Below are positions 1 to 64,000 of a stretch of DNA of 64,000 nt, piece by piece. Origin of the DNA: Nitrospirota bacterium (GTDB taxonomy: Bacteria > Nitrospirota > UBA9217); contig CAVWHO010000022.1 in the NCBI GenBank assembly GCA_963754875.1, positions 128,001 to 192,000 on the forward strand. The letters run 5' to 3'. The position numbers and the translations under genes were made by a program. Numbering within the stretch: the stretch's first letter is position 1; every line of letters starts with the position of its first letter. The notes beneath the pieces are model-generated. The model was not told the origin of the DNA, searched no databases, and worked only from the letters and a program-made list of their open reading frames with translations.

Positions 1-985
1 GAACCAGCTCCTTGCCGAGATGGACGGCTTCGACCCGCGTAAAGGCGTCATTATCATGGCCGCGACGAACCGGCCCGAGATTCTCGACCCGGCACTTCTC
101 CGACCCGGCCGCTTCGACCGGCACGTGCTCGTGGACCGGCCCAACATCAAGGACCGCGAGGATATCTTGAGGGTCCACATCAGGGGCGTCAAACTCTCGA
201 AGGATGTGGATATCTCCGTGCTTGCAGCGCGCACGCCCGGGTTCGTCGGCGCCGATCTGGCGAATATCGTAAACGAGGCCGCGCTCTTGGCAGCACGCAA
301 GAACAAGACCGAAGTGGACATGACCGACTTCGAAGCTGCCATCGACCGCATTGTCGCCGGGCTCGAAAAGAAGCGGCGCGTCATGAACAAGAAAGAAAAA
401 GAGACCGTGGCCTACCACGAGTGCGGCCACACCATCGTTGCCGAGCTGCTGCCCACGACGGACCCTGTCCATCGGGTCTCGATCGTCCAGCGCGGTATCG
501 CAGCGCTGGGCTATACTCTCCAGCTGCCTACGGAAGACCGGTATCTGATGACCAGGTCCGAACTCCTCGACAAGCTGTGTGTGATGCTCGGAGGCCGCGT
601 TGCCGAGGAGATCATCTTTCATGAGACCTCGACGGGCGCGCAAAACGACCTCCAGCGCGCCGCCGTCATCGCGCGCAGCATGGTGACCGAGTATGGAATG
701 ACCGAGAAGTTCGGTCCTCTTACGTTCGAAAAAGAACGGAGGCCCCTGTTCCTCGATATCGGCCTGCCGCAGGGCGCCAAGGAATACAGTGAAGATACGG
801 CACGCGAGATCGACCAGGAAGTCAAACGCTTGATCGATAATGCCTATCACAAAGTCCAGGCAATGTTGGGGGCCAACCAGGACAAGCTGACAAAACTGGC
901 AGCTGCACTGCTGGAAAAAGAAACCGTCGAAGGTGAAGAGATCAGAAAGATACTGGGACTCCCCGAAAAGAAGGGGCAGGCTTAG
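1..985 (+). CDS. ftsH: ATP-dependent zinc metalloprotease FtsH, C-terminal part (5' end outside window)
   Basis: AAA second region of homology (ATNRPEILDPALLRPGRFDR), HExxH zinc motif (AYHECGH), M41 peptidase motifs (LGGRVAEE, TGAQNDL). Confidence 0.97.
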   Translation, partial: NQLLAEMDGFDPRKGVIIMAATNRPEILDPALLRPGRFDRHVLVDRPNIKDREDILRVHIRGVKLSKDVDISVLAARTPGFVGADLANIVNEAALLAARKNKTEVDMTDFEAAIDRIVAGLEKKRRVMNKKEKETVAYHECGHTIVAELLPTTDPVHRVSIVQRGIAALGYTLQLPTEDRYLMTRSELLDKLCVMLGGRVAEEIIFHETSTGAQNDLQRAAVIARSMVTEYGMTEKFGPLTFEKERRPLFLDIGLPQGAKEYSEDTAREIDQEVKRLIDNAYHKVQAMLGANQDKLTKLAAALLEKETVEGEEIRKILGLPEKKGQA

Positions 986-1118
986 CATATCGCTTATGCT
1001 GAAATGAGCGGATTATCTCTGGCATCTCTGAGCGGCGCCAGCGCATCCGGTGAGTGGGCTCTTCCGTGGATTGCAATTGGCGTAGAACTTTGAGTTGGTG
1101 GTTTAAAACGAAACCGTT

Positions 1119-1796
1119 TCACTGCTTTTTTAAAAACACTACAAAGGCCCCGCTACCGCCAAGGTCACGCGGCGCCGGAGCAAATTCCGCAACCATTCTT
1201 TTCCCCCGATCCCTCAACCAAGCGGCAACAGCTCCCTGCAGTACCGGCCCTTCTGGAGAATTGAGCCCCTTTCCGGTTATCACGAGAACCGCCTGCTGAC
1301 CGAAGTTAAAAGCTTCTGAAATGAACCGTTCGAGCCGCTGGAGTGCCTCGTCTCGCAGAAATCCGTGCAGATCAAGCTCCTGGCTAATAGGAATTTTCCC
1401 CCGTTTCAACTGACGTAAACGGCTGCTCGCAGATCTACGCTCTGGTTCGAGGGTTTCCTGCTCTTGTTGACGAACATCCCTAAATGTAGTCCCGATTTTC
1501 TGCATTGCTGCCAGGAAAAGCTCGCTGTCCCGGAGTGCAGCTGCATTTCCCGGTGCTGCCCGTCCCTGAGTTGAGACGTTTCCCGTGCTTGAGGTTGCCT
1601 TGCTGTCCATTTTTCTGGCACCCGCAACTGCCTGAAGAAAGAGTTCGCTTTCGTCTTCTTTCGTTTCTTCTTTTTTGCGGCGTGGGGCTACTTTTTTTTC
1701 TGCCGACCGAGGTGGCGGGGAAAATCCTTTGAGGGATTTGAAAGGATTATTTTTAAAGTCAGCAGGCGCCTTGTCGCCGCCCTTTCTTTTTTTCAT
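1119..1796 (-). CDS. Smr/MutS2-domain protein
   Basis: C-terminal Smr domain (ELDLHG...VLVITGKG...GGSGAFVVFL); start taken at MKKRK (ATG 1796). Confidence 0.88.
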   Translation of the reverse strand: MKKRKGGDKAPADFKNNPFKSLKGFSPPPRSAEKKVAPRRKKEETKEDESELFLQAVAGARKMDSKATSSTGNVSTQGRAAPGNAAALRDSELFLAAMQKIGTTFRDVRQQEQETLEPERRSASSRLRQLKRGKIPISQELDLHGFLRDEALQRLERFISEAFNFGQQAVLVITGKGLNSPEGPVLQGAVAAWLRDRGKRMVAEFAPAPRDLGGSGAFVVFLKKQ

Positions 1797-2048
1797 AACG
1801 CCTATTTCTGACCCGGACAAGCCGGATCCGGCTAAGTTGGAGACAAAGTTATTGACACCGAGAGAAGCTGGAAAAACCATAAAGTATCATGCTTGTTCAT
1901 CATTTCTTTAGTATGATCCGAAACTATTTCTTTCTAACGTGTTTCTACTAAGAATTAAGTCGTTGACAGTTGACTTGCGGGCACGGACTTCGTCGGACCA
2001 GGCGACCGATGAACGAGGACACCAGGGAGAAACGGTTCATTGTAAAAA

Positions 2049-3281
2049 CTAATGGTCCGGATACCGCTCGGCGATACTTTGGATAGTATCAAGACAGGAA
2101 AAAAATGTCTCGACCATGTGCGGCTCGAAGTGCGTTCCCGAGGTGGCCTTAAGTTCGTCGAGGACTTGCGATTCTTCCCACCGCTCTTTGTACGCTCTAC
2201 GGGAACTGAGCGCGTCATACACGTCGGCAAGTGCGACGATCCGTCCGAACACGGGAATTTCATCACCTTTTTTGGGCCGCGGTATACCACCGCTCGTTTC
2301 GTAGCCGGGGATTACTTTTCCGTCAACGGCGTTCACATGGCCCGGATAACCGGTCCCATCCCATTTTTCATGATGATTCAGGGCGACGATAGCTGCTGCC
2401 TCATCGAATTCCGAGTATCGGTCGGAAAAAAGCTTCGCCCCCATAATGGTGTGCTGCTTCATGGCTTCCCGTTCCGCATCATCGAGCCGTCCCGGTTTCT
2501 TCAGGATTGCGTCGGAGATCGCCACCTTGCCTACATCATGGAGCATGGCCGCCATGCGCAGGATGTCTCGGTTCTTTTCGATCACGTCATGAGAGATGCC
2601 CTGCTTGCCCGCCCATGCTTCATAGATCGCAACGGTGAAGGCAGCGACCCGGTTCACGTGGGCGCCTGTCTCCTTGGGATCGCGCAGCTCTGCCATTTTG
2701 ATGGTCCGGAGAATCATAGTGCGGGTCATCTGCGCCCGTTCGATGGCGACAGCCGCCATATTTGCAAAGTGCATCACGAGAGGCTCGTCCTTTTTTGAAA
2801 AGGGAATCACTTTCTCGTGAATGTTATTTGCGTTGATCAACTGGAGCACGCCGATTGTGTCCCCCCGGTTTGTCTTGAGTGGAAAGGTCAGCATCGACTG
2901 GGTACGGTACCCCGAGAGATCGTCGTACGACTTATTAAACGAGAACGGCAGGCCGGCTTTGAGTTTATACACGTCGGGGATATTCATGGTTTCCCCGGTG
3001 TTCGCCACGTAACCCGCAATCGACTGGTTGTTGATCGGGACTGAAAAGGTGGAATAAATCAGCTTCTTGCCGGACGCAAGCTTTTTTCGCTGTGTTTCGT
3101 TTTGTGTGTAGCTGAATTTGAGCTTGTCGCCTTCCTTAATATATATCGAGCCGGCATCGGCACTTACCAGCTGTCTTGCCTCTCGAAGGATCCGTTCCAG
3201 GAGCACGTCGACGTCCTTGATTTCAGTGAGTTCGACGCCTAAACGCATGATCATGTTAAGTTTTTGTTTTTCGCTGGGCAT
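2049..3281 (-). CDS. GAF + HD-GYP domain phosphodiesterase (c-di-GMP type)
   Basis: N-terminal GAF (SIAGYVA...YRTQSMLTFPL), LHDVGK, HHEKWDGTGYP, ALADVYDAL. Confidence 0.9.
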   Translation of the reverse strand: MPSEKQKLNMIMRLGVELTEIKDVDVLLERILREARQLVSADAGSIYIKEGDKLKFSYTQNETQRKKLASGKKLIYSTFSVPINNQSIAGYVANTGETMNIPDVYKLKAGLPFSFNKSYDDLSGYRTQSMLTFPLKTNRGDTIGVLQLINANNIHEKVIPFSKKDEPLVMHFANMAAVAIERAQMTRTMILRTIKMAELRDPKETGAHVNRVAAFTVAIYEAWAGKQGISHDVIEKNRDILRMAAMLHDVGKVAISDAILKKPGRLDDAEREAMKQHTIMGAKLFSDRYSEFDEAAAIVALNHHEKWDGTGYPGHVNAVDGKVIPGYETSGGIPRPKKGDEIPVFGRIVALADVYDALSSRRAYKERWEESQVLDELKATSGTHFEPHMVETFFSCLDTIQSIAERYPDH

Positions 3282-3353
3282 GGTCTATTTTTACAATATC
3301 ATATGTCATTTGTCAATTGGCAATCGTCGTCCAGGTGTCTTACTATTTAACAA

Positions 3354-3382
3354 TTGACTCGTATGTACTTTTTTGATATAGT
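3354..3382 (+). promoter_or_regulatory. sigma70-type promoter upstream of dksA
   Basis: TTGACT-17 bp-TATAGT with TG extended -10. Confidence 0.6.
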
Positions 3383-3460
3383 ACTAACTTAAGTTTCGCC
3401 GGGCAGTATGAAATTTTCCTGTACCACAAGCCCGAAACATTGCATGATGAGGTTGTGATG

Positions 3461-3829
3461 ATGGTAGCGGACTCAAAATTGTTGGCAATTAGAAAAAAAC
3501 TTCTTAAGCAGCGGCAGGATCTTCTTTCCGAGGCCGAGCAGACACTGAACAGCAAGATAAGCACCGAAAAAGAAAGCTTTCCCGATCCCACGGACCAGGC
3601 CGTGGCTGAATTGGACAACAACTTCCTGTTGAAACTTCGCGGTCGGGAGCAGAAACTGCTGAAAAAAATCGACGAGGCCATTTCTCGGATTGATGGCGGC
3701 ACTTATGGAGTCTGTGAGGAATGCGGCGGCCAGATCAGTATCAAGCGGCTCGAAGCGCGGCCCGTTACTACGCTTTGTATAGAATGCAAGACACGTCAGG
3801 AAGAAGCAGAGAAGATGCAGGCTGGTTGA
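3461..3829 (+). CDS. dksA: RNA polymerase-binding protein DksA
   Basis: Coiled-coil tip DPTDQA and C4 zinc finger CEEC...RLEARP...LCIEC. Confidence 0.92.
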   Translation: MVADSKLLAIRKKLLKQRQDLLSEAEQTLNSKISTEKESFPDPTDQAVAELDNNFLLKLRGREQKLLKKIDEAISRIDGGTYGVCEECGGQISIKRLEARPVTTLCIECKTRQEEAEKMQAG

Positions 3830-3864
3830 CCGGCGTGGCATTGCGAATGAATGGTCATACCAAT

Positions 3865-3899
3865 AAAAAGGGGTTAACCGACAAGGTTAACCCCTTTTT
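3865..3899. terminator. Bidirectional intrinsic terminator after dksA (copy 1 of a duplicated hairpin)
   Basis: AAAAAGGGGTTAACC-GACAA-GGTTAACCCCTTTTT. Confidence 0.8.
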
Positions 3900-4168
3900 A
3901 TTTCTACAAATTGCAAGGTTGATCTTTCAGCTATATCATGTGAAGTACAGGTTCTGAGAGTTGAAGTAATACTCCTTTCTTACTTAATGAAATGTAGATC
4001 AATCGTTATGCAGATAATTGACAATAATAAAACGTCTGTAGAATGTTAGAAGATTAAGGCAGCTTTCCAGCGAGAATCAATGCACGCCGCGATCCTATTC
4101 TAGGAAGTTGTTTTCCCGTCTGCTGTTGGGAGCGTTGTAATAATTCAATCTGCACTACTAGCGGAGGC

Positions 4169-4282
4169 TTAGAACCGCTCAGCCTTTTCATCTGCTTGCT
4201 TGGCAATCCCTAAGCAAGACATCAGAAACACCATAAAAACGCAACCGAAGGATACCAGTATTGTCCAAATAGTCCAGCTCAT
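4169..4282 (-). CDS. 37-aa single-pass membrane peptide (MSWTIWTILVSFGCVFMVFLMSCLGIAKQADEKAERF), not in the ORF track
   Basis: Strong Shine-Dalgarno AGAGGAGGT a few nt upstream of the ATG; hydrophobic helix followed by a charged tail. Confidence 0.65.
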   Translation of the reverse strand: MSWTIWTILVSFGCVFMVFLMSCLGIAKQADEKAERF

Positions 4283-4398
4283 CACTAACACCTCCTCTGT
4301 ATTTGTCGATAACAGATTGCGAGTGCCCCTTTGAGATTACCTTGTGAACCGTCATAGCGATGGTTCCATAAGCTGAAATTTAGTAACAGTCATTTTAA

Positions 4399-4416
4399 TT
4401 GCAAATTTATTGCCAG
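4399..4416 (-). promoter_or_regulatory. sigma54 (-24/-12) promoter upstream of the small peptide gene
   Basis: Minus strand CTGGCAATAAATTTGCAA has the GG-N10-GC spacing. Confidence 0.6.
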
Positions 4417-4680
4417 CAATAATTCTTTGTAAATTAAATAGTTACTAATATGAAATTCAATACCTTGTCGGAATATGGACAGTTTTTTTGCTTTTAAAAC
4501 GGTCATTGACGAAAACCTCTTGAAACAACATAAGATTTCTCGTGTAGTAATTTCGACTGGTGTAGCGCAGGTGTCAATTTCAGAACGATTGAAAGGATTT
4601 TTTTGGATATTAACGAAGATACTGGTCTCGGCAGGTTCGGGCTTTTGCTATGCTGAAAGGACTTTTGAAAATACTGTACG

Positions 4681-4716
4681 AAAAAGGGGGTTAACCGATA
4701 AGGTTAACCCCCCTTT
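4681..4716. terminator. Intrinsic terminator downstream of tRNA-Val (copy 2 of the duplicated hairpin)
   Basis: AAAAAGGGGGTTAACC-GATAA-GGTTAACCCCCCTTT. Confidence 0.8.
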
Positions 4717-4726
4717 ATTATTTGCA

Positions 4727-4801
4727 TGGTGGGCGATGCTGGGATTGAACCAGCGACCCCTGCCGTGTGAAGGCAGTGCTCTCCCGCTGAGCTAATCGCC
4801 C
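4727..4801 (-). tRNA. tRNA-Val (anticodon CAC)
   Basis: Reverse complement GGGCGATTAGCTCAGCGGGAGAGCACTGCCTTCACACGGCAGGGGTCGCTGGTTCAATCCCAGCATCGCCCACCA folds as a cloverleaf, has a TTC T-loop and an encoded CCA. Confidence 0.97.
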
Positions 4802-5011
4802 GAAGCGTTTACTTTTTAACACAGGGGGCGCTTATTAGTCAAGCTAATTCTTGAAATCTGTTATCAACCACAGGGCTCAGCACGTTCGTGACACATGGAT
4901 GAAATCCGTTTTGTATTATTTTATGAAATGCTTCTATATTAGAGGTTGTCGCTTTGCCGTGTGCGCCGGGGCGACTGTGGTTAACCTGGATATCAAATTC
5001 TTTACCTACGG

Positions 5012-6175
5012 TCAGTCTACTTTCAGTATCGCGCACTTGAGATACTGCGTCTCCTTAGCCGCGAGAAGCATAGGATGGTCCCGGGCCTGGGAGCGCATCT
5101 CCAGCAGCCGCGCCTGCCTGCCAGCCGAGTACGCCGCGTCAATCAGCATCTCCCGAAATAATTCCTGGTCGATATGATGTGAGCACGAGCAGGTTACAAG
5201 CGCGCCTCCCGGCTCAAGCAGTTTCATTGCACGGAGATTGATGTCTTTATAACCTTTGAGGGCCTCCCGCACCTTGGATCTGTTTTTCACGAACGCCGGG
5301 GGGTCGAGAACGATGCAGCCGAACCGTTCTCCTTGTTTTTCCAGAAGGCGGAGCTCATCGAACACGTCGGCAGTCTTAAACTGTGCGGACAAGCCGTTCA
5401 ACGCGGCGTTGTCTCTTGCCAGGGAGACAGCCTTCTCCGAAGAATCAAGACCGATGACTTCGGAAGCACCGAATTTCGCTGCCGCAAGCGACCACGCGCC
5501 CGCGTAGCAAAAGCAATCGAGTGTTCGCCTTCCGCGAACATAGTCCTTGAGAGCAAGGCGGTTCTCGCGTTGGTCAAAGAAGAACCCCGTCTTCTGTCCC
5601 TCCAGAACATCGACCCGATAAGTAATGCCTGACTCTTCGATCGTCACCGGATTGGCAAGAGATCCGACAATGATGCGCTTTTCTTGAGAAAGTCCTTCAA
5701 GCTCCCGCGAACCCACATCATTTCTGAGCACAATTGCCGTAGGAAAATATTCTTCATTCAGCGCCGCAATAACTTCGTGCAAAAGCCTGTCGATGCCGGC
5801 TGTCGACGACTGGACCACGAGCGTATCGGCGTACTTGTCCACAATCAGGCCTGGAAGGCCGTCACCTTCGCTGAACACGGCGCGATAGGATTCGCCGAAT
5901 CCGAGATCCTTTCTGAGGTTATGTGCAGCCGAAATCTTGCCTTTGAGAAATGCGAGGCCAATCTCTTCCTGCTTCCGCGTGAGGATTCGCACGGCAATGA
6001 GGGAACGTGGATTAATGTAGCCCCGACCGACGAATCGGCCGGAAACATCCTGCACGTCGACGATCTCGCCCGGTTCGAATGTGGCCGACATTCGTCCAAG
6101 CTCGTTGCTGAACACCCAGGGGTGCCCGCGGAGAATGCGGCGGTCTTCTTTTTGCTTGAGTTTTATCGTTTTCAT
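5012..6175 (-). CDS. rlmI: RlmI/YccW-type class I SAM-dependent 23S rRNA m5C methyltransferase
   Basis: PUA-like N-terminus (GHPWVFSNE), GQKTGFFFDQRENR, DPPAF, LVTCSCS; start taken at MKTIKL. Confidence 0.85.
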   Translation of the reverse strand: MKTIKLKQKEDRRILRGHPWVFSNELGRMSATFEPGEIVDVQDVSGRFVGRGYINPRSLIAVRILTRKQEEIGLAFLKGKISAAHNLRKDLGFGESYRAVFSEGDGLPGLIVDKYADTLVVQSSTAGIDRLLHEVIAALNEEYFPTAIVLRNDVGSRELEGLSQEKRIIVGSLANPVTIEESGITYRVDVLEGQKTGFFFDQRENRLALKDYVRGRRTLDCFCYAGAWSLAAAKFGASEVIGLDSSEKAVSLARDNAALNGLSAQFKTADVFDELRLLEKQGERFGCIVLDPPAFVKNRSKVREALKGYKDINLRAMKLLEPGGALVTCSCSHHIDQELFREMLIDAAYSAGRQARLLEMRSQARDHPMLLAAKETQYLKCAILKVD

Positions 6176-6285
6176 GCGGGGTGCGACGCAGAATGGAGAA
6201 GGCGGGGATGGCGGCAAGTCAAAGAAAAAGGGCATCGCTCATAGCTTTGCCCTCGGTGCTCTGCTCCCTGCACTTTGCTCTCTGC

Positions 6286-7224
6286 TTACAATCTGTTTTC
6301 GATGTTCGAATCGCTCCTGAGAGACTGCAGCCAACTCCGGTACGTGTTCTCCACCTTCTGCTGGTAGAGCATGTTCATGATCTCGTCTTTGACTTTTTCG
6401 TAGGATTTGACCGGCGTACGCTCGTCTTCCAGCTTGATGATGTGATAGCCGCCGGCGCACAGAAAGGGGCTTGAGACGTCGCCCGGCTTGAGCGGTTTAG
6501 CGGCGGCTTCCATCTCGGGGAGGAGGGAGTCACGCTCCGTGAACCCCAGGTCCCCGTCCTGTGAAGCGGTCGCTCCTTGAGAAAATTCGCGGACGAGGCT
6601 GGTGAAATCCTCCCCGTGTTTGGCGCGAGTAAAAACCTGCTGCGCCTTTTCTTTGACTTCCGCAGTCTCTTGGGTAGACGCTTTGTCCGGGACCGAGAAA
6701 AATATTTGTTGCAGCCGGATCTCTTCGGGAAGCGAATATAGTTTGATGTTTCGGTTGAAGTAGGCGCGGACCTCGGCCTCATCAACGGTGATGCCGGCCC
6801 GTATGTACTTGTTGAACATGCGCGAGAGCGTCATCTGCTCCCGAAGCTCGATTTTGTACTGCTCAAGCGTAAGCCCGTCTTTTGCCAACGCAGCGTCGAA
6901 CTGTTTTGAATCAAAGGAGTTCCGCTTCATGATGTCGGCGATGGCGTCGGCAAGCTCTTTATCGGTCACGTCCAAGCCGGCCCGCTTCGCAGCGGCCATC
7001 TGAAGCTTCCTGTCGATCATGTCTTCAAGGAGTGTCCGGTCGTCCTCCTTGCCTCCGGTCTTTCTCAAGGCAGCTTCCCGCTGGAGATCGCTCAGCGTAA
7101 TGATCTCGTTGTTCACGACCGCTACCACGCGGTCAACGACGACCAGCGCGCTTGCGGTGTTCTGCATGCTGCACAAAAAGAAAATGCCGATCACGGTTAT
7201 GAAAGAAAGTCTGATGTTTCGCAT
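6286..7224 (-). CDS. SurA-like periplasmic chaperone / parvulin PPIase
   Basis: Signal peptide, VDRVVAVVNNEIIT SurA N-domain, rotamase motifs (DGDLG, GYHIIKL). Confidence 0.88.
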   Translation of the reverse strand: MRNIRLSFITVIGIFFLCSMQNTASALVVVDRVVAVVNNEIITLSDLQREAALRKTGGKEDDRTLLEDMIDRKLQMAAAKRAGLDVTDKELADAIADIMKRNSFDSKQFDAALAKDGLTLEQYKIELREQMTLSRMFNKYIRAGITVDEAEVRAYFNRNIKLYSLPEEIRLQQIFFSVPDKASTQETAEVKEKAQQVFTRAKHGEDFTSLVREFSQGATASQDGDLGFTERDSLLPEMEAAAKPLKPGDVSSPFLCAGGYHIIKLEDERTPVKSYEKVKDEIMNMLYQQKVENTYRSWLQSLRSDSNIENRL

Positions 7225-7305
7225 GGTCCTGCTCCCTGCCTTGTACGACCTGCTTTTTTTATTGCCTTTTGGCGGCCGGTCTTTTATTATGATTCTCGAA
7301 CTGCT

Positions 7306-8481
7306 ATGAAAACACTCTTTACTGCTTTCTCCATTTTCCTTGCTCTAACAGCACCGGTTGTTGCTGCCGATCAGTTACCTCAGGACGAACTCACGATCGC
7401 TGCGGTTGGCGACTTGATGCTCGGCGGCAGGACCGAACCTTTTCTCAACGACTTCGGCCCCGGTTATCCTTTCGTTGAGGTGATGCCGGTCCTCGGGAAG
7501 GCCGACATAGTGGTCGGCAACCTCGAATCCCCGGTCTCAACGCGTGGGATTGCCGTGGAAAACAAGAAATTCACGCTCCGGGCGGGTCCGATCGCAGCCG
7601 CTGCACTTAAGCAAGCCGGCTTCCGGGTGGTCACGCTCGCGAACAACCATATGATGGACTTCGGCCCCCTGGCGCTTGAGGACACGCTTGCGAATCTGGG
7701 AGAAAACGGGATTCTCTCCGCCGGTGCCGGCATGGACCTTGTTGATGCCCGCACGCCGGCGATCGTAAAAATCAAGGGAAGGACCATTGCCTTTCTTGCC
7801 TACTCCCTCACGTTTCCGCTCGAATTTTTCGCCTCTGCCGGCAGGCCCGGCACCGCGCCGGGATATGCGGACTTCGTAAAGGCCGATATTGAGAAGATCC
7901 GGCCCCATGCCGACCTTGTTGTCGTTTCCTTCCATTGGGGCGCGGAGCTGTTGACCGCTGCCAAAGACTACCAGATCGAGCTTGGTCACCAAGCCATTGA
8001 TTGGGGCGCCGACCTTGTGCTCGGCTCTCACCCCCATGTACTCCAGGAACTCGAGGTGTACAAAGGCCGGCTCATTGCCTATAGTCTAGGAAACTTTGTT
8101 TTCGGATCCGAGAGCAACCGCACAAACTGCAGTATGATACTACTTTCAACCTTCAAGGGCAACACCCTCGTGAAGGTTGAGGCGGTGCCCCTGGACGTGA
8201 ACAACTACCGCGTAAAGTACCGCCCCCGTGTGCTCACCGGCGCGCCAGCCGCTGAAGTGCTCGGCAACATCAATGCCGCGTCGGAAAGGTTCAAAACAAG
8301 ACTCGAAATAGCGAATGACCGAGGCACTGCCTTGGTCACTCCGTTCCCCAAGGCCGGAGGATCTCTTGCCGTAGTTCAGCACGTGCCCGGTAGCGCTTCT
8401 GAGCCTTTTTCTCTCACGAAACTCACTGCTCCAGCGCCTGGTAATTCACTTCAAACTTCGTCCTCGACCTCAGTTCCTTAA
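7306..8481 (+). CDS. CapA/PgsA-family metallophosphatase-fold exported protein
   Basis: Signal peptide; VGDLM, GNLESP, LANNHMMDFG, FHWGAE, GSHPHV, YSLGNFVF motifs. Confidence 0.88.
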   Translation: MKTLFTAFSIFLALTAPVVAADQLPQDELTIAAVGDLMLGGRTEPFLNDFGPGYPFVEVMPVLGKADIVVGNLESPVSTRGIAVENKKFTLRAGPIAAAALKQAGFRVVTLANNHMMDFGPLALEDTLANLGENGILSAGAGMDLVDARTPAIVKIKGRTIAFLAYSLTFPLEFFASAGRPGTAPGYADFVKADIEKIRPHADLVVVSFHWGAELLTAAKDYQIELGHQAIDWGADLVLGSHPHVLQELEVYKGRLIAYSLGNFVFGSESNRTNCSMILLSTFKGNTLVKVEAVPLDVNNYRVKYRPRVLTGAPAAEVLGNINAASERFKTRLEIANDRGTALVTPFPKAGGSLAVVQHVPGSASEPFSLTKLTAPAPGNSLQTSSSTSVP

Positions 8482-9394
8482 GCCACTGCTTGTACCGAAT
8501 GTCTCCTTTTTCCCGGCGCAATTTTTCGGTTATTTCATTAGAGGCTTCTTCAAAGCTGATCCGGCCGGCTTTCCGCTTGTCTTCCAGCTTGAATATATGA
8601 AAACCATAGGGACTCTTTATGATATCACTTATCCCGTGCACTGGCAAACCGAAGACGACATTAAATTCCGCCGGCATGTCACCCATGGCAAAATAACCCA
8701 GATCTCCGCCCTTCTCAGCTTCCGGAGCAGTTGATTTTTCACGTGCCAACGCCGCAAAGTCCGCACCCGGCGCCTGGAGAAGCGCCATCACCTTTTTGGC
8801 TTCCGCCTCGCTCGCGACAACGATCTGTCGCACGCGAACCTGCTCGGGTTTCTCGAACTCCTGGGAGTTTGCCTGGTAGTAACGGCGCATTTCTGCCGGT
8901 GAAACGGTAATGCGCTTGTTCACATCGCGTGCAAGCAGCCGTTCGATCATCATATCTTCCCAGATATCGGACTTCCATTTCTCGAAATCGATGCCGAGGC
9001 TTGCAAGTTCTTCCTTAACATCTTTCCCATGCTCGGTGCGGAGCGCTGCGATTCTGGCATTGATCTCAGTAAGACCGACTTTAATCCGCTTTCGCTGGGC
9101 CTCGTTAAGCATCATTTTCCGTTCGATGAGGCGGTTCAGAAATTCTCGCCTGACTTCGAGCTCAGCCTCGTGCTCGGGCTTGATTCCCGCGCGGGCAAAG
9201 CGTTCCTGGAACTCGGCAAGTGTGATCGGATCACCGTTCACGGTCGCCACTATCCTCACGTTAGGAGAGACCGTGGAGGTGGGGGCGGAGGCAACGGGCG
9301 ATTTTTCCTCTTCCTTTTTCGTGCACGAAAAAAATAGAAGCCCCAGCAAAAGCGCTGGGGCTATGGTATAGAACTTCAGTCGGGAACTGTTCAT
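8423..9394 (-). CDS. PrsA/SurA-type parvulin PPIase lipoprotein
   Basis: Lipobox-like FFSC, VATVNGDPIT, GGDLGYF, SPYGFHIFKL. Confidence 0.88.
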   Translation of the reverse strand: MNSSRLKFYTIAPALLLGLLFFSCTKKEEEKSPVASAPTSTVSPNVRIVATVNGDPITLAEFQERFARAGIKPEHEAELEVRREFLNRLIERKMMLNEAQRKRIKVGLTEINARIAALRTEHGKDVKEELASLGIDFEKWKSDIWEDMMIERLLARDVNKRITVSPAEMRRYYQANSQEFEKPEQVRVRQIVVASEAEAKKVMALLQAPGADFAALAREKSTAPEAEKGGDLGYFAMGDMPAEFNVVFGLPVHGISDIIKSPYGFHIFKLEDKRKAGRISFEEASNEITEKLRREKGDIRYKQWLKELRSRTKFEVNYQALEQ

Positions 9395-9406
9395 AGTGAT
9401 CGAGTC

Positions 9407-10105
9407 TTACTTAGCAGCCTCATTTTTCGGGGCAGGCAGCACCTTCATGTTTGAAAGATCCAGCTCTTTGGGCTTGGCAAACGAGGCCATGGCCTCGTCA
9501 AGGGCTTTTTCATTCACGTCAATCTTGGCCTTGGCCCGGAGCGCTTTAGCATATTCGAGGTACAGTCCTCTCCGCTTCTCCTGCATCAGCCGTGTCTTCA
9601 GCTGCGGCTCTACTTCCTTGAGGCTCAGTGGTTTTCCCGCCGCATTGCGGATCTTATCTTTATTCTTGTCATAATAGTCGCGGACTTCCTGCGTCGTCGG
9701 CTCGGGCAACTTGCTCATTTTATCGCCGATCTCTTTTTTCAGGACCGCATTGAAAAGCTCGTTTTTGGCATCTTCTTGCATCCTGTGTTCGAGCTCTTTT
9801 CTCATCATATCCTGCCGCTTTTTAAATTCTGCGTCCTTGTCCAGCCCCTGCCGTTTCGCTTCCTGGATCACGAGTTCTATCCCGACCAGGTCATCGAGAA
9901 ACTCTCTCCGCGCCTTGGCATCGGTAGCCACAGCCTGCTGCATTTGCGGCGTCAGGTCTTCGAGCTGTTTTTTGAAATCCGCTGCAGTGATGGCGCCACG
10001 ATTCACCTTTGCGAGTACGGCGCTGTCCGGCCCCTTGCGGCAACCGATCACCGAAGCAGCGACGGTGAGCATCACAACAATTACCACCAATTTATACATC
10101 TTCAT
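9407..10105 (-). CDS. SurA_N/PrsA-like lipoprotein lacking a recognisable rotamase domain
   Basis: Lipobox VIGC, LAKVNRGAIT, helical chaperone domain only. Confidence 0.7.
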   Translation of the reverse strand: MKMYKLVVIVVMLTVAASVIGCRKGPDSAVLAKVNRGAITAADFKKQLEDLTPQMQQAVATDAKARREFLDDLVGIELVIQEAKRQGLDKDAEFKKRQDMMRKELEHRMQEDAKNELFNAVLKKEIGDKMSKLPEPTTQEVRDYYDKNKDKIRNAAGKPLSLKEVEPQLKTRLMQEKRRGLYLEYAKALRAKAKIDVNEKALDEAMASFAKPKELDLSNMKVLPAPKNEAAK

Positions 10106-10191
10106 GAAATAGGTTCCTCCGAAAGTATGGGTTTTTCTTTCTATTGTAAAAACTCAGGTATTATGCATGTACGACTGTTCTTTATAACATA

Positions 10192-13100
10192 CTAGAGTAG
10201 TTCCTGCAAGCACTTTTTCACCGCATCTGCAGCAGTTCGGAGCGATTCGTCGGGGAGCGCGATTTGGAGCGTGTATTCCGGTATGAGCTTTATCTTCCCT
10301 TTGCTTTTTTTGATGAGAACCATGACCCGGTCCGCCGATATGTTAGCCTGCTCGGTAAAGGTGATCTTTACCAGGTCCTTGCCTGCGTCGATCCGGGCAA
10401 CACTTGCCTTTTTGGCGATAAGCTTGACGCTCATGATCTCAAATAAATTGGCCACGGGTCCGGGCAATGCCCCGTACCGGTCACGGAGCTCATCGAGGAT
10501 ATCGCGGAGCTGCGCCTCATCGGAAGCGCTCGATATTTCCTTGTATGCAGCGAGCCGCAAGCTTACGTCATGGATGTAATCGTCGGGAATAAACGCCGAA
10601 GCGCGCATCGTGATGATCGTATCGGGCTCGGTCGAAATTTCCTCGCCCCGCAGCTCCGCCATGGCCTCTTCCATCATCTGGGTGTACAAATCGATACCGA
10701 CTGCTGCGATGTGGCCCGATTGCTGCTTGCCCAGGAGATTTCCCGCTCCGCGGGTCTCGAGGTCCTGTGCGGCAATGCGGAATCCGGCTCCCAGTTCGGA
10801 CAATTCCTGGATCGCGCGGAGACGTTTGCGCGCAACGTCTGTAAGCGTTTCGTCTTCGGGAGCGAGCAGATAAGCGTAGGCCTTCTCCCTGCTCCTTCCC
10901 ACGCGCCCTTTTATTTGGTACAGATCGGCGAGGCCGAAGCGGTCTGCCCTGTTGATGATAATGGTATTTGCCGTAGGGATGTCGATACCGGACTCGATGA
11001 TCGTCGTGGTCACGAGCACATTCAGCGTTCCCGCGAGAAACTTCGTCATCACGTCCTCGATCTCATCCTCCTTGAGCTGACCGTGCGCGATGCCGACCTT
11101 TGCCTCGGGTACGAGGTTGTGGATGAACTCGGCCATACGCTCGATGCCTTGGACCCGATTGTGAACAAAGAACACCTGGCCGTCCCGTCCTATCTCATGC
11201 AGGATCGCCTCACGGATTACCCGTTTGCCGAAGCGCGCGAGCACGACTTGAATGGCCTGGCGGTCCATGGGCGGGGTCTGAATGATCGATAGATCGCGGA
11301 TGCCGGCGAGCGACATGTGGAGCGTGCGCGGAATCGGCGTGGCCGTGAGCGTAAGCACGTCTACAAGCTTTTTAAATTCTTTTATCCGCTCCTTGTGCTT
11401 GACGCCGAACTTGTGCTCCTCGTCCACCACAAGCAGGCCGAGGTTCTTGAACGCGATGTCCTTCTGGAGCAGCCGGTGCGTGCCAATCACGATGTCCACG
11501 ACCCCGCTCTTCAGTCCCTTGAGCGTTTCCTGCTGCTCGGCCTTTGTCCTGAAGCGCGAGAGCATGTCAACGCGGATCGAGAACGGCAGGACCCGTTCGG
11601 AAAAGGTACGATAGTGCTGATCGGCGAGGAGCGTCGTCGGCACCAGCACCGCCACCTGCATCCCGTCTTCCACTGCTTTGAACGCAGCCCGGAGCGCAAC
11701 CTCCGTCTTGCCGTATCCCACGTCACCGCACACAACCCGGTCCATGGGTCGCGGCCGTTGCATATCGGCAAGCACATCCTCGATGGCTTTCTCCTGGTCA
11801 ACGGTTTCCTCATAGGGGAAGGCTGCTTCGAACTCGCGGTAGAGGTTGTCGGGCGGCGTGAACGTTGATCGGCTTTGTGCCTCGCGGGCGGCATAAATAG
11901 CAACAAGCTCCCGGGCCATCTCAAGGATGTCCTTCTTAACTTTTTCCTTGGTCCTGGCCCAGGCCGGCGCGCCCAAGCGGTCAAGTTTCGGCGCGATCCC
12001 CTCCGTACCGATATACTTCTGCACCTTGTCGAGGCTATAAAGCGGAACGTACAGTTTTGCGTCGGGCTCGTAGCGGAGGGAAAGAAAGTCCGTTTCAAAG
12101 CCGTCGACATTGATATGCGTCAGACCCTGGTACTCGCCCACGCCGTAGTCCGTGTGGACCACGAAATCGCCGGGCTTCAACTCCTTGAAGGTTGAGAGAA
12201 AGGGTGCTGCTTTTGCTCTCGCTGTTGAAGGACGGTGAACCTTTCTTCCGAAGATCTCTTCCTCGGTAATGAAAATAAGGCCGAGCTCCTGCCAGGCGAA
12301 CCCCTCCGACAGCCTGCCAACGGTCACGACAACGGGCCACGGTGCCGCATCCTGGGTCACGAGGTGGGAGGCCAGCGCCACGCCGAGTCCGTATTCCATA
12401 AACAGCTTCTTAAGTCGTGCTGCTGACTCGTCAGTGCCGCAGACGATCATGACGCTGTTGAATTCCCGTAAGCGCCTGAGCTTCTCGACGAGACCCGCCA
12501 TCGTGCCTTCGATCGGTCGGTGCATTGTGTCCTGATCTTCCCTGTTGATCGGCTTGGTAAGACGAACGCTGAGCCAGGAAGAGGACTTTGTGTCCATGCG
12601 AAAGCCGTCGACTCCTGTTCCGAGGAGACGGCTCGCGACAAGGGGAAAATGCGCCAGTTCCTGGTCAAGCCCGGTTTGATCAAGATAAAGCTCCGATGCT
12701 TCAGGCAATATTCTTCCTTCTTCAACCTCTTCCCGTCTGCCCTCCTCGATTTTAAGGCTCTGGGACTCGGCTTCCCGTTTAACGTCCTCGGGCTCGATGC
12801 AGACGAGGAGACTGTTCTCAGGCAAATATCGGAACAGGCTTTCCATGGTATAGAAAAAAGGCGCGAGGAACTCAGCACCCGGAGGAAGAGTCCCTTCCCT
12901 TATCTGGTCGACCAGGGTCTCATTATCCATTGAGCGGCCGAATTGCTCTATGCCTTTATCGTTTATGATCAGCTCTCGCACCGGCAGCACAACGGCTTCC
13001 CTGATCTCTGTGGTCGAGCGCTGCGTTTCAGGATCGAACGCGCGTAACGATTCCATAGTATCGCCGAAGAATTCAATGCGAATGGGCTGCTCGTGGAGCG

Positions 13101-13668
13101 GCGAGAAGAAATCGACGATCCCTCCCCTTCTGCTGAACTCGCCTACGCGGGTAACAAGGGACGAAGATTCGTAGCCTGTTCCTACGAGGGATGCAACGAG
13201 ATGGTCAGGATCAATTTGCGTCGTCGTGGTAATGGTTTTTACCGAATCCGCAAAGAGTTCCCACGGCGGGAGCTTCTGCATCGTTGACAGGACTGGGACA
13301 ACATAGATGCCGGGATTGCCCGAGATCAGACTGTAGAGAACGCGCATGCGCTCTCCCACGGTGCGGCTGTCAGGCGAGTCCGCCTCAAAGGGAAGCACGC
13401 CCCAGGTGGGTAAGACATGGATTTCGGGCGCCCTGCCGTCTGCCTCGCTGTGGAGCGACTTCTGTTGAAAGAAATTCAGGTCATCGACGAGCGCCTCGGC
13501 AGTATCTTCCGAAGCAGTGATCACAATTACGGGGCGGTCGAGCTCGCGCCTCAGGCCGAATAAAAAAAGGGCCTTGGAGGCCCCCCAGAGTTCGCTCACT
13601 TCGATGTTCTTGCGTCCCGCCTGGATGTCGTCGAGGACAGGCAGGAGGATTTCGTGCAGGTTTTTCAT
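10192..13668 (-). CDS. mfd: Transcription-repair coupling factor Mfd
   Basis: UvrB-homology N-terminus, CarD/RID domain, GDVGYGKTEVA, DEEH, QIKGRVGRS, TRG motif. Confidence 0.98.
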   Translation of the reverse strand: MKNLHEILLPVLDDIQAGRKNIEVSELWGASKALFLFGLRRELDRPVIVITASEDTAEALVDDLNFFQQKSLHSEADGRAPEIHVLPTWGVLPFEADSPDSRTVGERMRVLYSLISGNPGIYVVPVLSTMQKLPPWELFADSVKTITTTTQIDPDHLVASLVGTGYESSSLVTRVGEFSRRGGIVDFFSPLHEQPIRIEFFGDTMESLRAFDPETQRSTTEIREAVVLPVRELIINDKGIEQFGRSMDNETLVDQIREGTLPPGAEFLAPFFYTMESLFRYLPENSLLVCIEPEDVKREAESQSLKIEEGRREEVEEGRILPEASELYLDQTGLDQELAHFPLVASRLLGTGVDGFRMDTKSSSWLSVRLTKPINREDQDTMHRPIEGTMAGLVEKLRRLREFNSVMIVCGTDESAARLKKLFMEYGLGVALASHLVTQDAAPWPVVVTVGRLSEGFAWQELGLIFITEEEIFGRKVHRPSTARAKAAPFLSTFKELKPGDFVVHTDYGVGEYQGLTHINVDGFETDFLSLRYEPDAKLYVPLYSLDKVQKYIGTEGIAPKLDRLGAPAWARTKEKVKKDILEMARELVAIYAAREAQSRSTFTPPDNLYREFEAAFPYEETVDQEKAIEDVLADMQRPRPMDRVVCGDVGYGKTEVALRAAFKAVEDGMQVAVLVPTTLLADQHYRTFSERVLPFSIRVDMLSRFRTKAEQQETLKGLKSGVVDIVIGTHRLLQKDIAFKNLGLLVVDEEHKFGVKHKERIKEFKKLVDVLTLTATPIPRTLHMSLAGIRDLSIIQTPPMDRQAIQVVLARFGKRVIREAILHEIGRDGQVFFVHNRVQGIERMAEFIHNLVPEAKVGIAHGQLKEDEIEDVMTKFLAGTLNVLVTTTIIESGIDIPTANTIIINRADRFGLADLYQIKGRVGRSREKAYAYLLAPEDETLTDVARKRLRAIQELSELGAGFRIAAQDLETRGAGNLLGKQQSGHIAAVGIDLYTQMMEEAMAELRGEEISTEPDTIITMRASAFIPDDYIHDVSLRLAAYKEISSASDEAQLRDILDELRDRYGALPGPVANLFEIMSVKLIAKKASVARIDAGKDLVKITFTEQANISADRVMVLIKKSKGKIKLIPEYTLQIALPDESLRTAADAVKKCLQELL

Positions 13669-14038
13669 AACGAAATATTACTATAACACAGCAACACGAC
13701 TAATTCAATATTGACCGGTATTCGATATTATATCGCGCTGTGCGGATCTTAGACACGAAAAAGCATCTTCGGACACGGATAAAGGCGGATTTCGTCATGA
13801 AAGAGCGTGATTATGTTATTGATTTATCCGCTTTGATCAGGGCCTTTATCGGATTTCATCCGCTTGCGCCCAGCGCTTACGACTGAATGTGCGTAGCCTG
13901 CTTCTGCGAAACCGCCGCCAGAAACGAGTGCAGGGGGTGTCAAAGGTTTGTCCTTTGGTTGCGGCAGCAGACCGCACTATGATATAGTGGTTAGGTTCCT
14001 GTTGTTATGGATGTCAGAAGAAGAATGGGGAGAGCGCA

Positions 14039-14821
14039 GTGCGTGAATGGGACCCTCAACAGTACCTGCGGTTCGAACATGAAAGAACACAACCTTCCAT
14101 CGACCTCGTAGCACGAATTCCCTTGGAAGATCCCAAGACCATTATCGATATAGGTTGCGGCCCGGGAAACAGCACTCAAATTTTACGTAAGAGATGGCCC
14201 CATGCCGATATTATCGGCCTCGATAAATCCGAGAAGATGATAGAACGAGCCCGCGCGGATCATCCGGATCAAACATGGATGATCGGAGACGCCTCAACTC
14301 TGGCGGCTGATCGGCAGTATGATATCGTGTTTTCCAATGCGGCGATACATTGGATCCCGGACCATCAGAGGCTAATCCCGCGATTGTTCCAACTTGTAAA
14401 GAAAGACGGAATATTAGCGATCCAGGTTCCTGCTAATTATGAGTCGCCTTTGTACAAAATCATATTGAACGTTGCACGGAGTAGGAAGTGGAGCGCATTC
14501 ACGTCAGGGTGTGACGAGCTGATAACGTATCATAAGGCCGAATATTATTATAAGCAGCTCGCTTCCTTAACGCAGGACATCGCCCTGTGGGAAACGACCT
14601 ACTATCATATTTTGAAATCCCACCAGGACCTTGTGGCGTGGTATAAGAGTACTGCGATGAAACCGATTCTCGAGAGATTGCCGACTGATGATAATAGAGA
14701 GGAATTCGAACAGGCAGTATTAACTGAATGTAAAGAGCACTATCCTCCTCAAAGCGATGGGCGAATTCTCTATCCTTTCAAGAGGCTCTTTTTTACAGGA
14801 CGCAAAACGGTACGAGGGTAG
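14039..14821 (+). CDS. tam: Trans-aconitate 2-methyltransferase-like SAM methyltransferase
   Basis: WDPQQYLRF..ERTQPSIDL, DIGCGPGNST, FSNAAIHW, YPFKRLF. Confidence 0.8.
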   Translation: MREWDPQQYLRFEHERTQPSIDLVARIPLEDPKTIIDIGCGPGNSTQILRKRWPHADIIGLDKSEKMIERARADHPDQTWMIGDASTLAADRQYDIVFSNAAIHWIPDHQRLIPRLFQLVKKDGILAIQVPANYESPLYKIILNVARSRKWSAFTSGCDELITYHKAEYYYKQLASLTQDIALWETTYYHILKSHQDLVAWYKSTAMKPILERLPTDDNREEFEQAVLTECKEHYPPQSDGRILYPFKRLFFTGRKTVRG

Positions 14822-15121
14822 TTTTTTGAAGAGGAAAAAAGTGCTTACTGAACTCTGCACACGGCGCAGTTGCTCCAAGAGTGTAACTTTTATTCTGTAA
14901 TCGTTCTTCTCTTCAACTCACTTTTATACCGCAAACCGACATATCCTCCCGAATTTTCTTTTAACCACTCCCACTGCCTCAAATATGACCCCGTGATATA
15001 CCCTAAAAATACCCCTATCGGGGTATGGCGTTATCCTTCGGTTGGTGATACATAGTATGAAATTTTCGAGGCCTTATCTTCTACACCATGAATGTCTTGA
15101 CCGCAAAAAAGCGAGGACCCA

Positions 15122-15481
15122 ATGCAAGTACAGAAATCAGTTCTTATCGTAGATGATGATGAATTACTTACCGGGGCCATTCAAGAGCTGCTTGAAGAAG
15201 ATGGTTATACGGTATTTTGCTGTTACAACGGTGCTGATGCCATCGAACTTTCAAAAAAACAAAATTTTGATGTGATTCTTACGGATTATCATATGCCGGG
15301 TATGAAGGGCGACGTGGTTTGTAGATTACTGCGCCATCACCACCCTGACGTTTTTATCATTGGCTGCAGTACAGATCATCAAGACAAAACTTTTTTAAGT
15401 GCAGGTGCGGATATTTTTATTCAAAAAAACCAGTTAGTTAAAAATCTTGCTCTTTTAATGAAGAGTAAGACCACGCACTGA
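15122..15481 (+). CDS. Stand-alone response regulator receiver (CheY-like)
   Basis: LIVDDD, LTDYHMPGMKG, conserved Lys near the C-terminus. Confidence 0.88.
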   Translation: MQVQKSVLIVDDDELLTGAIQELLEEDGYTVFCCYNGADAIELSKKQNFDVILTDYHMPGMKGDVVCRLLRHHHPDVFIIGCSTDHQDKTFLSAGADIFIQKNQLVKNLALLMKSKTTH

Positions 15482-15666
15482 ATAGAGGGGGCCATCTAAG
15501 CTGGTCACAATCCGTCTCTGAGGCACACTTAGCTAACAAACTCCAGAAGTCAGAAATCTCAAATTCAGGTCGCAAACCACATTATCTCACGAAATTGCGA
15601 GATAAAATCGCATATACGAGATTTGCCGGTCATACTTGACAGCCACCTTGTAAAAAGTACTTATCG

Positions 15667-15704
15667 GGTAGTGGGTCAGTTTGAATCCAAACTGACCCAC
15701 TACC
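15667..15704. repeat. Perfect 17-bp inverted repeat (REP/MITE-like)
   Basis: GGTAGTGGGTCAGTTTG-AATC-CAAACTGACCCACTACC. Confidence 0.8.
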
Positions 15705-16002
15705 ACTTGTCGCTGTTCCTTTTTGAAATTGTCATTTTATGATATAATTGCTAATGTCAACTGCTTATATCAGTTACGAATAAAGAACCAAGGATACCGC
15801 ATGCATGAGCGCTACTAACCCGATTGATGAATTTATAAAAAAGTCCTTGACTGAAAAATACTCTCTGAGGTAACTTATGATGAAGAAATTCTTCTGAAAT
15901 CCGCAGCAGCTGTATGTATCTGAAATTACGGCCGACCCGCAGAAATATTCGGCCCAAGGCGACACTATCCGATGATATCGGTGGAGATTATTTTAATGTC
16001 GA

Positions 16003-16350
16003 ATGAGGAGGCTCATGAGTTCATACGGAAACGATAAAAGAATCAGACGAAGAATGAAACAGGAGTTCGTGGTGGGAGTCAGGACCAAGCAAGGATTGAA
16101 TGTGGCCTACACAATTGACGTATCCCGTGGCGGTGTAAAGGTTGGAAGCCCACTGCTTCTGCTTCCCCTTGGAGGACATGTGGAACTCGTGATTGATAAG
16201 CGGGGAGAAAAACACCCGTTCTTAGGCCGAGTAGAAAGAGAGGACGGGAATTATTACATCGACCGCATAAGCCGCAGTGTAAACACATTTTTTATCAGGG
16301 TTGACGACCTGCGGTTTTCAACATTTGTGGTCGACAATTATTTTGTATAA
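16003..16350 (+). CDS. PilZ-like domain protein
   Basis: RxxxR (KRIRRR) followed by DxSxGG (DVSRGG). Confidence 0.7.
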   Translation: MRRLMSSYGNDKRIRRRMKQEFVVGVRTKQGLNVAYTIDVSRGGVKVGSPLLLLPLGGHVELVIDKRGEKHPFLGRVEREDGNYYIDRISRSVNTFFIRVDDLRFSTFVVDNYFV

Positions 16351-16764
16351 GGTTTTGACATGCGCTTTTTAAGCGCATACCTTCCTAATTTATATTGTAG
16401 GTTCCGTTTTTTGCAACTCATCACTTATCAACCCGAATGCGTCAGCGCCTACCCATAAAATATCCATTCGATATCGTTGATAATCATTACCATTAATCTG
16501 GAATATCTTCGTGGAAGATGTGGCAATAGGTGAATCGAAAAGATAAAATCCGCGGTTTTCGTAACGTTGTTAACGCGCACTCAAGAACAGCATGATTGGG
16601 CTGATAAATCTATTAGATTTTCCATCTACTTTTTCGGAAGAATTATTACATCGCCGGTTCTATAACGAAGTGCAACCCAAAAACGTTAACGCCTGAGTTT
16701 AGAGCACCGTGACGAAGGATAAAGATAAGAGAGAAAATAAACTCTATGATGATGAAAGCCCTGC

Positions 16765-17454
16765 TCATGCTTTCCCGCCCTCCCATGCCATCGCCTTTTC
16801 ATAATCCTTAAAGAGTTTTTCTCTTTTTCTGAATTCTCGCGAATGAACGCTCCTTCGTGTTCCCCTGAGCAGCGCGCCCAGTGACGCATGAAGCATTTCG
16901 TGGTAGACGATGAAAGCGACAAAGTAGCAGGGTACGGTTTGCCGGTCAAGCACGGGATTAATCCGGATAATATTGGACCTTTCGCTGTAGCTCCCGAGGG
17001 TCCTTCTTCTTACAGAGGAGCGAGGGCTTCTCGTTCCCCAGGTGATCCCGGTGTTGACCAAGCTCCCGAAATATTCTTTGTTGATGGTATCATACAAATC
17101 ACGAAGGTCGTGGTATTTGCCTGCCGTTTTTATGTGGACTGTTTTCAACGGCTTTGTTTTAATCTGCGTTTTGTTATCGCGCAGGAAATTCCTGAACAGC
17201 GGCATCGAGGGTTTTCTTTTTTTGAGATACGAGGCAATCTCATCGAGCACCTGCCGACCGGCGTTCACAAACATCCGATGAAGGCGGACGCGCAGAACGT
17301 GGTTGTGCACCCTTGCCGAAAGCATCGTCGTTGAATTTTCCGTGAGCACGAGAGTAATGGGCCCGCCCAAGCGTTCTTCAAGATAGTATTTGAGCGAGCT
17401 TTCGCTGCTGCCGTGAACAAGGTTTCGTTGTCTGTCGGTTGTGTCTTTACCCAT
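16765..17454 (-). CDS. SprT/M48-like zinc metallopeptidase domain protein
   Basis: LGSY, IRINPVLD, HEMLH, HSREF motifs. Confidence 0.75.
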   Translation of the reverse strand: MGKDTTDRQRNLVHGSSESSLKYYLEERLGGPITLVLTENSTTMLSARVHNHVLRVRLHRMFVNAGRQVLDEIASYLKKRKPSMPLFRNFLRDNKTQIKTKPLKTVHIKTAGKYHDLRDLYDTINKEYFGSLVNTGITWGTRSPRSSVRRRTLGSYSERSNIIRINPVLDRQTVPCYFVAFIVYHEMLHASLGALLRGTRRSVHSREFRKREKLFKDYEKAMAWEGGKA

Positions 17455-17631
17455 AGGATCCGAGCTTAGCTCTCCGGTGCCAGATCTGCTAAACGTTCCC
17501 GTATTGCGTGTTCTTCATTTTATTCTTTATCTCAATGGAAAATTCTACTATACTTTAGACAGTTGAGCAATACTTTCTTCCTTCATTTGTCAGGGGACCA
17601 TCCTGAGTCTTGACGCTAAAGGAGACTGTCC

Positions 17632-17910
17632 ATGAACGATATTGCTTCTCCCGTTGCCCTCCGGCAATTGACTGCGGTTTTTGCTGCCGTATCCGGAGTC
17701 TGTATCCTTGTTTTTCTTGCATTGTTTATTGCATGGTTATATGTAGTTGTTGACATACTGCGGAGTGAATTTAAAAATAACACCGACAAAATGATCTGGT
17801 TTCTTTTTATCATGTTTATGCCTCCCCTTGCTGTTCCTCTCTATTTTATCATTGGTAAAAAGCAAAAGATCAATAACAAGAACAATGATAAAAATTCTCA
17901 GGCATCGTGA
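17632..17910 (+). CDS. Small membrane protein with PLDc N-terminal (PLD nuclease N-term) domain
   Basis: Hydrophobic helices, DILRSEF..KMIW...P...YFIIG pattern; Shine-Dalgarno AAGGAG. Confidence 0.7.
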   Translation: MNDIASPVALRQLTAVFAAVSGVCILVFLALFIAWLYVVVDILRSEFKNNTDKMIWFLFIMFMPPLAVPLYFIIGKKQKINNKNNDKNSQAS

Positions 17911-18014
17911 AGTGATGCTGATAAAGCGATAAAAAAATGATAGAGATAAAATATCCGCTACCGTGTACTTCATGAAATCCGAACACCCCTGCGAGCGCAT
18001 AATTTTTTAGAGGG

Positions 18015-18320
18015 ATGCCAATGAGTGCGTCAAAAAAAGCTAAGAAAAAACCGAGCCGCTGGCTCCTCTACATCCTGAAATGCAGCGACACTACCTTCTA
18101 TACCGGAATCACGAATGACCTGCAACGCCGGATCGAGAGGCATAATGACGGCAGCGCCTCGCGCTACACGCGCAGCCGGCGACCAGTGAAACTGATCTAT
18201 TTCGAGCGATGCCGAAACAAATCGAGCGCACTGAAGAAGGAATGCGCGGTGAAGTCTCTCTCCCGAGTGGAGAAGGAAAAATATATTAATAATAAGCCGG
18301 AAACACTGGGTTCCCGCTAA
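18015..18320 (+). CDS. GIY-YIG nuclease family protein (UPF0213/YhbQ type)
   Basis: LYILKCSD..FYTGITNDL.RRI..HN.G...YTRSRRPV. Confidence 0.9.
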   Translation: MPMSASKKAKKKPSRWLLYILKCSDTTFYTGITNDLQRRIERHNDGSASRYTRSRRPVKLIYFERCRNKSSALKKECAVKSLSRVEKEKYINNKPETLGSR

Positions 18321-18335
18321 CGCCTTTCCGGTATA

Positions 18336-18830
18336 ATGGAAATAGAACCCATGACTGCAAAATTGTTCGAATCCTACCGCCGCGAGTTTCCTGTCACGCA
18401 GAAATATATCTACCTTGACCATGCCTAGGACGCGCCCTTATCGCTGCGTGTGAAGTCGTCAATTGAGACATTTCTTTCAGAAGCCACCCTCGGTGGAGCA
18501 TTTCAATACCCGAAGTGGACCCAGAGATTGTCGAGATAAGACGAGCTTGTGCCCAGAGAATAGAAGAGCAGGTACGCGGTCTGGGTGATGTCATCATCCG
18601 AAACGCAGAAGAGAGGGGCCATTCAATACTGACAAAGACACGACAGTGCGGGGAGGGAACATCACGATAGCCGGCGGTTTTGATCCCTGCGAAGGCAAAG
18701 GAGATATTACAGCAGGCGGGGATCATGGTTAATGTTCGTGGCGGCGGTCTGAGAGTTTCAACACATTTTTGTAATACATATAATACAGAAGGGGAAATTG
18801 CAACGGTTTCCGCTCGCCCAAAGACTGTCG
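18336..18830 (+). pseudogene. Decayed class V PLP aminotransferase (cysteine desulfurase-like)
   Basis: Reads YRREFPVTQKYIYLDHA*DAPLSLRV with an in-frame TAG, then shifts frame; C-terminal remnant GIMVNVRGGGLRVSTHF.NT; ~500 bp versus ~1.1 kb expected. Confidence 0.75.
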
Positions 18831-18859
18831 AAGCGTGGCAGAACGTTGTTCTCCTCCGA

Positions 18860-20449
18860 TCAGAGTGCCTCATACCGTGCATCAAATGCATCCTTACCCG
18901 GGTTTTTCTTAATCCCGTGATCACTGTTCGCACTTACGTGTTCCAGGATCTTGAATATTGTTTCACTGTTCTCTTCTGCTTTGATTCCCTGAGCAATTGC
19001 TTCAATTGAAAATGACATGCCCTTGTTCTTCCGCAAAAGATCCAATACCTCATTTTGTAGTTTGATGACCGTGCCGGCCATCTTCTTCCCAGCCTCGACT
19101 CCGGGTTGGTGGTAAGCATTGATGTTCACAAGAGTGGCATAAAAACCAACAGTCCGCTCGTACAGCGCAACGAGCGTCCCGATCGCCTGTGCGTCAAGCT
19201 TATCGATCGTGATCGTGAGGGACTCCCGGTAGTTTTCGTACAGGGCGTTTCGCGTTCCCTGCAGATAGGCGCTTAAATAATCCCCGCTCGTTACGCCAGG
19301 CTCGATGTCCAGAGACCTTGCCTCCCGGTCATGGAGCACTTCGATGAACGTTGCAAAGAAGTTGTTCACGCCCTCGCGGAGCTGTTGTACATAAGCATGT
19401 TGGTCCGTTGTCCCCTTGTTGCCGTACACTGCAATACCCTGGTTCACAACCCTGTTGTTCAGGTCCTTCCCTTTGCCGAGGGATTCCATAACTAGCTGCT
19501 GGAGATATTTCGGAAACAGCACCAGACGGTCTTTATAAGGAAGGATTACCATGTCTTTGGTCCCGCGACCATTTGTTGCATGAAACCAGGAAAGAGCCAG
19601 AAGGGCCGCAGGATTCGCTCTTGTCTCTTTTTTTCTCGTAACTTCATCGCACATCGCTGCCCCTTTAAGAAAATCTTGCATATTTATTCCCTGGAGGGAC
19701 ATCGGAAGGAGCCCGACAGCAGAAGTTATAGATGTTCTCCCACCTACCCAATCCCACATCGGAAATCTGGCCAACCAACAGTCTTTTTTAGCAATATCAT
19801 CTAGCGTGCTTCCCACTCCTGTAATAGCGACTGCATGTCGCTCAAATGACAAATTCGCTTTCTTGTAGGCTGCGGCGACTTCGAGCATTCCATTCCGGGT
19901 CTCTACCGTTCCTCCGCTTTTTGATATGACAATTGTGAGGGTGTCTACAAGATCATTCCCGACCTCCGCTAGCACGCGGTCGATCCCATCTGGATCGGTG
20001 TTGTCCAAAAAATGTGCCTTCATCTTATCTTTCGACGTACCAAGTGCATCAGCGATGAACTGCGGCCCGAGGGCGGAACCGCCAATCCCGATACTCAGAA
20101 AACGAGTAAAGCGGGCTCGCTTGCGCGGATAGATCTTTCCTGCGTGAACCGAGAACGTAAAATCCTTAATCGCCTGCAGGGTGTTCTCGATCTCTTTGCG
20201 AATATCAGGCGACGGCGCATGTTCCGGCGCCCTGAGCCAGTAGTGCCCTACCATTCGGTTCTCATCGGGATTGGCAATGGCGCCGGATTCGAGGGCGTTC
20301 ATGGCAGCGAAGGCCTTCTGGATTTCTGGCTCCAGGCGCGCAAAAAAGTCATCGGGAAAATTCATTCGACTGATATCAAGCGACAAGCCGGCTGAGGGGA
20401 TTGCGCAGTGATTTTTTTTGTAACGTTCCCAGAGAGATTTGCTGTTCAT
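18860..20449 (-). CDS. pgi: Glucose-6-phosphate isomerase
   Basis: [46 protein letters not shown]; start taken at MNSKSL. Confidence 0.96.
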
Positions 20450-20659
20450 TGTTTGTGTACCTCTAAGATAGGGATAGGAACGAATGACCGAATAGGATGA
20501 ATCAATTCCGTCCACAGGATTTACCTGCGGCTGCTGAAAAAGTCATGCAATGGTTCAACGGGCGTCACGGGTGGATTAAAGCAACAGTTTGGGAAAAATT
20601 CGCCCTTTCGGCCTGGCTGGTCGAGAGTGGCCGGAGCTTTTTCCGCCGCGCAGCCGACA

Positions 20660-20905
20660 TCATTCTTCTTTTCCGTACACTGCCCGTATCCTTTTCCCGA
20701 GCTCCCGAAGGGCCTCGGAAAATGTCTTTCCCTGGTCCATGAGCTCACGAACGACCTCTGCCTTGCTTAAGGACGCGATCACCTCATCATTCTCGTCCAC
20801 GATCTCGCAGGCGTTTTCACCCTTTTCGAGCTGCTCGCGGATGCAGGTCTCGAGCTGTTCAGGAGAATACTTGTCTACAATTTTTTTTAAATCCTGGGTT
20901 TTCAT
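20660..20905 (-). CDS. Small helical hypothetical protein
   Basis: Coherent 81-aa ORF with natural composition, co-directional with pgi. Confidence 0.6.
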   Translation of the reverse strand: MKTQDLKKIVDKYSPEQLETCIREQLEKGENACEIVDENDEVIASLSKAEVVRELMDQGKTFSEALRELGKRIRAVYGKEE

Positions 20906-21057
20906 TGTGGGGACCGAAAACAATAAAAACATTTTATCATAAAATCCTCTTGATATGAACGCTATTTTTTCACTTTTATTCTTCTGTCCGCGATGACGCG
21001 TTCGCTTTTGAGAAAAAGGTGTTTTTTACTCAGGCTGCTTTATGGTAATATACGCTC

Positions 21058-22428
21058 ATGTATGAGCAGGACACTATATGCGCAGTATCTACGCCCCTGG
21101 GTGAGGGTGGGATCGGGCTCATCCGTGTGAGCGGTACGGACGCGATCACCATGGTAACGAATGTTTTCAGGCCGCACAAAAAGAATCTATTCCGATCCGC
21201 TGCCACGCATACTCTGCATTACGGCCACATCATTGATCCGGCGACCGGGCAAATCATTGACGAGACGCTTGTGACGATAATGCGCGCACCTGCAACATAT
21301 ACCCGTGAGGACATCGTGGAGATAAACTGCCACGGCGGCATGATGCCTCTCGCTCGGACCATGTCACTCCTTATCGCAGCCGGCGCGAGACAGGCGGAAC
21401 CGGGCGAGTTCACGAAACGGGCCTTTCTGAACGGCAGGTTAGACCTGGCCCAGGCAGAAGCCGTGATGGACATTATCAGCTCCAAGACCGATGTCGCACA
21501 CCGCGCCGCCAATGAGCAGCTCCTTGGCGGTCTTTCAAAGGAAATTGCGGAACTACGCGACAGGCTCGTATCGCTGCTCGCATCGATCGAAGCGGGCATC
21601 GACTTTCCAGAAGAAGACATCGAAACCGAGACCGGCCAATCACTTCAGAGTGAAGTTAGGCAAGTGCGGGCACAGGTGGACGATCTCCTGTCGAGCTACA
21701 CTTATGGAAAGATTCTTCGTGAAGGGTTTGCCACAGCAATCGTAGGCAGGCCCAATGTCGGCAAGTCTTCGTTGTTAAACGCATTCCTTAAGCAAGACCG
21801 GGCGATCGTTACCGAAGTACCGGGTACAACGCGGGACGTGCTCGAAGAATACGTAAATGTCATGGGTATTCCGCTCAGGATCCTTGACACTGCCGGCATC
21901 AGGCATTCACATGACGTGGTGGAACAGGAAGGAGTGCGTAGAAGCCTTAAAGCCATCGAATCCGCTGATTTGATACTTCTCGTTCTTGACGGATCGCAGT
22001 CGCTCACGCCCGAAGATGATCGGGTGATCGAGGAAATACGCGGAAAGAACGCTATCGCAGTCATCAACAAATCTGATTTACCGAGACAGCTCGGCGCAAC
22101 AGATTGGCCAAAAGTACACATAAACGTATCCTGCCGGACGAGGGATGGCTTCGAGGATCTCAGACGAGCGATAGCTGACATGGTCCGAAGCGGGGCGGTC
22201 GCACCAAAGGAGCATGCCTGGGCAGTAAACCAGCGGCACAAGACCGCGCTGGAACAGACTAAGACAAGCTTGGAAAAGACCCTGATATCGATCGAGGAAG
22301 ACCTTTCACTGGAGTTCATCGCCCTGGATCTGCGCGATGCCCTGGACAGCCTGGGGATAATTATCGGCGCGACGTACACGGACGACATTCTCGAACGGAT
22401 CTTCAGCGAATTCTGTATCGGAAAATAG
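21058..22428 (+). CDS. mnmE: tRNA modification GTPase MnmE
   Basis: GEFTKRAFLNGRLDL.QAEAV, GRPNVGKSSL, PGTTRD, C-terminal FCIGK. Confidence 0.98.
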   Translation: MYEQDTICAVSTPLGEGGIGLIRVSGTDAITMVTNVFRPHKKNLFRSAATHTLHYGHIIDPATGQIIDETLVTIMRAPATYTREDIVEINCHGGMMPLARTMSLLIAAGARQAEPGEFTKRAFLNGRLDLAQAEAVMDIISSKTDVAHRAANEQLLGGLSKEIAELRDRLVSLLASIEAGIDFPEEDIETETGQSLQSEVRQVRAQVDDLLSSYTYGKILREGFATAIVGRPNVGKSSLLNAFLKQDRAIVTEVPGTTRDVLEEYVNVMGIPLRILDTAGIRHSHDVVEQEGVRRSLKAIESADLILLVLDGSQSLTPEDDRVIEEIRGKNAIAVINKSDLPRQLGATDWPKVHINVSCRTRDGFEDLRRAIADMVRSGAVAPKEHAWAVNQRHKTALEQTKTSLEKTLISIEEDLSLEFIALDLRDALDSLGIIIGATYTDDILERIFSEFCIGK

Positions 22429-22584
22429 TATAACAATACGAATATTTGAAGTTTGCCACAGTCATGGCGGCCGAGAAGAGAAAATTCAAATGAGGATGAT
22501 GCCGGAAAATGAATTCCTGTTGCCTTTTCTTGAACTTCTTTCCGTGCCCCCGTGTCTCTATGGCAATGCTTCTGGAGTTGCCTG

Positions 22585-24462
22585 ATGTCTTTGGATAAAA
22601 AATACGACGTCATCGTCATCGGCGCAGGACACGCAGGTTGTGAAGCTGCGCTTGCTTCCGCGCGTATGGGCTGCGACACGCTCATGCTCACCATGAACCT
22701 GGACAGCATTGCTCTCATGTCCTGCAATCCCGCCATCGGCGGCCTTGCTAAAGGTCATCTGGTAAAGGAGATCGACGCACTTGGCGGCGAGATGGCGAAG
22801 ATCATCGACCGCACCGGCATCCAGTTCCGGATCTTGAACAGGAGCAAAGGGCCGGCAGTACACGGTACGAGAGCCCAGGCAGACAAGCAGCGGTACCGGC
22901 TCGCGATGAAAGAATCGGTAGAAAAACAACTGCGTCTTGATGTGAAGCAGGGGCTCGTTGAAAAGATTCTCGTGGAAGACAACACGATTACGGGAGTGGA
23001 AACGAACATCGGCGTTCTCTATCGTTCTTCAGCGGTGATCGTCACGACCGGAACGTTCCTGAAAGGGCTCATCCACATCGGGCTCGTTCATTATCCGTCA
23101 GGCAGGGCAGGGGAGTTTCCATCAAACGGACTTTCGGACAACCTCAGGGAGCTTGGATTCGAGCTCGGCAGGCTCAAGACCGGAACGCCTGCACGGTTAA
23201 ATGGAAGAACTATTGATTTTAAGAAAATGAAGATACAGCCTGGTGATGATCCGGCACCGTTTTTCTCTTTTTCTGAAAAAGAGCACGCACTCCCACAAGT
23301 ACCCTGTTATCTCTCTTATACGAATGGAGACACTCATAATATTATTCGCAATAATCTCAATCGCTCCCCACTTTATGCCGGAGTGATAAAAGGTGTTGGT
23401 CCGCGGTATTGTCCGTCGATTGAAGATAAGGTGATGCGTTTTTCTGATCGGGAGCGGCACCAAGTGTTTCTTGAGCCGGAGGGGCTTGACACCGAAGAGT
23501 ACTATGCAAATGGCCTGTCCACGAGCTTGCCTTACGATGTCCAGACAGAGATATACCGCTCGATCCCGGGACTCGAAGATGTCGAGATCATGCGTCCTGC
23601 TTATGCTATTGAGTATGACTTCGCGCCGCCTACGCAGATCCGGCACGCGCTCGAAACAAAAAAAATCTCCGGCCTCTACTTCGCAGGGCAGATCAACGGG
23701 ACCTCGGGGTATGAGGAAGCAGCAGCACAGGGCCTCATGGCCGGGATCAATGCTGCGCTGAAAATTCAGAAGCGGGAACCGCTCATTCTCTCGCGCTCCG
23801 AGGCATATATTGGAGTGCTGATCGATGACCTGGTAACACGAGGAACGAGCGAGCCCTATCGCATGTTCACGTCACGGGCAGAGTACCGGCTCATCCTGCG
23901 CGAGGACAATGCGGACATCCGACTCCGACAGAAGGGACGGGGCATCGGACTCGTATCAGAGGACGCCTATCGGCAATTTCTCGAAAAGAGAGAGAGCATT
24001 GCTGGCGAGGTCCATCGGCTCAAGAAAGTCTGGATCAAGCAAACGCCGGAAGTAGATGCGTTGCTCATCGAACGTGGATCGACAACGCTTTCGGGAGAGG
24101 CTTCGCTCGAGCAGCTTTTAAAGCGGCCCGAAATTGAGTATGGTGACATAGTAAAAATCAGCCCTCCCGAGGAACCGCTCAAAAGCGACGCAGCCGAGCA
24201 AGTCGAAATCCAGGTAAAGTACGAAGGCTATATCCAGCGTCAATTGCAGCAAGTTGACCGTTTTGCCGCGCTCGAACACAAAGACCTCCCCACAGACATG
24301 GACTACGATGCTGTCATCGGGCTCGGCAGCGAGGTGAAACAAAAGCTGAAGCAAGTTCGGCCGATCTCCCTCGGCCAGGCATCGCGCATATCCGGTGTGA
24401 CGCCGGCGGCGATCTCTCTCCTCATGGTTGCCCTCGAAAAAAAGAAGCGGGGAAAGGCATAG
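22585..24462 (+). CDS. mnmG: tRNA uridine 5-carboxymethylaminomethyl modification enzyme MnmG (GidA)
   Basis: GAGHAGCEAA, SCNPAIGG, GPRYCPSIEDK, AGQINGTSGYEEAAAQG. Confidence 0.98.
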   Translation: MSLDKKYDVIVIGAGHAGCEAALASARMGCDTLMLTMNLDSIALMSCNPAIGGLAKGHLVKEIDALGGEMAKIIDRTGIQFRILNRSKGPAVHGTRAQADKQRYRLAMKESVEKQLRLDVKQGLVEKILVEDNTITGVETNIGVLYRSSAVIVTTGTFLKGLIHIGLVHYPSGRAGEFPSNGLSDNLRELGFELGRLKTGTPARLNGRTIDFKKMKIQPGDDPAPFFSFSEKEHALPQVPCYLSYTNGDTHNIIRNNLNRSPLYAGVIKGVGPRYCPSIEDKVMRFSDRERHQVFLEPEGLDTEEYYANGLSTSLPYDVQTEIYRSIPGLEDVEIMRPAYAIEYDFAPPTQIRHALETKKISGLYFAGQINGTSGYEEAAAQGLMAGINAALKIQKREPLILSRSEAYIGVLIDDLVTRGTSEPYRMFTSRAEYRLILREDNADIRLRQKGRGIGLVSEDAYRQFLEKRESIAGEVHRLKKVWIKQTPEVDALLIERGSTTLSGEASLEQLLKRPEIEYGDIVKISPPEEPLKSDAAEQVEIQVKYEGYIQRQLQQVDRFAALEHKDLPTDMDYDAVIGLGSEVKQKLKQVRPISLGQASRISGVTPAAISLLMVALEKKKRGKA

Positions 24463-24528
24463 GAGTGGGGATATCGGATTGCGTATTCGGATTGTGAGAC
24501 TTCTAATCTTCACGAACGAGGAGACGAC

Positions 24529-25176
24529 GTGACTCCGAGAGAACTGCTTACTTCCGGTGCAGCAGAACTTGGCTTCGCTCTTTCAACGGAGCAGGCCAAC
24601 TCGATATTCATTTTTTTGACCGAGCTCAAAAAATGGAACCAAAAGATCAATCTTACCGCCATACGGGATGAACGCGATATCGTGATCAAGCATGTTCTTG
24701 ATTCTCTTTCTTATATAAAAGGCTTTTCGCCTTCGATCGGGCTCAAGCTTCTGGATATGGGGTCAGGCGCCGGCTTTCCCGCAATTCCGATCAAACTCGT
24801 GCGGCCGGAGATCACGGTCACTATGGTGGAATCGGTCAAAAAGAAAGCCTCATTCCTGAGACACATCATAAGAACATTGAAGCTTACTGGAATCGAGGTC
24901 CAGGACAAAAGAACCGATGAGCTCCCCGATTCATTTCATAGTTCGTATGATGCAGTTACTGCCCGGGCCTTTGCCGACATGAACATGGCCATTGCTGCGG
25001 GCCTGCCATTTCTTAAACAGGGGGGCCTCATGGTCCTGAGTCGGGGGCCCGAGGAGAATATCGATAGGCAGCAGCTGGCAAAGTACGGGATCGAACAGGA
25101 GAAAAGGATCGATCTCATGCTCCCGTTTTCGGATTATAAGAGGGCGATCTGGATATTGAAACGTGCAATATTATGA
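24529..25176 (+). CDS. rsmG: 16S rRNA m7G527 methyltransferase RsmG (GidB)
   Basis: WNQKINLTA, HVLDSL, DMGSGAGFP, TARA; position after mnmG. Confidence 0.95.
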   Translation: MTPRELLTSGAAELGFALSTEQANSIFIFLTELKKWNQKINLTAIRDERDIVIKHVLDSLSYIKGFSPSIGLKLLDMGSGAGFPAIPIKLVRPEITVTMVESVKKKASFLRHIIRTLKLTGIEVQDKRTDELPDSFHSSYDAVTARAFADMNMAIAAGLPFLKQGGLMVLSRGPEENIDRQQLAKYGIEQEKRIDLMLPFSDYKRAIWILKRAIL

Positions 25177-25192
25177 TGTTCCACGTGGAACA
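25177..25192. promoter_or_regulatory. parS centromere site 1
   Basis: TGTTCCACGTGGAACA, a perfect match to the bacterial parS consensus, inside a 20-bp palindrome. Confidence 0.95.
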
Positions 25193-25324
25193 TCGGGTTG
25201 GGGATTTGAAAATATCATATGTCTCCAGGGGGATACTAAGTCACCGAGAAAACCACTGATGCGGTTTTTTTCAGCTGGTTTTGCATCTATTTACACTTTA
25301 AGGTAAGAGAACTAATAATTAATT

Positions 25325-26392
25325 ATGTTAGAACAGGCACTTAAGATACCGATCGAGTGGCGGGAACTGGCGGAAGAGATCTATGACCAGCAGGGACCGG
25401 TTCTCGTGTTGGGAGCTCAGGGATCAGGAAAGACCACGTTCTGTCTCTATTTTACCGGTCTCCTTTGCCGCCGCAACAAGCGGGTCGCATGGATCGACGT
25501 CGATCCTGGCCAGCCATTCATAGGGCCACCAAGTACCATCTCGCTCACGCTATATGCTGAAGCATCCGACCTCCTCAGGCGAAAGAACCCCATGATCATG
25601 AGCTTTATCGGGAATACATCGCCGGTTGGCCGCTTGCTCGAAATGATCTCTGGACTTCAAAAGCTGATAGCTCAGGCACAAGCACAAAAACCCGACCTGA
25701 TCCTTATCAATACCTGCGGTCTTGTGAACGGCGGGGCAGCACGTGAACTTAAGTACCATGAGATCGATATGATCTCGCCCCAGCACGTCATTGCACTGCA
25801 GCAGGGTACCGAGGTCGAACATCTTCTTGCGCCCCATTCCCATCGTGCCGGTTTATTGATCCACCGCATCCCCTTATCTCCCGATGCCCGGGTCTCGACT
25901 GCTGAGGCGAGGCGCTCATTCCGCGAGCAACGGTTCAAGGAGTATTTCCGCGGCGCGGATTTCCAGGAAATCGCTCTCCATGACGTGGGTGTGCACGGAC
26001 CCGGCCTGGGAACCGGAGAACGGCTCGGATTTCGGGATGTTAACAAGCTTTCTAAGATTCTCCAGGCAATAGTGGTCCATGCCGAGCTTTCTGCTGACCG
26101 CATCTTTGTCATCGTAGAAGGAGAGTATGCAGAATCCGAACTCTTTACTGCTAAAGAGCAGTATGGTGTACGCGAAGTCATGGTTCTGAAACGGTCTGAA
26201 CTGGACCACCTGATCGTCGGGCTTAATGACGACCAGAACCTTTGCCTTGGTCTCGGGATCCTCCGCACCATTGACCTTAAGGAACTGACCCTCAGGGTGA
26301 TTACTCCCTTAAAAGATGTTTCGGCTGTCCGTCATTTATCTCTCGGTTCCCTCCGGGTAAGCCCGGCAGGCGGGGAGCTTGGACAAGTTTAG
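25325..26392 (+). CDS. Clp1/Grc3/NOL9-family polynucleotide 5'-hydroxyl kinase
   Basis: Walker A GAQGSGKTT, DVDPGQ...GPP, INTCG Walker B region, RRSFREQRFKEYF lid motif. Confidence 0.85.
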   Translation: MLEQALKIPIEWRELAEEIYDQQGPVLVLGAQGSGKTTFCLYFTGLLCRRNKRVAWIDVDPGQPFIGPPSTISLTLYAEASDLLRRKNPMIMSFIGNTSPVGRLLEMISGLQKLIAQAQAQKPDLILINTCGLVNGGAARELKYHEIDMISPQHVIALQQGTEVEHLLAPHSHRAGLLIHRIPLSPDARVSTAEARRSFREQRFKEYFRGADFQEIALHDVGVHGPGLGTGERLGFRDVNKLSKILQAIVVHAELSADRIFVIVEGEYAESELFTAKEQYGVREVMVLKRSELDHLIVGLNDDQNLCLGLGILRTIDLKELTLRVITPLKDVSAVRHLSLGSLRVSPAGGELGQV

Positions 26393-26396
26393 TTCA

Positions 26397-26412
26397 CGTT
26401 CCACGTGGAACA
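26397..26412. promoter_or_regulatory. parS centromere site 2
   Basis: CGTTCCACGTGGAACA (15/16 match) within the extended palindrome GTTCACGTTCCACGTGGAACATGAAC. Confidence 0.9.
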
Positions 26413-26555
26413 TGAACCTGGGATCGGGATGCCGCATATCGGAGCGGTGACCGAGGTTCCTCGGCCATTAACCATGTTTTCCCTTCCTTTTATTATTACC
26501 TTATGGTAAAGTATTCCGGTTCTCAACCGGCAGCGTCGGAGGGCGGAAAGAAATA

Positions 26556-27332
26556 ATGGGCAGGGTCATTGCAATCGCTAACCAAAAGGGCGGGGTGGGT
26601 AAAACCACGACAACCGTGAACATTGCCGCCTCGCTTGCCGCAGCGGAAAAGAAGGTGCTTCTTATCGACTCCGACCCCCAGGGCAACTCAACCAGCGGCA
26701 TGGGTATTGACCGGAATGATATCAATGGAAGCACCTATGATCTGTTTACCGGGAAGAAATCGCTCAAGGACATAAAAAAATCGACCCATTTCCCCTGGCT
26801 CGATGTGGTTCCGGCAAAAATCGATCTCGTCGGCGTTGAGGTGGAACTCATCCAGATGATCGCCCGCGAGCGCGTATTGAAAAAGGCACTCGTAACGGCA
26901 AAGGACGATTACGATTACATCTTCATTGACTGCCCGCCGTCGCTCGGCCTCCTTACGGTGAATGCGCTCACTGCAGCCGACGGAGTAATCATCCCGGTGC
27001 AATGCGAGTATTACGCGCTCGAAGGTCTCTCGGCGCTCATGAACACAATTAAACTGATCAAGCAGGACCTGAATCCCGAACTTGCCATTGAAGGCGTGCT
27101 CCTCACCATGTACGACAGCAGGAACAACCTGGCCGACCAGGTCGCACGTGAAGTGCGAAAATATTTCGGAAACAAAGTATACACTACCATTATTCACCGG
27201 AACGTTGCCCTCTCCGAAGCGCCGAGCCACGGCAAGCCGGTGCTGCTCTATGACATCCGCTCCCGCGGAGCGCAAAGCTACCTGGAACTTGCGAAGGAGG
27301 TCATCAGTAATGCAAAAACAGGCGCTCGGTAA
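26556..27332 (+). CDS. parA: Chromosome partitioning ATPase ParA/Soj
   Basis: [40 protein letters not shown]. Confidence 0.97.
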
Positions 27333-28156
27333 AGGTCTCGGCGCGCTCATTCCCGATTTGTCCGCACTCGATGACAACGAGAAGAAAGCGCTCGGAATCC
27401 TTGAGCTCGCTCTGGACAAGATCGTCCCGAACGAGTATCAGCCGCGCAAGATCTTCAACGATGATAAGCTGCAGGAGCTTGCCGCTTCGATCAAAGAGCA
27501 GGGTGTGATCCAGCCCATCATCGTGCATCGGGCAGGCAGCGGCTTCCAATTGATTGCCGGAGAACGGCGGTGGCGCGCATCGCGTCTCGCCGGGCTGAAG
27601 ACCATCCCCGCACTTGTAAAAGAAGCGACCAAGCGCGAGCTCCTCGAAATGGCGCTGATAGAAAACATCCAGCGCGAAGACCTGAACCCTCTCGAAGCAG
27701 CCGAGGCGTACAAGCGGTTGCAGGACGAGTTTAAGCTGACCCAGGAAGATCTTGCCAAGCGGGTCGGAAAAGAACGCTCGACCGTCACGAACTTTCTTCG
27801 CCTGCTCGGTCTGCCGAAAGAGGTCAAGCATGATCTCGCGACCGGCACCCTGAGTATGGGCCATGCCAAGGCACTATTGTCCCTCGACCGTGTACGCGAC
27901 CAGCTCCAGGTATCAGCTTTGATCGTGAAAAAGGGTCTCTCGGTGCGAGAGTCCGAAGGTGCTCGCCTCGCGGCTCAAGAACCCGCCGAAAGAGAGGAAA
28001 GCGCGGCAGCACCAGGAGCTGAAAGCGGTGGAAGAAAAACTCAGGAAAGCGCTCGGCACCAAGGTAAGCATCACGTCAAAATCGAAGGGCGGCAGGATCG
28101 TGATTGAGTACTACTCTCCGGAGGAGTTGGACCGGATCCTAGAGAAAATCGGATAA
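27310..28156 (+). CDS. parB: Chromosome partitioning protein ParB/Spo0J, with an apparent 1-nt frameshift near 27958
   Basis: [34 protein letters not shown]; the C-terminal domain (LGTKVSI...GRIVIEYYS) continues in a different frame. Confidence 0.92.
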
Positions 28157-28287
28157 ACAATCAACTCATTCACAATAAATACACAAAGGAACGATCTCGA
28201 TATAAAGATACAGACTCGATGAGTGCTTTGTATCTTGGTGACGTCGTGGTTAAAGCATTTTGAGTTTTTTTCGAGGAGGATGTACTC

Positions 28288-28683
28288 ATGTTAAAGAAAG
28301 GTTCAGGATCGCCGGAACAGTCTGAGATCACAGCGTTCCTCGGTAAGGGCACAGAGTTCAAGGGTGTGCTCAGTTTCGAAGGCACTATCCGCGTTGACGG
28401 CAAAGTTGAAGGGGAGGTCGTCTCAAAAGACACTTTGATCGTCGGTGACGGCGCGCTACTGCAGGGCGAGATCACCGTCGGAACGCTCATATCGAGCGGC
28501 AAGGTCGTTGGTAATATCAACGCGGCCCAGAAAGTGCATGTCATTGCTCCCGCCAGAATCGAGGGCAACATCAAGACGCCCAAGCTCATCATCGAAGAGG
28601 GTGTGACCTTTAACGGAAAGTGCGAAATGCCGGGTGAGGCGAAGGGCCTTGAACAGAAGGTCGTATCGCTGACGGACCGGTAA
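28288..28683 (+). CDS. Bactofilin (polymer-forming cytoskeletal protein)
   Basis: Beta-helix repeats LGKGTEFKG...IRVDGKVEG...IEEGVTFNGKC. Confidence 0.92.
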   Translation: MLKKGSGSPEQSEITAFLGKGTEFKGVLSFEGTIRVDGKVEGEVVSKDTLIVGDGALLQGEITVGTLISSGKVVGNINAAQKVHVIAPARIEGNIKTPKLIIEEGVTFNGKCEMPGEAKGLEQKVVSLTDR

Positions 28684-28855
28684 CCCTATCGAATATTCAT
28701 CGAGCTTGAAAAAAACGACACCAGTGTAACGGGAAGGGAAGGGGCAAAAGAAGCACCCGCCCTCTGATTCATTCGCCCTTTCTGCGCCTTCTCATGTTCT
28801 CCCTATCTCCTGTTTTTCGCCGCCGGAATCACAGGAACACACTAACGAGACAACT

Positions 28856-31800
28856 ATGGTCCTCTTTCACCTCTATCGCACGCCGGCGCTCTCGACCTAC
28901 CAGGCCGCCGGCCTGCTCGTGACAGCGCAGCAGAAGGTCTCTCCCGTTGTCAGCGCAATCGAGACCGAATTCTGTTTCAATGTCGCTGCCGACAGCCCCC
29001 TGACAAACGACGAGATGCGCTTGCTGCGCTGGCTTCTCGCCGAGACCTTCGAGCCCGGCAATTTCTCGGACAAGACGTTTCTTAATCCGCAGTCCGCAAT
29101 CTCCGATCCGCAATTGACTCTTGAAGTCGGTCCCCGCATGAACTTCACGACGGCATGGTCCACGAACGCGGTCTCGGTTTGCCATGCCTGCGGGCTGAAG
29201 AAAATTTCGCGGATCGAGCGGTCGCGACGATACCGTCTTTCGCTCGCCGCGAATGCTTCGCTGGCAAAGGACCAGGAGATCGCATTCCTCGCTCTAGTTC
29301 ACGACCGCATGACCGAGTGTCCCTATCCTGAGCCGCTCAGGACCTTCGAAACCGGGATGGCGCCCGAACCGGTGCGTATCGTACCCCTTATGGAGCAGGG
29401 AAGACCTGCGCTTGAAAAAATCAACCGGGAGATGGGCCTTGGACTTGATGACTGGGACCTTGATTATTACACAAACCTCTTCATAAAAGAAATCAAGCGC
29501 AACCCGACGAACGTGGAATGCTTCGACCTTTCGCAGTCGAACAGCGAACACTCCCGCCACTGGTTCTTCCGCGGCAAGCTCATCGTGGACAACAAGGAAG
29601 CCCCCGAGACCTTGATGAAGATCGTCAAGGCGACCTACGAAGCGAACCGGAACAACAGCGTCATCGCCTTCAGCGATAATTCGAGTGCAATAACAGGCTA
29701 CGATATCACGACCATCATTCCCGAGGTCGTCGGCAAACCTTCGGCGTTCCGCGAAACGAAGCGGAAATATCATATCATCCTTACTGCAGAAACGCACAAT
29801 TTCCCCTCAGGCGTTGCACCCTTCCCCGGTGCCGAGACCGGCACCGGCGGCCGCATCCGCGACGTTCAGGCGACCGGCACCGGCGGGCTCGTGGTCGCAG
29901 GCACTGCGGCCTACTGCGTGGGCAACCTCCGCATCCCCGGATACGCACTCCCGTGGGAGGACGCGTCCTATGCATATCCAAATAATCTCGCTTCTCCGCT
30001 CCAGATCGAGGTCGAGGCGAGCAACGGCGCCTCGGACTACGGCAACAAGTTCGGCGAGCCGGTCATTCAAGGCTTCACGCGCTCCTTCGGCCTTCGGCTT
30101 CCTGATAATGAACGGCGGGAGTGGCTCAAACCGATCATGTTCTCCGCCGGCATCGGCCAGATGGATTCGCTCCATACCGCGAAGACCGCAGCCCAAAAAG
30201 GAATGCTCGTGGTCAAGGTCGGCGGCCCGGCCTACCGCATCGGCATGGGCGGCGGCGCTGCTTCTTCCATGATCCAGGGCGAAAACATCGCAGAGCTTGA
30301 CTTTAACGCGGTGCAGCGCGGCGATGCCGAGATGGAGCAGAAGCTGAACCGCGTGATACGCGCCTGCGTCGAGCTCGGGGAGCAAAACCCGATCCAGAGC
30401 ATTCACGACCAGGGTGCGGGCGGAAACTGCAATGTCGTCAAAGAAATCGTACACCCTGCGGGCGCAAAGATCGACATTCGACGGATCCAGGTCGGGGACA
30501 ACACGCTCTCGGCCCTCAAGATCTGGGGCGCCGAGTACCAGGAACAGAACGCCCTCCTCTTAAAACCGGAGCATCAAGGCCTGTTCAGATCGCTGTGCGA
30601 GCGCGAGAAGGTGCCCTTGGCCGTGATCGGCACGGTGACCGGCGAAGGTTACATTGTACTCTACGATGAATTCGACAACTCGACGCCGGAGAACCTGGAA
30701 CTCACCAAAGTTCTCGGCGACATGCCGCAAAAGGTTTTCAAGCTTGACCGGAAGAAGACCTCGCTCAAACCGCTCGAGCTTCCGAAAGACCTCACGGTAC
30801 GGCAGGCTCTAGACCGCGTGTTGCGTCTTGTCTCGGTGGGGTCCAAGCGCTTTCTCACGAACAAGGTCGACCGGTCCGTAACGGGCCTCATCGCCCGCCA
30901 GCAGTGTGCAGGCCCCTTGCAGCTTACTGTGTCCGATGTTGCTGTGATCGCACAGTCCCACTTCGGCTTGACCGGGGCAGCCTGCGCCATCGGCGAACAG
31001 CCCGTCAAAGAACTGATCGACCCTGCTGCCATGGCCAGGATGAGCGTCGGCGAGGCGCTCACGAACATTGTCTGGGCGCAGGTCTCCTCTCTCGGCGACA
31101 TCCGCTGCTCGGCAAACTGGATGTGGGCCCCGAAACTGCCGGGCGAAGGTTCCCGCTTATACGATGCCGCCGTTGCCATGCGCGACGTCATGATCGAGTT
31201 CGGCATGGCAGTTGACGGGGGCAAGGACAGCCTGTCCATGGCCGCCAAAGTTACGAACGCCGACGGAACGAGTGAAACCGTGAAGTCTCCGGGAACGCTT
31301 GTCATCTCCGCCTACGTCACCTGCCCGGACATCACCAAGACGGTGACGCCGGACCTCAAGGCACCGGGCAAGAGCAAGCTTCTCTCCATCGACCTCGGCT
31401 CCGGACAAAATCGGCTCGGCGGCTCGGCGCTCGCACAGGTCTTCGGCCAGGTGGGAGATACATCCCCTGACCTTGATGATCCCCAGCTCCTGACGAGAAC
31501 GTTTACCGCCATGCAGAACCTTGTCGCAGACAGGCTCATTCTTGCCGGCCATGACCGTTCCGATGGGGGCCTCGTAACGACGCTGCTCGAAATGGCCTTC
31601 GCCGGAAACTGCGGCATCGAGATCGACCTCGGAAAACAGAACGACGCTCTGGCCGCGCTCTTCTCCGAGGAGCTCGGGCTTGTGATCGAATATCTCCCGG
31701 CTGAAGAAGCAACGATCTTCTCCGTACTCGATAAAGCCGCGGTCCCGTTCCGGGTGATCGGCAGGACAACGCTTGAGAAGCGAATAGTCTGTTCACTCAA

Positions 31801-32857
31801 AACTCAGAACGCAGAACTCAAAACCGTCTTGGACGAAGACATGCTCGTGCTCCGCGACATCTGGGAAGAAACGAGCCACCACCTCGATCTCCTGCAGCGG
31901 AACCCGGAAAATATCCGCGAAGAACGAAAAAATATCTATGACCGCAAAGGTCCGTCCTTTGTCATTCCCTTTACACCGAAACAGACAGAGGAAGACCTGT
32001 TCTGCAGGACCACGAAACCCAAAGTCGCGATCATCCGCGAAGAGGGAAGCAACGGCGACCGCGAGATGGCTTCCGCGTTCTTTCTCGCCGGATTCGAACC
32101 CTGGGACGTGACCGTGACCGATTTGCTCGAAGACCGCACCACCCTCGACCACTTCCGCGGCGTGGTCTTTGTCGGCGGGTTCAGCTATGCCGACGTGCTC
32201 GATTCCGCCAAGGGCTGGGCCGCGTCCATCCGGTTCAATAAAAAGGTTTGGAACCAGTTCGAAAAATTTTATCACCGCCCCGATACGTTCAGCCTCGGCG
32301 TGTGCAACGGATGCCAGCTCATGGCGCTTCTGGGTTGGGTGCCCTGGCAAGGCATTGCCGACGAACTCCAGCCGCGCTTCATCCACAACATGTCAGGCCG
32401 ATTCGAATCGCGCTTCTCTACCGTGAAGATCCTCAAGAGCCCGTCGATCATGCTTTCGGGCATGGAGAACTCCGTGCTCGGGATCTGGGTCGCCCACGGC
32501 GAGGGCCTCGCCTACTTCCCCGACAAACACATGTACGACGAATGCGAGTTCGGACTTGCGCCTGTCCGCTTCGTTGATGATGAATCAAGAATCACCGAAG
32601 CCTATCCTTTCAACCCGAACGGTTCACCGTGCGGCATCGCAGCGCTCTGCTCACCCGACGGACGCCACCTCGCCATGATGCCCCATCCCGAGCGCGCCGT
32701 GCTCACCTGGCAGTGGGGATGGATGCCCGAGGACCTCAAGACGTCACTCGAAGCCTCTCCCTGGCTCAGGATGTTCCAGAATGCACGCGCGTGGTGCGAG
32801 AAAAGTGAATTACCCCGCAGCAGAGCTGCGGGGCATCCTAAATGCGCTAGAACCTAA
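28856..32857 (+). CDS. purL: Large single-chain phosphoribosylformylglycinamidine synthase
   Basis: QSNSEHSRHWFF, ETHNFP, GGKDSLSM, glutaminase GVCNGCQ, MMPHPER; C-terminus altered by IS insertion. Confidence 0.97.
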   Translation: MVLFHLYRTPALSTYQAAGLLVTAQQKVSPVVSAIETEFCFNVAADSPLTNDEMRLLRWLLAETFEPGNFSDKTFLNPQSAISDPQLTLEVGPRMNFTTAWSTNAVSVCHACGLKKISRIERSRRYRLSLAANASLAKDQEIAFLALVHDRMTECPYPEPLRTFETGMAPEPVRIVPLMEQGRPALEKINREMGLGLDDWDLDYYTNLFIKEIKRNPTNVECFDLSQSNSEHSRHWFFRGKLIVDNKEAPETLMKIVKATYEANRNNSVIAFSDNSSAITGYDITTIIPEVVGKPSAFRETKRKYHIILTAETHNFPSGVAPFPGAETGTGGRIRDVQATGTGGLVVAGTAAYCVGNLRIPGYALPWEDASYAYPNNLASPLQIEVEASNGASDYGNKFGEPVIQGFTRSFGLRLPDNERREWLKPIMFSAGIGQMDSLHTAKTAAQKGMLVVKVGGPAYRIGMGGGAASSMIQGENIAELDFNAVQRGDAEMEQKLNRVIRACVELGEQNPIQSIHDQGAGGNCNVVKEIVHPAGAKIDIRRIQVGDNTLSALKIWGAEYQEQNALLLKPEHQGLFRSLCEREKVPLAVIGTVTGEGYIVLYDEFDNSTPENLELTKVLGDMPQKVFKLDRKKTSLKPLELPKDLTVRQALDRVLRLVSVGSKRFLTNKVDRSVTGLIARQQCAGPLQLTVSDVAVIAQSHFGLTGAACAIGEQPVKELIDPAAMARMSVGEALTNIVWAQVSSLGDIRCSANWMWAPKLPGEGSRLYDAAVAMRDVMIEFGMAVDGGKDSLSMAAKVTNADGTSETVKSPGTLVISAYVTCPDITKTVTPDLKAPGKSKLLSIDLGSGQNRLGGSALAQVFGQVGDTSPDLDDPQLLTRTFTAMQNLVADRLILAGHDRSDGGLVTTLLEMAFAGNCGIEIDLGKQNDALAALFSEELGLVIEYLPAEEATIFSVLDKAAVPFRVIGRTTLEKRIVCSLKTQNAELKTVLDEDMLVLRDIWEETSHHLDLLQRNPENIREERKNIYDRKGPSFVIPFTPKQTEEDLFCRTTKPKVAIIREEGSNGDREMASAFFLAGFEPWDVTVTDLLEDRTTLDHFRGVVFVGGFSYADVLDSAKGWAASIRFNKKVWNQFEKFYHRPDTFSLGVCNGCQLMALLGWVPWQGIADELQPRFIHNMSGRFESRFSTVKILKSPSIMLSGMENSVLGIWVAHGEGLAYFPDKHMYDECEFGLAPVRFVDDESRITEAYPFNPNGSPCGIAALCSPDGRHLAMMPHPERAVLTWQWGWMPEDLKTSLEASPWLRMFQNARAWCEKSELPRSRAAGHPKCART

Positions 32858-33360
32858 AGCCAACTTGCTCATCATGCTGATACCGAATATACTTTCTTAT
32901 AACTTCTGCCGTTACTTTGTCGCCAACCGAACGGACAAAGTAGCCGTCATTCCAGAGTTCTCCTCCCCAAAGTTTTTTCTTTATCTCGGGGAATTCTCGA
33001 AACATCATCTTTGCCGATATGCTTTTGATTATCTGTACTACCCTCGCTGGAGCATACTTCGGTGGCACAACCAAAAACAAATGCACATGATCATCCATTG
33101 CTTCCATCGTATCTATTTCAAATTCATATCGCTCTGCGATCTCACGAAATATCTCTTTCAGTCTCGTCGTCATTCGATCGCTGAACAGCTTCCTTCGATA
33201 TTTTGGTATCCATACAAAATGGTACTTCAGATCATAGACGCTATGTTTGCTTCTTCTCAATGGGCTCATGGCCCGTATTGTAACAGATTCTCATCCTGAC
33301 TTCGTCAGGATATCCTTTTCATCCCAGCAGCAGAGCTGCTGGGTATTTCAGGATGTTTTT
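32805..33360 (-). mobile_element. IS200/IS605-family element (tnpA only, no tnpB)
   Basis: Subterminal hairpins CCCCGCAGC-AGA-GCTGCGGGG (32813-32833) and CCCAGCAGC-AGA-GCTGCTGGG (33323-33343); no target duplication; ends inferred. Confidence 0.9.
32847..33269 (-). CDS. tnpA: Y1 HUH transposase TnpA
   Basis: YHFVWIPKYRR, DHVHL (HUH), LWNDGYF, catalytic Y in KYIRYQ. Confidence 0.95.
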   Translation of the reverse strand: MSPLRRSKHSVYDLKYHFVWIPKYRRKLFSDRMTTRLKEIFREIAERYEFEIDTMEAMDDHVHLFLVVPPKYAPARVVQIIKSISAKMMFREFPEIKKKLWGGELWNDGYFVRSVGDKVTAEVIRKYIRYQHDEQVGFRF

Positions 33361-33458
33361 ATAAATAAGCGCTATACCGAGACAGAGTGCATTTTTCAAG
33401 GATGACACACTGTAGGATGCCCTTGGTATCAGTATATTTTGCTGCGAACTTTCCGGCC

Positions 33459-33487
33459 TTGACATCATAGTGCAATATAGTTATAGT
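33459..33487 (+). promoter_or_regulatory. sigma70-type promoter
   Basis: TTGACA-17 bp-TATAGT upstream of the J-domain gene. Confidence 0.7.
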
Positions 33488-33523
33488 TTTTTTAGAAATA
33501 CTTTACTGTAACGTTGAGGAGGA

Positions 33524-34330
33524 TTGAGTGTGACCTCAGCCCTTGCCGAAACGACCGTCCTCCAGGCATGCCGCACCCTGTTCGGACTAGAACCCAGCAT
33601 CTGCAGGGGGTTTCTCGTTACCCTTCAGCCCAGCGGCGCCAAGTCGGCCTATCGAAAAAAAGCAAAAGAAACCCACCCCGACCTCTTTCATGACCAGGAC
33701 CGCGCTGTTCAGCAACGGCAAGCAAATCTTTTTCGCGAAATATCAGACGCCTATGAAACGTTGAACAGGTTTCTCAAAGAGCGGGAAAAAGGCCTGTGGA
33801 GTCAGTCAACGTATTCAGCAGCACGGCCGGTGCGGCCTGCTTCGTATCAAGAACGAACCTCTCGTCCGCAGGCAGCTCCAAAAAAGAACCGGACTGATTT
33901 TTACCATGGTCCGATCCCGTTCCACGTTCTCGATATCGGCCGGTATCTCTATTACTCAGGCTTAATTTCCTACTGGTCGCTCATCGAGGCGCTGACGTGG
34001 CAACGTAAACAGCGCCCTCTCATCGGAAGTGTTGCAATGCAATGGGGTTGGTTGAACGCAGAGACTATCAAGCAAATTGCTACTTCACACTCCCTCAATA
34101 GCAGGTTCGGTGAGCGTGCTATCAGACTGGGGCTACTCACCTCGTTTCAAGTGAATACGATTCTCTACTATCAGCGCACACAGCAGGAACGCCTGGAAAC
34201 TTATTTCGTTCAACAACATCTCCTGACCGCCGAACAGGTCGAACTTCAAGCCAGCGGAATGATGAAACACAATGCACTCGTTATTGCCCGTCAAAGGGAC
34301 GAAAGTAGGCGGCTGAACACTTATATGTAG
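33524..34330 (+). CDS. DnaJ (J-domain) containing protein
   Basis: KSAYRKKAKETHPD...FREISDAYE J-domain; C-terminal GSPII_N-like repeats (IG..A..WGWL, FGE.AIRLGLL). Confidence 0.8.
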   Translation: MSVTSALAETTVLQACRTLFGLEPSICRGFLVTLQPSGAKSAYRKKAKETHPDLFHDQDRAVQQRQANLFREISDAYETLNRFLKEREKGLWSQSTYSAARPVRPASYQERTSRPQAAPKKNRTDFYHGPIPFHVLDIGRYLYYSGLISYWSLIEALTWQRKQRPLIGSVAMQWGWLNAETIKQIATSHSLNSRFGERAIRLGLLTSFQVNTILYYQRTQQERLETYFVQQHLLTAEQVELQASGMMKHNALVIARQRDESRRLNTYM

Positions 34331-34708
34331 CCTGCTCTTTGCTCTCGGTCCCGGTTAGCAGCGCTCGTTATACACTAAAAGTATTACTTCCATTTGCGAC
34401 ACAAAACTCCCTATTTTGAGCTATAGTTGTATTAAATTGATTCCTGACACAGGCGTTTGCTTCATAAGATGGGTCCCCTGCATTGTACAACCGGTATTTA
34501 ACATTTTTCTCAAAACGGTAGTGACTGTAAAGTCGTAGGCTCTGTTGATAATACAGCGAACTCTGAAGATAAAAACTTCTCGTCGTAACTTTCAGAGCGA
34601 TTTCCTCCTGAAACAGAGGAGTTTCCATTCTCATTTACAGTCAACGGTTCAAGTGGAGTGTTTTACCTTGCGACATTTAGGTAGGCTTGATTAAAAGTGG
34701 GGGAAACA

Positions 34709-35374
34709 ATGAAAAGAATTTTACTTGCTGTCATAGCATTGATATTCATCAACCTACCCTTAGCAGGGTGCGGAGGCGGTGACAATAGGAGCTCGCCACC
34801 TGTGATTGTTACGCAGATACTGAGTGATCCAGTGTATGATGGTTATGTCGCAAAAGATTCCGCATCGAGTAATTATACAGTTACCCAGGGCAACACGCAA
34901 AGTGTGTTCGCCGGCATAGATCCCACGACACTCACGGAGTATCGCACATTCCTGGACTTCCCTCTGACAGGTGCAGGTGGTGTCCCTGGTGACGCTGTCA
35001 TTGTATCAGCAACCGTAGATATTGTAATCAACAGCATATCTCCGTATCCGTTACCTGGAACAATTCCAATTCGTGTCGACCTCGTATCCTTTCAACCACC
35101 GACATTGATAGGGACTGATTTCGATCGTACACTTCAGCCAGCGCTGGTGACAAGGACGATCTTGCCGCCGATTTCCCAAAGCGATTTTGGCAATCATGTA
35201 GCCATTGATGTGACCGACTTGATGAATGAAGCCCAACGTCTGGGCTTGCTTGATTTCCAGGTACGTATACTAGAGGATTTGGGAACAGTTTCACCCGGCT
35301 TTATCGAAATCAACGACACTACGGGATCAAGTCGGGATGCACTCGCACCTTTGCTTCAAGTATCGTATTATTAA
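34709..35374 (+). CDS. Hypothetical lipoprotein
   Basis: Signal peptide with lipobox LAGC; beta-rich extracellular-type sequence. Confidence 0.75.
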   Translation: MKRILLAVIALIFINLPLAGCGGGDNRSSPPVIVTQILSDPVYDGYVAKDSASSNYTVTQGNTQSVFAGIDPTTLTEYRTFLDFPLTGAGGVPGDAVIVSATVDIVINSISPYPLPGTIPIRVDLVSFQPPTLIGTDFDRTLQPALVTRTILPPISQSDFGNHVAIDVTDLMNEAQRLGLLDFQVRILEDLGTVSPGFIEINDTTGSSRDALAPLLQVSYY

Positions 35375-35733
35375 TAGGACTGTACCCTGCAAGCCTGGGG
35401 CGCTACCCTCTCATAACACCGATGAGCAGATTCTGGTTCGGGCGGGAGCTACGGCTGAAATGGGCAAACTGCGAGCTTGCCAGAGCCTCAAAATCGGCCT
35501 CGGCGTACGGCCTGTTGTGGGCTTAACTTCGATAGAGGAGCAAAGGAAACGTTTGCACAGTGAAAACAGGCCAGCAAATTACCAGCTACTACGCAATCGA
35601 TGGTAACCTTGATTATCATGTGTCTGCAAAATTCGTCGATGTAACTATTGAATACCTCTCCAGAACGTCATACCATAGATAAATCGTAGCAAACACGGAC
35701 TGGCTTAGGGTCCTGCGGTTGCCGTCTCTGTGA

Positions 35734-36483
35734 TTAATCGAGCGACACACTAAAGCTTCCCGGATACCCGTGGTCGGAAAATTCCTTTTCCGCGTTTTCC
35801 GCAGCATGGAGCGAAGGATACTTTCCGGCGTAGACCCGGTAGAAATTATCTCCATGGACATTGGTCATATGAACTTCCGAGAAACCATAACGTTTTTTCA
35901 TTCCTTCAGACAACCGGAGCGCGTTGCTGTGTTCCTTGAATGATCCTACCTGGACCGTGTAGTTTCCGGCGTCGTACGAATCCGGAGCTCGATAGTTCTC
36001 CGCACCGCTTGCGCGATAGCCCAACGCTTCGATCCTCACCGGTGCAGTCCCGACGATGTCTACGCTCAGTTTCTTCGCAGCCGCATAGGAAAGGTCGATG
36101 ATCCTGCCTTTGACAAACGGGCCGCGGTCATTGACCCGTACGATTGCTTCATGTCCGTTGTCCGTGTTCCTGATCTTGACGAACACGCCGAGGGGAAGCG
36201 TCTTGTGTGCTGCGGTCATGGCGTTCATGTCGTACTTCTCCCCGTTGCTCGTCCTCTTTCCGTGAAAGTCCTTTCCGTACCAGCTCGCAATACCGGTCTG
36301 CACAAAGCCGACCTCACTTGCCAAAGGTTCGTATCGTTTGCCGTAAACGGTATAGGGCTTTTGGTAGGCTTTTGTCTTGGACCGTGAGGACTCAGTAGTC
36401 GTCGGCGGCTTTTTCGTTGCGCACGACGCAATAAAGACCAGGCAACACAGTATCAGAATAAGCTTCTTTGCAATACCGACCAT
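35734..36483 (-). CDS. rlpA: Septal ring lytic transglycosylase RlpA with SPOR domain
   Basis: Lipobox, GIASWYG, TAAHKTLP, VNDRGPF, IIDLS, SPOR (VQVGSF). Confidence 0.93.
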   Translation of the reverse strand: MVGIAKKLILILCCLVFIASCATKKPPTTTESSRSKTKAYQKPYTVYGKRYEPLASEVGFVQTGIASWYGKDFHGKRTSNGEKYDMNAMTAAHKTLPLGVFVKIRNTDNGHEAIVRVNDRGPFVKGRIIDLSYAAAKKLSVDIVGTAPVRIEALGYRASGAENYRAPDSYDAGNYTVQVGSFKEHSNALRLSEGMKKRYGFSEVHMTNVHGDNFYRVYAGKYPSLHAAENAEKEFSDHGYPGSFSVSLD

Positions 36484-36633
36484 ACTACTTGCCCTTTTTT
36501 GGTACTCCAGGTATTATCATAACAATGCTCTCTGTTGAACCGTCAAATTTCTGCTATGATACAAAGTATCGATCAGGAGAGCAACTGAAAAAAACACCCC
36601 ACGCTCTACTGTTCAGCTCGAAGGAGGGAAACC

Positions 36634-36939
36634 GTGATCAAGCATATTGTCATGTGGAAGCTCAAGGAAGTTGCGGAATGCGGGGACCGGATCCAGAATG
36701 CCAGAAAGATGAAGCACGATCTCGAAGCATTGAAGAGCAAGATCCCGCAGATCAAACATATCGAAGTCGGGTTGAACAGTCTTCCTTCCGAAGGCTCCTA
36801 TGATGTGGTTCTCTATTCCGAATTCGAGAGCGAGAAAGACCTCGAAGCGTACCAAAAACACCCCGAGCACCTGAAAGTCGCGGAATTCATCGGTACGGTG
36901 AGGGAACGAAGGGCGGTAGTCGATTACACGATGGGGTGA
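36634..36939 (+). CDS. Dabb family (stress-responsive A/B barrel) protein
   Basis: MIKHIVMWK...YQKHPEH...VVDY. Confidence 0.9.
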   Translation: MIKHIVMWKLKEVAECGDRIQNARKMKHDLEALKSKIPQIKHIEVGLNSLPSEGSYDVVLYSEFESEKDLEAYQKHPEHLKVAEFIGTVRERRAVVDYTMG

Positions 36940-36948
36940 GCCGCCGCG

Positions 36949-37893
36949 TCATCCGGCACTATTGATCCCGTTGTTATAATGGTCCGGCCCGGGATGGATT
37001 TTATCGATAAGATCACGGAAAAAGATCCTGTCCTGTTCAACTTCCGTTTGAATATACCCCAACTGCTTCAGTACGGGCATGAACTTCATGGTCGCAGCGA
37101 TATAGCCCTCGGTGAGCTTCGAGCAGTATTTCGGCGAAACCCTGAGCGTGTCCAGGACAAAGTCCTCATCGACAATGCTGACAAAATCAGCGATCACCCG
37201 GGCCGCCTTCGCAGGCTCCCTTCTGATGAATGCCGTGGCCTCCTCATGAAGGAGAAGAAACTTTTCCACCCGCTCTCGTTCCCGCTCTAAAAATCCGCTC
37301 TCTGCAACGATCCCGTAACTCGGATTGTTCGGCCAGAGTTTTGACGAGGGGTACAGCACCTTACCGTTGGCAAAGCGATTGATCGCTATGGCAAGGGCGG
37401 GCGTTCCTATGGCAGCAGCGACTTCATTGTTGACCACGGCCTCAGTCACGAGGTCTGCCCAGGGAAAGTTCACGATCTCGATCTCGCGCGTGAGGCCCTG
37501 CTGCTCGATACAGTCTTTCAGAATGACGTCGTGAATGGAACCCTTGCCCGGCACGCCGATCTTGCGTCCCCGGAACTGCTCCAGAACCGTACCCAGGTCA
37601 AGAGCTTCGGGGAAAGCTTTCCACCGGGCTTTGCCAGCCATGACCGTGCCTTCCACGTGCCCGCCTGCCACGCAGACCACCTTGATGCCCTGGCTTATGC
37701 CGATGATTGCGGGAGGCAGCCCGATGTAGGCCATATCCAGTTCGCCGTGTTGAAAGGCTTTCATGATGGCCGGACCGGTGCCCATGAGCTTCCATTCGAC
37801 CTCGGCTCCCAACCGCGCGTCAACGGTCCGCTGGGCCATCAACAACACTGCAGTGTGATAGAACGTGGAAAGATGTCCGATCCTGATTCTCAT
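36949..37893 (-). CDS. SsuA/NrtA/NMT1-like substrate-binding-fold protein without a signal peptide
   Basis: GPAIMKAF..GELDMAYIGLPPAI, KIGVPGKGSIHDV; N-terminus begins directly with the first strand. Confidence 0.8.
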   Translation of the reverse strand: MRIRIGHLSTFYHTAVLLMAQRTVDARLGAEVEWKLMGTGPAIMKAFQHGELDMAYIGLPPAIIGISQGIKVVCVAGGHVEGTVMAGKARWKAFPEALDLGTVLEQFRGRKIGVPGKGSIHDVILKDCIEQQGLTREIEIVNFPWADLVTEAVVNNEVAAAIGTPALAIAINRFANGKVLYPSSKLWPNNPSYGIVAESGFLERERERVEKFLLLHEEATAFIRREPAKAARVIADFVSIVDEDFVLDTLRVSPKYCSKLTEGYIAATMKFMPVLKQLGYIQTEVEQDRIFFRDLIDKIHPGPDHYNNGINSAG

Positions 37894-38031
37894 CGCTTAC
37901 GCTGCTCCCGGCACGTGAAAGTAAAAGCCCTTAATCAATATTAGTCTTGATCATTCTTCGAGTCAAGCCTACGCTAGCAGTACATCCTTTCCTGTTGCTG
38001 GGTACCATGCAGTGTGTTAATATAAATCGGT

Positions 38032-40056
38032 ATGAAAATCGCACTGGATAAAGACAGCTCCGAGCTGCTCAGAACGCTCGACGTTCTGAATATGCCCGCA
38101 TTTATTGTCGACAATAGATGGACTGTCCTCTCCTGCAATGACCACGTCCGTGAGGTCTTCGAATACAGCCGGGCGGAAGTCATCGGCAGGAACCTGGAAA
38201 AATTCCTTTCCCTCGATAATATCCTCCGGGAGCGCGAAGCAACAGGTTTTCCCTCACTTGCCGATGCAGCCCGGAACGGCGAATCGTCGTCGCTCCGCGC
38301 GTTCTGTTTCAGAAAAAATGGCAGCCCTCTGGCATCACAGATTGCCGTCATTCCGAACAAGCAGCACCGTCCCGACCGGATGATCATCGTAGTCCGAAAC
38401 GCTCCTGCTCGCAAGAACATGCCCGCGGACAACGGTTTCCCCGCGCAGGACAAGTCGCCCCAGGTTGAGTTGATCAACGAGTTGAGCAGCATCATCAACT
38501 CGAGCCTGAGCATCGGGACGATCTTCCGGATGGTCGTATCGGAACTGCGGAAGATCATCGACTACAGCAGGGCGAGTCTGCTGCTGTACAATGAAAAGGA
38601 CGATAACCTGACGATCTTCGCGCTGGACACGGAGATGAAGACCGTCATGAAAAAAGGCGTTACCGCGCCGATCGAAGGAACGAGTGCGGGATGGGTGGTC
38701 CGAAACAACAAGCCCTGGATCAGCTACGACCTCACGGAAACGGCATTCCCCCTGGACAGGAAGCTCCTGGACGAGGGCATCCGCTCGACCATCAGCATTC
38801 CCCTGTTCCACGACCGGATGCTCGGCGTGTTCAACTTCGACAGCACCGATCCCACACAGTACACCGAGAAAGATTTCGAGATCCTCCTTCCGGTGGCCAA
38901 ACACATTGCCGTTGCCCTGGAAAACGCGCTGTTGTTCGAAGAGATCTCGAAAGAGAAAAAAGAGTGGGAGAGAACCTTTGACGCCATCACCGACATGGTC
39001 TGGATCGAAGACGGCAGGCAGAAGGTGATCCGCGCAAACCACGCGCTCATGGCAAGGACCGGCTATTCTAAGACCGAGATCGCGGATAAGGCATGCATGG
39101 CGCTGCTCGACAAGATCGGCATCATGCCCACCGGAGGATGTCTCTGCGCCGAGACGCTCGTGTGCAAGAGACCGACGTTCCAGGAACTGAAAAGCAAGGG
39201 CGGCAGCATATTTCATTTCTGGGCCTATCCCCTCATCGATGAGGAAGGACGGCTCTACGCCATCGTCCATTACCTCAAGGACGTGACGGCCCAGAAGCGG
39301 ATCGAGCAGCAGCTTATCAGGACGGACAAGCTTGCGTCCCTCGGCACGCTCGTGGCAGGCATCGCCCACGAGATCAACAACCCGCTCGGGATCATCGCAG
39401 GCTACTCTGAAGCGCTGCTCGATCGGGCTGCCGACACGGCCTTGACCAACGTACGGGAGTTCGAAGACTTTCCCGAATATCTGAGGACAATCCATAGCGA
39501 GATCTTTCGGTGCAAGGGCATCCTCAAGAGCCTCCTCGAATTTGCCCGTCCCTCGGGCGGCACGTTCCGCGAGATCGACATCAATGAGCTCATCAAGGAA
39601 GTGCTCCTTCTGCTCAAGCACCGCACGCAGAAGCTGAAACACACGCTGGAACTCGATTTGAACCGGGAGGTCCCAAAGATCTATGCTGATGCAGGAAGTC
39701 TCCGGCAGCTGTTGATGAACCTTCTTTTGAACGCCATTTACTTCACGTCCGAGGGGGGGAGCATCTCCATCAAAACGGAGCATGACGAGGGAGAGGAGCC
39801 ATCGAGGATCGGTGATTGTCCGAGCCGGGTCCGGCTCTCTGTCTCAGACACGGGAAGCGGCATCCCTGAAGACCTGATCGATAAGATCTTCGACCCCTTC
39901 TTCACCACCAGGCCCGTCGGTGAAGGCACGGGCCTCGGCCTTACCATCAGCCACCGGATCGTCGAGGAGCACGGCGGCACTATCGATGTGGAAAGTACGC
40001 CGGGGAAGGGCACGACCTTCATCATCACGCTGCCGGCGATCACCTGCAGGGAGTAA
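38032..40056 (+). CDS. Cytoplasmic PAS-GAF-PAS sensor histidine kinase
   Basis: H-box AHEINNPL, N/G boxes, no transmembrane segment. Confidence 0.92.
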   Translation: MKIALDKDSSELLRTLDVLNMPAFIVDNRWTVLSCNDHVREVFEYSRAEVIGRNLEKFLSLDNILREREATGFPSLADAARNGESSSLRAFCFRKNGSPLASQIAVIPNKQHRPDRMIIVVRNAPARKNMPADNGFPAQDKSPQVELINELSSIINSSLSIGTIFRMVVSELRKIIDYSRASLLLYNEKDDNLTIFALDTEMKTVMKKGVTAPIEGTSAGWVVRNNKPWISYDLTETAFPLDRKLLDEGIRSTISIPLFHDRMLGVFNFDSTDPTQYTEKDFEILLPVAKHIAVALENALLFEEISKEKKEWERTFDAITDMVWIEDGRQKVIRANHALMARTGYSKTEIADKACMALLDKIGIMPTGGCLCAETLVCKRPTFQELKSKGGSIFHFWAYPLIDEEGRLYAIVHYLKDVTAQKRIEQQLIRTDKLASLGTLVAGIAHEINNPLGIIAGYSEALLDRAADTALTNVREFEDFPEYLRTIHSEIFRCKGILKSLLEFARPSGGTFREIDINELIKEVLLLLKHRTQKLKHTLELDLNREVPKIYADAGSLRQLLMNLLLNAIYFTSEGGSISIKTEHDEGEEPSRIGDCPSRVRLSVSDTGSGIPEDLIDKIFDPFFTTRPVGEGTGLGLTISHRIVEEHGGTIDVESTPGKGTTFIITLPAITCRE

Positions 40057-40130
40057 GGAGAGACAGATACTTTCCGTACAAATCTGCCGCGTGCGGGGAA
40101 AGTCCATCTGGTCAAATTCCAATTCATTCT

Positions 40131-41462
40131 ATGATCAATATTCTTGTTGTTGACGACGAAGAGCCGTTCAGACGGCTCCTGAACAAAGAGCTTTCCAGAA
40201 AAGGGTACGCTGTCGAGGTCGCGCACGACGGCAGCGAGGCGTTGCGCCTGTTGCACGACCGGTCATTCGATATCATCCTCCTCGATGTGGTCATGCCCGG
40301 TGTCGACGGCATCTCGCTCATGAAAAAAATGAAGGAGGATTCCGGGACGCCGGCGATCATCGTCCTCACCGGGAAGGCGACGGTGGAGACTGCGGTTGAA
40401 GCCATGAAAAACGGGGCCTACGATTATCTCACCAAACCTTACAAGCTCGATGAGCTGGCGATTGTCATAGACCGGGCCTACGAGTTCAGCCGTCTTTCCG
40501 TGAAGAGCAAGCTCCTGGAGCAGGAACTGGTCAGGAAGGAATCCCCTTTCGAATTCATCGGTAAAAGCAGGCAGCTCCAGGACATCCTCGCAATGATCCA
40601 GAAAGTCGCACCCACGGACTCGCCCGTCTTCATCCAGGGCGAGAGCGGTACGGGTAAGGAGCTCGTCGCAAACACGGTCTGGCACCACAGCACACGGAAG
40701 AGCGCGCCTTTCATCGCCCTGAACTGCGCGACACTCTCGGAGAACCTTATCGAATCAGAAATCTTCGGCCACGAAAAGGGCGCCTTCACCAGCGCCTACC
40801 AGGCAAAGCACGGCCTTGTGGAAGTGGCGGACAAGGGCACGCTGTTTCTCGACGAGATCGGCGAGATGCCGATCGGGCTCCAGGCAAAGCTGCTTCGCTT
40901 CCTCGATTCCGGCGAGTTTCGGAGAGTAGGCGGGAACAAGACGCTGCGAGTGGATGTACGCATGATCGCCGCGACCAACAAAGACCTCACGGGCCTGATC
41001 AAAGCGGGCCACTTCCGGGAAGACCTCTATTACCGGTTGAACGTTATCAACGTGACCATCCCGCCGCTCAGGGAGCGGAAGGAAGACATCGTCGAACTGG
41101 CGCGTCATTTTTTGGGAAAGTATGCGAAGAAGCTGTCCAAATCCATTGCGGAATTCACTGCAGAGGCCCTGGACCTGCTCACGGGATACAACTGGCCGGG
41201 CAACGTCCGGGAGCTCGAGAACGTCATCGAGCGGGCGGTGATCCTGTGCGAATCGGGCAGGATCGGCGCGGAAGACCTTTCCATCTCTTCGTATGCAGCG
41301 GTCGCGGACATGAGCGTGAATCCTTCTCTGGAAGAAATGGAAAAGAACTACATCCTCAGGGTGCTCAAAGAGGCGGGAAACAACCAGTCGAAAGCGAGCC
41401 AGCTCCTCGGCATCGACCGTAAGACCCTCTACCTTAAGCTGAAGAAATACGGTATCAGCTGA
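40131..41462 (+). CDS. sigma54-dependent NtrC-family response regulator
   Basis: REC, GESGTGKE, GAFTSA (GAFTGA-like), WPGNVREL, Fis-type HTH. Confidence 0.95.
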   Translation: MINILVVDDEEPFRRLLNKELSRKGYAVEVAHDGSEALRLLHDRSFDIILLDVVMPGVDGISLMKKMKEDSGTPAIIVLTGKATVETAVEAMKNGAYDYLTKPYKLDELAIVIDRAYEFSRLSVKSKLLEQELVRKESPFEFIGKSRQLQDILAMIQKVAPTDSPVFIQGESGTGKELVANTVWHHSTRKSAPFIALNCATLSENLIESEIFGHEKGAFTSAYQAKHGLVEVADKGTLFLDEIGEMPIGLQAKLLRFLDSGEFRRVGGNKTLRVDVRMIAATNKDLTGLIKAGHFREDLYYRLNVINVTIPPLRERKEDIVELARHFLGKYAKKLSKSIAEFTAEALDLLTGYNWPGNVRELENVIERAVILCESGRIGAEDLSISSYAAVADMSVNPSLEEMEKNYILRVLKEAGNNQSKASQLLGIDRKTLYLKLKKYGIS

Positions 41463-41518
41463 GTCCCTTTAAAGGGGCGGGGAAGCGAGCGGTTTCATTT
41501 CCGGGGACCATGACCTCC

Positions 41519-44170
41519 TCAGGCATCCAGCTCCTCTCTTACTTTTTTCAGCAGGACCGATGGGATGAGCGGCTTAGCGATAAGGTTGATGCCCGGCTCA
41601 AGCAGGCCCTGCTTGCTGATGATGTCCTGTGAATAGCCGCTCATGAAGATCGCCTTGACCGAGGGATTAAGCAGCCGGATCTCGTGAAGGGCTTCTCTTC
41701 CGCTTTTTTGCGGCATAATACCGTCCAGAATGACCAGGTGAATGCGCGCCCTGTTTTCGCCGTATTTTGCCACAGCCTCGGCGCCATCGACCGCCTCGAT
41801 CACCGCGTATCCGTTATCCTGCAGGATCGTGGTGGCAAGCTTCCTCAGTACCGCGTCATCCTCTGCGACAAGTATCGTCTCGGAACCGCCCGGCACCCTC
41901 GCCGTCTCTGCTTCATGTCGTATTTCTGCTACGCTGCCTCTGATGAGCGGCAGATACACCTTGAATGACGTTCCCTTGCCAGGCTCGCTATATACGTCAA
42001 TGAAGCCATCGTGCTGTTTGATGATGCCATACACCATCGAAAGCCCGAGGCCCGTGCCTTTTCCCTCTCCCTTGGTTGTAAAGAAAGGCTCGAAGATCTT
42101 TTTCCTCGTGTCTTCGTCCATCCCTTCGCCCGCATCCGACACCAAGAGGACCGCATATTTGCCCTTTTTCCCGAACCCGTGGGCCTCGATAAACTGCTCG
42201 TCGACGGAGAGCAACGCCGTTTGAATGGTAATGTCCCCCCCCGCAGGCATGGCGTCGCGGGCATTGGCTACCAGGTTCATGAGGACCTGCTCCAGCTGGC
42301 CCCGGTCAACGAGGATTGACAGTTCACTTTTAGTACAGGTTGTCGTGATTTTTATGTCCTCCCTGATCAGCCTCAGCAGGAACTTCTCGAAGTTCTTGAT
42401 GATCTCGTTCAGGTCGTGGGGGACAGGGTTGATGATCCGCTTCCTGCTGAAGGACAGAAGGCCTTGGGTCAGGACCGTTGCCCGCTCCCCGGCCTGGAGG
42501 ATCTGTTCCACATACCCCCGCAAATAATCGTCAGCCTGCATTTTCATGAGTATGAGATGTCCGTATCCCATGATTGCCGAAAGAATGTTGTTGAAATCAT
42601 GGGCCACGCCTCCGGCAAGCTGGCCGATTGCCTCTATCTTCTGGGTCTGGAGAAGTTGTTCCTCCAGTTTCTTGCTTTCCGTGACGTCCTGCAGTGTTTC
42701 GATGGCAGCAATCAGAACGCCCTCACTATTGAAGATCGGCGCGGACTCAAAGATAATGTACCGGTCCTTGCCGCCGAGGTTCTTATAGAGCCCTTCCGCT
42801 TTGATTCCCTGGGGATTCAAGGCGGATTTCGAATGGCTCTTGTAGAGCTCCGGCAGGCTGTCCAGTTTGTTGTCGAGGATCACATCCGCAACCGTCGGCC
42901 TCTTCGCGCTGTAAAAAGGCTTCCACTGATCATCCGTGCCGATCATCTGCGGCTCCTGCAGGCCGGTCAGTTCTTCGCATGCCCTGTTCCACAGCATGAT
43001 CCGGTGGGTCTTGTCCAGGACAAAGGTCGCGGTTGTGGAGTTGCGGATCAGGTTCGAGCAAAAACTCTGCTGTTCGAAGAGCGCATGTTCCCGTAAATTG
43101 ATCTGCCGGGCCATATTATCGAAGGTCTGTCCCAGGCGCCCCAGTTCACCGCCTGTCACCAGATCGGACACTCTGACCTCCAGATCCCCGTTGGCCAGAC
43201 GTTGAGAGACATTTTGTAGCAGGGCAACTCGGTCCACAAGCGAGCGCTTGCCGATATACCAGGCGACATACAAAGCAATTGCGAGAAACGAGAAGAAAAC
43301 AGTCAGAGTATAAATAAGGGACCTATTCGCTTTGGAAAGAACGGCATCAACCGGTGTCCCTACCCGAACATACATATAAGGCAACTGCTCATTCTTTAGT
43401 TTCAATTTACGATAGGCGATGAACCGCTGTTTGCCGTCAAGCGCCAAGGCGCTAAATTCATCCTCTTCAGGACCTTCCTGCATTTTTTTGAATTGATCGG
43501 GGTAGTATTGCTTGCCGACCAGTGCCGCCGGGTTAATTGGTGCCGTCAGCACTACACCATTGTGGTCGAGCAATAAATAACTTTTGCCGAAGGCCCTATC
43601 GGCACGGTCCAAGAAACGCTTATAATACTCAAGATTGACACCTATGCAGATAACCCCTATTATTTTGCCGTGCTCATCTTTTTTAAAAGGATAGCCAAAG
43701 GTCAAAGCAGGCGTAAGAGTAGACCTGTTAAGAATGAATTCACCGGACGATAAGCGACCGCTCGCGAGAGCGTTTTTAAAATACCGTCTGTCCGATACCG
43801 TAAAAGGAGGGTTCTTAGGAAAATTTGCCGCCCAGACCGCGCCGTGAAGATCGACGATGAAGATATTCGAATACTGAGCATTTAATTTCAGCACATTGCG
43901 AAGGAGCGACTCGACCCTGGCGACGTTGCGGTTCCTGACATCAGGGAGTTCGGCCAGGGCGTTCACCAACTGCTCCGCCGAGGCCACTAGATTATTCTGT
44001 TCCGAGGCAATGCGATCAGCGAGCTGCCGGGTTTCGTTACGAGCTCGCTGTATTTCATGGTTTCGTAACGAAAGGCCTGAATAAATAATAATGACTGCGG
44101 CAGGAAAAGCGACAATGAGGGCAAGAAGAATTAATTGCGCGCGAATTGTCAGGGACGTTAGTCGGAACAT
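41519..44170 (-). CDS. Membrane hybrid histidine kinase (Cache-HAMP-PAS-HK-REC)
   Basis: Two TM helices, dCache-like loop, HAMP, AHDFNNIL H-box, C-terminal receiver. Confidence 0.92.
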   Translation of the reverse strand: MFRLTSLTIRAQLILLALIVAFPAAVIIIYSGLSLRNHEIQRARNETRQLADRIASEQNNLVASAEQLVNALAELPDVRNRNVARVESLLRNVLKLNAQYSNIFIVDLHGAVWAANFPKNPPFTVSDRRYFKNALASGRLSSGEFILNRSTLTPALTFGYPFKKDEHGKIIGVICIGVNLEYYKRFLDRADRAFGKSYLLLDHNGVVLTAPINPAALVGKQYYPDQFKKMQEGPEEDEFSALALDGKQRFIAYRKLKLKNEQLPYMYVRVGTPVDAVLSKANRSLIYTLTVFFSFLAIALYVAWYIGKRSLVDRVALLQNVSQRLANGDLEVRVSDLVTGGELGRLGQTFDNMARQINLREHALFEQQSFCSNLIRNSTTATFVLDKTHRIMLWNRACEELTGLQEPQMIGTDDQWKPFYSAKRPTVADVILDNKLDSLPELYKSHSKSALNPQGIKAEGLYKNLGGKDRYIIFESAPIFNSEGVLIAAIETLQDVTESKKLEEQLLQTQKIEAIGQLAGGVAHDFNNILSAIMGYGHLILMKMQADDYLRGYVEQILQAGERATVLTQGLLSFSRKRIINPVPHDLNEIIKNFEKFLLRLIREDIKITTTCTKSELSILVDRGQLEQVLMNLVANARDAMPAGGDITIQTALLSVDEQFIEAHGFGKKGKYAVLLVSDAGEGMDEDTRKKIFEPFFTTKGEGKGTGLGLSMVYGIIKQHDGFIDVYSEPGKGTSFKVYLPLIRGSVAEIRHEAETARVPGGSETILVAEDDAVLRKLATTILQDNGYAVIEAVDGAEAVAKYGENRARIHLVILDGIMPQKSGREALHEIRLLNPSVKAIFMSGYSQDIISKQGLLEPGINLIAKPLIPSVLLKKVREELDA

Positions 44171-44770
44171 TAAGACAAACCCCTCCTCAGGTGGGTGATG
44201 TGATCACGTTTCCAAATCCGGGCTATGCAGGAAAGAAATTATTGTTCCGCAATATAACACAGATTGACAATTTCAAATAGCCTTTTTCAAGTACACTATC
44301 CCGCACCACCGGCTATTTATGCCACAAAATAACAACACGGTTTTCAACAGGACAGGACGGAGCGAAAACTTAAGGAATTGCCGTAAACGGGCGGCTACAT
44401 GGTCATACGCCACCCCTCTCGACTCAGTGCCGGGCACGCCTGAAGACGACAGGCTGGAAGTGCCGGCCACGTTAGGCGATGCTTATTGAGGAGAAACACG
44501 TCCGCATTGTCCCTCCGAATCCGACAGACGCTATACGCTATTGCATTTCATGGAGAGCAGAGTGCTTCCACACAGCGATAGGGAAAACAATACAACAGGG
44601 CCATGCCCGCGTCTCTAACGTATTGAGCAGGAAACGGGCACTCATCATGGAAGTAATCCACAATTTGCACAAGATCGGCATTCCTGCTGGAGCATCGATC
44701 CAGCCCTATCGAACTGTGAAAGACGCAGCCTGATAATGGGAGATGTTCGTCACAAGCAGGAGACGGTTAA

Positions 44771-45640
44771 TTACTCCAGCGTCCGCCTTATTTCCTCTGC
44801 ATCAAGTCCCTGACCGATGATCACAATCCTGCTGTCCTGGATGTCCTTTTCAAAGGGAACGCTTTCCATTTTCCCGTACACGATATCGAATCGATAAGGC
44901 CCTTGCTCCGTCCGGACAAGGGCCTTTGCTCTCACCACGGTCCCGTATTTCCCTTGAGCCAGATCTCCCAGCCCTGTCGTAAGGACAGCCAGGTCATTGA
45001 TCCTCTGCGGCCTGATGGTCATTGTACCAAAATGAAGATGCCCATGGCCAACGCCCTTCCCCCGTGCACCAGCAGACACCTCCGGCAGGGGTTTCTGAAT
45101 CTCCGCGTTTACTGTGCGAAACAAAACAGCGTGCGGGTTCATGGATTCGATATGATTGATTGTTGCAACGATGGCCGCCTCAGGTGCCAGGTCCGTCTTG
45201 TTTACCAGAACCACATCTGCAAGAGAAACCTGGTCCTCGAAGAAGCTCCCGTACATGCCCGATTCGAGGAGCTCGACAAACTCCACGGCGTCGATGATGT
45301 TGACAACAGTTGCGGCCCTGATACCCGAACTTTCAAGCGCTTCGAGCACTCCCGAAGGTGACGCCACACCGCTCGGTTCGATCACGAGGTGCTCAGGTGC
45401 GAATTGACGGATGATCCTCTCGATCGTCGTGATGAGGTCAAACTTGAGTGTGCAGCATACGCAGCCGCTCGGGAGCTCCACAGATTCGATGCCGCTTGCG
45501 GTAAAGATTTCTCCGTCGATCCCGGCAGCACCGAAATCATTCACCAGAACCACGGTCTTTTCTGATCCATGCTTCACGAAACCCCTGATGAACGTTGTTT
45601 TTCCTGCACCCAAAAGCCCGCATACAACCGTTACTTTCAT
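44771..45640 (-). CDS. COG0523/CobW-family G3E metallochaperone GTPase
   Basis: GLLGAGKTT, GCVCC, EPSG, NKTD, short His patch. Confidence 0.9.
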   Translation of the reverse strand: MKVTVVCGLLGAGKTTFIRGFVKHGSEKTVVLVNDFGAAGIDGEIFTASGIESVELPSGCVCCTLKFDLITTIERIIRQFAPEHLVIEPSGVASPSGVLEALESSGIRAATVVNIIDAVEFVELLESGMYGSFFEDQVSLADVVLVNKTDLAPEAAIVATINHIESMNPHAVLFRTVNAEIQKPLPEVSAGARGKGVGHGHLHFGTMTIRPQRINDLAVLTTGLGDLAQGKYGTVVRAKALVRTEQGPYRFDIVYGKMESVPFEKDIQDSRIVIIGQGLDAEEIRRTLE

Positions 45641-45864
45641 GATTAATCCTTATAAGCAATCCTGCCTGCTCCGGTGAATACTGTACGATAAATCTTCTGC
45701 AATGACGATGCCATGAATGTCACGCGAACGTGAGACAAAAGACCTCTGCGTTTATTCCTGCTTTGCCACTCAGGAACTGGTCTTTCCTCGTTGGTGAAAC
45801 AGGTCAACGTCGCACCAAGGTTATACAAAATAGGATCTAAAAGAACTTCGTTACTTTCGGAAAC

Positions 45865-45903
45865 GTGAGGCAAAATACCTCGCACGGTGGGGAATTTTTC
45901 ATC
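45865..45903. promoter_or_regulatory. Candidate tandem enhancer sites for a sigma54 activator
   Basis: GTGAGGCAAAATACCTCGC and GTGGGGAATTTTTCATC, two related imperfect palindromes ~250 bp upstream of the -24/-12 element. Confidence 0.4.
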
Positions 45904-46141
45904 TACTCTACAATTGCAAATGATATCAATTTACGATTTTAAGAAACAAATCTGAGTATTCAGGCTGCGTCACTGCCCTTTGAGGCACGCACCAGGGTAA
46001 TCGGTGTGATTGGAGTTTAAAAGATTGCCCTGCGATTTCGCATAATTGCCGCCTCTTCCTCCACGAGTCTGACGCTCGGTATGCCGATCTCATGAACCCG
46101 ACACGTAACATCATGGATGTGGCGGCACACCCGCTTTTTCG

Positions 46142-46157
46142 TGGCACTGCAAATGCA
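46142..46157 (+). promoter_or_regulatory. sigma54 (-24/-12) promoter of the methyltransferase cluster
   Basis: TGGCACTGCAAATGCA = TGGCAC, GG-N10-GC. Confidence 0.75.
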
Positions 46158-46172
46158 ACAATACGCACTGTC

Positions 46173-46502
46173 ATGAAAAACATCCTTCTCTGCTCCTCCA
46201 ATCCCATCCTGGTCAAGAGCCTCTACAGTATGCTGAGAGACGAAGGGCATGACGTAGAAACCGTGGAACACCCGGCAGTGGCCGTCCATAAGGTGATGTT
46301 CGGCTTGTTTGATCTTGCCATCCTTGACTCAGAACCTTTTGGTCTTTCCACGGAGGATGCAGTGCAAATCATAAAGACCGTGGAGCCCAACCTGCCGATA
46401 GTATATGTCGGGGGCGGCATGAACGATGGCCCGTCCTTGGCCGTCGACGCGCCGGTTGACCTCGAAGAGCTCAAACGAACTATCCATAGTATCACGGTAT
46501 GA
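46173..46502 (+). CDS. Atypical receiver-domain protein
   Basis: REC fold pattern (FDLAILD, PNLPIV, PVDLEEL) but lacking the N-terminal acidic pair and the conserved Lys. Confidence 0.7.
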   Translation: MKNILLCSSNPILVKSLYSMLRDEGHDVETVEHPAVAVHKVMFGLFDLAILDSEPFGLSTEDAVQIIKTVEPNLPIVYVGGGMNDGPSLAVDAPVDLEELKRTIHSITV

Positions 46503-46572
46503 TCGAACGACGCAAGGCGTGAGACTCTGACGCTTCGTCGGCATGTCTATTCATTTTCGGAGGGGAGATGCT

Positions 46573-47601
46573 ATGAAACCAAAGGAAGTTATGCTTAAGA
46601 CATTCGAGGGGGGAAAGTCCGACAGACTCCCGGTGACCCTGTTCGGCGCGGGAATGTGGAGCATCAAAGGCTGGGGCACGTCGTTTGAGGCGCTTTCAAG
46701 GGACGCGGACAAGATGACTTCCATGCTCGTTGACATGAGCGCCAAGCTCCAGTGCGACATCGTGTATCCCGGGTCGGGGTACAATAACTTCCATGCCTCG
46801 GCACTCGGCGGCAAGATAAAATTTCGCGAAGTCGGCGCGCCGGACCTGGAGAACCATTTCGTGTCCACGGAAGAGGACCTTGCAAAACTCAACCTCGCGA
46901 ACCTCGATGCCGATGAGACCATCAATACCGTGAAAAAGGCGTTGCGCCAAACGAAGGCAAAGATCGGTGACACCTATGTGGTGACCATGACCGCCTGGGG
47001 GCCCTTCACCCTCGGCGCGAGGCTTGTGGGAGAAGAGACCATGATGAAGGCCACGTTCAAGAAACCAGCCTTTGTCGAGAAGGTCGTAGACTTCGCTACG
47101 AATCTCCTGATCCATCTCTACGAACCGATTGTCGCAGACAAAACGCTCGAGGTGATCAGCCTCGCGGACCCCACGGCATCGGGCGACCTCATTTCCAGAA
47201 AGCAATTCGAAAAGTTCGCCGTACCCTATCTGAAAAAATTTACCGATTGGGCAAAATCCAAAGGCGTGCATACGCTGGTCCACATCTGCGGAAATACGAC
47301 CGACCGGCTGGACCTGTTCCCGCTGACCGGGGCCTCCTGCATCAGCCTGGACCACAAGACGGACATGGCAAAGGCGAAGGAAACGCTCCACGGCAAGATG
47401 TGCTTCGGCGGGAACGTGGACCCCGTGAAGATCATGCTGAACGGCACGGTGCAGGACGTGGAGAATGCCTGCAAGGACGTGATCAAGACTGCGGGCACGG
47501 ACGGGGGATTCGTGCTCATGCCGGGCTGCGACATCCCGCCGACCGTTCCCTACGACAACATCAAGAAGTTCATCCAGGTGGCGCACGAGTGGAAAATGTA
47601 A
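46573..47601 (+). CDS. URO-D family MtaA/CmuA-type corrinoid methyltransferase 1
   Basis: GPFT, ADPTASGDLIS, Zn ligands HICG and PGCD, GNVDP. Confidence 0.88.
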   Translation: MKPKEVMLKTFEGGKSDRLPVTLFGAGMWSIKGWGTSFEALSRDADKMTSMLVDMSAKLQCDIVYPGSGYNNFHASALGGKIKFREVGAPDLENHFVSTEEDLAKLNLANLDADETINTVKKALRQTKAKIGDTYVVTMTAWGPFTLGARLVGEETMMKATFKKPAFVEKVVDFATNLLIHLYEPIVADKTLEVISLADPTASGDLISRKQFEKFAVPYLKKFTDWAKSKGVHTLVHICGNTTDRLDLFPLTGASCISLDHKTDMAKAKETLHGKMCFGGNVDPVKIMLNGTVQDVENACKDVIKTAGTDGGFVLMPGCDIPPTVPYDNIKKFIQVAHEWKM

Positions 47602-47711
47602 ACGACAGCATCGGCAACCACGGGTCGAGGTCGCCTGTGGTTAATTGCTTTTTCATCACTTCACAAAAAAGGAGGTGAAACTGCTCAATTCTCAAAAAAG
47701 GAGGTCGATGA

Positions 47712-48230
47712 ATGGGTATTTTGGACGAGTTGAAGAAACTGTTTTCCGGAGCACAGAGTGCATCCGGGCATAAGGAGGAAGTAAAAATGGCTGACAAGAA
47801 AATGTCGTTGGAAGAAGTAAATGAGTACATGAAGAAGCAGTGCGGCTTCGTACCGCGCATGTTCCAGATCATCAACACCGTGACGCCGGAGCCGGGCAGG
47901 ACGTTCGCCGATTTTTATGCGAGCATCTTCGCTGACGGAGCCCTTTCCCGCAAGATAAAAGAGCTGATGTTCATGTCCGGCGGTGTGGCCTACTGCTCGC
48001 CGCGGTGCATCATCCACGTGATCCCGGCCATCAATGCCGGCGCGACCACGGGCGAGATCTTCGAAGCAGCTTCGGTCGGCATGATCCTCGGGGGCTTTGT
48101 GCCCGGCGGACCCGGCATCCCCTATGCCTTCGAGTATGCCCTCAAGTGCCTCGACATCGAAGCGAAGTTCCGCAAGGGCGAGAAGTGGGAGTACCTGCCT
48201 CAGCCCAAGTTCGATCATGGTGTATTTTAA
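47712..48230 (+). CDS. Carboxymuconolactone decarboxylase/AhpD-family protein
   Basis: DGALSRKIKELM, CSPRC..H, AINAGAT..EI.EA. Confidence 0.82.
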   Translation: MGILDELKKLFSGAQSASGHKEEVKMADKKMSLEEVNEYMKKQCGFVPRMFQIINTVTPEPGRTFADFYASIFADGALSRKIKELMFMSGGVAYCSPRCIIHVIPAINAGATTGEIFEAASVGMILGGFVPGGPGIPYAFEYALKCLDIEAKFRKGEKWEYLPQPKFDHGVF

Positions 48231-48241
48231 GTGTACTTCGA

Positions 48242-48273
48242 CGGGGGAGCGTTTCGAAGGCTCCCCCGTTTTT
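48242..48273 (+). terminator. Intrinsic terminator within the cluster
   Basis: CGGGGGAGC...GCTCCCCCG followed by a T tract. Confidence 0.75.
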
Positions 48274-48345
48274 CGCACTCATACGATTATCATAAGAAAA
48301 GCCGCTCTCTATAGATGTTGAATATTACTTCCGAATAAAAAGGGG

Positions 48346-49299
48346 ATGGGGATGTTTCGATTTAAAAAAGACCAACAGGTATTTACTCTCGGCAACATGA
48401 AAGTGGGCGGCCAGCCCGGAGAAAATCCGCCGCTCCTGATCGCGTCTATGTTTCACAATAAGGACCGGATCGTCACGGACCGCAAAGGCAATTTCGACCG
48501 TAAGAAGGCCACGGAGATGATCAGGACCCAGGAAGCGCTGTCCGCCTCCACGGGGATTCCGGCCATGGTCGCCATGGTAGCGAACTCGGCGGAAGAGGCC
48601 AAGATCTATATCGATTTTTACCGCGAAACGACAACAATGCCCTTCGGCATCGACATGTGGGTCGCAGAAAAACGGGCTGAGGCAACGGAGTATGTGGCCA
48701 AGCTCGGACTCCAGGACAAGTTCCTGTACAACAGCATCACGCCCTGGGACAAGGACATCAAGGGACAGGTCCGGAAGCTGAAGGACCTCGGCATCAAGCA
48801 TGTCGTGGTGCAGGCCTTCGACGACCAGGACCAGTCGCCTGCGGGCCGTCTTAAGTCGCTCGAGAGCATCCTTTCCCAGGGGGCCGACGGCTTCGAGACC
48901 GTCATCGTTGACACATCGGTCATGAACCTGCCTGCAACGTCGTTCTCCCTCGTCGCGAACAGGTTGATCAAGGAGAAACTCGGCCTGCCCTGCGGCGGCG
49001 CCTACTCGAACGGCACCCACATGTGGAAAGAGGCGAAGACCATCTGGAGCCTCGACGGGTTCAAGGCCATGGATGCTGTGGTCCAGGGCATGGCCTCGGC
49101 CATCTGGAGCGATTTCAATTTTTATGGCCCCATCGTTACGGCGCCGCGGATCTTCCCTGCAGTGGCAGCAGCGCAAGTCCTGCTTTCCACGCTGGTGTAT
49201 GACGAAACGAAGAAAATATCGGACAACGCAAACATACCGATCAAGAAATACTTTTCGGATTTTATAGGAAAACTGACCTCGGGAGCAGCGAGGAAGTAG
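48346..49299 (+). CDS. MtrH-family pterin (THF/H4MPT):corrinoid methyltransferase
   Basis: N-terminus MFRFKKDQQVF...KVGGQPGENP, YNSI, C-terminal YGPI...FPAVA typical of MtrH homologues. Confidence 0.88.
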   Translation: MGMFRFKKDQQVFTLGNMKVGGQPGENPPLLIASMFHNKDRIVTDRKGNFDRKKATEMIRTQEALSASTGIPAMVAMVANSAEEAKIYIDFYRETTTMPFGIDMWVAEKRAEATEYVAKLGLQDKFLYNSITPWDKDIKGQVRKLKDLGIKHVVVQAFDDQDQSPAGRLKSLESILSQGADGFETVIVDTSVMNLPATSFSLVANRLIKEKLGLPCGGAYSNGTHMWKEAKTIWSLDGFKAMDAVVQGMASAIWSDFNFYGPIVTAPRIFPAVAAAQVLLSTLVYDETKKISDNANIPIKKYFSDFIGKLTSGAARK

Positions 49300-49435
49300 A
49301 AAAAGTACAATTTTGACGAACTACGGGGCCGCTTCGCGTCCCTACGGTTATACCATCATTCGTACCACGAATTACCGTGTTTATCTGTGTGTCTCGACAA
49401 AGTCGAGACCCCTGGTTATATTTTAAGGAGGATGA

Positions 49436-50464
49436 ATGACAACATTGAATGCAAGAGAGCGAGTGCTGAAGCTTTTTGCCGGAGAGGAAGTGGACAGGCC
49501 GCCCTGCTTCAGCGGTATGGGCAACGTAACCACGGAGGGGTTGAAATCACTCGGGCAAAAATTTGCCGCAACACACCTCGACGCAAGGATGATGGCCGCT
49601 GCTGCGGTCTCAACATACAAACTGTTCGGCTTCGAGTCCGCGGTCGCGCCTTTTGACCTCTGCATCGAGGCCGAGGCCATGGGGTGCGAGATCAACGTCT
49701 ACGCCCACTCCGAAGACCTCCTGTACCCCACGATCAAAACGAAGCTGATCCACAACGAAGCAGAGATGGACATCGCCCTTCCGTCCGATCTCACGACCCG
49801 CGGCAGGGTGCCGCTTATGGTCGAAGCAATCAAGCTGATGAAGAAGGACGTCGGCAGCGAAACTGCCATCGGCTCCTACGTGCTCGGGCCCTTCACGCTC
49901 GCCGGCCAGGTCATGGAGCTGAACGACCTGCTGAAGCTTTCCTTCAAGAAGCCGGACAAGGTGAGCAAGCTCCTCGACCAGTTGACCGACGTGATCATCC
50001 AGGTCGCAGGACAGTACGAAAAGGCCGGCGTGGACTTCATCACGGTGAGGGAAATGGGAGCAACGTCGGACGTACTCTCCCCGCGCGTGTTCAAGACCCT
50101 CATCCTGCCTTATCTCAAGAAGATCTTCGAGAAGATCACTGTCCCCAGCGTCATCCATATCTGCGGCAAGACGAACGACATCGTCCCCTTTATGGCGGAG
50201 AGCGGGGCGAAGGCCATCAGCGTGGACCAGAAGAACGACGTAGCCGAAACGCGCAAAAAGCTCGGCCCCAAGGCGCTCGTCTTCGGGAACTATGATCCCT
50301 ACAATGTGCTGGTCTCGGGCACGCCGGACCTCATACGCCAGACGATCAAGAAATGCATGGACGACGGCGTCAGCGCGGTCTGGCCGGGGTGCGATATCTG
50401 GCCCACCGTGCCTGCCGAAAATTTCAAGACGATGATGGATGAAGTCAGAAAGTACAGGAGGTAA
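49436..50464 (+). CDS. URO-D family MtaA/CmuA-type corrinoid methyltransferase 2
   Basis: PFDLCIEAEAMGC, GPFTLAG, HICG, PGCD. Confidence 0.88.
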   Translation: MTTLNARERVLKLFAGEEVDRPPCFSGMGNVTTEGLKSLGQKFAATHLDARMMAAAAVSTYKLFGFESAVAPFDLCIEAEAMGCEINVYAHSEDLLYPTIKTKLIHNEAEMDIALPSDLTTRGRVPLMVEAIKLMKKDVGSETAIGSYVLGPFTLAGQVMELNDLLKLSFKKPDKVSKLLDQLTDVIIQVAGQYEKAGVDFITVREMGATSDVLSPRVFKTLILPYLKKIFEKITVPSVIHICGKTNDIVPFMAESGAKAISVDQKNDVAETRKKLGPKALVFGNYDPYNVLVSGTPDLIRQTIKKCMDDGVSAVWPGCDIWPTVPAENFKTMMDEVRKYRR

Positions 50465-50467
50465 TCC

Positions 50468-51160
50468 ATGGCAACGGAAGAGAAGAAAAAAGAGTTGTTG
50501 GAAAAACTGCGGAACGCCGTGATCCAGTACGACGAGGACACGGCAAAAGAGGCTGCCAACGAAGCGCTCGCCGTCGGCTTGGAAGCGAACGACGCCATCT
50601 TCAACGGCCTCGTCTCCGGCATGGTGGAAGTGGGCCGCATGTTCGAGGCCCAGGAGTACTTCGTGCCCGAGCTCTTGATGTGCGCCGACGCGCTCTATGC
50701 GGGCCTGGACATCCTGAAGCCGCATGTGACGCAGCTGGACCTCGGGGTCAAAGGCTCGGTGGTGATCGGGACCGTGGAAGGCGACGTGCACGACATAGGC
50801 AAGAACATCGTGAAGATGATGTTCGACGTTGCCGGCTTTACGGTCTATGACCTGGGCCGCGACGTGCCGCTGGACAAGTTCGTGCAGGAGCAGCTCAGGA
50901 CCGATTCCGACCTGGTCTGCCTTTCGGCCATGATGACCACGACCATGACGGGCATGAAGAAAGTGATCGACGACCTTCGGACCAAGAACCCCAATGTCAA
51001 GATCATGATCGGCGGCGCGCCCGTGTCCCAGGACGTTGCCGAAAAGTACGGGGCCGACGGCTATGCCAAGGACGCTACCAACGCCCTGAAGGACGCCATC
51101 AATATGGTCGCTTCGCTCAAGAAGATGAAAGATGAGGTAGAAGCAAAGAAGGCGAAATGA
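50468..51160 (+). CDS. Methyltransferase cognate corrinoid protein (MtaC/MtbC type)
   Basis: B12 cap domain (EYFVPELL), GTVEGDVHDIGKN, SAMMTTT, GGAP. Confidence 0.95.
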   Translation: MATEEKKKELLEKLRNAVIQYDEDTAKEAANEALAVGLEANDAIFNGLVSGMVEVGRMFEAQEYFVPELLMCADALYAGLDILKPHVTQLDLGVKGSVVIGTVEGDVHDIGKNIVKMMFDVAGFTVYDLGRDVPLDKFVQEQLRTDSDLVCLSAMMTTTMTGMKKVIDDLRTKNPNVKIMIGGAPVSQDVAEKYGADGYAKDATNALKDAINMVASLKKMKDEVEAKKAK

Positions 51161-51816
51161 AGACCGTGCTCAGACACGAGCTGCTGGGGCTGGGCGCCAG
51201 GGTCGTCGGGGTCGCCGGGCTCCGGGGGCATATGAGCGGCGAGCTCGCGCACCTGGACGTTGCCGTGTCTATCGGCCTGGACCGGCGGCTGAACGAGGAC
51301 ACGTTGAGCCACCTCATGAAGCTTCAGAAGCGCGCGGTCCGGTTTCTGAAGACCCGGGGCCATCGCACGCTGGCCATCCCGCCGGACTCGGACCGGATCA
51401 AAGGCACCTTCATTTCGAAGCTCTACTCGCTCTTTAATCACAAAATGGCGGCGACTACCGCGGGGTTGGGATGGATCGGAAAAAACGGACTCCTGATCAG
51501 CCCGGACTACGGCCCCCGGCTTTCTCTGGTCACCGTGCTGACCGACGCGCCGCTCGAACCGGACCGGCCCATGGAACACAGCTTGTGTGGCGATTGTACG
51601 CTCTGCGTGCAGTACTGCCCGTCGCAGGCGATCACCGGAGCGGAGTGGTCGCGCTCCTCGCCCTTTGTGGAACTGGTCCGGCTCGATGCCTGCAGGAGCC
51701 ACAAGGAGACCAAACGGTTGACGGAAGGAAAGCCCAATTGCGGGCTGTGCATCAACATCTGCCCCTATGGAAGACAAGAGACGAATGCGGAGTGCGGAAT
51801 GGAGGGTGCGGAATAA
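51157..51816 (+). CDS. QueG/reductive-dehalogenase-like 2x[4Fe-4S] protein
   Basis: HKMAA..AGLGWIGKNGLLI...GPRL, CGDCTLCVQYCP, CGLCINICP. Confidence 0.8.
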   Translation: MKTVLRHELLGLGARVVGVAGLRGHMSGELAHLDVAVSIGLDRRLNEDTLSHLMKLQKRAVRFLKTRGHRTLAIPPDSDRIKGTFISKLYSLFNHKMAATTAGLGWIGKNGLLISPDYGPRLSLVTVLTDAPLEPDRPMEHSLCGDCTLCVQYCPSQAITGAEWSRSSPFVELVRLDACRSHKETKRLTEGKPNCGLCINICPYGRQETNAECGMEGAE

Positions 51817-51904
51817 CAACCGTCCTTCCCGCAGAGTGCCTCTTGTTTCACCGTGTTCATCCGTGGTTACAATGTTTTGATTCATCTTTATCAGGAGGAA
51901 GTGA

Positions 51905-53887
51905 ATGATTAAGAAACACAAAGTTATATTCCAGCCCTCGGGCAGGCGCGGCGAGATCGAGGACGGTAAGACCATCCTCGAGGCGGCCCAGGCCATGGGC
52001 GTCGACATCGAAGGGCTTTGCGGCAACAAGAAGGTCTGCGGCAAGTGCAAGGTGCGGGTCGAAGAAGGCTACTTCGAGAAGGACAACATCGACTCGGGCA
52101 TGGCCCACCTCTCGCCGATCACCGAAGCGGAGAAAAAGCACATCAAACCCGAGGACGGGCCCGGCATCCGTCTGTCCTGCACGGCAGAGGTCCACGGCGA
52201 CATCAAGGTATTCGTACCCGAGCGGTCGCGTGCGGGCAAGCAGGTGGTGCGCAAGGCCGCCAAAGAGCTCACGATCAAGCTCGACCCGGCCGTGAAAAAA
52301 TATAATGTCGCGCTCGAAAAGCCCTCTTTGCATGATATGACGACCGGAGACTGGGAGCGTGTGCTCAAGTCCCTGGAAGACAACTACGGACTGAAGGGGC
52401 TCACCTTCGATTATCTGGTCCTGAAGGACCTCCAGGACATCCTGCGGAAGGGCGAATGGAATGCGACCGCCACGGTCTGGATGGACAAAGAGATCATCAA
52501 GATGGAGCCGGGGTTCGTTGAACTGAGCTATGGTCTTGCCGTGGACGTCGGGACCACGACCTGCGTAGGCTATCTGACGGACTTGAACACGGGCGCGGTG
52601 GTGAACACCGAGTCCATGATGAATCCCCAGGTGCCCTACGGCGAGGACGTGATGTCGCGCATCACCTACGCTATGAGCAATCCCGGCGTGGGTCTCGATA
52701 CCATGCAGAAGGCGATCATCCAGGGCCTGAACGAGATCATCGAGCGAGTGGTGAGCGAGATCCGGAAGGACGGACCGAACCCGGGCCATGTCATCGACGA
52801 TCTGACGATCGTGTTCAACACGGCCATGCACCACATCTTCCTGGGCCTGAACCCCGAGTATATCGGCCGTTCACCCTTCATTCCCGCGGTGCAGAGCTCG
52901 CTCGATATCAAGGCGCGCGACCTGGGGCTTCGGATCAACCCCGCTTCCTACATCCACGTGCTGCCCATCGAAGCGGGCTTCGTGGGCGCCGACAACGTGG
53001 GCGTGCTGATCGCCGAGGAACCGTACAACCAGGACGAGATGGTCCTGATCATCGACATCGGAACGAACGGCGAACTGCTCATGGGCAACCGGAACAAGGT
53101 CTGCTCCACGTCCTGCGCTACCGGACCTGCCTTCGAAGGCGCCCAGATCAAGTTCGGCATGCGCGCCGCTCCCGGCGCCATCGAGACGGTGGAGATCGAT
53201 CCGGCGACGAAGGAACCGCGGTACAAGGTCATCGGTAAGGCGGACTGGCATACTCATATCGAAAAGGTGAACGCAAAGGGCCTGTGCGGATCAGGCATCA
53301 TCGGCGTTGTCGCCGAGATGTTCAAGGCGGGCGTCATCGACAAGAGCGGAAGGTTCGTCATGGACCTGGGCACCAACCGGGTGCGCAAGGATGCTGACGG
53401 CAAGCCCGAGTATGTCCTTGCCTGGGCGTCGGAGACCTCCATCGGCCAGGACATCACCATCACCCAAGGAGACGTGCGGGCGCTCCAGCTCGCCAAGGGG
53501 GCGCTCTACGCAGGCGCAAAACTGATGATGAAGAGGCTCGGCATTACCAAGCTCGACCGCGTGATCCTGGCAGGCGCTTTCGGAAGCCACATCGACAAGG
53601 TGGCCTCGCTCACGCTCGGCATGTTCCCGGACTGCCCCATCGACATGGTCTACGCCGTGGGCAATGCTGCCGGTGACGGCTCCCGCATGGCCCTTTTGAA
53701 CAGGGACAAGCGTCGCGAAGCGAACGAACGCGCGCGATGGGTGGAGTTCGTCGAGATCGCGACAGACCCGGCGTTTGAAAAAGAATTCATGCAGGCGATG
53801 CATATCCCGCACATGAAGGACAAGTTCCCGAACCTGAAAGCGCTGCTCGAAAAGTCGTCGAAGAGCTTGGTTGAGATAAAGGCATAA
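51905..53887 (+). CDS. ATP-dependent corrinoid reductive activator (RACo/RamA type, ASKHA/DUF4445)
   Basis: N-terminal [2Fe-2S] (CGNKKVCGKC), DVGTTT, DIGTNGE, ATGPAFEG, LAGAFG, GNAAG. Confidence 0.92.
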   Translation: MIKKHKVIFQPSGRRGEIEDGKTILEAAQAMGVDIEGLCGNKKVCGKCKVRVEEGYFEKDNIDSGMAHLSPITEAEKKHIKPEDGPGIRLSCTAEVHGDIKVFVPERSRAGKQVVRKAAKELTIKLDPAVKKYNVALEKPSLHDMTTGDWERVLKSLEDNYGLKGLTFDYLVLKDLQDILRKGEWNATATVWMDKEIIKMEPGFVELSYGLAVDVGTTTCVGYLTDLNTGAVVNTESMMNPQVPYGEDVMSRITYAMSNPGVGLDTMQKAIIQGLNEIIERVVSEIRKDGPNPGHVIDDLTIVFNTAMHHIFLGLNPEYIGRSPFIPAVQSSLDIKARDLGLRINPASYIHVLPIEAGFVGADNVGVLIAEEPYNQDEMVLIIDIGTNGELLMGNRNKVCSTSCATGPAFEGAQIKFGMRAAPGAIETVEIDPATKEPRYKVIGKADWHTHIEKVNAKGLCGSGIIGVVAEMFKAGVIDKSGRFVMDLGTNRVRKDADGKPEYVLAWASETSIGQDITITQGDVRALQLAKGALYAGAKLMMKRLGITKLDRVILAGAFGSHIDKVASLTLGMFPDCPIDMVYAVGNAAGDGSRMALLNRDKRREANERARWVEFVEIATDPAFEKEFMQAMHIPHMKDKFPNLKALLEKSSKSLVEIKA

Positions 53888-54069
53888 AAGAGTACAACAT
53901 CCACCACAGAGACACTCCCTGTGACCTCTGTGGTGCATTGCTATGGTTTGGAATTATCACCGAAGATCTCTCCTTGGTGATAATGGGTTGCAGGGGCAGG
54001 AAGGCTAAGACTTTCCCCGGGCCTTCCTGCCTCTTCTTCCTTGCTCAATGCCAAGAAGGAAAAACGGTT

Positions 54070-54387
54070 ATGACAAAGCTCATCATACACTCAGGGGCAT
54101 GCGGGTATACGGTCACGGTCAAAGCGGAAAAAGGCCAGGGCGGCAAAATAACCATCTCTCTGGAAACCGAATGCGAAATGGTAAAAAAAATGCTCGCTGA
54201 CATCGCTGTCCTTGACCGGTTCGCACCGCTCGCCGGTTTCCTGAGCAATCCGGTGTACCTGTCCGCGGCAAAGCACCTGAAGCACGGGGCCTGTCTTGTG
54301 CCTTCCGGTATCCTGAAGGCTATCGAAGTCGAGGCGGGCCTGAACGTTCCGAAGGACGCGGTGATCGAATTCGGAAAAGAGAGGTAA
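54070..54387 (+). CDS. Small conserved Cys-containing hypothetical protein
   Basis: GACG, TEC, H..C.VPSGILKAIEVEAGL; Shine-Dalgarno AAGGA. Confidence 0.7.
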   Translation: MTKLIIHSGACGYTVTVKAEKGQGGKITISLETECEMVKKMLADIAVLDRFAPLAGFLSNPVYLSAAKHLKHGACLVPSGILKAIEVEAGLNVPKDAVIEFGKER

Positions 54388-54525
54388 GCGAAAAATCCTG
54401 GCTCCTTCGGCTGGTTGTGGATATTGCCGTTCTCCTGGTTATCGCACGCAGGCAGTGGGGATGTTTGCGTATCGGTTATCTCCCCGATATGGTACAATAG
54501 GAAAAAAGCCAGACAACCGGAACGC

Positions 54526-55212
54526 ATGGGAAAACTATTGATACTGACTGCGTATGCAGTGTACGCGGCATTCTGGATACGCCTTTGTGCGCACATACTC
54601 GTTTGGTGGCGGGCCGTACGGCAGAGCACCGGGCCTGCATCCTCTGTCGCTCCCGTGCGCGGGAAGGCATGTGCGCTTGCGGCAGGGGACGTGCTTTTTT
54701 TTGGAAGGCTCTTCATGGTGAATCCCGCACTCTGGCTCGGTGAGTGGGTCTTCCATGCAAGCTTTCTCCTCGTGCTCGCGCGTCATCTTCGTTTTTTTCT
54801 GAACCCGGTCCCTGCGTGGGTATGGTTTCTTCAGACGCCGGGCTTGCTCGCCGGATACATTCTTCCCCTCTCGCTCCTTTACATCCTGGTCATCCGGCTT
54901 CTCACCAAGCAGGAAAAGTATGCATCTCCGGCGAACATGCTTCTTCTCGGCCTGGTCCTCGGCATCAGCACGATCGGTGTGCTTATGCACGCGTTGTTCA
55001 AACCGGATCTCGTCGACGTGAAGCTGTTCATCTTCGGCATCATGAGCTTCTCACCGGCTGTTGTTCCCGGGAGCGTGCTGTTCCTGGTGCACTTCAGCCT
55101 GGTCCTCGTCCTCGTCTCCCTTCTCCCGTCGCACATTTTCACGGCGCCGATCATCATGCTGGAAGCGAGGAAGCGGGAGCAGGCGCTTCACCTGGTGATG
55201 CATGAAAAATAA
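54526..55212 (+). CDS. NarI/HdrE/DsrM-like membrane cytochrome b subunit
   Basis: About five TM helices; His pairs (WVFH...ARHLRFF; LVHF...PSHIF); overlaps the downstream Fe-S gene. Confidence 0.75.
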   Translation: MGKLLILTAYAVYAAFWIRLCAHILVWWRAVRQSTGPASSVAPVRGKACALAAGDVLFFGRLFMVNPALWLGEWVFHASFLLVLARHLRFFLNPVPAWVWFLQTPGLLAGYILPLSLLYILVIRLLTKQEKYASPANMLLLGLVLGISTIGVLMHALFKPDLVDVKLFIFGIMSFSPAVVPGSVLFLVHFSLVLVLVSLLPSHIFTAPIIMLEARKREQALHLVMHEK

Positions 55213-56404
55213 ACGCTCATTCGTCGAAGAACTCTCGCCGCGGCAGATCCTCGAAATCGACGCCTGCACCCAGTGCGGCGAATGCCTCAAACACTGCCCG
55301 GTGCAGGACGTGACCGGCAACCCGACCGTCTCGCCGCCGGAGAAGATCCGTATGTTCCGCGAGTTCATCCGTGCGACCGACGGCCTCAAAGCAAAGCTCT
55401 TCGGCCCCGGCGAGGCAGACCGGAAGATGCTGGAAGACTTCGCCAAGGCGGTCTATGAATGCACGACGTGCGGAGCCTGCGGTCAGAGCTGCACGGTCGG
55501 GATCTTTACCCAACGGCTCTGGCCTGCACTCAGAAAAGAGATGGTGAAGCGCGGCCTGGGGCCCATCGGCGTCCAGGCGAACCTACCGAAGGCGATCATG
55601 AATTCGGGAAATCCCTATGACAAGCCTTCCGCTGACCGTTACAAACCCTGGTTTCCCGAGAACGTAAAGATCGCCGAACGCGCGGACATTGCCTATTACG
55701 CCGGATGTACCGGCGCGTACGAAGCACAGCCCATGGTCAAAGGCGACGTACTCGTCCTCAATGCCATCGGGGAGCCTTTTACCATGCTGTCGCCGGAAGA
55801 CGAGGTGTGCTGCGGTTTTCCGCTCTTCATTACGGGCCAGCACGACGAGCTCAAGGACCTCGTGACACGACTCGTAAACGGATATAAAGCAAAAGGGGTC
55901 AAGGTGCTCGTCTGCTCCTGTCCCTGCTGTGTGAATATCATGTCCCGGGACTGGCCCCTGTTCTATGGCGAAGCGCTTCCGTTCAAAATCCGGCACATCA
56001 CGCAATACGTCTCGGACGCCGTGCAAAAAGGAAAGTTGCGCCTGAACAAGGAGCTGCACGAGTCCGTGATCTATCACGACCCGTGCTATCTTTCCCGTGG
56101 TGTGGGCGTGATTGAGGAGCCGCGCGCAGTGCTCAGGAGCATCCCTGGCATCACGGTCCTCGAGTTCGAGCGGCACGGCTTGAACTCCCGGTGCTGCGGT
56201 TCCGGCGGTGCAGCGAGAAAAGTATTTCATGAAAACGCCATCGCCATGGGCAGGCAGACAATCGACGAGGCTGTGGCGAAAAAAGCGGACCGCTTGATTC
56301 TGAGCTGTCCCGCGTGCTATGCTAAAGTAAACGAAGCAATGAAGGGCCACACGAACCAGATACGGATCACGGACATCATGGAGCTGGTCAGCGGGTTGAT
56401 TTAA
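55202..56404 (+). CDS. HdrD-like heterodisulfide reductase catalytic subunit
   Basis: Two CxxCxxCxxxC motifs plus two CCG domains (GC...CCG...CPCC; HDPC...CCG...CPAC). Confidence 0.85.
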   Translation: MKNKRSFVEELSPRQILEIDACTQCGECLKHCPVQDVTGNPTVSPPEKIRMFREFIRATDGLKAKLFGPGEADRKMLEDFAKAVYECTTCGACGQSCTVGIFTQRLWPALRKEMVKRGLGPIGVQANLPKAIMNSGNPYDKPSADRYKPWFPENVKIAERADIAYYAGCTGAYEAQPMVKGDVLVLNAIGEPFTMLSPEDEVCCGFPLFITGQHDELKDLVTRLVNGYKAKGVKVLVCSCPCCVNIMSRDWPLFYGEALPFKIRHITQYVSDAVQKGKLRLNKELHESVIYHDPCYLSRGVGVIEEPRAVLRSIPGITVLEFERHGLNSRCCGSGGAARKVFHENAIAMGRQTIDEAVAKKADRLILSCPACYAKVNEAMKGHTNQIRITDIMELVSGLI

Positions 56405-56572
56405 GATCGTAACCACTGGAGCTGCGCTCACACGGGGCTTCGCCGCACGGGAAAGCAAATCGGACTTAAGGTTCTTTTATCTTAAAGACTAAGTTTTTTC
56501 TGTGTGCGCGGCAAAACCGCACCCGTGTTCATCTGTGGTTACTAAATCGTTTTGGACGTTAGGTGAGAAATT

Positions 56573-57829
56573 ATGAGCCATTTTTCCATTCAATGCAGGA
56601 ACTGCGGAAAGGTCCTCGAGAACGCGTACTGCGCTTACTGCGAACACTGCAAGGATTCGCTCCTGGTCACGCGCTACAGCGATACCCGGTTTGCTGAAAG
56701 TACGGCAGAGGGCGTCTGGAGATTTAACTGGCTTCCGGTCCACGAGCCGAAGATCTCCCAGCCCGGGCCTGTGGTCTACCGGTCAGAAGGTCTGGCGCGC
56801 GAGGTCGGGCTCGAAAACCTGCATATCGCCTTCAACGGATACTGGCCGGAGAAGGGCGCGTTCCTCGAAACCTGCACGTTTAAGGAGTTCGAGGCCGCGA
56901 TCGTACTCCAGAATGCCCGCGAGAGCGGCATGGAAGGCCTTATCGTTGCGTCGGCAGGGAACACGGCCCGTGCCTTTTCGCACCTCTCCGCAGTCACCGG
57001 CTTCCCGGTCGTGATCGTGGTGCCGCGCATGTGCCTTACCGAAATGTGGTATCTCGAAGACTCTTCTATCGTGCCCACGCTTGCCGTGGGTGACGGCGAC
57101 TATGCGGACTCCATCGACGTTGCCAAGAAGGTCGCCATGGCCGTGGGGTTCCCCTTCGAAGGCGGCGTGAAAAACATCGCAAAGCGCGACGGCCTCGGCA
57201 TCGTCATGCTCGAAGCGGTTTCCAAAATAGGAAAACTTCCTGACCATTACGTACAGGCCGTGGGCAGCGGTACCGGCGCTGTCGGAGGCTGGGAGATGGC
57301 CGAGCGGTTCGTCAAAGACGGACGGTACGGCTCTAAGCTCCCGGTCCTGCACCTCGGACAGAACCTGCCCTTCGCTCCCATGGTCCATGCCTGGGAAAAA
57401 GGCAGCAGGACACTCTTTCCAGAGGACCTGAATCCGGAGCTCATCTCTCGTATAACGACGAAAGTTCTCTCCACTCGCTACCCTGCGTATTCTGTCAAGG
57501 GAGGCGTGTTCGATGCGCTGACCGCGACCAAAGGATCCATGTACGGTATCGAAAACGACGAAGTCTACGCAGCTATGGATGCATTCCACAAAGCAGAGGG
57601 AATAGATATCGTTCCTGCTTCGGGCGTGGCCGTTGCCACACTGAAGGCGGCAGTAAACAAAGGCTCAATCAAGAGCAACGATACGGTCCTGCTGAACATT
57701 ACCGGCGGCGGTGAAACGCGGTTGCGGAAGGACAAAAAAACTTACTTCGTCGTGCCCAAGTTCATTTCCAAGAAGGTGACGGAGAAAGAGATCGAGGAGC
57801 TGCTGTGCCACGTCCTGAAGAAGAGCTGA
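56573..57829 (+). CDS. Cysteate synthase (PLP-dependent, threonine synthase-like)
   Basis: N-terminal CxxC/CxxC, FNGYWPEKGA..TCTFKEFEA, SAGNTARAF, EGGVKNIAKRDGLG, QAVGSGTG, QNLPF.PM, LNITGGG. Confidence 0.88.
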   Translation: MSHFSIQCRNCGKVLENAYCAYCEHCKDSLLVTRYSDTRFAESTAEGVWRFNWLPVHEPKISQPGPVVYRSEGLAREVGLENLHIAFNGYWPEKGAFLETCTFKEFEAAIVLQNARESGMEGLIVASAGNTARAFSHLSAVTGFPVVIVVPRMCLTEMWYLEDSSIVPTLAVGDGDYADSIDVAKKVAMAVGFPFEGGVKNIAKRDGLGIVMLEAVSKIGKLPDHYVQAVGSGTGAVGGWEMAERFVKDGRYGSKLPVLHLGQNLPFAPMVHAWEKGSRTLFPEDLNPELISRITTKVLSTRYPAYSVKGGVFDALTATKGSMYGIENDEVYAAMDAFHKAEGIDIVPASGVAVATLKAAVNKGSIKSNDTVLLNITGGGETRLRKDKKTYFVVPKFISKKVTEKEIEELLCHVLKKS

Positions 57830-58929
57830 TAGCCATACTCAAAAAGCACGGCGTGGACTTCACTGCCACGCTGCCCTGCGAGAAGTTCAAGACTCTTCTC
57901 GAGATGGTCGCTCATGACTTCACCCACGTACCCCTTACGCGGGAAGAGGAAGGCGTCGGCATATGCGCCGGCGCAGCGCTCGCCGGCAAACGGCCGGCAA
58001 TGTTCGTCCAGAGCTCGGGCATCGGAAACATGATCAACGCCCTGCTTTCGCTCACGCAGTTCTACGAACTTCCGCTCGCATTGTTCGTCAGCCGCAGAGG
58101 AATTTACCAGGAAAAAATCGAGGCCCAGTTCCCGATGGGACAGCGCCTTCCGGGGATACTTTCAGGCGCTGGAATTTCCTATTCAGAAATAAACAGCAGC
58201 CAAGATTTCGCTACCGTAGGCAACGAACTGGGGGAAGTTTTTAAGACCAATAAGATTCATGCGTTCCTCCTGAGCCCGGCAGTGTGGGTTGGGTCAGAAT
58301 GCAAAGGAACGAGAACACAGTGTAAAGTGCAGGAAAGAGCTGCGGAAGGAACAATGCGTAAGACCGGTATGCCGGAGTTCACGCGCTACGATGTCATCAG
58401 GATCATCGCACCGTACCTCGAAGGCAAGGCCGTTGTGAGCAATCTCGGCTGGCCGTCAAAAGAGCTCTATGCGCTCAAGCACCTACCTTCAAACTTCTAC
58501 ATGCTTGGGAGCATGGGCATGGCCACGCCTGTCGGACTCGGCATTGCACTGACGTCGCCAAAGGACATTGTCGTGATCGACGGCGACGGCAGCCTGCTCA
58601 TGAATCCCGGCACTCTTGCCACAGCGGCCTATGCCAATCCGAAGAATCTGACGATTATCGCGATCGACAACGGCGCCTACGGGTCAACGGGAAACCAGCC
58701 TACTTTCGCGGCCTCCTGCGTTGATCTGGAACAGGTGGCTGGGGGATTTGGGTTTAGGCACACGTTGAAGGTGTCAACGGAAAAGGAATTAACAGAGGTA
58801 ATGAAGCAGCAGCGGCAGGGTCCCGCCTTTATTCACGTTCTCGCCATTCCGGGAAACAAAGACGTGCCGAACATTCCGGTCCCTCACCTTGAGATTAAAA
58901 AGCAGGTGCAGAAGTTTTTGAAAAGGTAG
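57805..58929 (+). CDS. comDE: Sulfopyruvate decarboxylase, fused ComD-ComE
   Basis: LPCE, TREEEGVGICAGA, QSSGIGNMINAL, NFYMLGSMG, TPP motif DGDGS...DNG.YGSTGNQ; adjacent to cysteate synthase. Confidence 0.88.
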   Translation: MPRPEEELIAILKKHGVDFTATLPCEKFKTLLEMVAHDFTHVPLTREEEGVGICAGAALAGKRPAMFVQSSGIGNMINALLSLTQFYELPLALFVSRRGIYQEKIEAQFPMGQRLPGILSGAGISYSEINSSQDFATVGNELGEVFKTNKIHAFLLSPAVWVGSECKGTRTQCKVQERAAEGTMRKTGMPEFTRYDVIRIIAPYLEGKAVVSNLGWPSKELYALKHLPSNFYMLGSMGMATPVGLGIALTSPKDIVVIDGDGSLLMNPGTLATAAYANPKNLTIIAIDNGAYGSTGNQPTFAASCVDLEQVAGGFGFRHTLKVSTEKELTEVMKQQRQGPAFIHVLAIPGNKDVPNIPVPHLEIKKQVQKFLKR

Positions 58930-59060
58930 CGTGGTTCCGCCCGACTATGCTAAGGGAGTAAAAACAAAATATTGAGAAGAAAAAAAATACCTATATACGC
59001 ATTTTGGGGTGTTAGACCGCCAGCAAATGTTATTCCATGCACCATCGCGAGGAGGAGTAT

Positions 59061-59663
59061 TTACAACTTCCCGGTCTTCTGATATTCCTGAACATAAAGC
59101 TTGATCGCCCTCAAGATCATCCAGTCCACCGTAACACTATTGTCCTTTGCTATCTGGACCATTGCGTCGATAAGGTCCTTATCGATCGTGGGCATGCCGG
59201 ACGCCTGCGATTGTGGTTGAGCAGCCTCTTCGCTCATACCGAGCTCTGCTCCGGGAGTCCGCTTGAGATATTCCCGCCGAAGAATTTTCTTGAGGCCCTT
59301 GACATCTCCGCTCTCGATTGCCTTTCGCACATCCTCAGGCACTTCCGGCGACATCTGCTCCGCAGCCTTTTGCTCGGAGGACACAGTCTGCTGCTGCTCC
59401 TCCTGTGCAGGAGACGGCGGGGTTGTTTGGCCCCCCATGGGCATCATCCCCGTCATCCCCATCATCATGGATGCCAGGTTCTTCGCATATTCATTGTCCG
59501 GCATTTCCCGCTTCAGAAACTCATCAAGCTTTCCTTCTGCCATGGCCGCGGCCATGCTGTCTGCCGTCAGTCCGCCCTGATCCTCAGATTGTTCCGAAGA
59601 CCTCTTTCTCCCGAATGGCGTGTTCGGCGGCGTTGGAAGCGGTTTTTCTTTTTTCATGGTCAT
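59061..59663 (-). CDS. Hypothetical protein, low-complexity with a possible C-terminal ribbon-helix-helix-like segment
   Basis: 200-aa ORF with Shine-Dalgarno AGGA; C-terminus IDKDLIDAMVQIAKDNSVTVDWMILRAIKLYV. Confidence 0.65.
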   Translation of the reverse strand: MTMKKEKPLPTPPNTPFGRKRSSEQSEDQGGLTADSMAAAMAEGKLDEFLKREMPDNEYAKNLASMMMGMTGMMPMGGQTTPPSPAQEEQQQTVSSEQKAAEQMSPEVPEDVRKAIESGDVKGLKKILRREYLKRTPGAELGMSEEAAQPQSQASGMPTIDKDLIDAMVQIAKDNSVTVDWMILRAIKLYVQEYQKTGKL

Positions 59664-59945
59664 TCCTGCTTTCTGTGGGCTGTTTTAAATTTATACGCAT
59701 ACTCGTAGGAAATCGGTGCTGCCACGCGCGCCTCCTCTTTCACCTTCCCGGGAATACAATATCTCACGGTCTTGACGTTGTCAAGACCTGTCGTAGCGAA
59801 CATTCGTACAGCATCGGAGCCGCCGCATACCCCTTTTTTACCATACCCCTTTTTTACCATTGAAGTTACAAAAGAGAAGGGGTACATTATGGGACGCTTT
59901 TTCATTCCTGCACGACACAGGACACCCAGTACAAAGGAGAACAGA

Positions 59946-60374
59946 ATGACTCAAGCCAAACAGGGAGATACCGTCAACGTACATTATACCGGCAAATTGG
60001 GTGATGGGACCGTCTTCGACACGTCCCGGAGCCGGCACCCTCTCCAATTCACAATCGGCAAGGGACAGGTTATCGTCGGGTTCGAGCAGGCCGTCGGCGG
60101 CATGAACACCGGGGAATCCAAGACCGTAATTATCCCCATGGACAATGCATACGGCCCGCGCCGCGAGGAAATGATCATTACCATGGAACGGAGCAAGCTT
60201 CCTGCTGACCTGGTCCCGAAAGTCGGCCAGCGCCTCGAGCTTACCCAGATGGACGACCAGAACATCCTGGTCACGGTCACGGCTGTCACGGATTCCATGT
60301 TGACCCTTGATGCCAACCACCCTCTTTCCGGAAAAGACCTTGCCTTCGACATCGAACTGGTCGGGATCGTATAA
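59946..60374 (+). CDS. FKBP-type PPIase (SlyD/SlpA-like, no His tail)
   Basis: VHYTGKL.DGTVFD, AYG, DANHPLSGKDL.FDIEL. Confidence 0.92.
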   Translation: MTQAKQGDTVNVHYTGKLGDGTVFDTSRSRHPLQFTIGKGQVIVGFEQAVGGMNTGESKTVIIPMDNAYGPRREEMIITMERSKLPADLVPKVGQRLELTQMDDQNILVTVTAVTDSMLTLDANHPLSGKDLAFDIELVGIV

Positions 60375-60611
60375 CCTGTCTGTGTAATGTCATACTTGAG
60401 TATGCATTCCAAAGTCCAATGAATGCAGGATCAACGGTCGTGTTTTCCGGAGATTTCATTTCTCACGCAGACCGGTCGGATGTGCACTTTTTCTGATCCC
60501 CTCGTAGCATGACTGGTTGTCTTGAAAAAGAGTTTCTCTTTCCCCTGGATGGTGGTACTATTATTTCAGACAGGGTGGCACGTCGCCCTGCCGATCCGGG
60601 CTAGTGAAACA

Positions 60612-62721
60612 ATGAAGCTCTTTTTGAAACACCGGGCGATCCGCATAATTCTACCGTATGTTCTCTTTGGAAGCCTGTGGATCGCTGCATCGGACCGAGT
60701 GCTCGAGATTTTTGCTCCCGATATCCATGCCCTGACCATCCTGCAGACCTATAAAGGATGGTTTTTTGTTGCAGCAAGCTCCGCCCTCCTGTTACTCGTC
60801 TTGCGCCGTGAATTTCAGATCCGCAACCGCGCGGAAGCGGCACTCAGCGAATCCGAAGAAAAATACCGTCTTCTGATGCATAATGCCAACGACGGCATCG
60901 TCCTGGCCGACGCCGAGAGCGGTCTCATCCTGAATGTGAACCGGAAAATCGAGGAGCTCGCGAACGTCCCCGAGGACCAGCTTGTCGGCAGGCACATCTC
61001 AACGCTCCACCCTGCAGCGGACAGCGGCCGGTGCCAGAGACTGTTTAGAGAGGTCGTCGAGAAACACAGCTCCCTTTCGAATGATCTCTGCATCCTCCAT
61101 CACAACGGCGACGACCGCAACATTCCCGTTGAAGTCAATGCGAACCTCATCGAGATCAACGGGAAAAAAATCATCCAGGGCATTTTCCGGGACATTGCCC
61201 AGCGCACTGCGGCCGAAGAAGCGCGGCGCAGGGAAAAGGAACGGGCCGAGCGGTACCTCGACGTTGCAGGGGTCATCCTCCGCGTCCTCGATCCCGCGGG
61301 CACCGTGACCCTCATCAACAGGAAGGGCAGCGAGATCCTGGGATACGGGGAGGAAGAGATCATCGGGAAGAACTGGTTTGATCATTTCGTCCCGGACCGG
61401 CATGAGAAATGAAGTACGGTCAATCTTCTCCCGGTTCATCACCGGGGAGCTTGTGCCCGTTGAATATTATGAAAACCCCGTTGTTACCAGAAACGGCGAG
61501 GAAAGGACCATCGCCTGGCACAACACGCTGATCAGGGACGAGCAGGGCCGGATCGTCGCGACACTCAGCTCCGGCGAAGACGTCACCGCACGGAAGCGGG
61601 CGGAGAACCAGGCCCGGTACCGGCTTGAACATCTCGTCGCGCTCCATGCCATCGATCTCATCATCAGCTCGAGCCTCGATCTCCGCGTGACGCTCGAGGA
61701 GTTCCTCGATCTGGTCATCTCGCAGCTCCGGGTCGACGCAGCCGACGTGCTCCTGCTGAGCCCCCATACCCAGACGCTCGAATTCGCCGCCATGGAGGGC
61801 TTCCGCGACTCGCGGATCAGACACTCGCGCTTGAGGCTCGGCGAGGGTCTGGCCGGGCAGGCAGCTCTCGAACAGCACAGCATACAGATAGCGGACCTCC
61901 GGGCACCCAACAGCGGCTATGTCCGGGCTCCACTCCTCGAACAGGAGGAATTCGTCGCCTATATCGTCGTGCCGCTCATTGCCAAGGGACAGGTAAAGGG
62001 CGTGCTCGAGATACTGCACCGCTCGCCCCTGGACTTCGACGAAGAGTGGATGAGCTTTCTCGAGGCCCTTGCCTCGCAGGCAGCCATCGCCATCGACAAC
62101 GCAACGCTATTCAATGATCTCCAGCATTCAAACGCTGAACTGGTTCTCGCGTATGATACGACGATCGCGGGATGGGCGCGCGCGCTTGAGCTGCGCGATC
62201 AGGAAACGGAAGGCCATACCCAGCGCGCCATGGAAATGACGCTCCAGATTGCCCGGGTCCTGGAAGTGAGCGAAGCCGAGCTGGTGCACATCCGGCGCGG
62301 GTCACTGCTCCATGACATCGGCAAAATGAGCATTCCCGACAGCATCCTGCTCAAGACCGGGCCGCTCACGGACGAGGAGTGGACGATCATGCGCCGCCAT
62401 CCGGTCTATGCCTTCGAGCTTCTCTCGCCGATCACCTACCTCAAGCCCGCGCTCGACATTCCTTACTGCCATCATGAGCGCTGGGACGGCACGGGTTATC
62501 CCCGGGGGCTCAAAGGCGAACAGATCCCCCTGGCGGCACGCATCTTCGCCCTTGCCGATACCTGGGATGCGCTCTACTCGGAGCGGCGCTACCACGCCGC
62601 CTGGTCGGAAGAGCGGGTGCGGGCGTATATCCGCTCCCTCGCCGGCTCACAATTCGATCCAAAGATCGTCGAAGTGTTCCTCGGAATGGAACAACTGATG
62701 AAAGAGCAGGTAACGACGTGA
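60612..62721 (+). CDS. Membrane PAS-PAS-GAF-HD-GYP phosphodiesterase, with an apparent 1-nt frameshift near 61400
   Basis: The second PAS domain is split between ORFs 60522-61412 and 61378-62721; LLHDIGK, HHERWDGTGYP. Confidence 0.85.
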
Positions 62722-62809
62722 GAATTGTCGAGGGGGGAATCGAGGAAGGTAAGATTTTCGTGAATGCGGTTCTGTAGATCCGGAGCTACGACCAATGCCG
62801 GCGTTCCGG

Positions 62810-63310
62810 TCAGTAACTCCCGCCCAGTGACAGGATCACAAAGTTTTCACCGGTGTTCGGGCCGGGCCAGTGGAACAAAAACTTTGCATCTGAATAATGA
62901 ATCCAACCAAGGGAAAAGAGCACACCGCCCAATCGCTTTTCATACACGAGGCATCCGTAGAATTCATAGGGCTGACCTAAGTTTGCCGTCGTTCCATCGA
63001 TGCGGCTGAATCCCGCAGTCAGACTCACGGAATCATTTTCATTCCGCTCCCACCGAAGGCCTCGCGCCAGGTTGAGGGCCAGATTCTGATTGCGTCCGGT
63101 CCAGGCCGAATAGGACACTTCATAAAAACTTTCTTCGTTGAATAAAACCGGCGCCGCAAACTGGTAACCGCCTATGAGTAGTTCCGTATTGTGAGAAAAA
63201 TAGAATCCTTCACCGCCTGCAACAAATACCCCCCCGGCCGCGGCACTTCCCGGCAGCAGGGAAAAGAGGGTGATTGTAACAAAGAGTATACTTCCCATCT
63301 TCCTGTTCAT
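62810..63310 (-). CDS. Outer-membrane beta-barrel, PagL/acyloxyacyl hydrolase-like
   Basis: Signal peptide, C-terminal HYSDA...PN.GEN resembling PagL HxSNA...PNxG, terminal aromatic residue. Confidence 0.55.
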   Translation of the reverse strand: MNRKMGSILFVTITLFSLLPGSAAAGGVFVAGGEGFYFSHNTELLIGGYQFAAPVLFNEESFYEVSYSAWTGRNQNLALNLARGLRWERNENDSVSLTAGFSRIDGTTANLGQPYEFYGCLVYEKRLGGVLFSLGWIHYSDAKFLFHWPGPNTGENFVILSLGGSY

Positions 63311-63347
63311 AGAAGAAAGTATAGCGCAAAAAGAGGGGCGCCTGCAC

Positions 63348-63373
63348 TCCCCGCGTCCTGCCGGACGCGGGGA
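63348..63373. terminator. GC-rich hairpin downstream of yidC
   Basis: TCCCCGCGTCC-TGCC-GGACGCGGGGA. Confidence 0.55.
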
Positions 63374-63379
63374 ATTTTT

Positions 63380-64000
63380 TTAAGACGAAAGGGCGGACTT
63401 GCTCGCGATAAGTTTTCTCACGTACAACTGCTGCACGATCGAAAGAACGTTGGAGAGGGAAATATAGAGCAGGAGCCCGGCCGGAAGCCATGCGAAGAGG
63501 AAAATAAACGCAATGTTCATGAACATCATGATTTTCTGCTGCTGCGGGTCCACGGTCGTGGAGGTCATCTTCATGGTAAAGATCATGCTCACGCCCATCA
63601 GCACCGGCAGGATATAGTACGGATCATAAACGGAGAGGTCCTTGATCCAGAAAGAAATGAACGGCGATTGACGCAACTCGATGGATACGGACAGCACGTT
63701 ATAGAGGGCGACGAAGAACGGCAGCTGCAGCAGCATCGGCAGGCACCCGCCGAGCGGGTTGACTTTGTGCTCCTTGTACAGTTTCATCATTTCCTGGTTC
63801 ATCCGCGCAGCGTCCTTCTTGTACTTTTCCCGCAGCGCCGTCATCTGCGGCTGGATCTTCTTCATCTCCTCCATGGCCGTAGCACTCTTAAGCGACGGAT
63901 AGAACAGCAGTGCCCTGACGACGATCGTCAGCAGGATGATCGCGATGCCGTAATTTTTCGTGATGATATAAAAATTTCTCAGGAGCCAGAACATCGGCTT
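63380..64000 (-). CDS. yidC: Membrane protein insertase YidC, C-terminal part (5' end outside window)
   Basis: NYGIAIILLT, NPLGGCLP, WIKDLS..DPYYILP, PAGL.LY...SN. Confidence 0.96.
   Translation of the reverse strand, partial: KPMFWLLRNFYIITKNYGIAIILLTIVVRALLFYPSLKSATAMEEMKKIQPQMTALREKYKKDAARMNQEMMKLYKEHKVNPLGGCLPMLLQLPFFVALYNVLSVSIELRQSPFISFWIKDLSVYDPYYILPVLMGVSMIFTMKMTSTTVDPQQQKIMMFMNIAFIFLFAWLPAGLLLYISLSNVLSIVQQLYVRKLIASKSALSS

Follow-up and report, generated by a model that had tools for sequence, protein, structure and literature searches.

An operon predicted to encode a coenzyme M (CoM)-based methyl-transfer system was identified in a Nitrospirota bacterium, within a 64,000-nucleotide stretch of DNA (the window). 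It comprises 13 genes, all intact and all on the + strand between positions 46173 and 58929. These include every gene named in an earlier note, which spoke of "twelve co-directional genes" although its own list also sums to 13. The interpretation offered there, a CoM-based system for methyl transfer, is supported by the present analysis, and a literature search revealed no description of the operon. The host genome (90% complete) contains Wood-Ljungdahl and Dsr genes; neither McrA nor ComF was found in searches of it, the lack of Mcr having previously been claimed for the window only. We favor a reading, with perhaps an even chance of being correct, in which the operon encodes a soluble methyl-CoM/corrinoid/tetrahydrofolate relay that oxidizes methyl-sulfur compounds via the Wood-Ljungdahl pathway in sulfate respiration, without methane. 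If true, non-methanogenic bacteria use the methyl carrier of the methanogens, probably for growth on methylated sulfur compounds. The features of the region, with the basis of each assignment, are as follows.

36949..37893, - strand, NMT1/SsuA-fold protein without a signal peptide (alignment, structure model, gene linkage)
38032..40056, + strand, PAS/GAF sensor histidine kinase (Pfam)
40131..41462, + strand, sigma54-dependent response regulator (Pfam Sigma54_activat and receiver)
44771..45640, - strand, CobW/COG0523 metallochaperone GTPase, divergent from the operon (Pfam)
46142-46157, + strand, sigma54 -24/-12 promoter, TGGCACTGCAAATGCA (position conserved in relatives)
46173..46502, + strand, atypical stand-alone receiver domain (weak Response_reg match, below cut-off)
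46573..47601, + strand, MtaA1, URO-D-fold zinc methyltransferase of an uncharacterized clade (zinc-site residues, tree)
47712..48230, + strand, CMD/AhpD-fold protein, start may be 47787 (Pfam CMD)
48346..49299, + strand, soluble MtrH/MtgA-family corrinoid:pterin methyltransferase (NF002142 passed)
49436..50464, + strand, MtaA2, predicted methylcorrinoid:CoM methyltransferase (NF004889 and TIGR01463 passed)
50468..51160, + strand, corrinoid protein (Pfam/HMM, DxHxxG)
51157..51816, + strand, QueG/reductive-dehalogenase-like 4Fe-4S protein (below QueG and RDH cut-offs)
51905..53887, + strand, RACo ATP-dependent corrinoid activator (four RACo/Fer2 Pfam domains)
54070..54387, + strand, DUF6951 small Cys protein (Pfam)
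54526..55212, + strand, DsrM/NarI-like membrane subunit (weak DsrM match, conserved His)
55202..56404, + strand, HdrD-type protein with two 4Fe-4S and two intact CCG domains (domain search, tree)
56573..57829, + strand, cysteate synthase (TIGR03844 passed)
57805..58929, + strand, fused sulfopyruvate decarboxylase ComDE (TIGR03845 and TIGR03846 passed)
59061..59663, - strand, convergent 200-aa protein (accompanies the operon)

Both URO-D-fold proteins display the His-Cys-Cys site that is a mark of S/Se-methyltransferases (PMC10418091), with His237-Cys239-Cys319 kept in 34 of 34 MtaA1 orthologues and His241-Cys243-Cys319 in all 36 of MtaA2. Their joint assignment to the MtaA/CmuA type holds for the second protein but not for the first. 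MtaA2 passes the subfamily cut-offs for MtaA/CmuA and for methylcobalamin:CoM methyltransferase, falls under both the MtaA and MtbA equivalog cut-offs, and has M. mazei MtaA as its top PDB match (E 1.5e-49). In trees with a limited reference set that lacked named MtsA, MtpA, CmuA, Mec, and Mlp sequences, it clusters with MtaA/MtbA plus a pair of their close relatives (SH 0.92 and 0.97, UFBoot 97). MtpA, a close member of the same family, makes no use of CoM (10.1101/548461). MtaA1, on the other hand, lies below all four of the MtaA/CmuA, methylcobalamin:CoM methyltransferase, MtaA, and MtbA cut-offs and outside the MtaA/MtbA group in the trees, and a search for a close characterized relative found none; it likely acts on an external S-methyl substrate. 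The MtrH-family protein, encoded by a single-copy gene in the host genome, passes NF002142, falls under the MtrH and MtgA equivalog cut-offs, and has MtrH and MtgA as PDB matches; it is predicted to use tetrahydrofolate. No second corrinoid protein of the type encoded in the operon was found in the host genome. The activator, previously described as RACo/RamA, scores as a bacterial AcsV-type RACo (468 bits) and far lower as a RamA (112 bits). The QueG-like gene is present in 36 of 40 loci, and DUF6951 also adjoins RamA-type activators and MtaA paralogs in two Methanosarcinales loci (L162 and L172).

The HdrD-type protein is 38-40% identical to Methanosarcinales HdrD, to which it is sister in the tree (SH 0.90), and 25% identical to the host's own DsrK; the proposed phylogenetic check thus places both MtaA2 and HdrD with methanogen enzymes. 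Its membrane partner had been termed "HdrE-like". The protein has no Pfam match and scores only 69 bits against DsrM, compared with 300, and so the designation rests on its operon position and on His77, 87, 189, and 203, which are invariant in 28 of 28 sequences. It is predicted to be a di-heme cytochrome b, and in some loci its gene is swapped for another NarI-like gene. The CMD protein contains an invariant C74 and H77 (numbering from 47787); a conserved Cys pair was considered and rejected, given the single invariant Cys. Its orthologues adjoin xcb genes and also HdrD-like genes, and it is likely a thiol/disulfide partner of CoM.

Common to the operon and the soluble systems of the Methanosarcinales (MtaA, MtbA, MtsAB, MtsD/F/H, MtpCA, HdrDE) are URO-D-fold His-Cys-Cys zinc enzymes, a cognate corrinoid protein, an ATP-dependent activator, DUF6951, and a two-CCG HdrD-type protein. 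The operon differs, however, in its bacterial host, in having the soluble H subunit as its sole Mtr component, together with a bacterial-type RACo, in an MtaA2 that forms a separate sister clade, in an MtaA1 distant from every named member, and in that no second thiol (CoB) was identified for it. Type 1 mlp clusters of anaerobic non-methanogens (Kountz and Balskus, PMC10418091), for which a methyl-sulfur or methyl-selenium role has been proposed, likewise contain at least two MtaA-like enzymes, a corrinoid protein, and RACo. By definition they have no tetrahydrofolate methylase gene within 20 kb, in contrast to the operon with its MtrH, and no CoM synthesis genes are reported for them; the words "Nitrospir" and "MtrH" are absent from the text of that paper.

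The assignments of cysteate synthase and fused ComDE were both borne out by curated cut-offs (cysteate synthase, 484.7 bits versus 324.9; ComDE alpha part, 184.2 versus 147.95; beta part, 221.8 versus 221.5). A phosphonopyruvate decarboxylase was rejected for the latter (221.3 versus 312.5). Both proteins group with Hydrothermarchaeota-type sequences (UFBoot 99 and 100, respectively), and the genes are adjacent and in the same order as in the phosphoserine CoM pathway of Methanosarcina acetivorans (MA3297-MA3299). Unlike in that organism, no MA3299/ComF-type gene was found in the operon's lineage. Indeed, ComF/HcyBio was not found in the host or in any searched genome bearing cysteate synthase, so that known genes do not account for the whole CoM route. 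The pair is accompanied instead by the signal-less NMT1-fold protein, whose gene directly follows comDE in three archaeal loci and occurs in 34 of 34 operon-bearing genomes of the family and in 35 of 54 family genomes overall. Its 16 aligned orthologues, judged by eye, have no leader before the first strand and share an invariant His/Cys/Asp/Glu set; the model (pLDDT 89) has TauA, SsuA, and Thi5 as its nearest folds. We infer that it is a candidate for the missing last step or for a cytoplasmic CoM sensor.

A new observation is that Chloroflexota pair an orthologous methyltransferase module with xcb, an unrelated bacterial CoM pathway. At 12 of 34 Chloroflexota loci the module has xcb genes beside it, the complete set of five being present in three (L217, L226, and L228), and none of the xcb-linked loci has cysteate synthase or ComDE. 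XcbA, ComA, and XcbD exceed their cut-offs in genome G359. SsuA-family ABC importers adjoin the module in five further Chloroflexota loci; at 17 of the 34 the retrieved flanks, often short, show neither xcb nor the importer. Three incomplete deltaproteobacterial genomes with module genes gave no match to cysteate synthase or XcbD, and searches of two of them for ComA were likewise negative. The product of XcbA is the CoM thiol (PMC9457059). The window contains the archaeal CoM route rather than that of Xanthobacter autotrophicus, where the known role of Xcb-made CoM is alkene catabolism, as opposed to methyl transfer in anaerobes. Given that the module lies beside this unrelated pathway, CoM itself is the most likely carrier. 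The exchange, together with the MtaA2 and HdrD trees, strengthens the earlier proposal as to the thiol, which is very probably CoM. One conserved block in many anaerobic Nitrospirota and a second CoM pathway in relatives make it likely that non-methanogens use the methanogens' methyl carrier.

Co-location of the methyltransferase and CoM-synthesis genes, set beforehand as a test, was observed in dozens of Nitrospirota genomes and, with the same gene set, in an archaeon of the Hydrothermarchaeales (locus L070). Among 301 sampled Nitrospirota, about a fifth of which carry the operon, 56 of 56 genomes with cysteate synthase have MtaA2 and 56 of the 60 with MtaA2 have cysteate synthase, these genomes including non-independent kin. 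Gene order is conserved, with MtrH, MtaA2, the corrinoid protein, and RACo adjoining the CoM genes in 36 of 40 loci; in two f3 genomes the module is present with both cysteate synthase and HdrD absent nearby. The folD gene is inserted in the operon at 6 of 40 loci, and metF heads it in others; both function in either direction. ACS is present in 55 of 60 operon genomes, and dsrA in 31 of the 34 belonging to the family, with no match in the remaining three. SsuA-family ABC importers lie inside five Nitrospirota loci and are 28-33% identical to the importer after comDE in a Methanosarcinales locus. A satellite corrinoid cassette, encoding an Mts-like methyltransferase as well as a separate MtaA2 paralog, occurs in 7 of the 301 genomes, each operon-bearing; none was found in the host. 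In the tree, the satellite methyltransferase clusters (UFBoot 94) with a corrinoid-fused Methanosarcinales enzyme whose architecture is that of MtsD/F/H. Such genomes have one MtrH each, in the main operon (5 of 5 tested), consistent with CoM being a methyl pool common to both gene sets.

In the favored relay, cysteate synthase, an aminotransferase presumably encoded elsewhere, and ComDE would lead to sulfoacetaldehyde, and CoM would be completed by a non-ComF step, possibly involving the NMT1-fold protein. MtaA1, or in some relatives the satellite cassette, would demethylate an S-methyl donor such as methanethiol or dimethyl sulfide. MtaA2 would exchange the methyl group between the corrinoid and CoM, MtrH would pass it to tetrahydrofolate, and MetF, FolD, and Fhs would then oxidize it, with RACo holding the cobalt as Co(I). 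HdrD/cytochrome b and the CMD protein would interconvert the CoM thiol and disulfide with the quinone pool, in either direction, and oxidation of free CoM would drive the uphill methyl transfer. On genomic grounds, the connection of methyl-CoM with methyl-tetrahydrofolate through MtaA2, the corrinoid protein, and MtrH is quite probable, the substrate is somewhat more apt to be an S-methyl compound than not, and the net direction leans toward the oxidative. With one corrinoid protein and no satellite cassette in the host, CoM would constitute a side pool rather than an obligatory step.

The same machinery might run in reverse, with CO2-derived methyl-tetrahydrofolate giving its methyl group to CoM, from which sulfide or another thiol would receive it, and with methanethiol or dimethyl sulfide being excreted. 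This alternative is unlikely, albeit with an appreciable probability. It would provide an electron or sulfide sink, akin to the bypass of Mtr by soluble MtsF/CmtA that has been proposed in Methanosarcina. Transfer from an S-methyl compound to the corrinoid is uphill (about +20 kJ/mol for MMPA) and ion-pumping Mtr was not seen in the bacteria here, so that the methyl-sink direction is the easier one; the transfer from corrinoid to thiol is favorable, and the methylation of CoM by a methyl-pterin releases about 30 kJ/mol. The ACS of the hosts and a CO dehydrogenase gene beside some satellite cassettes also suit it. Against it stand the solute importers at the head of or within related clusters, the chemoreceptor gene inserted in some of these, and the resemblance to substrate-entry modules of the satellite cassettes, each of which brings a sensor and a corrinoid protein of its own, although other readings of each are possible.

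A halomethane (chloro- or dichloromethane) or a methyl selenide, relayed through CoM, is an improbable substrate. As in the operon, a methyltransferase I, a corrinoid protein, an MtrH-type methyltransferase II, and an activator feed tetrahydrofolate in the mec (dichloromethane) and cdm (chloromethane) cassettes and in the MtgBCA glycine betaine system; no MttB-family enzyme was found in the host genome. The mec cassette also unites MtaA/CmuA-type enzymes with MtrH, a corrinoid protein, and RACo, but its description contains no CoM synthesis or Hdr genes, no mention of coenzyme M, and no homologues of >35% identity beyond dechlorinators (10.1101/2021.08.30.458270). The folD inserts without metF would suit entry at methylene-tetrahydrofolate, and the His-Cys-Cys site is compatible with selenium donors. 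MtaA1 resembles CdmB only distantly (E 1e-4), and carriage by a fifth of sampled Nitrospirota seems wide for a halomethane trait. On such indirect evidence, methyl sulfides are favored over halomethanes, from a comparison in which Mec and CmuA sequences were not included.

There is little likelihood that cysteate synthase and ComDE serve another sulfonate (taurine, isethionate, or a sulfonolipid head) while the methyltransferases use a different thiol. The lineage-wide failure to find ComF and the likeness of the NMT1-fold protein to taurine/alkanesulfonate binders would agree with it, but the orthologous module is joined elsewhere to xcbA-E, which lead to the CoM thiol through enzymes none of which belongs to the route in the operon, and both MtaA2 and HdrD cluster with CoM-using enzymes. 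Finally, an anabolic split methionine synthase (methyl-tetrahydrofolate to corrinoid to homocysteine), with the CoM genes providing a thiol buffer, would accord with the MetH and MetE domains not found in the host or any operon-bearing family genome, with metF often heading the operon, and with the antioxidant capacity of CoM in Methanosarcina (PMC12713407), but it is highly improbable given that both domains are also missing in 16 of 20 operon-less family members and that the host has a separate candidate core methionine synthase (C13:235407-236450; no HMM match) of a type described for Wood-Ljungdahl organisms (PMC7857596).

The sigma54 promoter proposed earlier was upheld by comparison with relatives. 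Within the window the pattern, drawn up after the window's own site had been seen, is not above chance (three matches versus 2.1 expected), but a matching site lies upstream of the first operon genes in 29 of 34 relatives versus 0.29 in base shuffles. It shifts nearer to the operon in relatives without the receiver gene, which is present in 29 of 40 loci. The sigma54-dependent response regulator is likely the operon activator, and 12 of 40 loci have a homologue of it close to the operon (64-88% identity in 11 of those); the PAS/GAF kinase is likely a regulator as well, homologues lying nearby in 13 of 40, some by weak and generic matches. The cobW gene, which adjoins the operon in 16 of 40 loci, has its own sigma54-like site (45698-45713), and reverse-strand sites at -693 to -758 occur in five relatives, every one with cobW. 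The gene for the convergent 200-aa protein adjoins the operon in 23 of 40 loci; the protein has no family match in Pfam/HMM searches and falls in unnamed Nitrospirota clusters of the atlas, where the sole lead is a ribbon-helix-helix.

The operon consists of 13 intact genes, not twelve as the earlier note had counted, and all of them are indeed carried by the + strand, with intergenic gaps of -25 to 185 bases. The features of the region are as follows.

36949-37893, - strand: NMT1-fold protein of 314 residues, without a leader sequence
46142: sigma54 site
46173-58929, + strand: operon, in the order receiver, MtaA1, CMD, MtrH-type protein, MtaA2, corrinoid protein, QueG-like Fe-S protein, RACo, DUF6951, membrane subunit, HdrD-type protein, cysteate synthase, fused ComDE
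59061-59663, - strand: 200-residue protein, encoded convergently with comDE in 23 of 40 loci, with a weak ribbon-helix-helix lead

The GC content of the operon (54-60%) is somewhat higher than that of the window (43-60%) and is not foreign to it. When the window was scanned alone, the sigma54 site at position 46142 was no more than expected by chance, and thus conservation among relatives was used as the test. A matching site is present in 29 of 34 upstream regions of relatives versus 0.29 in shuffles. In most relatives it is positioned 385-442 bases before MtaA1, the first of the two URO-D-fold methyltransferases; in those that have no receiver gene, the distance is 55-179 bases. The sigma54 promoter proposed from the sequence is therefore lost in the background of the window itself but is upheld by its conservation. 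Five reverse-strand matches in the relatives correspond to a divergent cobW promoter. A sensor kinase and a sigma54 activator are encoded 5-8 kb upstream of the operon in the window and beside it in relatives. Scans for sigma70 promoters and terminators remained at chance level.

Both MtaA1 and the second methyltransferase, MtaA2, contain a His-Cys-Cys zinc site within the URO-D fold (34 of 34 and 36 of 36 orthologues, respectively), the ligand set of S- and Se-methyltransferases (PMC10418091). The equivalog cut-offs for MtaA (400) and MtbA (600) were missed by MtaA2 (257 and 192) as well as by MtaA1 (149 and 160); MtaA2 does exceed the cut-off of the wider subfamily model NF004889. In trees built on a limited set of references, classed by HMM cut-off and containing no named MtsA, MtpA, CmuA, Mec, or Mlp sequences, the MtaA2 clade falls together with MtaA/MtbA of methanogens and two close relatives (FastTree SH 0.92 and 0.97; IQ-TREE UFBoot 97, read after correcting a one-node label shift due to rerooting). 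MtaA1 shows no grouping with MtaA/MtbA in the same trees, and its nearest 50% clusters bear only the automatic label "uroporphyrinogen decarboxylase." Hence, of the two MtaA/CmuA-type Zn methyltransferases in the earlier note, both have the zinc site but only MtaA2 has the MtaA/MtbA kinship. As MtpA illustrates, family membership is no guarantee of CoM methylation (10.1101/548461). The MtrH-family gene within the operon and the corrinoid protein gene are each single-copy in the genome. A stand-alone URO-D protein encoded elsewhere in the host (G000:C14:92343-93362; locus L338) is 31% identical to MtaA1 and has an HQCG motif, with no corrinoid gene nearby. RACo extends to ∼1150 residues in L186 (8100-11639), and also in L252 and L273, with an inserted Fe-S/flavin oxidoreductase domain; such an activator may have its own electron input.

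Cysteate synthase and both halves of ComDE score over curated cut-offs, in keeping with their original assignment, and the fused ComDE falls under the cut-off for phosphonopyruvate decarboxylase. The cysteate aminotransferase and the phosphoserine supply of the phosphoserine CoM pathway are general enzymes, presumably with genes at other sites in the genome. ComF/HcyBio (methanogenesis marker 16), which catalyzes the last step, was not found in this 90% complete genome. PF01837 was observed in eight of 301 Nitrospirota genomes and in none of the 56 with cysteate synthase; it was also missed in one incomplete Methanoperedens genome.

Although ComF was not found, the thiol of the operon is very probably CoM, because a pathway swap, importers, the MtaA2 and HdrD trees, and a Hydrothermarchaeales locus all point to it. 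The swap was seen in a search whose query, an alignment of MtaA2, had a Chloroflexota sequence at its head. Among the best 80 of 471 loci, 34 are from Chloroflexota, and in 12 of these 34 the methyltransferase module lies beside xcb genes, which belong to an unrelated bacterial CoM pathway; three have all five. The 12 xcb-bearing loci encode orthologues of MtaA2, the corrinoid protein, RACo, DUF6951, and often MtaA1, CMD, and MtrH, and none contains cysteate synthase, ComDE, or HdrD. In one genome, G359, XcbA, ComA, and XcbD exceed their cut-offs, XcbE scores 386 versus 450, and the end of the locus holds a fragment of XcbC. The Xcb route, which ends in the CoM thiol (PMC9457059), and that of the window have zero enzymes in common. 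SsuA-family ABC genes flank the module in five other Chloroflexota loci of the same best 80 of 471 and lie inside five Nitrospirota loci, with 28-33% identity to the binding protein whose gene comes after comDE in one locus of the Methanosarcinales. In deltaproteobacterial genomes in which the cysteate synthase search found none, the cluster begins with sodium:solute symporters. In trees with only 11 archaeal loci, Nitrospirota cysteate synthase and ComDE group with Hydrothermarchaeota-type sequences (UFBoot 99 and 100), and a Hydrothermarchaeales locus, L070, holds the same gene set as the operon in a different order.

The NMT1-fold protein, with its invariant His, Cys, Asp, and Glu residues, folds like TauA, SsuA, and Thi5. 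Its gene directly follows comDE in three archaeal loci and is present in 34 of 34 operon-bearing genomes of the family (54 genomes) versus one of 20 others. The protein is a candidate to stand in for ComF or, beside the kinase, to sense CoM in the cytoplasm.

The HdrD-like assignment was borne out. The protein displays the motifs of two 4Fe-4S and two CCG domains, is 38-40% identical to Methanosarcinales HdrD, and is sister to it in a tree of 32 sequences (SH 0.90). The membrane subunit has four invariant histidines, yet its DsrM match is weak and no NarI Pfam match was obtained; methanogen HdrE matches other NarI-like queries better than it does this subunit. A membrane HdrD complex could oxidize free CoM with menaquinone and thereby pull the uphill methyl transfer. 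The Methanoperedens model likewise invokes a membrane HdrD that oxidizes CoM with menaquinone, from -143 mV to -80 mV (PMC4683180). The single invariant cysteine of CMD, a CMD/AhpD-fold protein, is a candidate for the second thiol partner of CoM. One Anaerolineae locus combines CMD and a Rieske protein with cytochrome b and an HdrD of 46% identity. The row in L184 (9995-19728, Anaerolineae) consists of CMD, OsmC, Rieske protein, cytochrome b, NarI-like subunit, and HdrD, preceded by an SsuA-type ABC importer.

The 4.3 Mb host genome, 90% complete, was expected to be checked for Wood-Ljungdahl and dsr genes, and both sets are present: Fhs, ACS, the corrinoid Fe-S large subunit, AcsE, DsrAB, DsrC, and DsrMK all score over cut-off, DsrD matches weakly, and an hdrABC-like set lies beside the Wood-Ljungdahl genes. 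McrA gave no match in the 90% complete genome, with the control positive in both methanogens, which extends to the genome the lack of Mcr noted for the window. The MttB family, for methylamine entry, was not found in the host genome. A nitrogenase-like methylthio-alkane reductase was considered as an outlet for methyl-CoM and dropped, because the four PF00148 matches sit in one nif-like cluster and are nifD, nifK, and fused nifEN by size and position. A search of 14 other members of the genus found this nitrogenase-type cluster (G000:C16:241030-246706) in 12.

Nearly all of the closest cysteate synthase loci come from Nitrospirota. Across 301 genomes of this phylum, which are kin rather than independent events, cysteate synthase is found in 56 and MtaA2 in 60, with all 56 falling within the 60. 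Regions of 20 kb were fetched from 40 of the 55 other positive genomes, picked for long contigs. The window's methyltransferase gene order is kept in 36 of these 40 loci; for three of the others the module lies at a separate place in the genome, and the fourth is cut off by the end of its contig. The possibility that the two sets of genes are never co-located elsewhere is thus contradicted. Where at least 9.5 kb lies upstream of cysteate synthase, 35 of 37 bacterial loci hold MtaA2, and in the two without it in range, inserts displace the module, which was found further upstream on the same contigs. ACS is present in 55 of 60 operon genomes versus 161 of 301 overall, and the operon is therefore regarded as accessory to Wood-Ljungdahl lineages. 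A search for dsrA within the family gave matches in 31 of the 34 genomes with the operon.

A second, satellite cassette was observed in seven of the 301 genomes, all operon-bearing; it is absent from the host. It encodes a kinase, a LuxR regulator, an MtaA2 paralog (50-53%), CobW, a CbbQ/vWA pair, DUF2284, a divergent URO-D enzyme, a second corrinoid protein, and RACo. These cassettes lie in G142:C20, G083:C2, G148:C7, G058, G274:C26, G122:C61, and G107:C9 (loci L295-L302 and L324-L329), and some add CO dehydrogenase and DUF1638. The Mts label of the Methanosarcinales locus L162 is presumed from its domain architecture. The satellite URO-D enzyme falls in a clade with a corrinoid-fused methyltransferase of Methanosarcinales (UFBoot 94), an architecture described for the methyl-sulfide enzymes MtsD/F/H (10.1101/548461, PMC7374477). 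MtrH is single-copy and located in the main operon in each of five satellite-bearing genomes tested, of the seven. On the simplest reading, by analogy with methanogens, satellite substrate cassettes would load CoM and the main operon would drain it, passing the methyl group to a pterin. The second corrinoid protein might instead trade methyl groups with MtrH or AcsE directly. In the host, one corrinoid protein serves three methyltransferases, and therefore CoM would be a side pool there.

An insertion of folD in six of 40 loci, and metF at the head of the operon in several others, tie the operon to tetrahydrofolate C1 flux without indicating direction. Oxidation of an S-methyl donor is favored because of the importers, a chemoreceptor insert, and the satellite cassettes. 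Transfer from methyl-CoM to a pterin costs approximately +30 kJ/mol. The oxidative reading carries a thermodynamic cost, both methyl-transfer steps being uphill, with that from S-methyl to corrinoid put at approximately +20 kJ/mol (10.1101/548461). The reverse direction, in which the operon acts as a methyl sink, is considered improbable. That the operon is a housekeeping methionine synthase is unlikely: MetH and MetE domains do occur in only four and two of the 54 family genomes, none operon-bearing, but 16 of 20 operon-less members likewise lack both, and the host has a separate candidate core methionine synthase (347 residues, G000:C13:235407-236450, L334; no Pfam or NCBIfam match), a type tied to Wood-Ljungdahl (PMC7857596).

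According to the oxidative mechanism, sulfate-reducing Nitrospirota would pool the methyl groups of methanethiol or dimethyl sulfide on CoM, move them uphill to tetrahydrofolate, and burn them to CO2 without Mcr. Chloroflexota would conduct the same methanogen-style methylotrophy with the CoM pathway swapped, and the NMT1-fold protein would offer a third way to complete CoM synthesis. The chances of the mechanism overall are judged to be about even. The whole reading, in which Mcr-less methyl-sulfide methylotrophy via CoM is combined with the pull of the HdrD complex and an NMT1-fold last step, is judged less likely than not.

The operon resembles the entry half of methylotrophic methanogenesis with a soluble substitute for Mtr; it lies outside the methanogenesis/anaerobic methane oxidation pathway because neither Mcr nor ComF was found. 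It differs from mlp gene clusters of type 1, which have no tetrahydrofolate methylase within 20 kb, in holding an MtrH-family gene; clusters that contain a folate methylase were left out by Kountz and Balskus (PMC10418091). The mec cassette was compared by its published gene list. A literature search over available full texts returned no description of the operon, and MAG annotation tables could list its genes without comment. It is a real, conserved, and probably undescribed system.

CoM as a methyl carrier has been treated as a mark of methane-cycling archaea, and bacterial CoM is known from alkene catabolism and is assumed to arise by a route of its own (PMC9457059, PMC10418091). If correct, the present proposal would place archaeal CoM synthesis and CoM methyl transfer in common sediment and groundwater bacteria: the operon occurs in approximately a fifth of the sampled Nitrospirota and has relatives among Chloroflexota, Desulfobacterota, and Hydrothermarchaeota. 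It offers candidate enzymes for oxidation of methanethiol and dimethyl sulfide by sulfate reducers. On the whole reading given above, it would supply the genes still lacking for methyl-sulfide oxidation by anaerobic bacteria, and its hosts would be bacterial competitors that keep these substrates from becoming methane. Hydrothermarchaeota with mtrH and methyltransferases but without mcr led Carr et al. to suggest an alternate fate of methyl-CoM (PMC6775978), on which the operon bears. Matches to comDE, mtaA, mtrH, and hdrD in metagenomes are unsafe as methanogen markers.

Several variants of the cluster were also observed. In L291 and L292 (genomes G029 and G036), the module is followed by radical SAM and SAM-methyltransferase genes that replace the Hdr and CoM genes. 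A four-gene core of corrinoid protein, RACo, MtrH, and MtaA2, without nearby CoM synthesis genes, occurs in deltaproteobacterial and Dehalococcoidia genomes (L240, L244, L247, L252, L263, L267, and L273). Two Chloroflexota loci, L183 (7259-10477) and L219 (12489-15199), bring together a rhodanese, a MetE-fold enzyme, and OsmC with CMD or xcb genes; the MetE-fold protein is reminiscent of epoxyalkane:CoM transferase and may be related to it. Finally, in L217 (931-2331), L224, and L226, a cbb3-type oxidase subunit I-like gene and DsrE precede the Chloroflexota module, and a cobalamin adenosyltransferase-like gene follows the corrinoid gene.

Follow-up and report, generated by a model that had tools for sequence, protein, structure and literature searches.

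For the phosphoserine-dependent pathway of coenzyme M (CoM) synthesis, Graham et al. 2009 is reportedly the work named by Chadwick et al. This "type 2" pathway of Methanosarcinales involves cs (MA3297), comDE (MA3298) and MMP16/comF (MA3299), as described in the available text of Chadwick et al. 2025 (PMC12068725). At one Methanosarcinales locus, we found the gene order MMP16-cs-comDE. The sole CoM synthesis so far described in a bacterium, according to the available part of the paper of Wu et al. 2022 (PMC9457059), is that of Xanthobacter autotrophicus Py2, which uses ComA and XcbB1-E1. MtaA-like proteins of other bacteria are thought to use other thiols or selenols. In type 1 mlp clusters, found mostly in Firmicutes, they are encoded alongside a reductive activase and a corrinoid protein, and methylated sulfur or selenium compounds are the proposed substrates; a gene for a tetrahydrofolate methyltransferase is by definition absent from the surrounding 20 kb (Kountz and Balskus 2023 preprint, PMC10418091). 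In the available portion of that preprint, comDE, sulfonate and Nitrospir- have 0 mentions each, and heterodisulfide has 2, outside the cluster description. No published description of the cluster reported below was found in the literature.

The window analysed here, a stretch of 64,000 nucleotides, belongs to the 90% complete metagenome-assembled genome of a Nitrospirota bacterium. It carries a cysteate synthase gene and a fused comDE gene as the 3′ end of a 13-gene cluster, all on one strand and predicted to be driven by sigma54 (Table 1). The likeness to the Methanosarcinales type 2 pathway lies in an orthologous cysteate synthase, a single-chain ComDE, the adjacency of the two genes and, in both cases, an aminotransferase that is not clustered with them. 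Unlike the Methanosarcinales, however, the host is a bacterium with a dissimilatory sulfite reductase (DsrA, 556 bits), without Mcr (no McrA in the genome) and without MMP16/COG1900; its pair forms the tail of a methyltransferase/Hdr-like cluster with a sigma54-type promoter, and travels with a cytoplasmic SsuA-fold protein instead of MMP16. As to Xanthobacter, its route starts from PEP via ComA in an aerobic alkene oxidiser, whereas the Nitrospirota host is an anaerobic sulfite reducer, with DsrA marking a source of sulfite, and its genome has no match to ComA (PF02679). The Xanthobacter route is therefore lacking, in agreement with a first reading of this DNA (hereafter the sequence-only reading), which had set the pathway apart from that of alkene-oxidising bacteria.

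Table 1. Features of the window, with positions counted from its first letter
Feature	Position	Strand	Remarks
Cytoplasmic TauA/SsuA-fold (NMT1_2) protein	36949..37893	-	PF13379 75.6 bits; co-occurs with cysteate synthase
Cytoplasmic PAS/GAF sensor histidine kinase	38032..40056	+	NCBIfam histidine kinase matches
Sigma54-dependent (NtrC-family) response regulator	40131..41462	+	NCBIfam AtoC/NtrC-type matches
CobW/G3E-family metallochaperone GTPase, divergent from cluster	44771..45640	-	Pfam cobW 131 bits, and CobW_C
Sigma54-type promoter-like site TGGCAC-N5-ATGCA	46142..46157	+	pattern TGGCAY-N5-WTGCW
Small receiver-domain-like ORF, predicted first cluster gene	46176..46502	+	weak Response_reg match, 22 bits; just 3′ of the sigma54-type promoter
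Second MtaA/URO-D family thiol methyltransferase	46543..47601	+	PF01208 200.5 bits; TIGR01463 177 (under cut-off); HxC and PGC motifs
CMD/AhpD-like protein, CxxxC motif	47712..48230	+	PF02627 26.2 (cut-off 23)
Soluble MtrH-family methylcorrinoid:pterin methyltransferase	48346..49299	+	PF02007 175 bits; NF002142 329.2 (cut-off 287)
MtaA-type methylcobamide:thiol (CoM) methyltransferase	49436..50464	+	NF004889 280.9 (cut-off 244); TIGR01463 256.9 (cut-off 235.4)
Corrinoid (B12-binding) methyl-carrier protein	50468..51160	+	Pfam B12-binding, B12-binding_2; TIGR02370 204.9 bits
QueG/reductive-dehalogenase-like 2x[4Fe-4S] protein	51157..51816	+	TIGR00276 66 and TIGR02486 65 bits, both under cut-off
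RACo-type reductive activator of corrinoid proteins	51905..53887	+	Pfam RACo_C_ter, Raco_middle, RACo_linker, Fer2
DUF6951 small Cys-containing protein	53938..54387	+	PF22263 97.1 bits
DsrM/HdrE-like membrane protein, predicted to anchor the HdrD-like subunit as its cytochrome b	54415..55212	+	weak NCBIfam DsrM match, 68.9 (cut-off 300)
HdrD/DsrK/TfrB-like iron-sulfur protein, predicted disulfide reductase subunit	55202..56404	+	two Pfam CCG stretches and Fer4 dicluster domains
Cysteate synthase ORF	56573..57829	+	418 aa, ATG start; PLP-dependent, ThrC-derived; TIGR03844 match
Fused ComDE ORF	57805..58929	+	374 aa, GTG start; TPP-dependent; TIGR03845 and TIGR03846 matches
Conserved acidic protein of ~200 aa, convergent with ComDE	59061..59663	-	orthologues in the equivalent position at 35 further loci

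The cysteate synthase ORF scored 484.7 bits with the equivalog model TIGR03844 (cut-off 324.9), in agreement with a whole-genome search, against 92.8 bits with the best ThrC model, whose cut-off is 303; all ThrC models were far under their cut-offs. With the solved cysteate synthase 9k3c, the score was 304 bits (E 1e-89, residues 4-398), compared to at most 50 bits with solved threonine synthases. In the alignment to 9k3c, the stretches TFKEFEA/SFKETEA, whose lysine we take to be the PLP lysine, and ASAGNTARAF line up. The protein is 46-48% identical to archaeal copies, and a separate ThrC candidate is present elsewhere in the same genome. For ComDE, the alpha half scored 184.2 bits with TIGR03845 (cut-off 147.95), and the beta half 221.8 with TIGR03846, which is marginal, 0.3 bits over the cut-off of 221.5. 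The phosphonopyruvate decarboxylase model TIGR03297 reached 221.3 bits on the same protein, the same raw score as the ComE model, and the nearest solved TPP chains carry the name putative phosphonopyruvate decarboxylase subunits. Both observations would suit a mis-assignment, the pair being then a threonine synthase paralogue next to the phosphonopyruvate decarboxylase of a phosphonate pathway. We nevertheless consider this highly improbable: TIGR03297 falls 91 bits short of its cut-off (312.5), unlike the two Com models, each of which exceeds its own, no true PEP mutase was found in the 90%-complete genome (best TIGR02320 match 121.3 bits, cut-off 319.55), the cysteate synthase is 160 bits over its cut-off and strongly prefers the solved cysteate synthase, and the role of ThrC has its own candidate.

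These two comparisons, of cysteate synthase with threonine synthase and of ComDE with phosphonopyruvate decarboxylase, had been proposed in the sequence-only reading, and both came out in its favour: the two genes have the enzymes of Methanosarcinales type as their orthologues. On these scores, the first gene is predicted to encode a genuine cysteate synthase, converting O-phospho-L-serine and sulfite into L-cysteate, and the second a fused sulfopyruvate decarboxylase, converting sulfopyruvate into sulfoacetaldehyde and CO2. The 25 nt overlap of the two ORFs, noticed in the same reading, follows from their coordinates, and was inferred in 50/50 bacterial loci with full-length alignment of both proteins to those of the window, so that neither chance nor a wrongly called start can account for it. 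Both TPP halves of ComDE are in one chain (Pfam TPP_enzyme_N, residues 7-104, and TPP_enzyme_C, 232-345; by NCBIfam, ComD-type residues 5-161 and ComE-type 194-370), and at five archaeal loci a single ORF of 371-379 aa comes after cysteate synthase. At most loci, the cysteate synthase gene follows directly on that of the HdrD-like protein, with both on one strand.

The rest of the cluster is like the MtaA/MtbA/MtsA and RamA set of Methanosarcina, in that it encodes a reductive activase, a corrinoid protein and an MtaA-type protein that has Zn-site motifs and is over the CoM methyltransferase subfamily cut-off. A predicted membrane partner and an HdrD-like subunit of two CCG domains recall HdrED. 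The cluster departs from Methanosarcina by its soluble MtrH-like pterin methyltransferase, its bacterial RACo-type activase and its weakly DsrM-like membrane subunit, and there is no Mcr to use methyl-CoM or make heterodisulfide. In contrast to type 1 mlp clusters, it has MtrH, the Hdr-like pair, cysteate synthase and ComDE. The MtaA-type protein did not reach the cut-off of the equivalog MtaA_Meth model (257 bits, cut-off 400); it scored 172 bits with M. mazei MtaA (4ay7), with the HxC (HICG) and C (PGC) motifs, presumably the zinc ligands, aligned. Both URO-D proteins of the cluster keep the HxC...C motifs. For the HdrD-like protein, the best NCBIfam model was TfrB (181 bits, under cut-off), and no Hdr, TfrB or DsrK model reached its cut-off; both CX..CCG..CXXC motifs are intact in the sequence. 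Its DsrM/HdrE-like neighbour is hydrophobic and conserved in 53 loci. The CMD/AhpD-like protein, 72-96% identical across loci, weakly matched AhpD domains that occur in fusion with As/Se methyltransferases, and the DUF6951 ORF probably has its true start at a Met near 54070. On the flanks, the acidic protein gave no significant Pfam match, and the CobW/G3E gene adjoins the cluster in seven other loci, four of them from metagenomes.

At 10/10 loci with enough upstream sequence, the window's and 9 others, the promoter pattern was found ~360-400 nt 5′ of the first methyltransferase gene; the whole window holds just 2 matches to it, both strands counted. The gene for the NtrC-family regulator is directly 5′ of the cluster in one Nitrospirota family (f3), and adjoins comDE at one locus. 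No membrane segment was found at the N-terminus of the sensor kinase.

Among 401 sampled Nitrospirota genomes, 70 contained cysteate synthase and 75 the MtaA orthologue, with both present in 68. Synteny of the whole cluster was seen at most of the ~68 Nitrospirota loci, and was partial at 3 Hydrothermarchaeota loci. Three genomes, from one genus of family f3, keep the methyltransferase genes without cysteate synthase or ComD, meaning that the methyltransferase module can exist without this supply route. Transfer from methanogens, proposed from the sequence alone as an alternative to shared ancestry with them, could not be shown: the tree settles neither the backbone nor the root, and so gives no direction of transfer.

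The final reductive thiolation had been described as lacking in the cluster, and the genome search for ComF-like or methanogenesis marker 16 proteins proposed at the same time extended this to the genome as a whole. In the 90%-complete genome, TIGR03287 (ComF/MMP16) gave just ferredoxin-part matches of at most 29 bits, and no COG1900 domain (PF01837) was found; nor did any of the 70 cysteate synthase-bearing Nitrospirota genomes yield a ComF/COG1900 protein at E <= 1e-15, with 4 candidates scored per genome. A cysteate aminotransferase had been counted as missing too. Pfam and NCBIfam profiles indeed found neither an aminotransferase gene nor a ComF-like gene in the cluster, but the former is not really a missing step: the cysteate aminotransferase of M. 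acetivorans is a non-specific amino-acid aminotransferase, as the available text of Chadwick et al. 2025 (PMC12068725) has it, so that a dedicated gene is not expected. The proposal that the QueG-like, CMD or small Cys (DUF6951) protein performs the last step fared less well, as all three genes are retained in the f3 clusters without the pair, in a genus that either lost it or never had it, and hence do not co-vary with the pathway. Absence of ComF is however no argument against CoM as the product, because the Methanoperedenaceae, which are obligate CoM users, are also without MMP16 and COG1900. In the rows for this family in Table S1 of Chadwick et al. 2025 (PMC12068725), mmp16 and cog1900 are both 0 in 22/22, cysteate synthase is 1 in 22/22, and comDE is at least 1 in 20/22; for Methanocellaceae, mmp16 is 0 in 4/6 rows.

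A candidate for the gap is the SsuA-like protein encoded elsewhere in the window. Its AF2 model (pLDDT 93.8) has TauA and SsuA, which are C2-sulfonate binders, as best folds, and superposes on TauA (6ssy), SsuA (3ksx, 2x26) and Thi5 (4h6d) with TM values of 0.74-0.85, at 16-18% identity. Only the fold is shared with the binding proteins of SsuA/TauA ABC transporters, a function that was rejected: the score with the SsuA family TIGR01728 is 92 bits, under the cut-off of 163.5, all 17 aligned members are without a signal peptide, and no permease, ATPase or other transporter gene lies beside the gene in the loci read. A Thi5-like PLP site was rejected as well, since the family has no invariant Lys, and has its own set of 7 His and 2 Cys that are invariant across bacteria and archaea.

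In Nitrospirota, the SsuA-like protein was present in 64/70 genomes with cysteate synthase, and in 0/12 of family f3. Hydrothermarchaeota had it in 14/14 genomes with cysteate synthase and, save for one weak paralogue, in 0/24 without; in 12/14, the gene is colinear, just 3′ of comDE and on the same strand. In the methanogen phylum, the counts were 27/63 with cysteate synthase and 1/68 without, and the neighbours of the gene are not CoM genes. Among archaea with cysteate synthase, MMP16 was over its cut-off in 2/12 genomes with the SsuA-like protein and in 8/8 without it, these counts being small and drawn from related genomes and from a non-random pick of 14. The two archaeal genomes holding both proteins, like the non-CoM neighbours in methanogens, speak against the SsuA-like protein as the candidate. 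The protein nevertheless tracks cysteate synthase in three phyla and appears to be largely complementary to MMP16 in archaea, a relation that is new here. By distribution, it is the best candidate for the missing step, and may instead be a sulfonate sensor. Its gene is head to head with that of the sensor kinase in the window and in 25/35 metagenome loci with enough upstream sequence, an arrangement as compatible with a sensor as with an enzyme.

This second role deserves to be taken seriously, even if we doubt it somewhat. The last step would then proceed without a dedicated enzyme from this set, through sulfide and an unrelated reductase encoded elsewhere, or in part non-enzymatically, and the SsuA-like protein would be a cytoplasmic sensor of product or substrate, signalling through the PAS/GAF kinase and the sigma54 regulator. 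Besides the divergent kinase gene, the conserved sigma54-type promoter and the ligand-binding folds are consistent with it, and so is the ability of an M. acetivorans MMP16 deletion to make CoM if sulfide is supplied, credited by the authors to a COG1900 enzyme in the available text (Chadwick et al. 2025, PMC12068725). However, family f3 keeps kinase and regulator while lacking the SsuA-like protein together with cysteate synthase and ComDE; in Hydrothermarchaeota the gene usually comes after comDE, and at the three loci of this phylum that were read, nothing matched the kinase or the regulator of the window. The complementarity to MMP16 also counts against the sensor, and the invariant His and Cys residues would exceed the needs of a plain binder.

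Other doubts bear on the product. It is unlikely, in our opinion, that the pair leads to a distinct but related thiol or sulfonate cofactor, such as a derivatised or extended mercaptosulfonate, used by the methyltransferases and the Hdr-like pair. In its favour, ComF/COG1900 and Mcr are all missing, the conserved CMD-like, DUF6951 and QueG-like proteins could modify a product, and a dedicated cytoplasmic protein of sulfonate-binding fold is encoded. But the SsuA-like family and the cysteate synthase-ComDE pair are also found in genomes of Methanoperedens and Methanocellaceae, which need authentic CoM for Mcr, so that CoM is the simplest shared product, and the MtaA-like protein is over the curated cut-off for the methylcobalamin:CoM methyltransferase subfamily. 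Distinctly unlikely is a conversion of sulfoacetaldehyde into a C2 sulfonate that is not a thiol (one of taurine, isethionate and sulfoacetate, serving for instance as solute or lipid head group), which would make the link to the methyltransferases and the Hdr-like pair regulatory or accidental. It would explain the missing thiolation enzyme, the three f3 genomes that run the methyltransferase module without the pair, and one locus that has the pair and no methyltransferase genes within 8 kb upstream. Against it stand the presence of the MtaA orthologue in nearly all genomes with cysteate synthase (68/70), the position of the pair, at most loci, immediately 3′ of the HdrD-like gene, the recurrence of the same partnership in Hydrothermarchaeota, and the absence of Xsc from the host genome. 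Zn-thiolate methyltransferases and CCG-type disulfide reductases moreover have thiols or disulfides as substrates, not amines or alcohols. CoM itself has its own difficulties, namely that no known CoM-consuming terminal enzyme is at hand, McrA being absent, and that the lack of ComF/COG1900, the f3 module without the pair, the narrow ComE margin and the other thiols or selenols ascribed to MtaA-like proteins elsewhere in bacteria all count against it.

We favour, with a probability of about 60%, the explanation that the pair and a housekeeping aminotransferase make sulfoacetaldehyde, which is likely finished to CoM, or a very close thiol, for the methyltransferase/Hdr-like module, by a final enzyme unrelated to ComF. 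To our knowledge, among the C2 sulfonates derivable from sulfoacetaldehyde, CoM alone is a thiol; for this reason, and because of the HxC...C motifs of the URO-D proteins and the two intact CCG domains, a thiol product is expected. Phosphoserine and sulfite would thus be converted into sulfoacetaldehyde via cysteate synthase, the aminotransferase and ComDE, and sulfoacetaldehyde likely into CoM (2-mercaptoethanesulfonate) or its close relative, with the SsuA-fold protein as candidate for the reductive thiolation. The two Zn-type MtaA-like methyltransferases would then act on the thiol and, in concert with RACo, the MtrH-like protein and the corrinoid protein, may move methyl groups between it and tetrahydrofolate, while the membrane DsrM/HdrD-like pair would handle the oxidised, disulfide form of the thiol. 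Even without the sole enzyme known to carry out the last step, a sulfite-reducing Nitrospirota bacterium likely makes and uses a "methanogen" cofactor.

The ORFs of the cysteate synthase (418 aa) and of the fused ComDE (374 aa) were found to share 25 nt, as the sequence-only reading had reported, and the same overlap was inferred in 50 of 50 bacterial loci whose two proteins align end to end with those of the window. That reading had assigned the pair to coenzyme M (CoM) synthesis, and profile scores agree with it: the first ORF is well above the cysteate synthase cut-off, whereas the best threonine synthase model gave 92.8 bits (cut-off 303). Among solved structures it matched 9k3c, deposited as a cysteate synthase, with 304 bits, against at most 50 bits for threonine synthases. 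In the second ORF both TPP halves are joined in a single chain; each half exceeds its cut-off, the ComE-type one marginally, while the phosphonopyruvate decarboxylase model scored 221.3, below its cut-off of 312.5. As, in addition, no PEP mutase was found over cut-off in the 90%-complete genome (best match 121 bits, against 320), a phosphonate reading is unlikely.

Coordinates and assignments of the features discussed (empty cells, no value given here)
Feature	Position	Strand	Remark
ORF between rsmG and parA	25325-26392	+	no NCBIfam match
NMT1_2/SsuA-like protein	36949-37893	-	no signal peptide
PAS/GAF kinase and sigma54 response regulator	38032-41462		adjoin the cluster
CobW/G3E-family metallochaperone GTPase	44771-45640	-	divergent from the cluster
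Cluster gene 1, small receiver-like ORF			
Cluster gene 2, second MtaA/URO-D protein			
Terminator-like hairpin	47616-47642	+	10-bp stem, then T-run
Cluster gene 3, CMD/AhpD-like protein			
Cluster gene 4, MtrH-like methyltransferase			
Cluster gene 5, MtaA-like methyltransferase			above curated methylcobalamin:CoM methyltransferase subfamily cut-off
Cluster gene 6, corrinoid protein			
Cluster gene 7, QueG/RDH-like Fe-S protein			
Cluster gene 8, RACo			
Cluster gene 9, DUF6951			
Cluster gene 10, DsrM-like membrane protein			
Cluster gene 11, HdrD/TfrB-like protein			two CCG domains
Cluster gene 12, cysteate synthase	56573-57829	+	TIGR03844 equivalog, 484.7 bits (cut-off 324.9)
Cluster gene 13, fused ComDE	57805-58929	+	ComD-type half 184.2 (cut-off 147.95); ComE-type half 221.8 (cut-off 221.5), marginal
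Acidic low-complexity protein, ~200 aa	59061-59663	-	convergent to ComDE

The pair forms the 3′ end of a run of 13 genes, all on one strand, whose order is common to most of some 68 Nitrospirota loci. Three Hydrothermarchaeota loci also have such a pair, surrounded by most of these genes, and in methanogen loci the pair stands alone, without the remaining cluster genes. The 13 genes are predicted to be co-transcribed; a look-up of sequencing runs for 49436-58929 listed no RNA run, and DNA runs of small share only. A sigma54-type site (TGGCAY-N5-WTGCW) lies 360-400 nt 5′ of the first methyltransferase gene in all 10 loci with sufficient upstream sequence, the window and 9 others, and the motif has only 2 matches in the entire window. 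The kinase and sigma54 response regulator genes adjoin the cluster in the window, in Nitrospirota family f3 and on many metagenome contigs. The hairpin, which separates the first URO-D gene from the CMD-like one, could serve as an attenuator inside the cluster. The divergent CobW-type GTPase gene recurs in seven related loci (L026, L092, L096, L108, L114, L117 and L118), a possible hint that an enzyme of the cluster has a metal centre. On the other side, the conserved acidic protein, helical in its C-terminal part, has orthologues at the same position in 35 other Nitrospirota loci and matched no Pfam family; an overlapping ORF (59037-59708, + strand) was rejected as a cluster member, being the shadow of this minus-strand gene.

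Elsewhere the window contains mnmE, mnmG, rsmG, parA, parB and sigma54 regulators. The nearest relatives of its cysteate synthase are found in Nitrospirota/Thermodesulfovibrionales MAGs (62-94% identity), archaeal copies being 46-48% identical. A tree of 76 rows was built from the window, 74 of the 80 fetched loci (match of at least 85% of the query) and the host's own ThrC as outgroup, with archaeal rows that are the tail of a bacteria-biased match list. Methanogens and Hydrothermarchaeota each formed a clade (support 99 and 96), and Nitrospirota rows fell into several clades on an open backbone, with a very long outgroup branch. The genes had been proposed to be transferred from, or to share ancestry with, methanogens: common ancestry of the Nitrospirota and archaeal genes is clear, but with this backbone and an unusable root the tree does not tell donor or direction.

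The host genome (4.3 Mb, 90% complete) gave a DsrA match of 556 bits, and no McrA, ComA or Xsc was found in it. The search for ComF (MMP16, TIGR03287), the known enzyme of the last CoM step, returned ferredoxin-domain noise only, all 42 candidates being scored, and its COG1900/HcyBio domain was not found in the genome either. More widely, the 70 cysteate synthase genomes of Nitrospirota gave no ComF-like match at E ≤ 1e-15 (four candidates scored per genome). The sequence-only reading had noted two steps missing locally. For the last one, the known enzyme is indeed missing, and this throughout the genome; the aminotransferase, on the other hand, is not to be expected in the cluster, since that of M. 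acetivorans is a non-specific amino-acid enzyme, according to PMC12068725. In the S1 table of the same work (Chadwick et al. 2025), mmp16 and cog1900 are both 0 in all 22 rows for Methanoperedenaceae, with cysteate synthase=1 in 22 and comDE at least 1 in 20 of them; of the 6 rows for Methanocellaceae, 4 have mmp16=0, M. paludicola and M. conradii among them (PMC12068725). CoM is thus finished by some other route also in organisms whose Mcr depends on it, and for this reason the absence of ComF is no evidence against CoM. In one locus, L030 (11154-12700, on a contig labelled Rokuibacteriota), genes of the ThiF family and with a JAB domain, and a 92-aa ORF, come after ComDE. This resembles a sulfur-carrier-protein system, and the L030 cysteate synthase nests in a Nitrospirota clade; as the arrangement occurs in that locus only, it was not retained as a general system.

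Cysteate synthase was detected in 70 of 401 sampled Nitrospirota species genomes (67 above cut-off), from 35 of 162 genera, and the MtaA orthologue in 75, with 68 genomes holding both. Cysteate synthase without MtaA was seen in 2 genomes, of 65-68% completeness. Among the 7 with MtaA only, one has its match at the very start of a contig (74%-complete genome), one has a frameshifted cluster and two have a contig ending inside the cluster. In the remaining 3, from one genus of family f3, cysteate synthase and ComD are absent genome-wide; they nevertheless retain the kinase, the regulator, both URO-D proteins, CMD, MtrH, the corrinoid protein, the QueG-like protein, RACo and DUF6951. A neighbour (QueG-like, CMD-like or the small Cys protein DUF6951) had been put forward for the last step. 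As all three are kept in these pair-less clusters, they do not co-vary with the pathway, and are disfavoured as ComF substitutes. In the corresponding loci (L091, L094 and L095), the methyltransferase module also lacks the DsrM-like gene and has a divergent HdrD paralogue (43% identity) at its flank; radical-SAM, B12-radical-SAM and SAM-methyltransferase genes come after it in L091. The three genomes have a COG1900-like protein (~134 bits to positions 1-274 of TIGR03287).

One reading, to which we give a probability of about one in four, is that the SsuA-like protein encoded next to the kinase is the core of a COG1900-independent CoM synthase, replacing MMP16 in Nitrospirota, Hydrothermarchaeota and MMP16-lacking CoM users (Methanoperedens, Methanocella). 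Its AlphaFold model (pLDDT 93.8) best matches TauA and SsuA, which bind taurine and alkanesulfonates respectively, and next the PBP-fold enzyme Thi5, with TM-scores of 0.74-0.85 at 16-18% identity. In 17 aligned bacterial and archaeal members, seven His (H7, H13, H79, H121, H216, H300, H305) and two Cys (C74, C257) are invariant, as are the motifs GHLST, GGHxEGT, GSIHD and WPxNPSYG, and there is no invariant Lys. Matches in the ESM Atlas were generic NMT1_2 clusters only, from Nitrospirota and archaea.

Its distribution follows that of cysteate synthase. In Nitrospirota it occurs in 64 of the 70 cysteate synthase genomes, and as its draw comprised 381 genomes, 5 of the 6 others may fall outside it. 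It was found in 6 genomes without a cysteate synthase match, 4 of which are ambiguous assemblies (contig-edge or frameshifted), and in none of 12 family f3 genomes. Among 38 Hydrothermarchaeota genomes, none with MMP16 over cut-off, it is present in 14 of 14 with cysteate synthase, its gene directly following ComDE colinearly in 12, and in 0 of 24 without, apart from one weak paralogue. In the methanogen-containing phylum (131 genomes) the figures are 27 of 63 with and 1 of 68 without. MMP16 was above cut-off in 8 of 8 archaeal genomes having cysteate synthase and no SsuA-like protein, against 2 of 12 having both, the latter including the Methanocellaceae and Methanoperedens MAGs behind loci L083 and L086. 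The Fisher two-sided p value for this complementarity, 7e-4, makes the case look stronger than it is, as the genomes are related and 14 of them were taken in list order, seven from the top of each class.

Those 2 archaeal genomes that have MMP16 besides the SsuA-like protein speak against an enzyme role and for a live alternative, that this protein is a cytoplasmic sulfonate sensor or chaperone. Gene order points the same way: its gene is divergent from the sensor kinase in 25 of the 35 metagenome loci with sufficient upstream sequence, ComDE is convergent with it at a distance of up to 2.5 kb in no more than 9 of 33, and its methanogen neighbours are inconsistent and unrelated to CoM: NifS and a CobW/HypB GTPase (one locus), MoaA/MoaB (two), DUF362-Fer4, CGGC. 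In the NifS locus, L099 (6422-8883, Methanocellaceae MAG), the SsuA-like gene has that of a NifS-type cysteine desulfurase (569 bits) immediately upstream, in the same orientation, and that of the CobW/HypB-type GTPase just after it. The NifS position is compatible with a sulfur-transfer role; being a single case, it was not taken as a general link. In L081 (12612-15179, Methanosarcinales MAG), MMP16, cysteate synthase and ComDE are followed by a true SsuA-family binding protein (191 bits, above cut-off) and two further ORFs, which may be transporter subunits, so that a sulfonate importer may adjoin the CoM genes. It is possibly from such an importer that the cytoplasmic SsuA-like protein evolved.

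Set beside the family assignments, linkage, co-occurrence and absences (Mcr, ComA, Xsc, MMP16/COG1900) observed here, the proposed route would start from phosphoserine and sulfite, the latter supplied by dissimilatory sulfur metabolism, with cysteate synthase making cysteate. A housekeeping aminotransferase would give sulfopyruvate, ComDE sulfoacetaldehyde, and an enzyme unrelated to ComF would complete CoM. A thiol product is expected because, among C2 sulfonates derived from sulfoacetaldehyde, only CoM fits Zn-thiolate methyltransferases as well as a CCG-type disulfide reductase. The MtaA-type methyltransferases would then take CoM as their thiol substrate and, together with the corrinoid protein and MtrH, exchange its methyl groups with those of tetrahydrofolate, and a CoM-containing disulfide would be coupled by the DsrM/HdrD-like pair to the quinone pool of the membrane.

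CoM is regarded as a hallmark of the metabolism of methane and alkanes in archaea, and of alkene oxidation in a small number of aerobic bacteria. Our literature search found no account of the 13-gene cluster or of Nitrospirota cysteate synthase and ComDE, none of an SsuA/NMT1-like protein in CoM synthesis, and no paper on the 9k3c structure. The nearest bacterial work concerns different clusters, the mlp clusters (PMC10418091), which lack a folate methyltransferase, whereas the window's cluster has MtrH; comDE and sulfonate genes are not mentioned in its text. New are the co-occurrence counts across three phyla, the complementary pattern with MMP16 and the connection to published CoM users that lack MMP16. 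They bear on a published problem, how CoM is completed in organisms with cysteate synthase and ComDE but neither MMP16 nor COG1900, for which the SsuA-like protein is a concrete candidate gene. If the proposed CoM synthesis is correct, about one sixth of the sampled Nitrospirota species, anaerobic sulfur-cycling bacteria for which metagenome runs suggest peat, soil and sediment as habitat, would make CoM, CoM genes could no longer be read as methanogen markers in metagenomes, and an undescribed methyl-thiol metabolism would be tied to the sulfur cycle. On the reading of the SsuA-like protein as the core of a CoM synthase, widespread soil and sediment Nitrospirota would run a module of CoM-dependent methyl transfer and disulfide respiration without methyl-CoM reductase.
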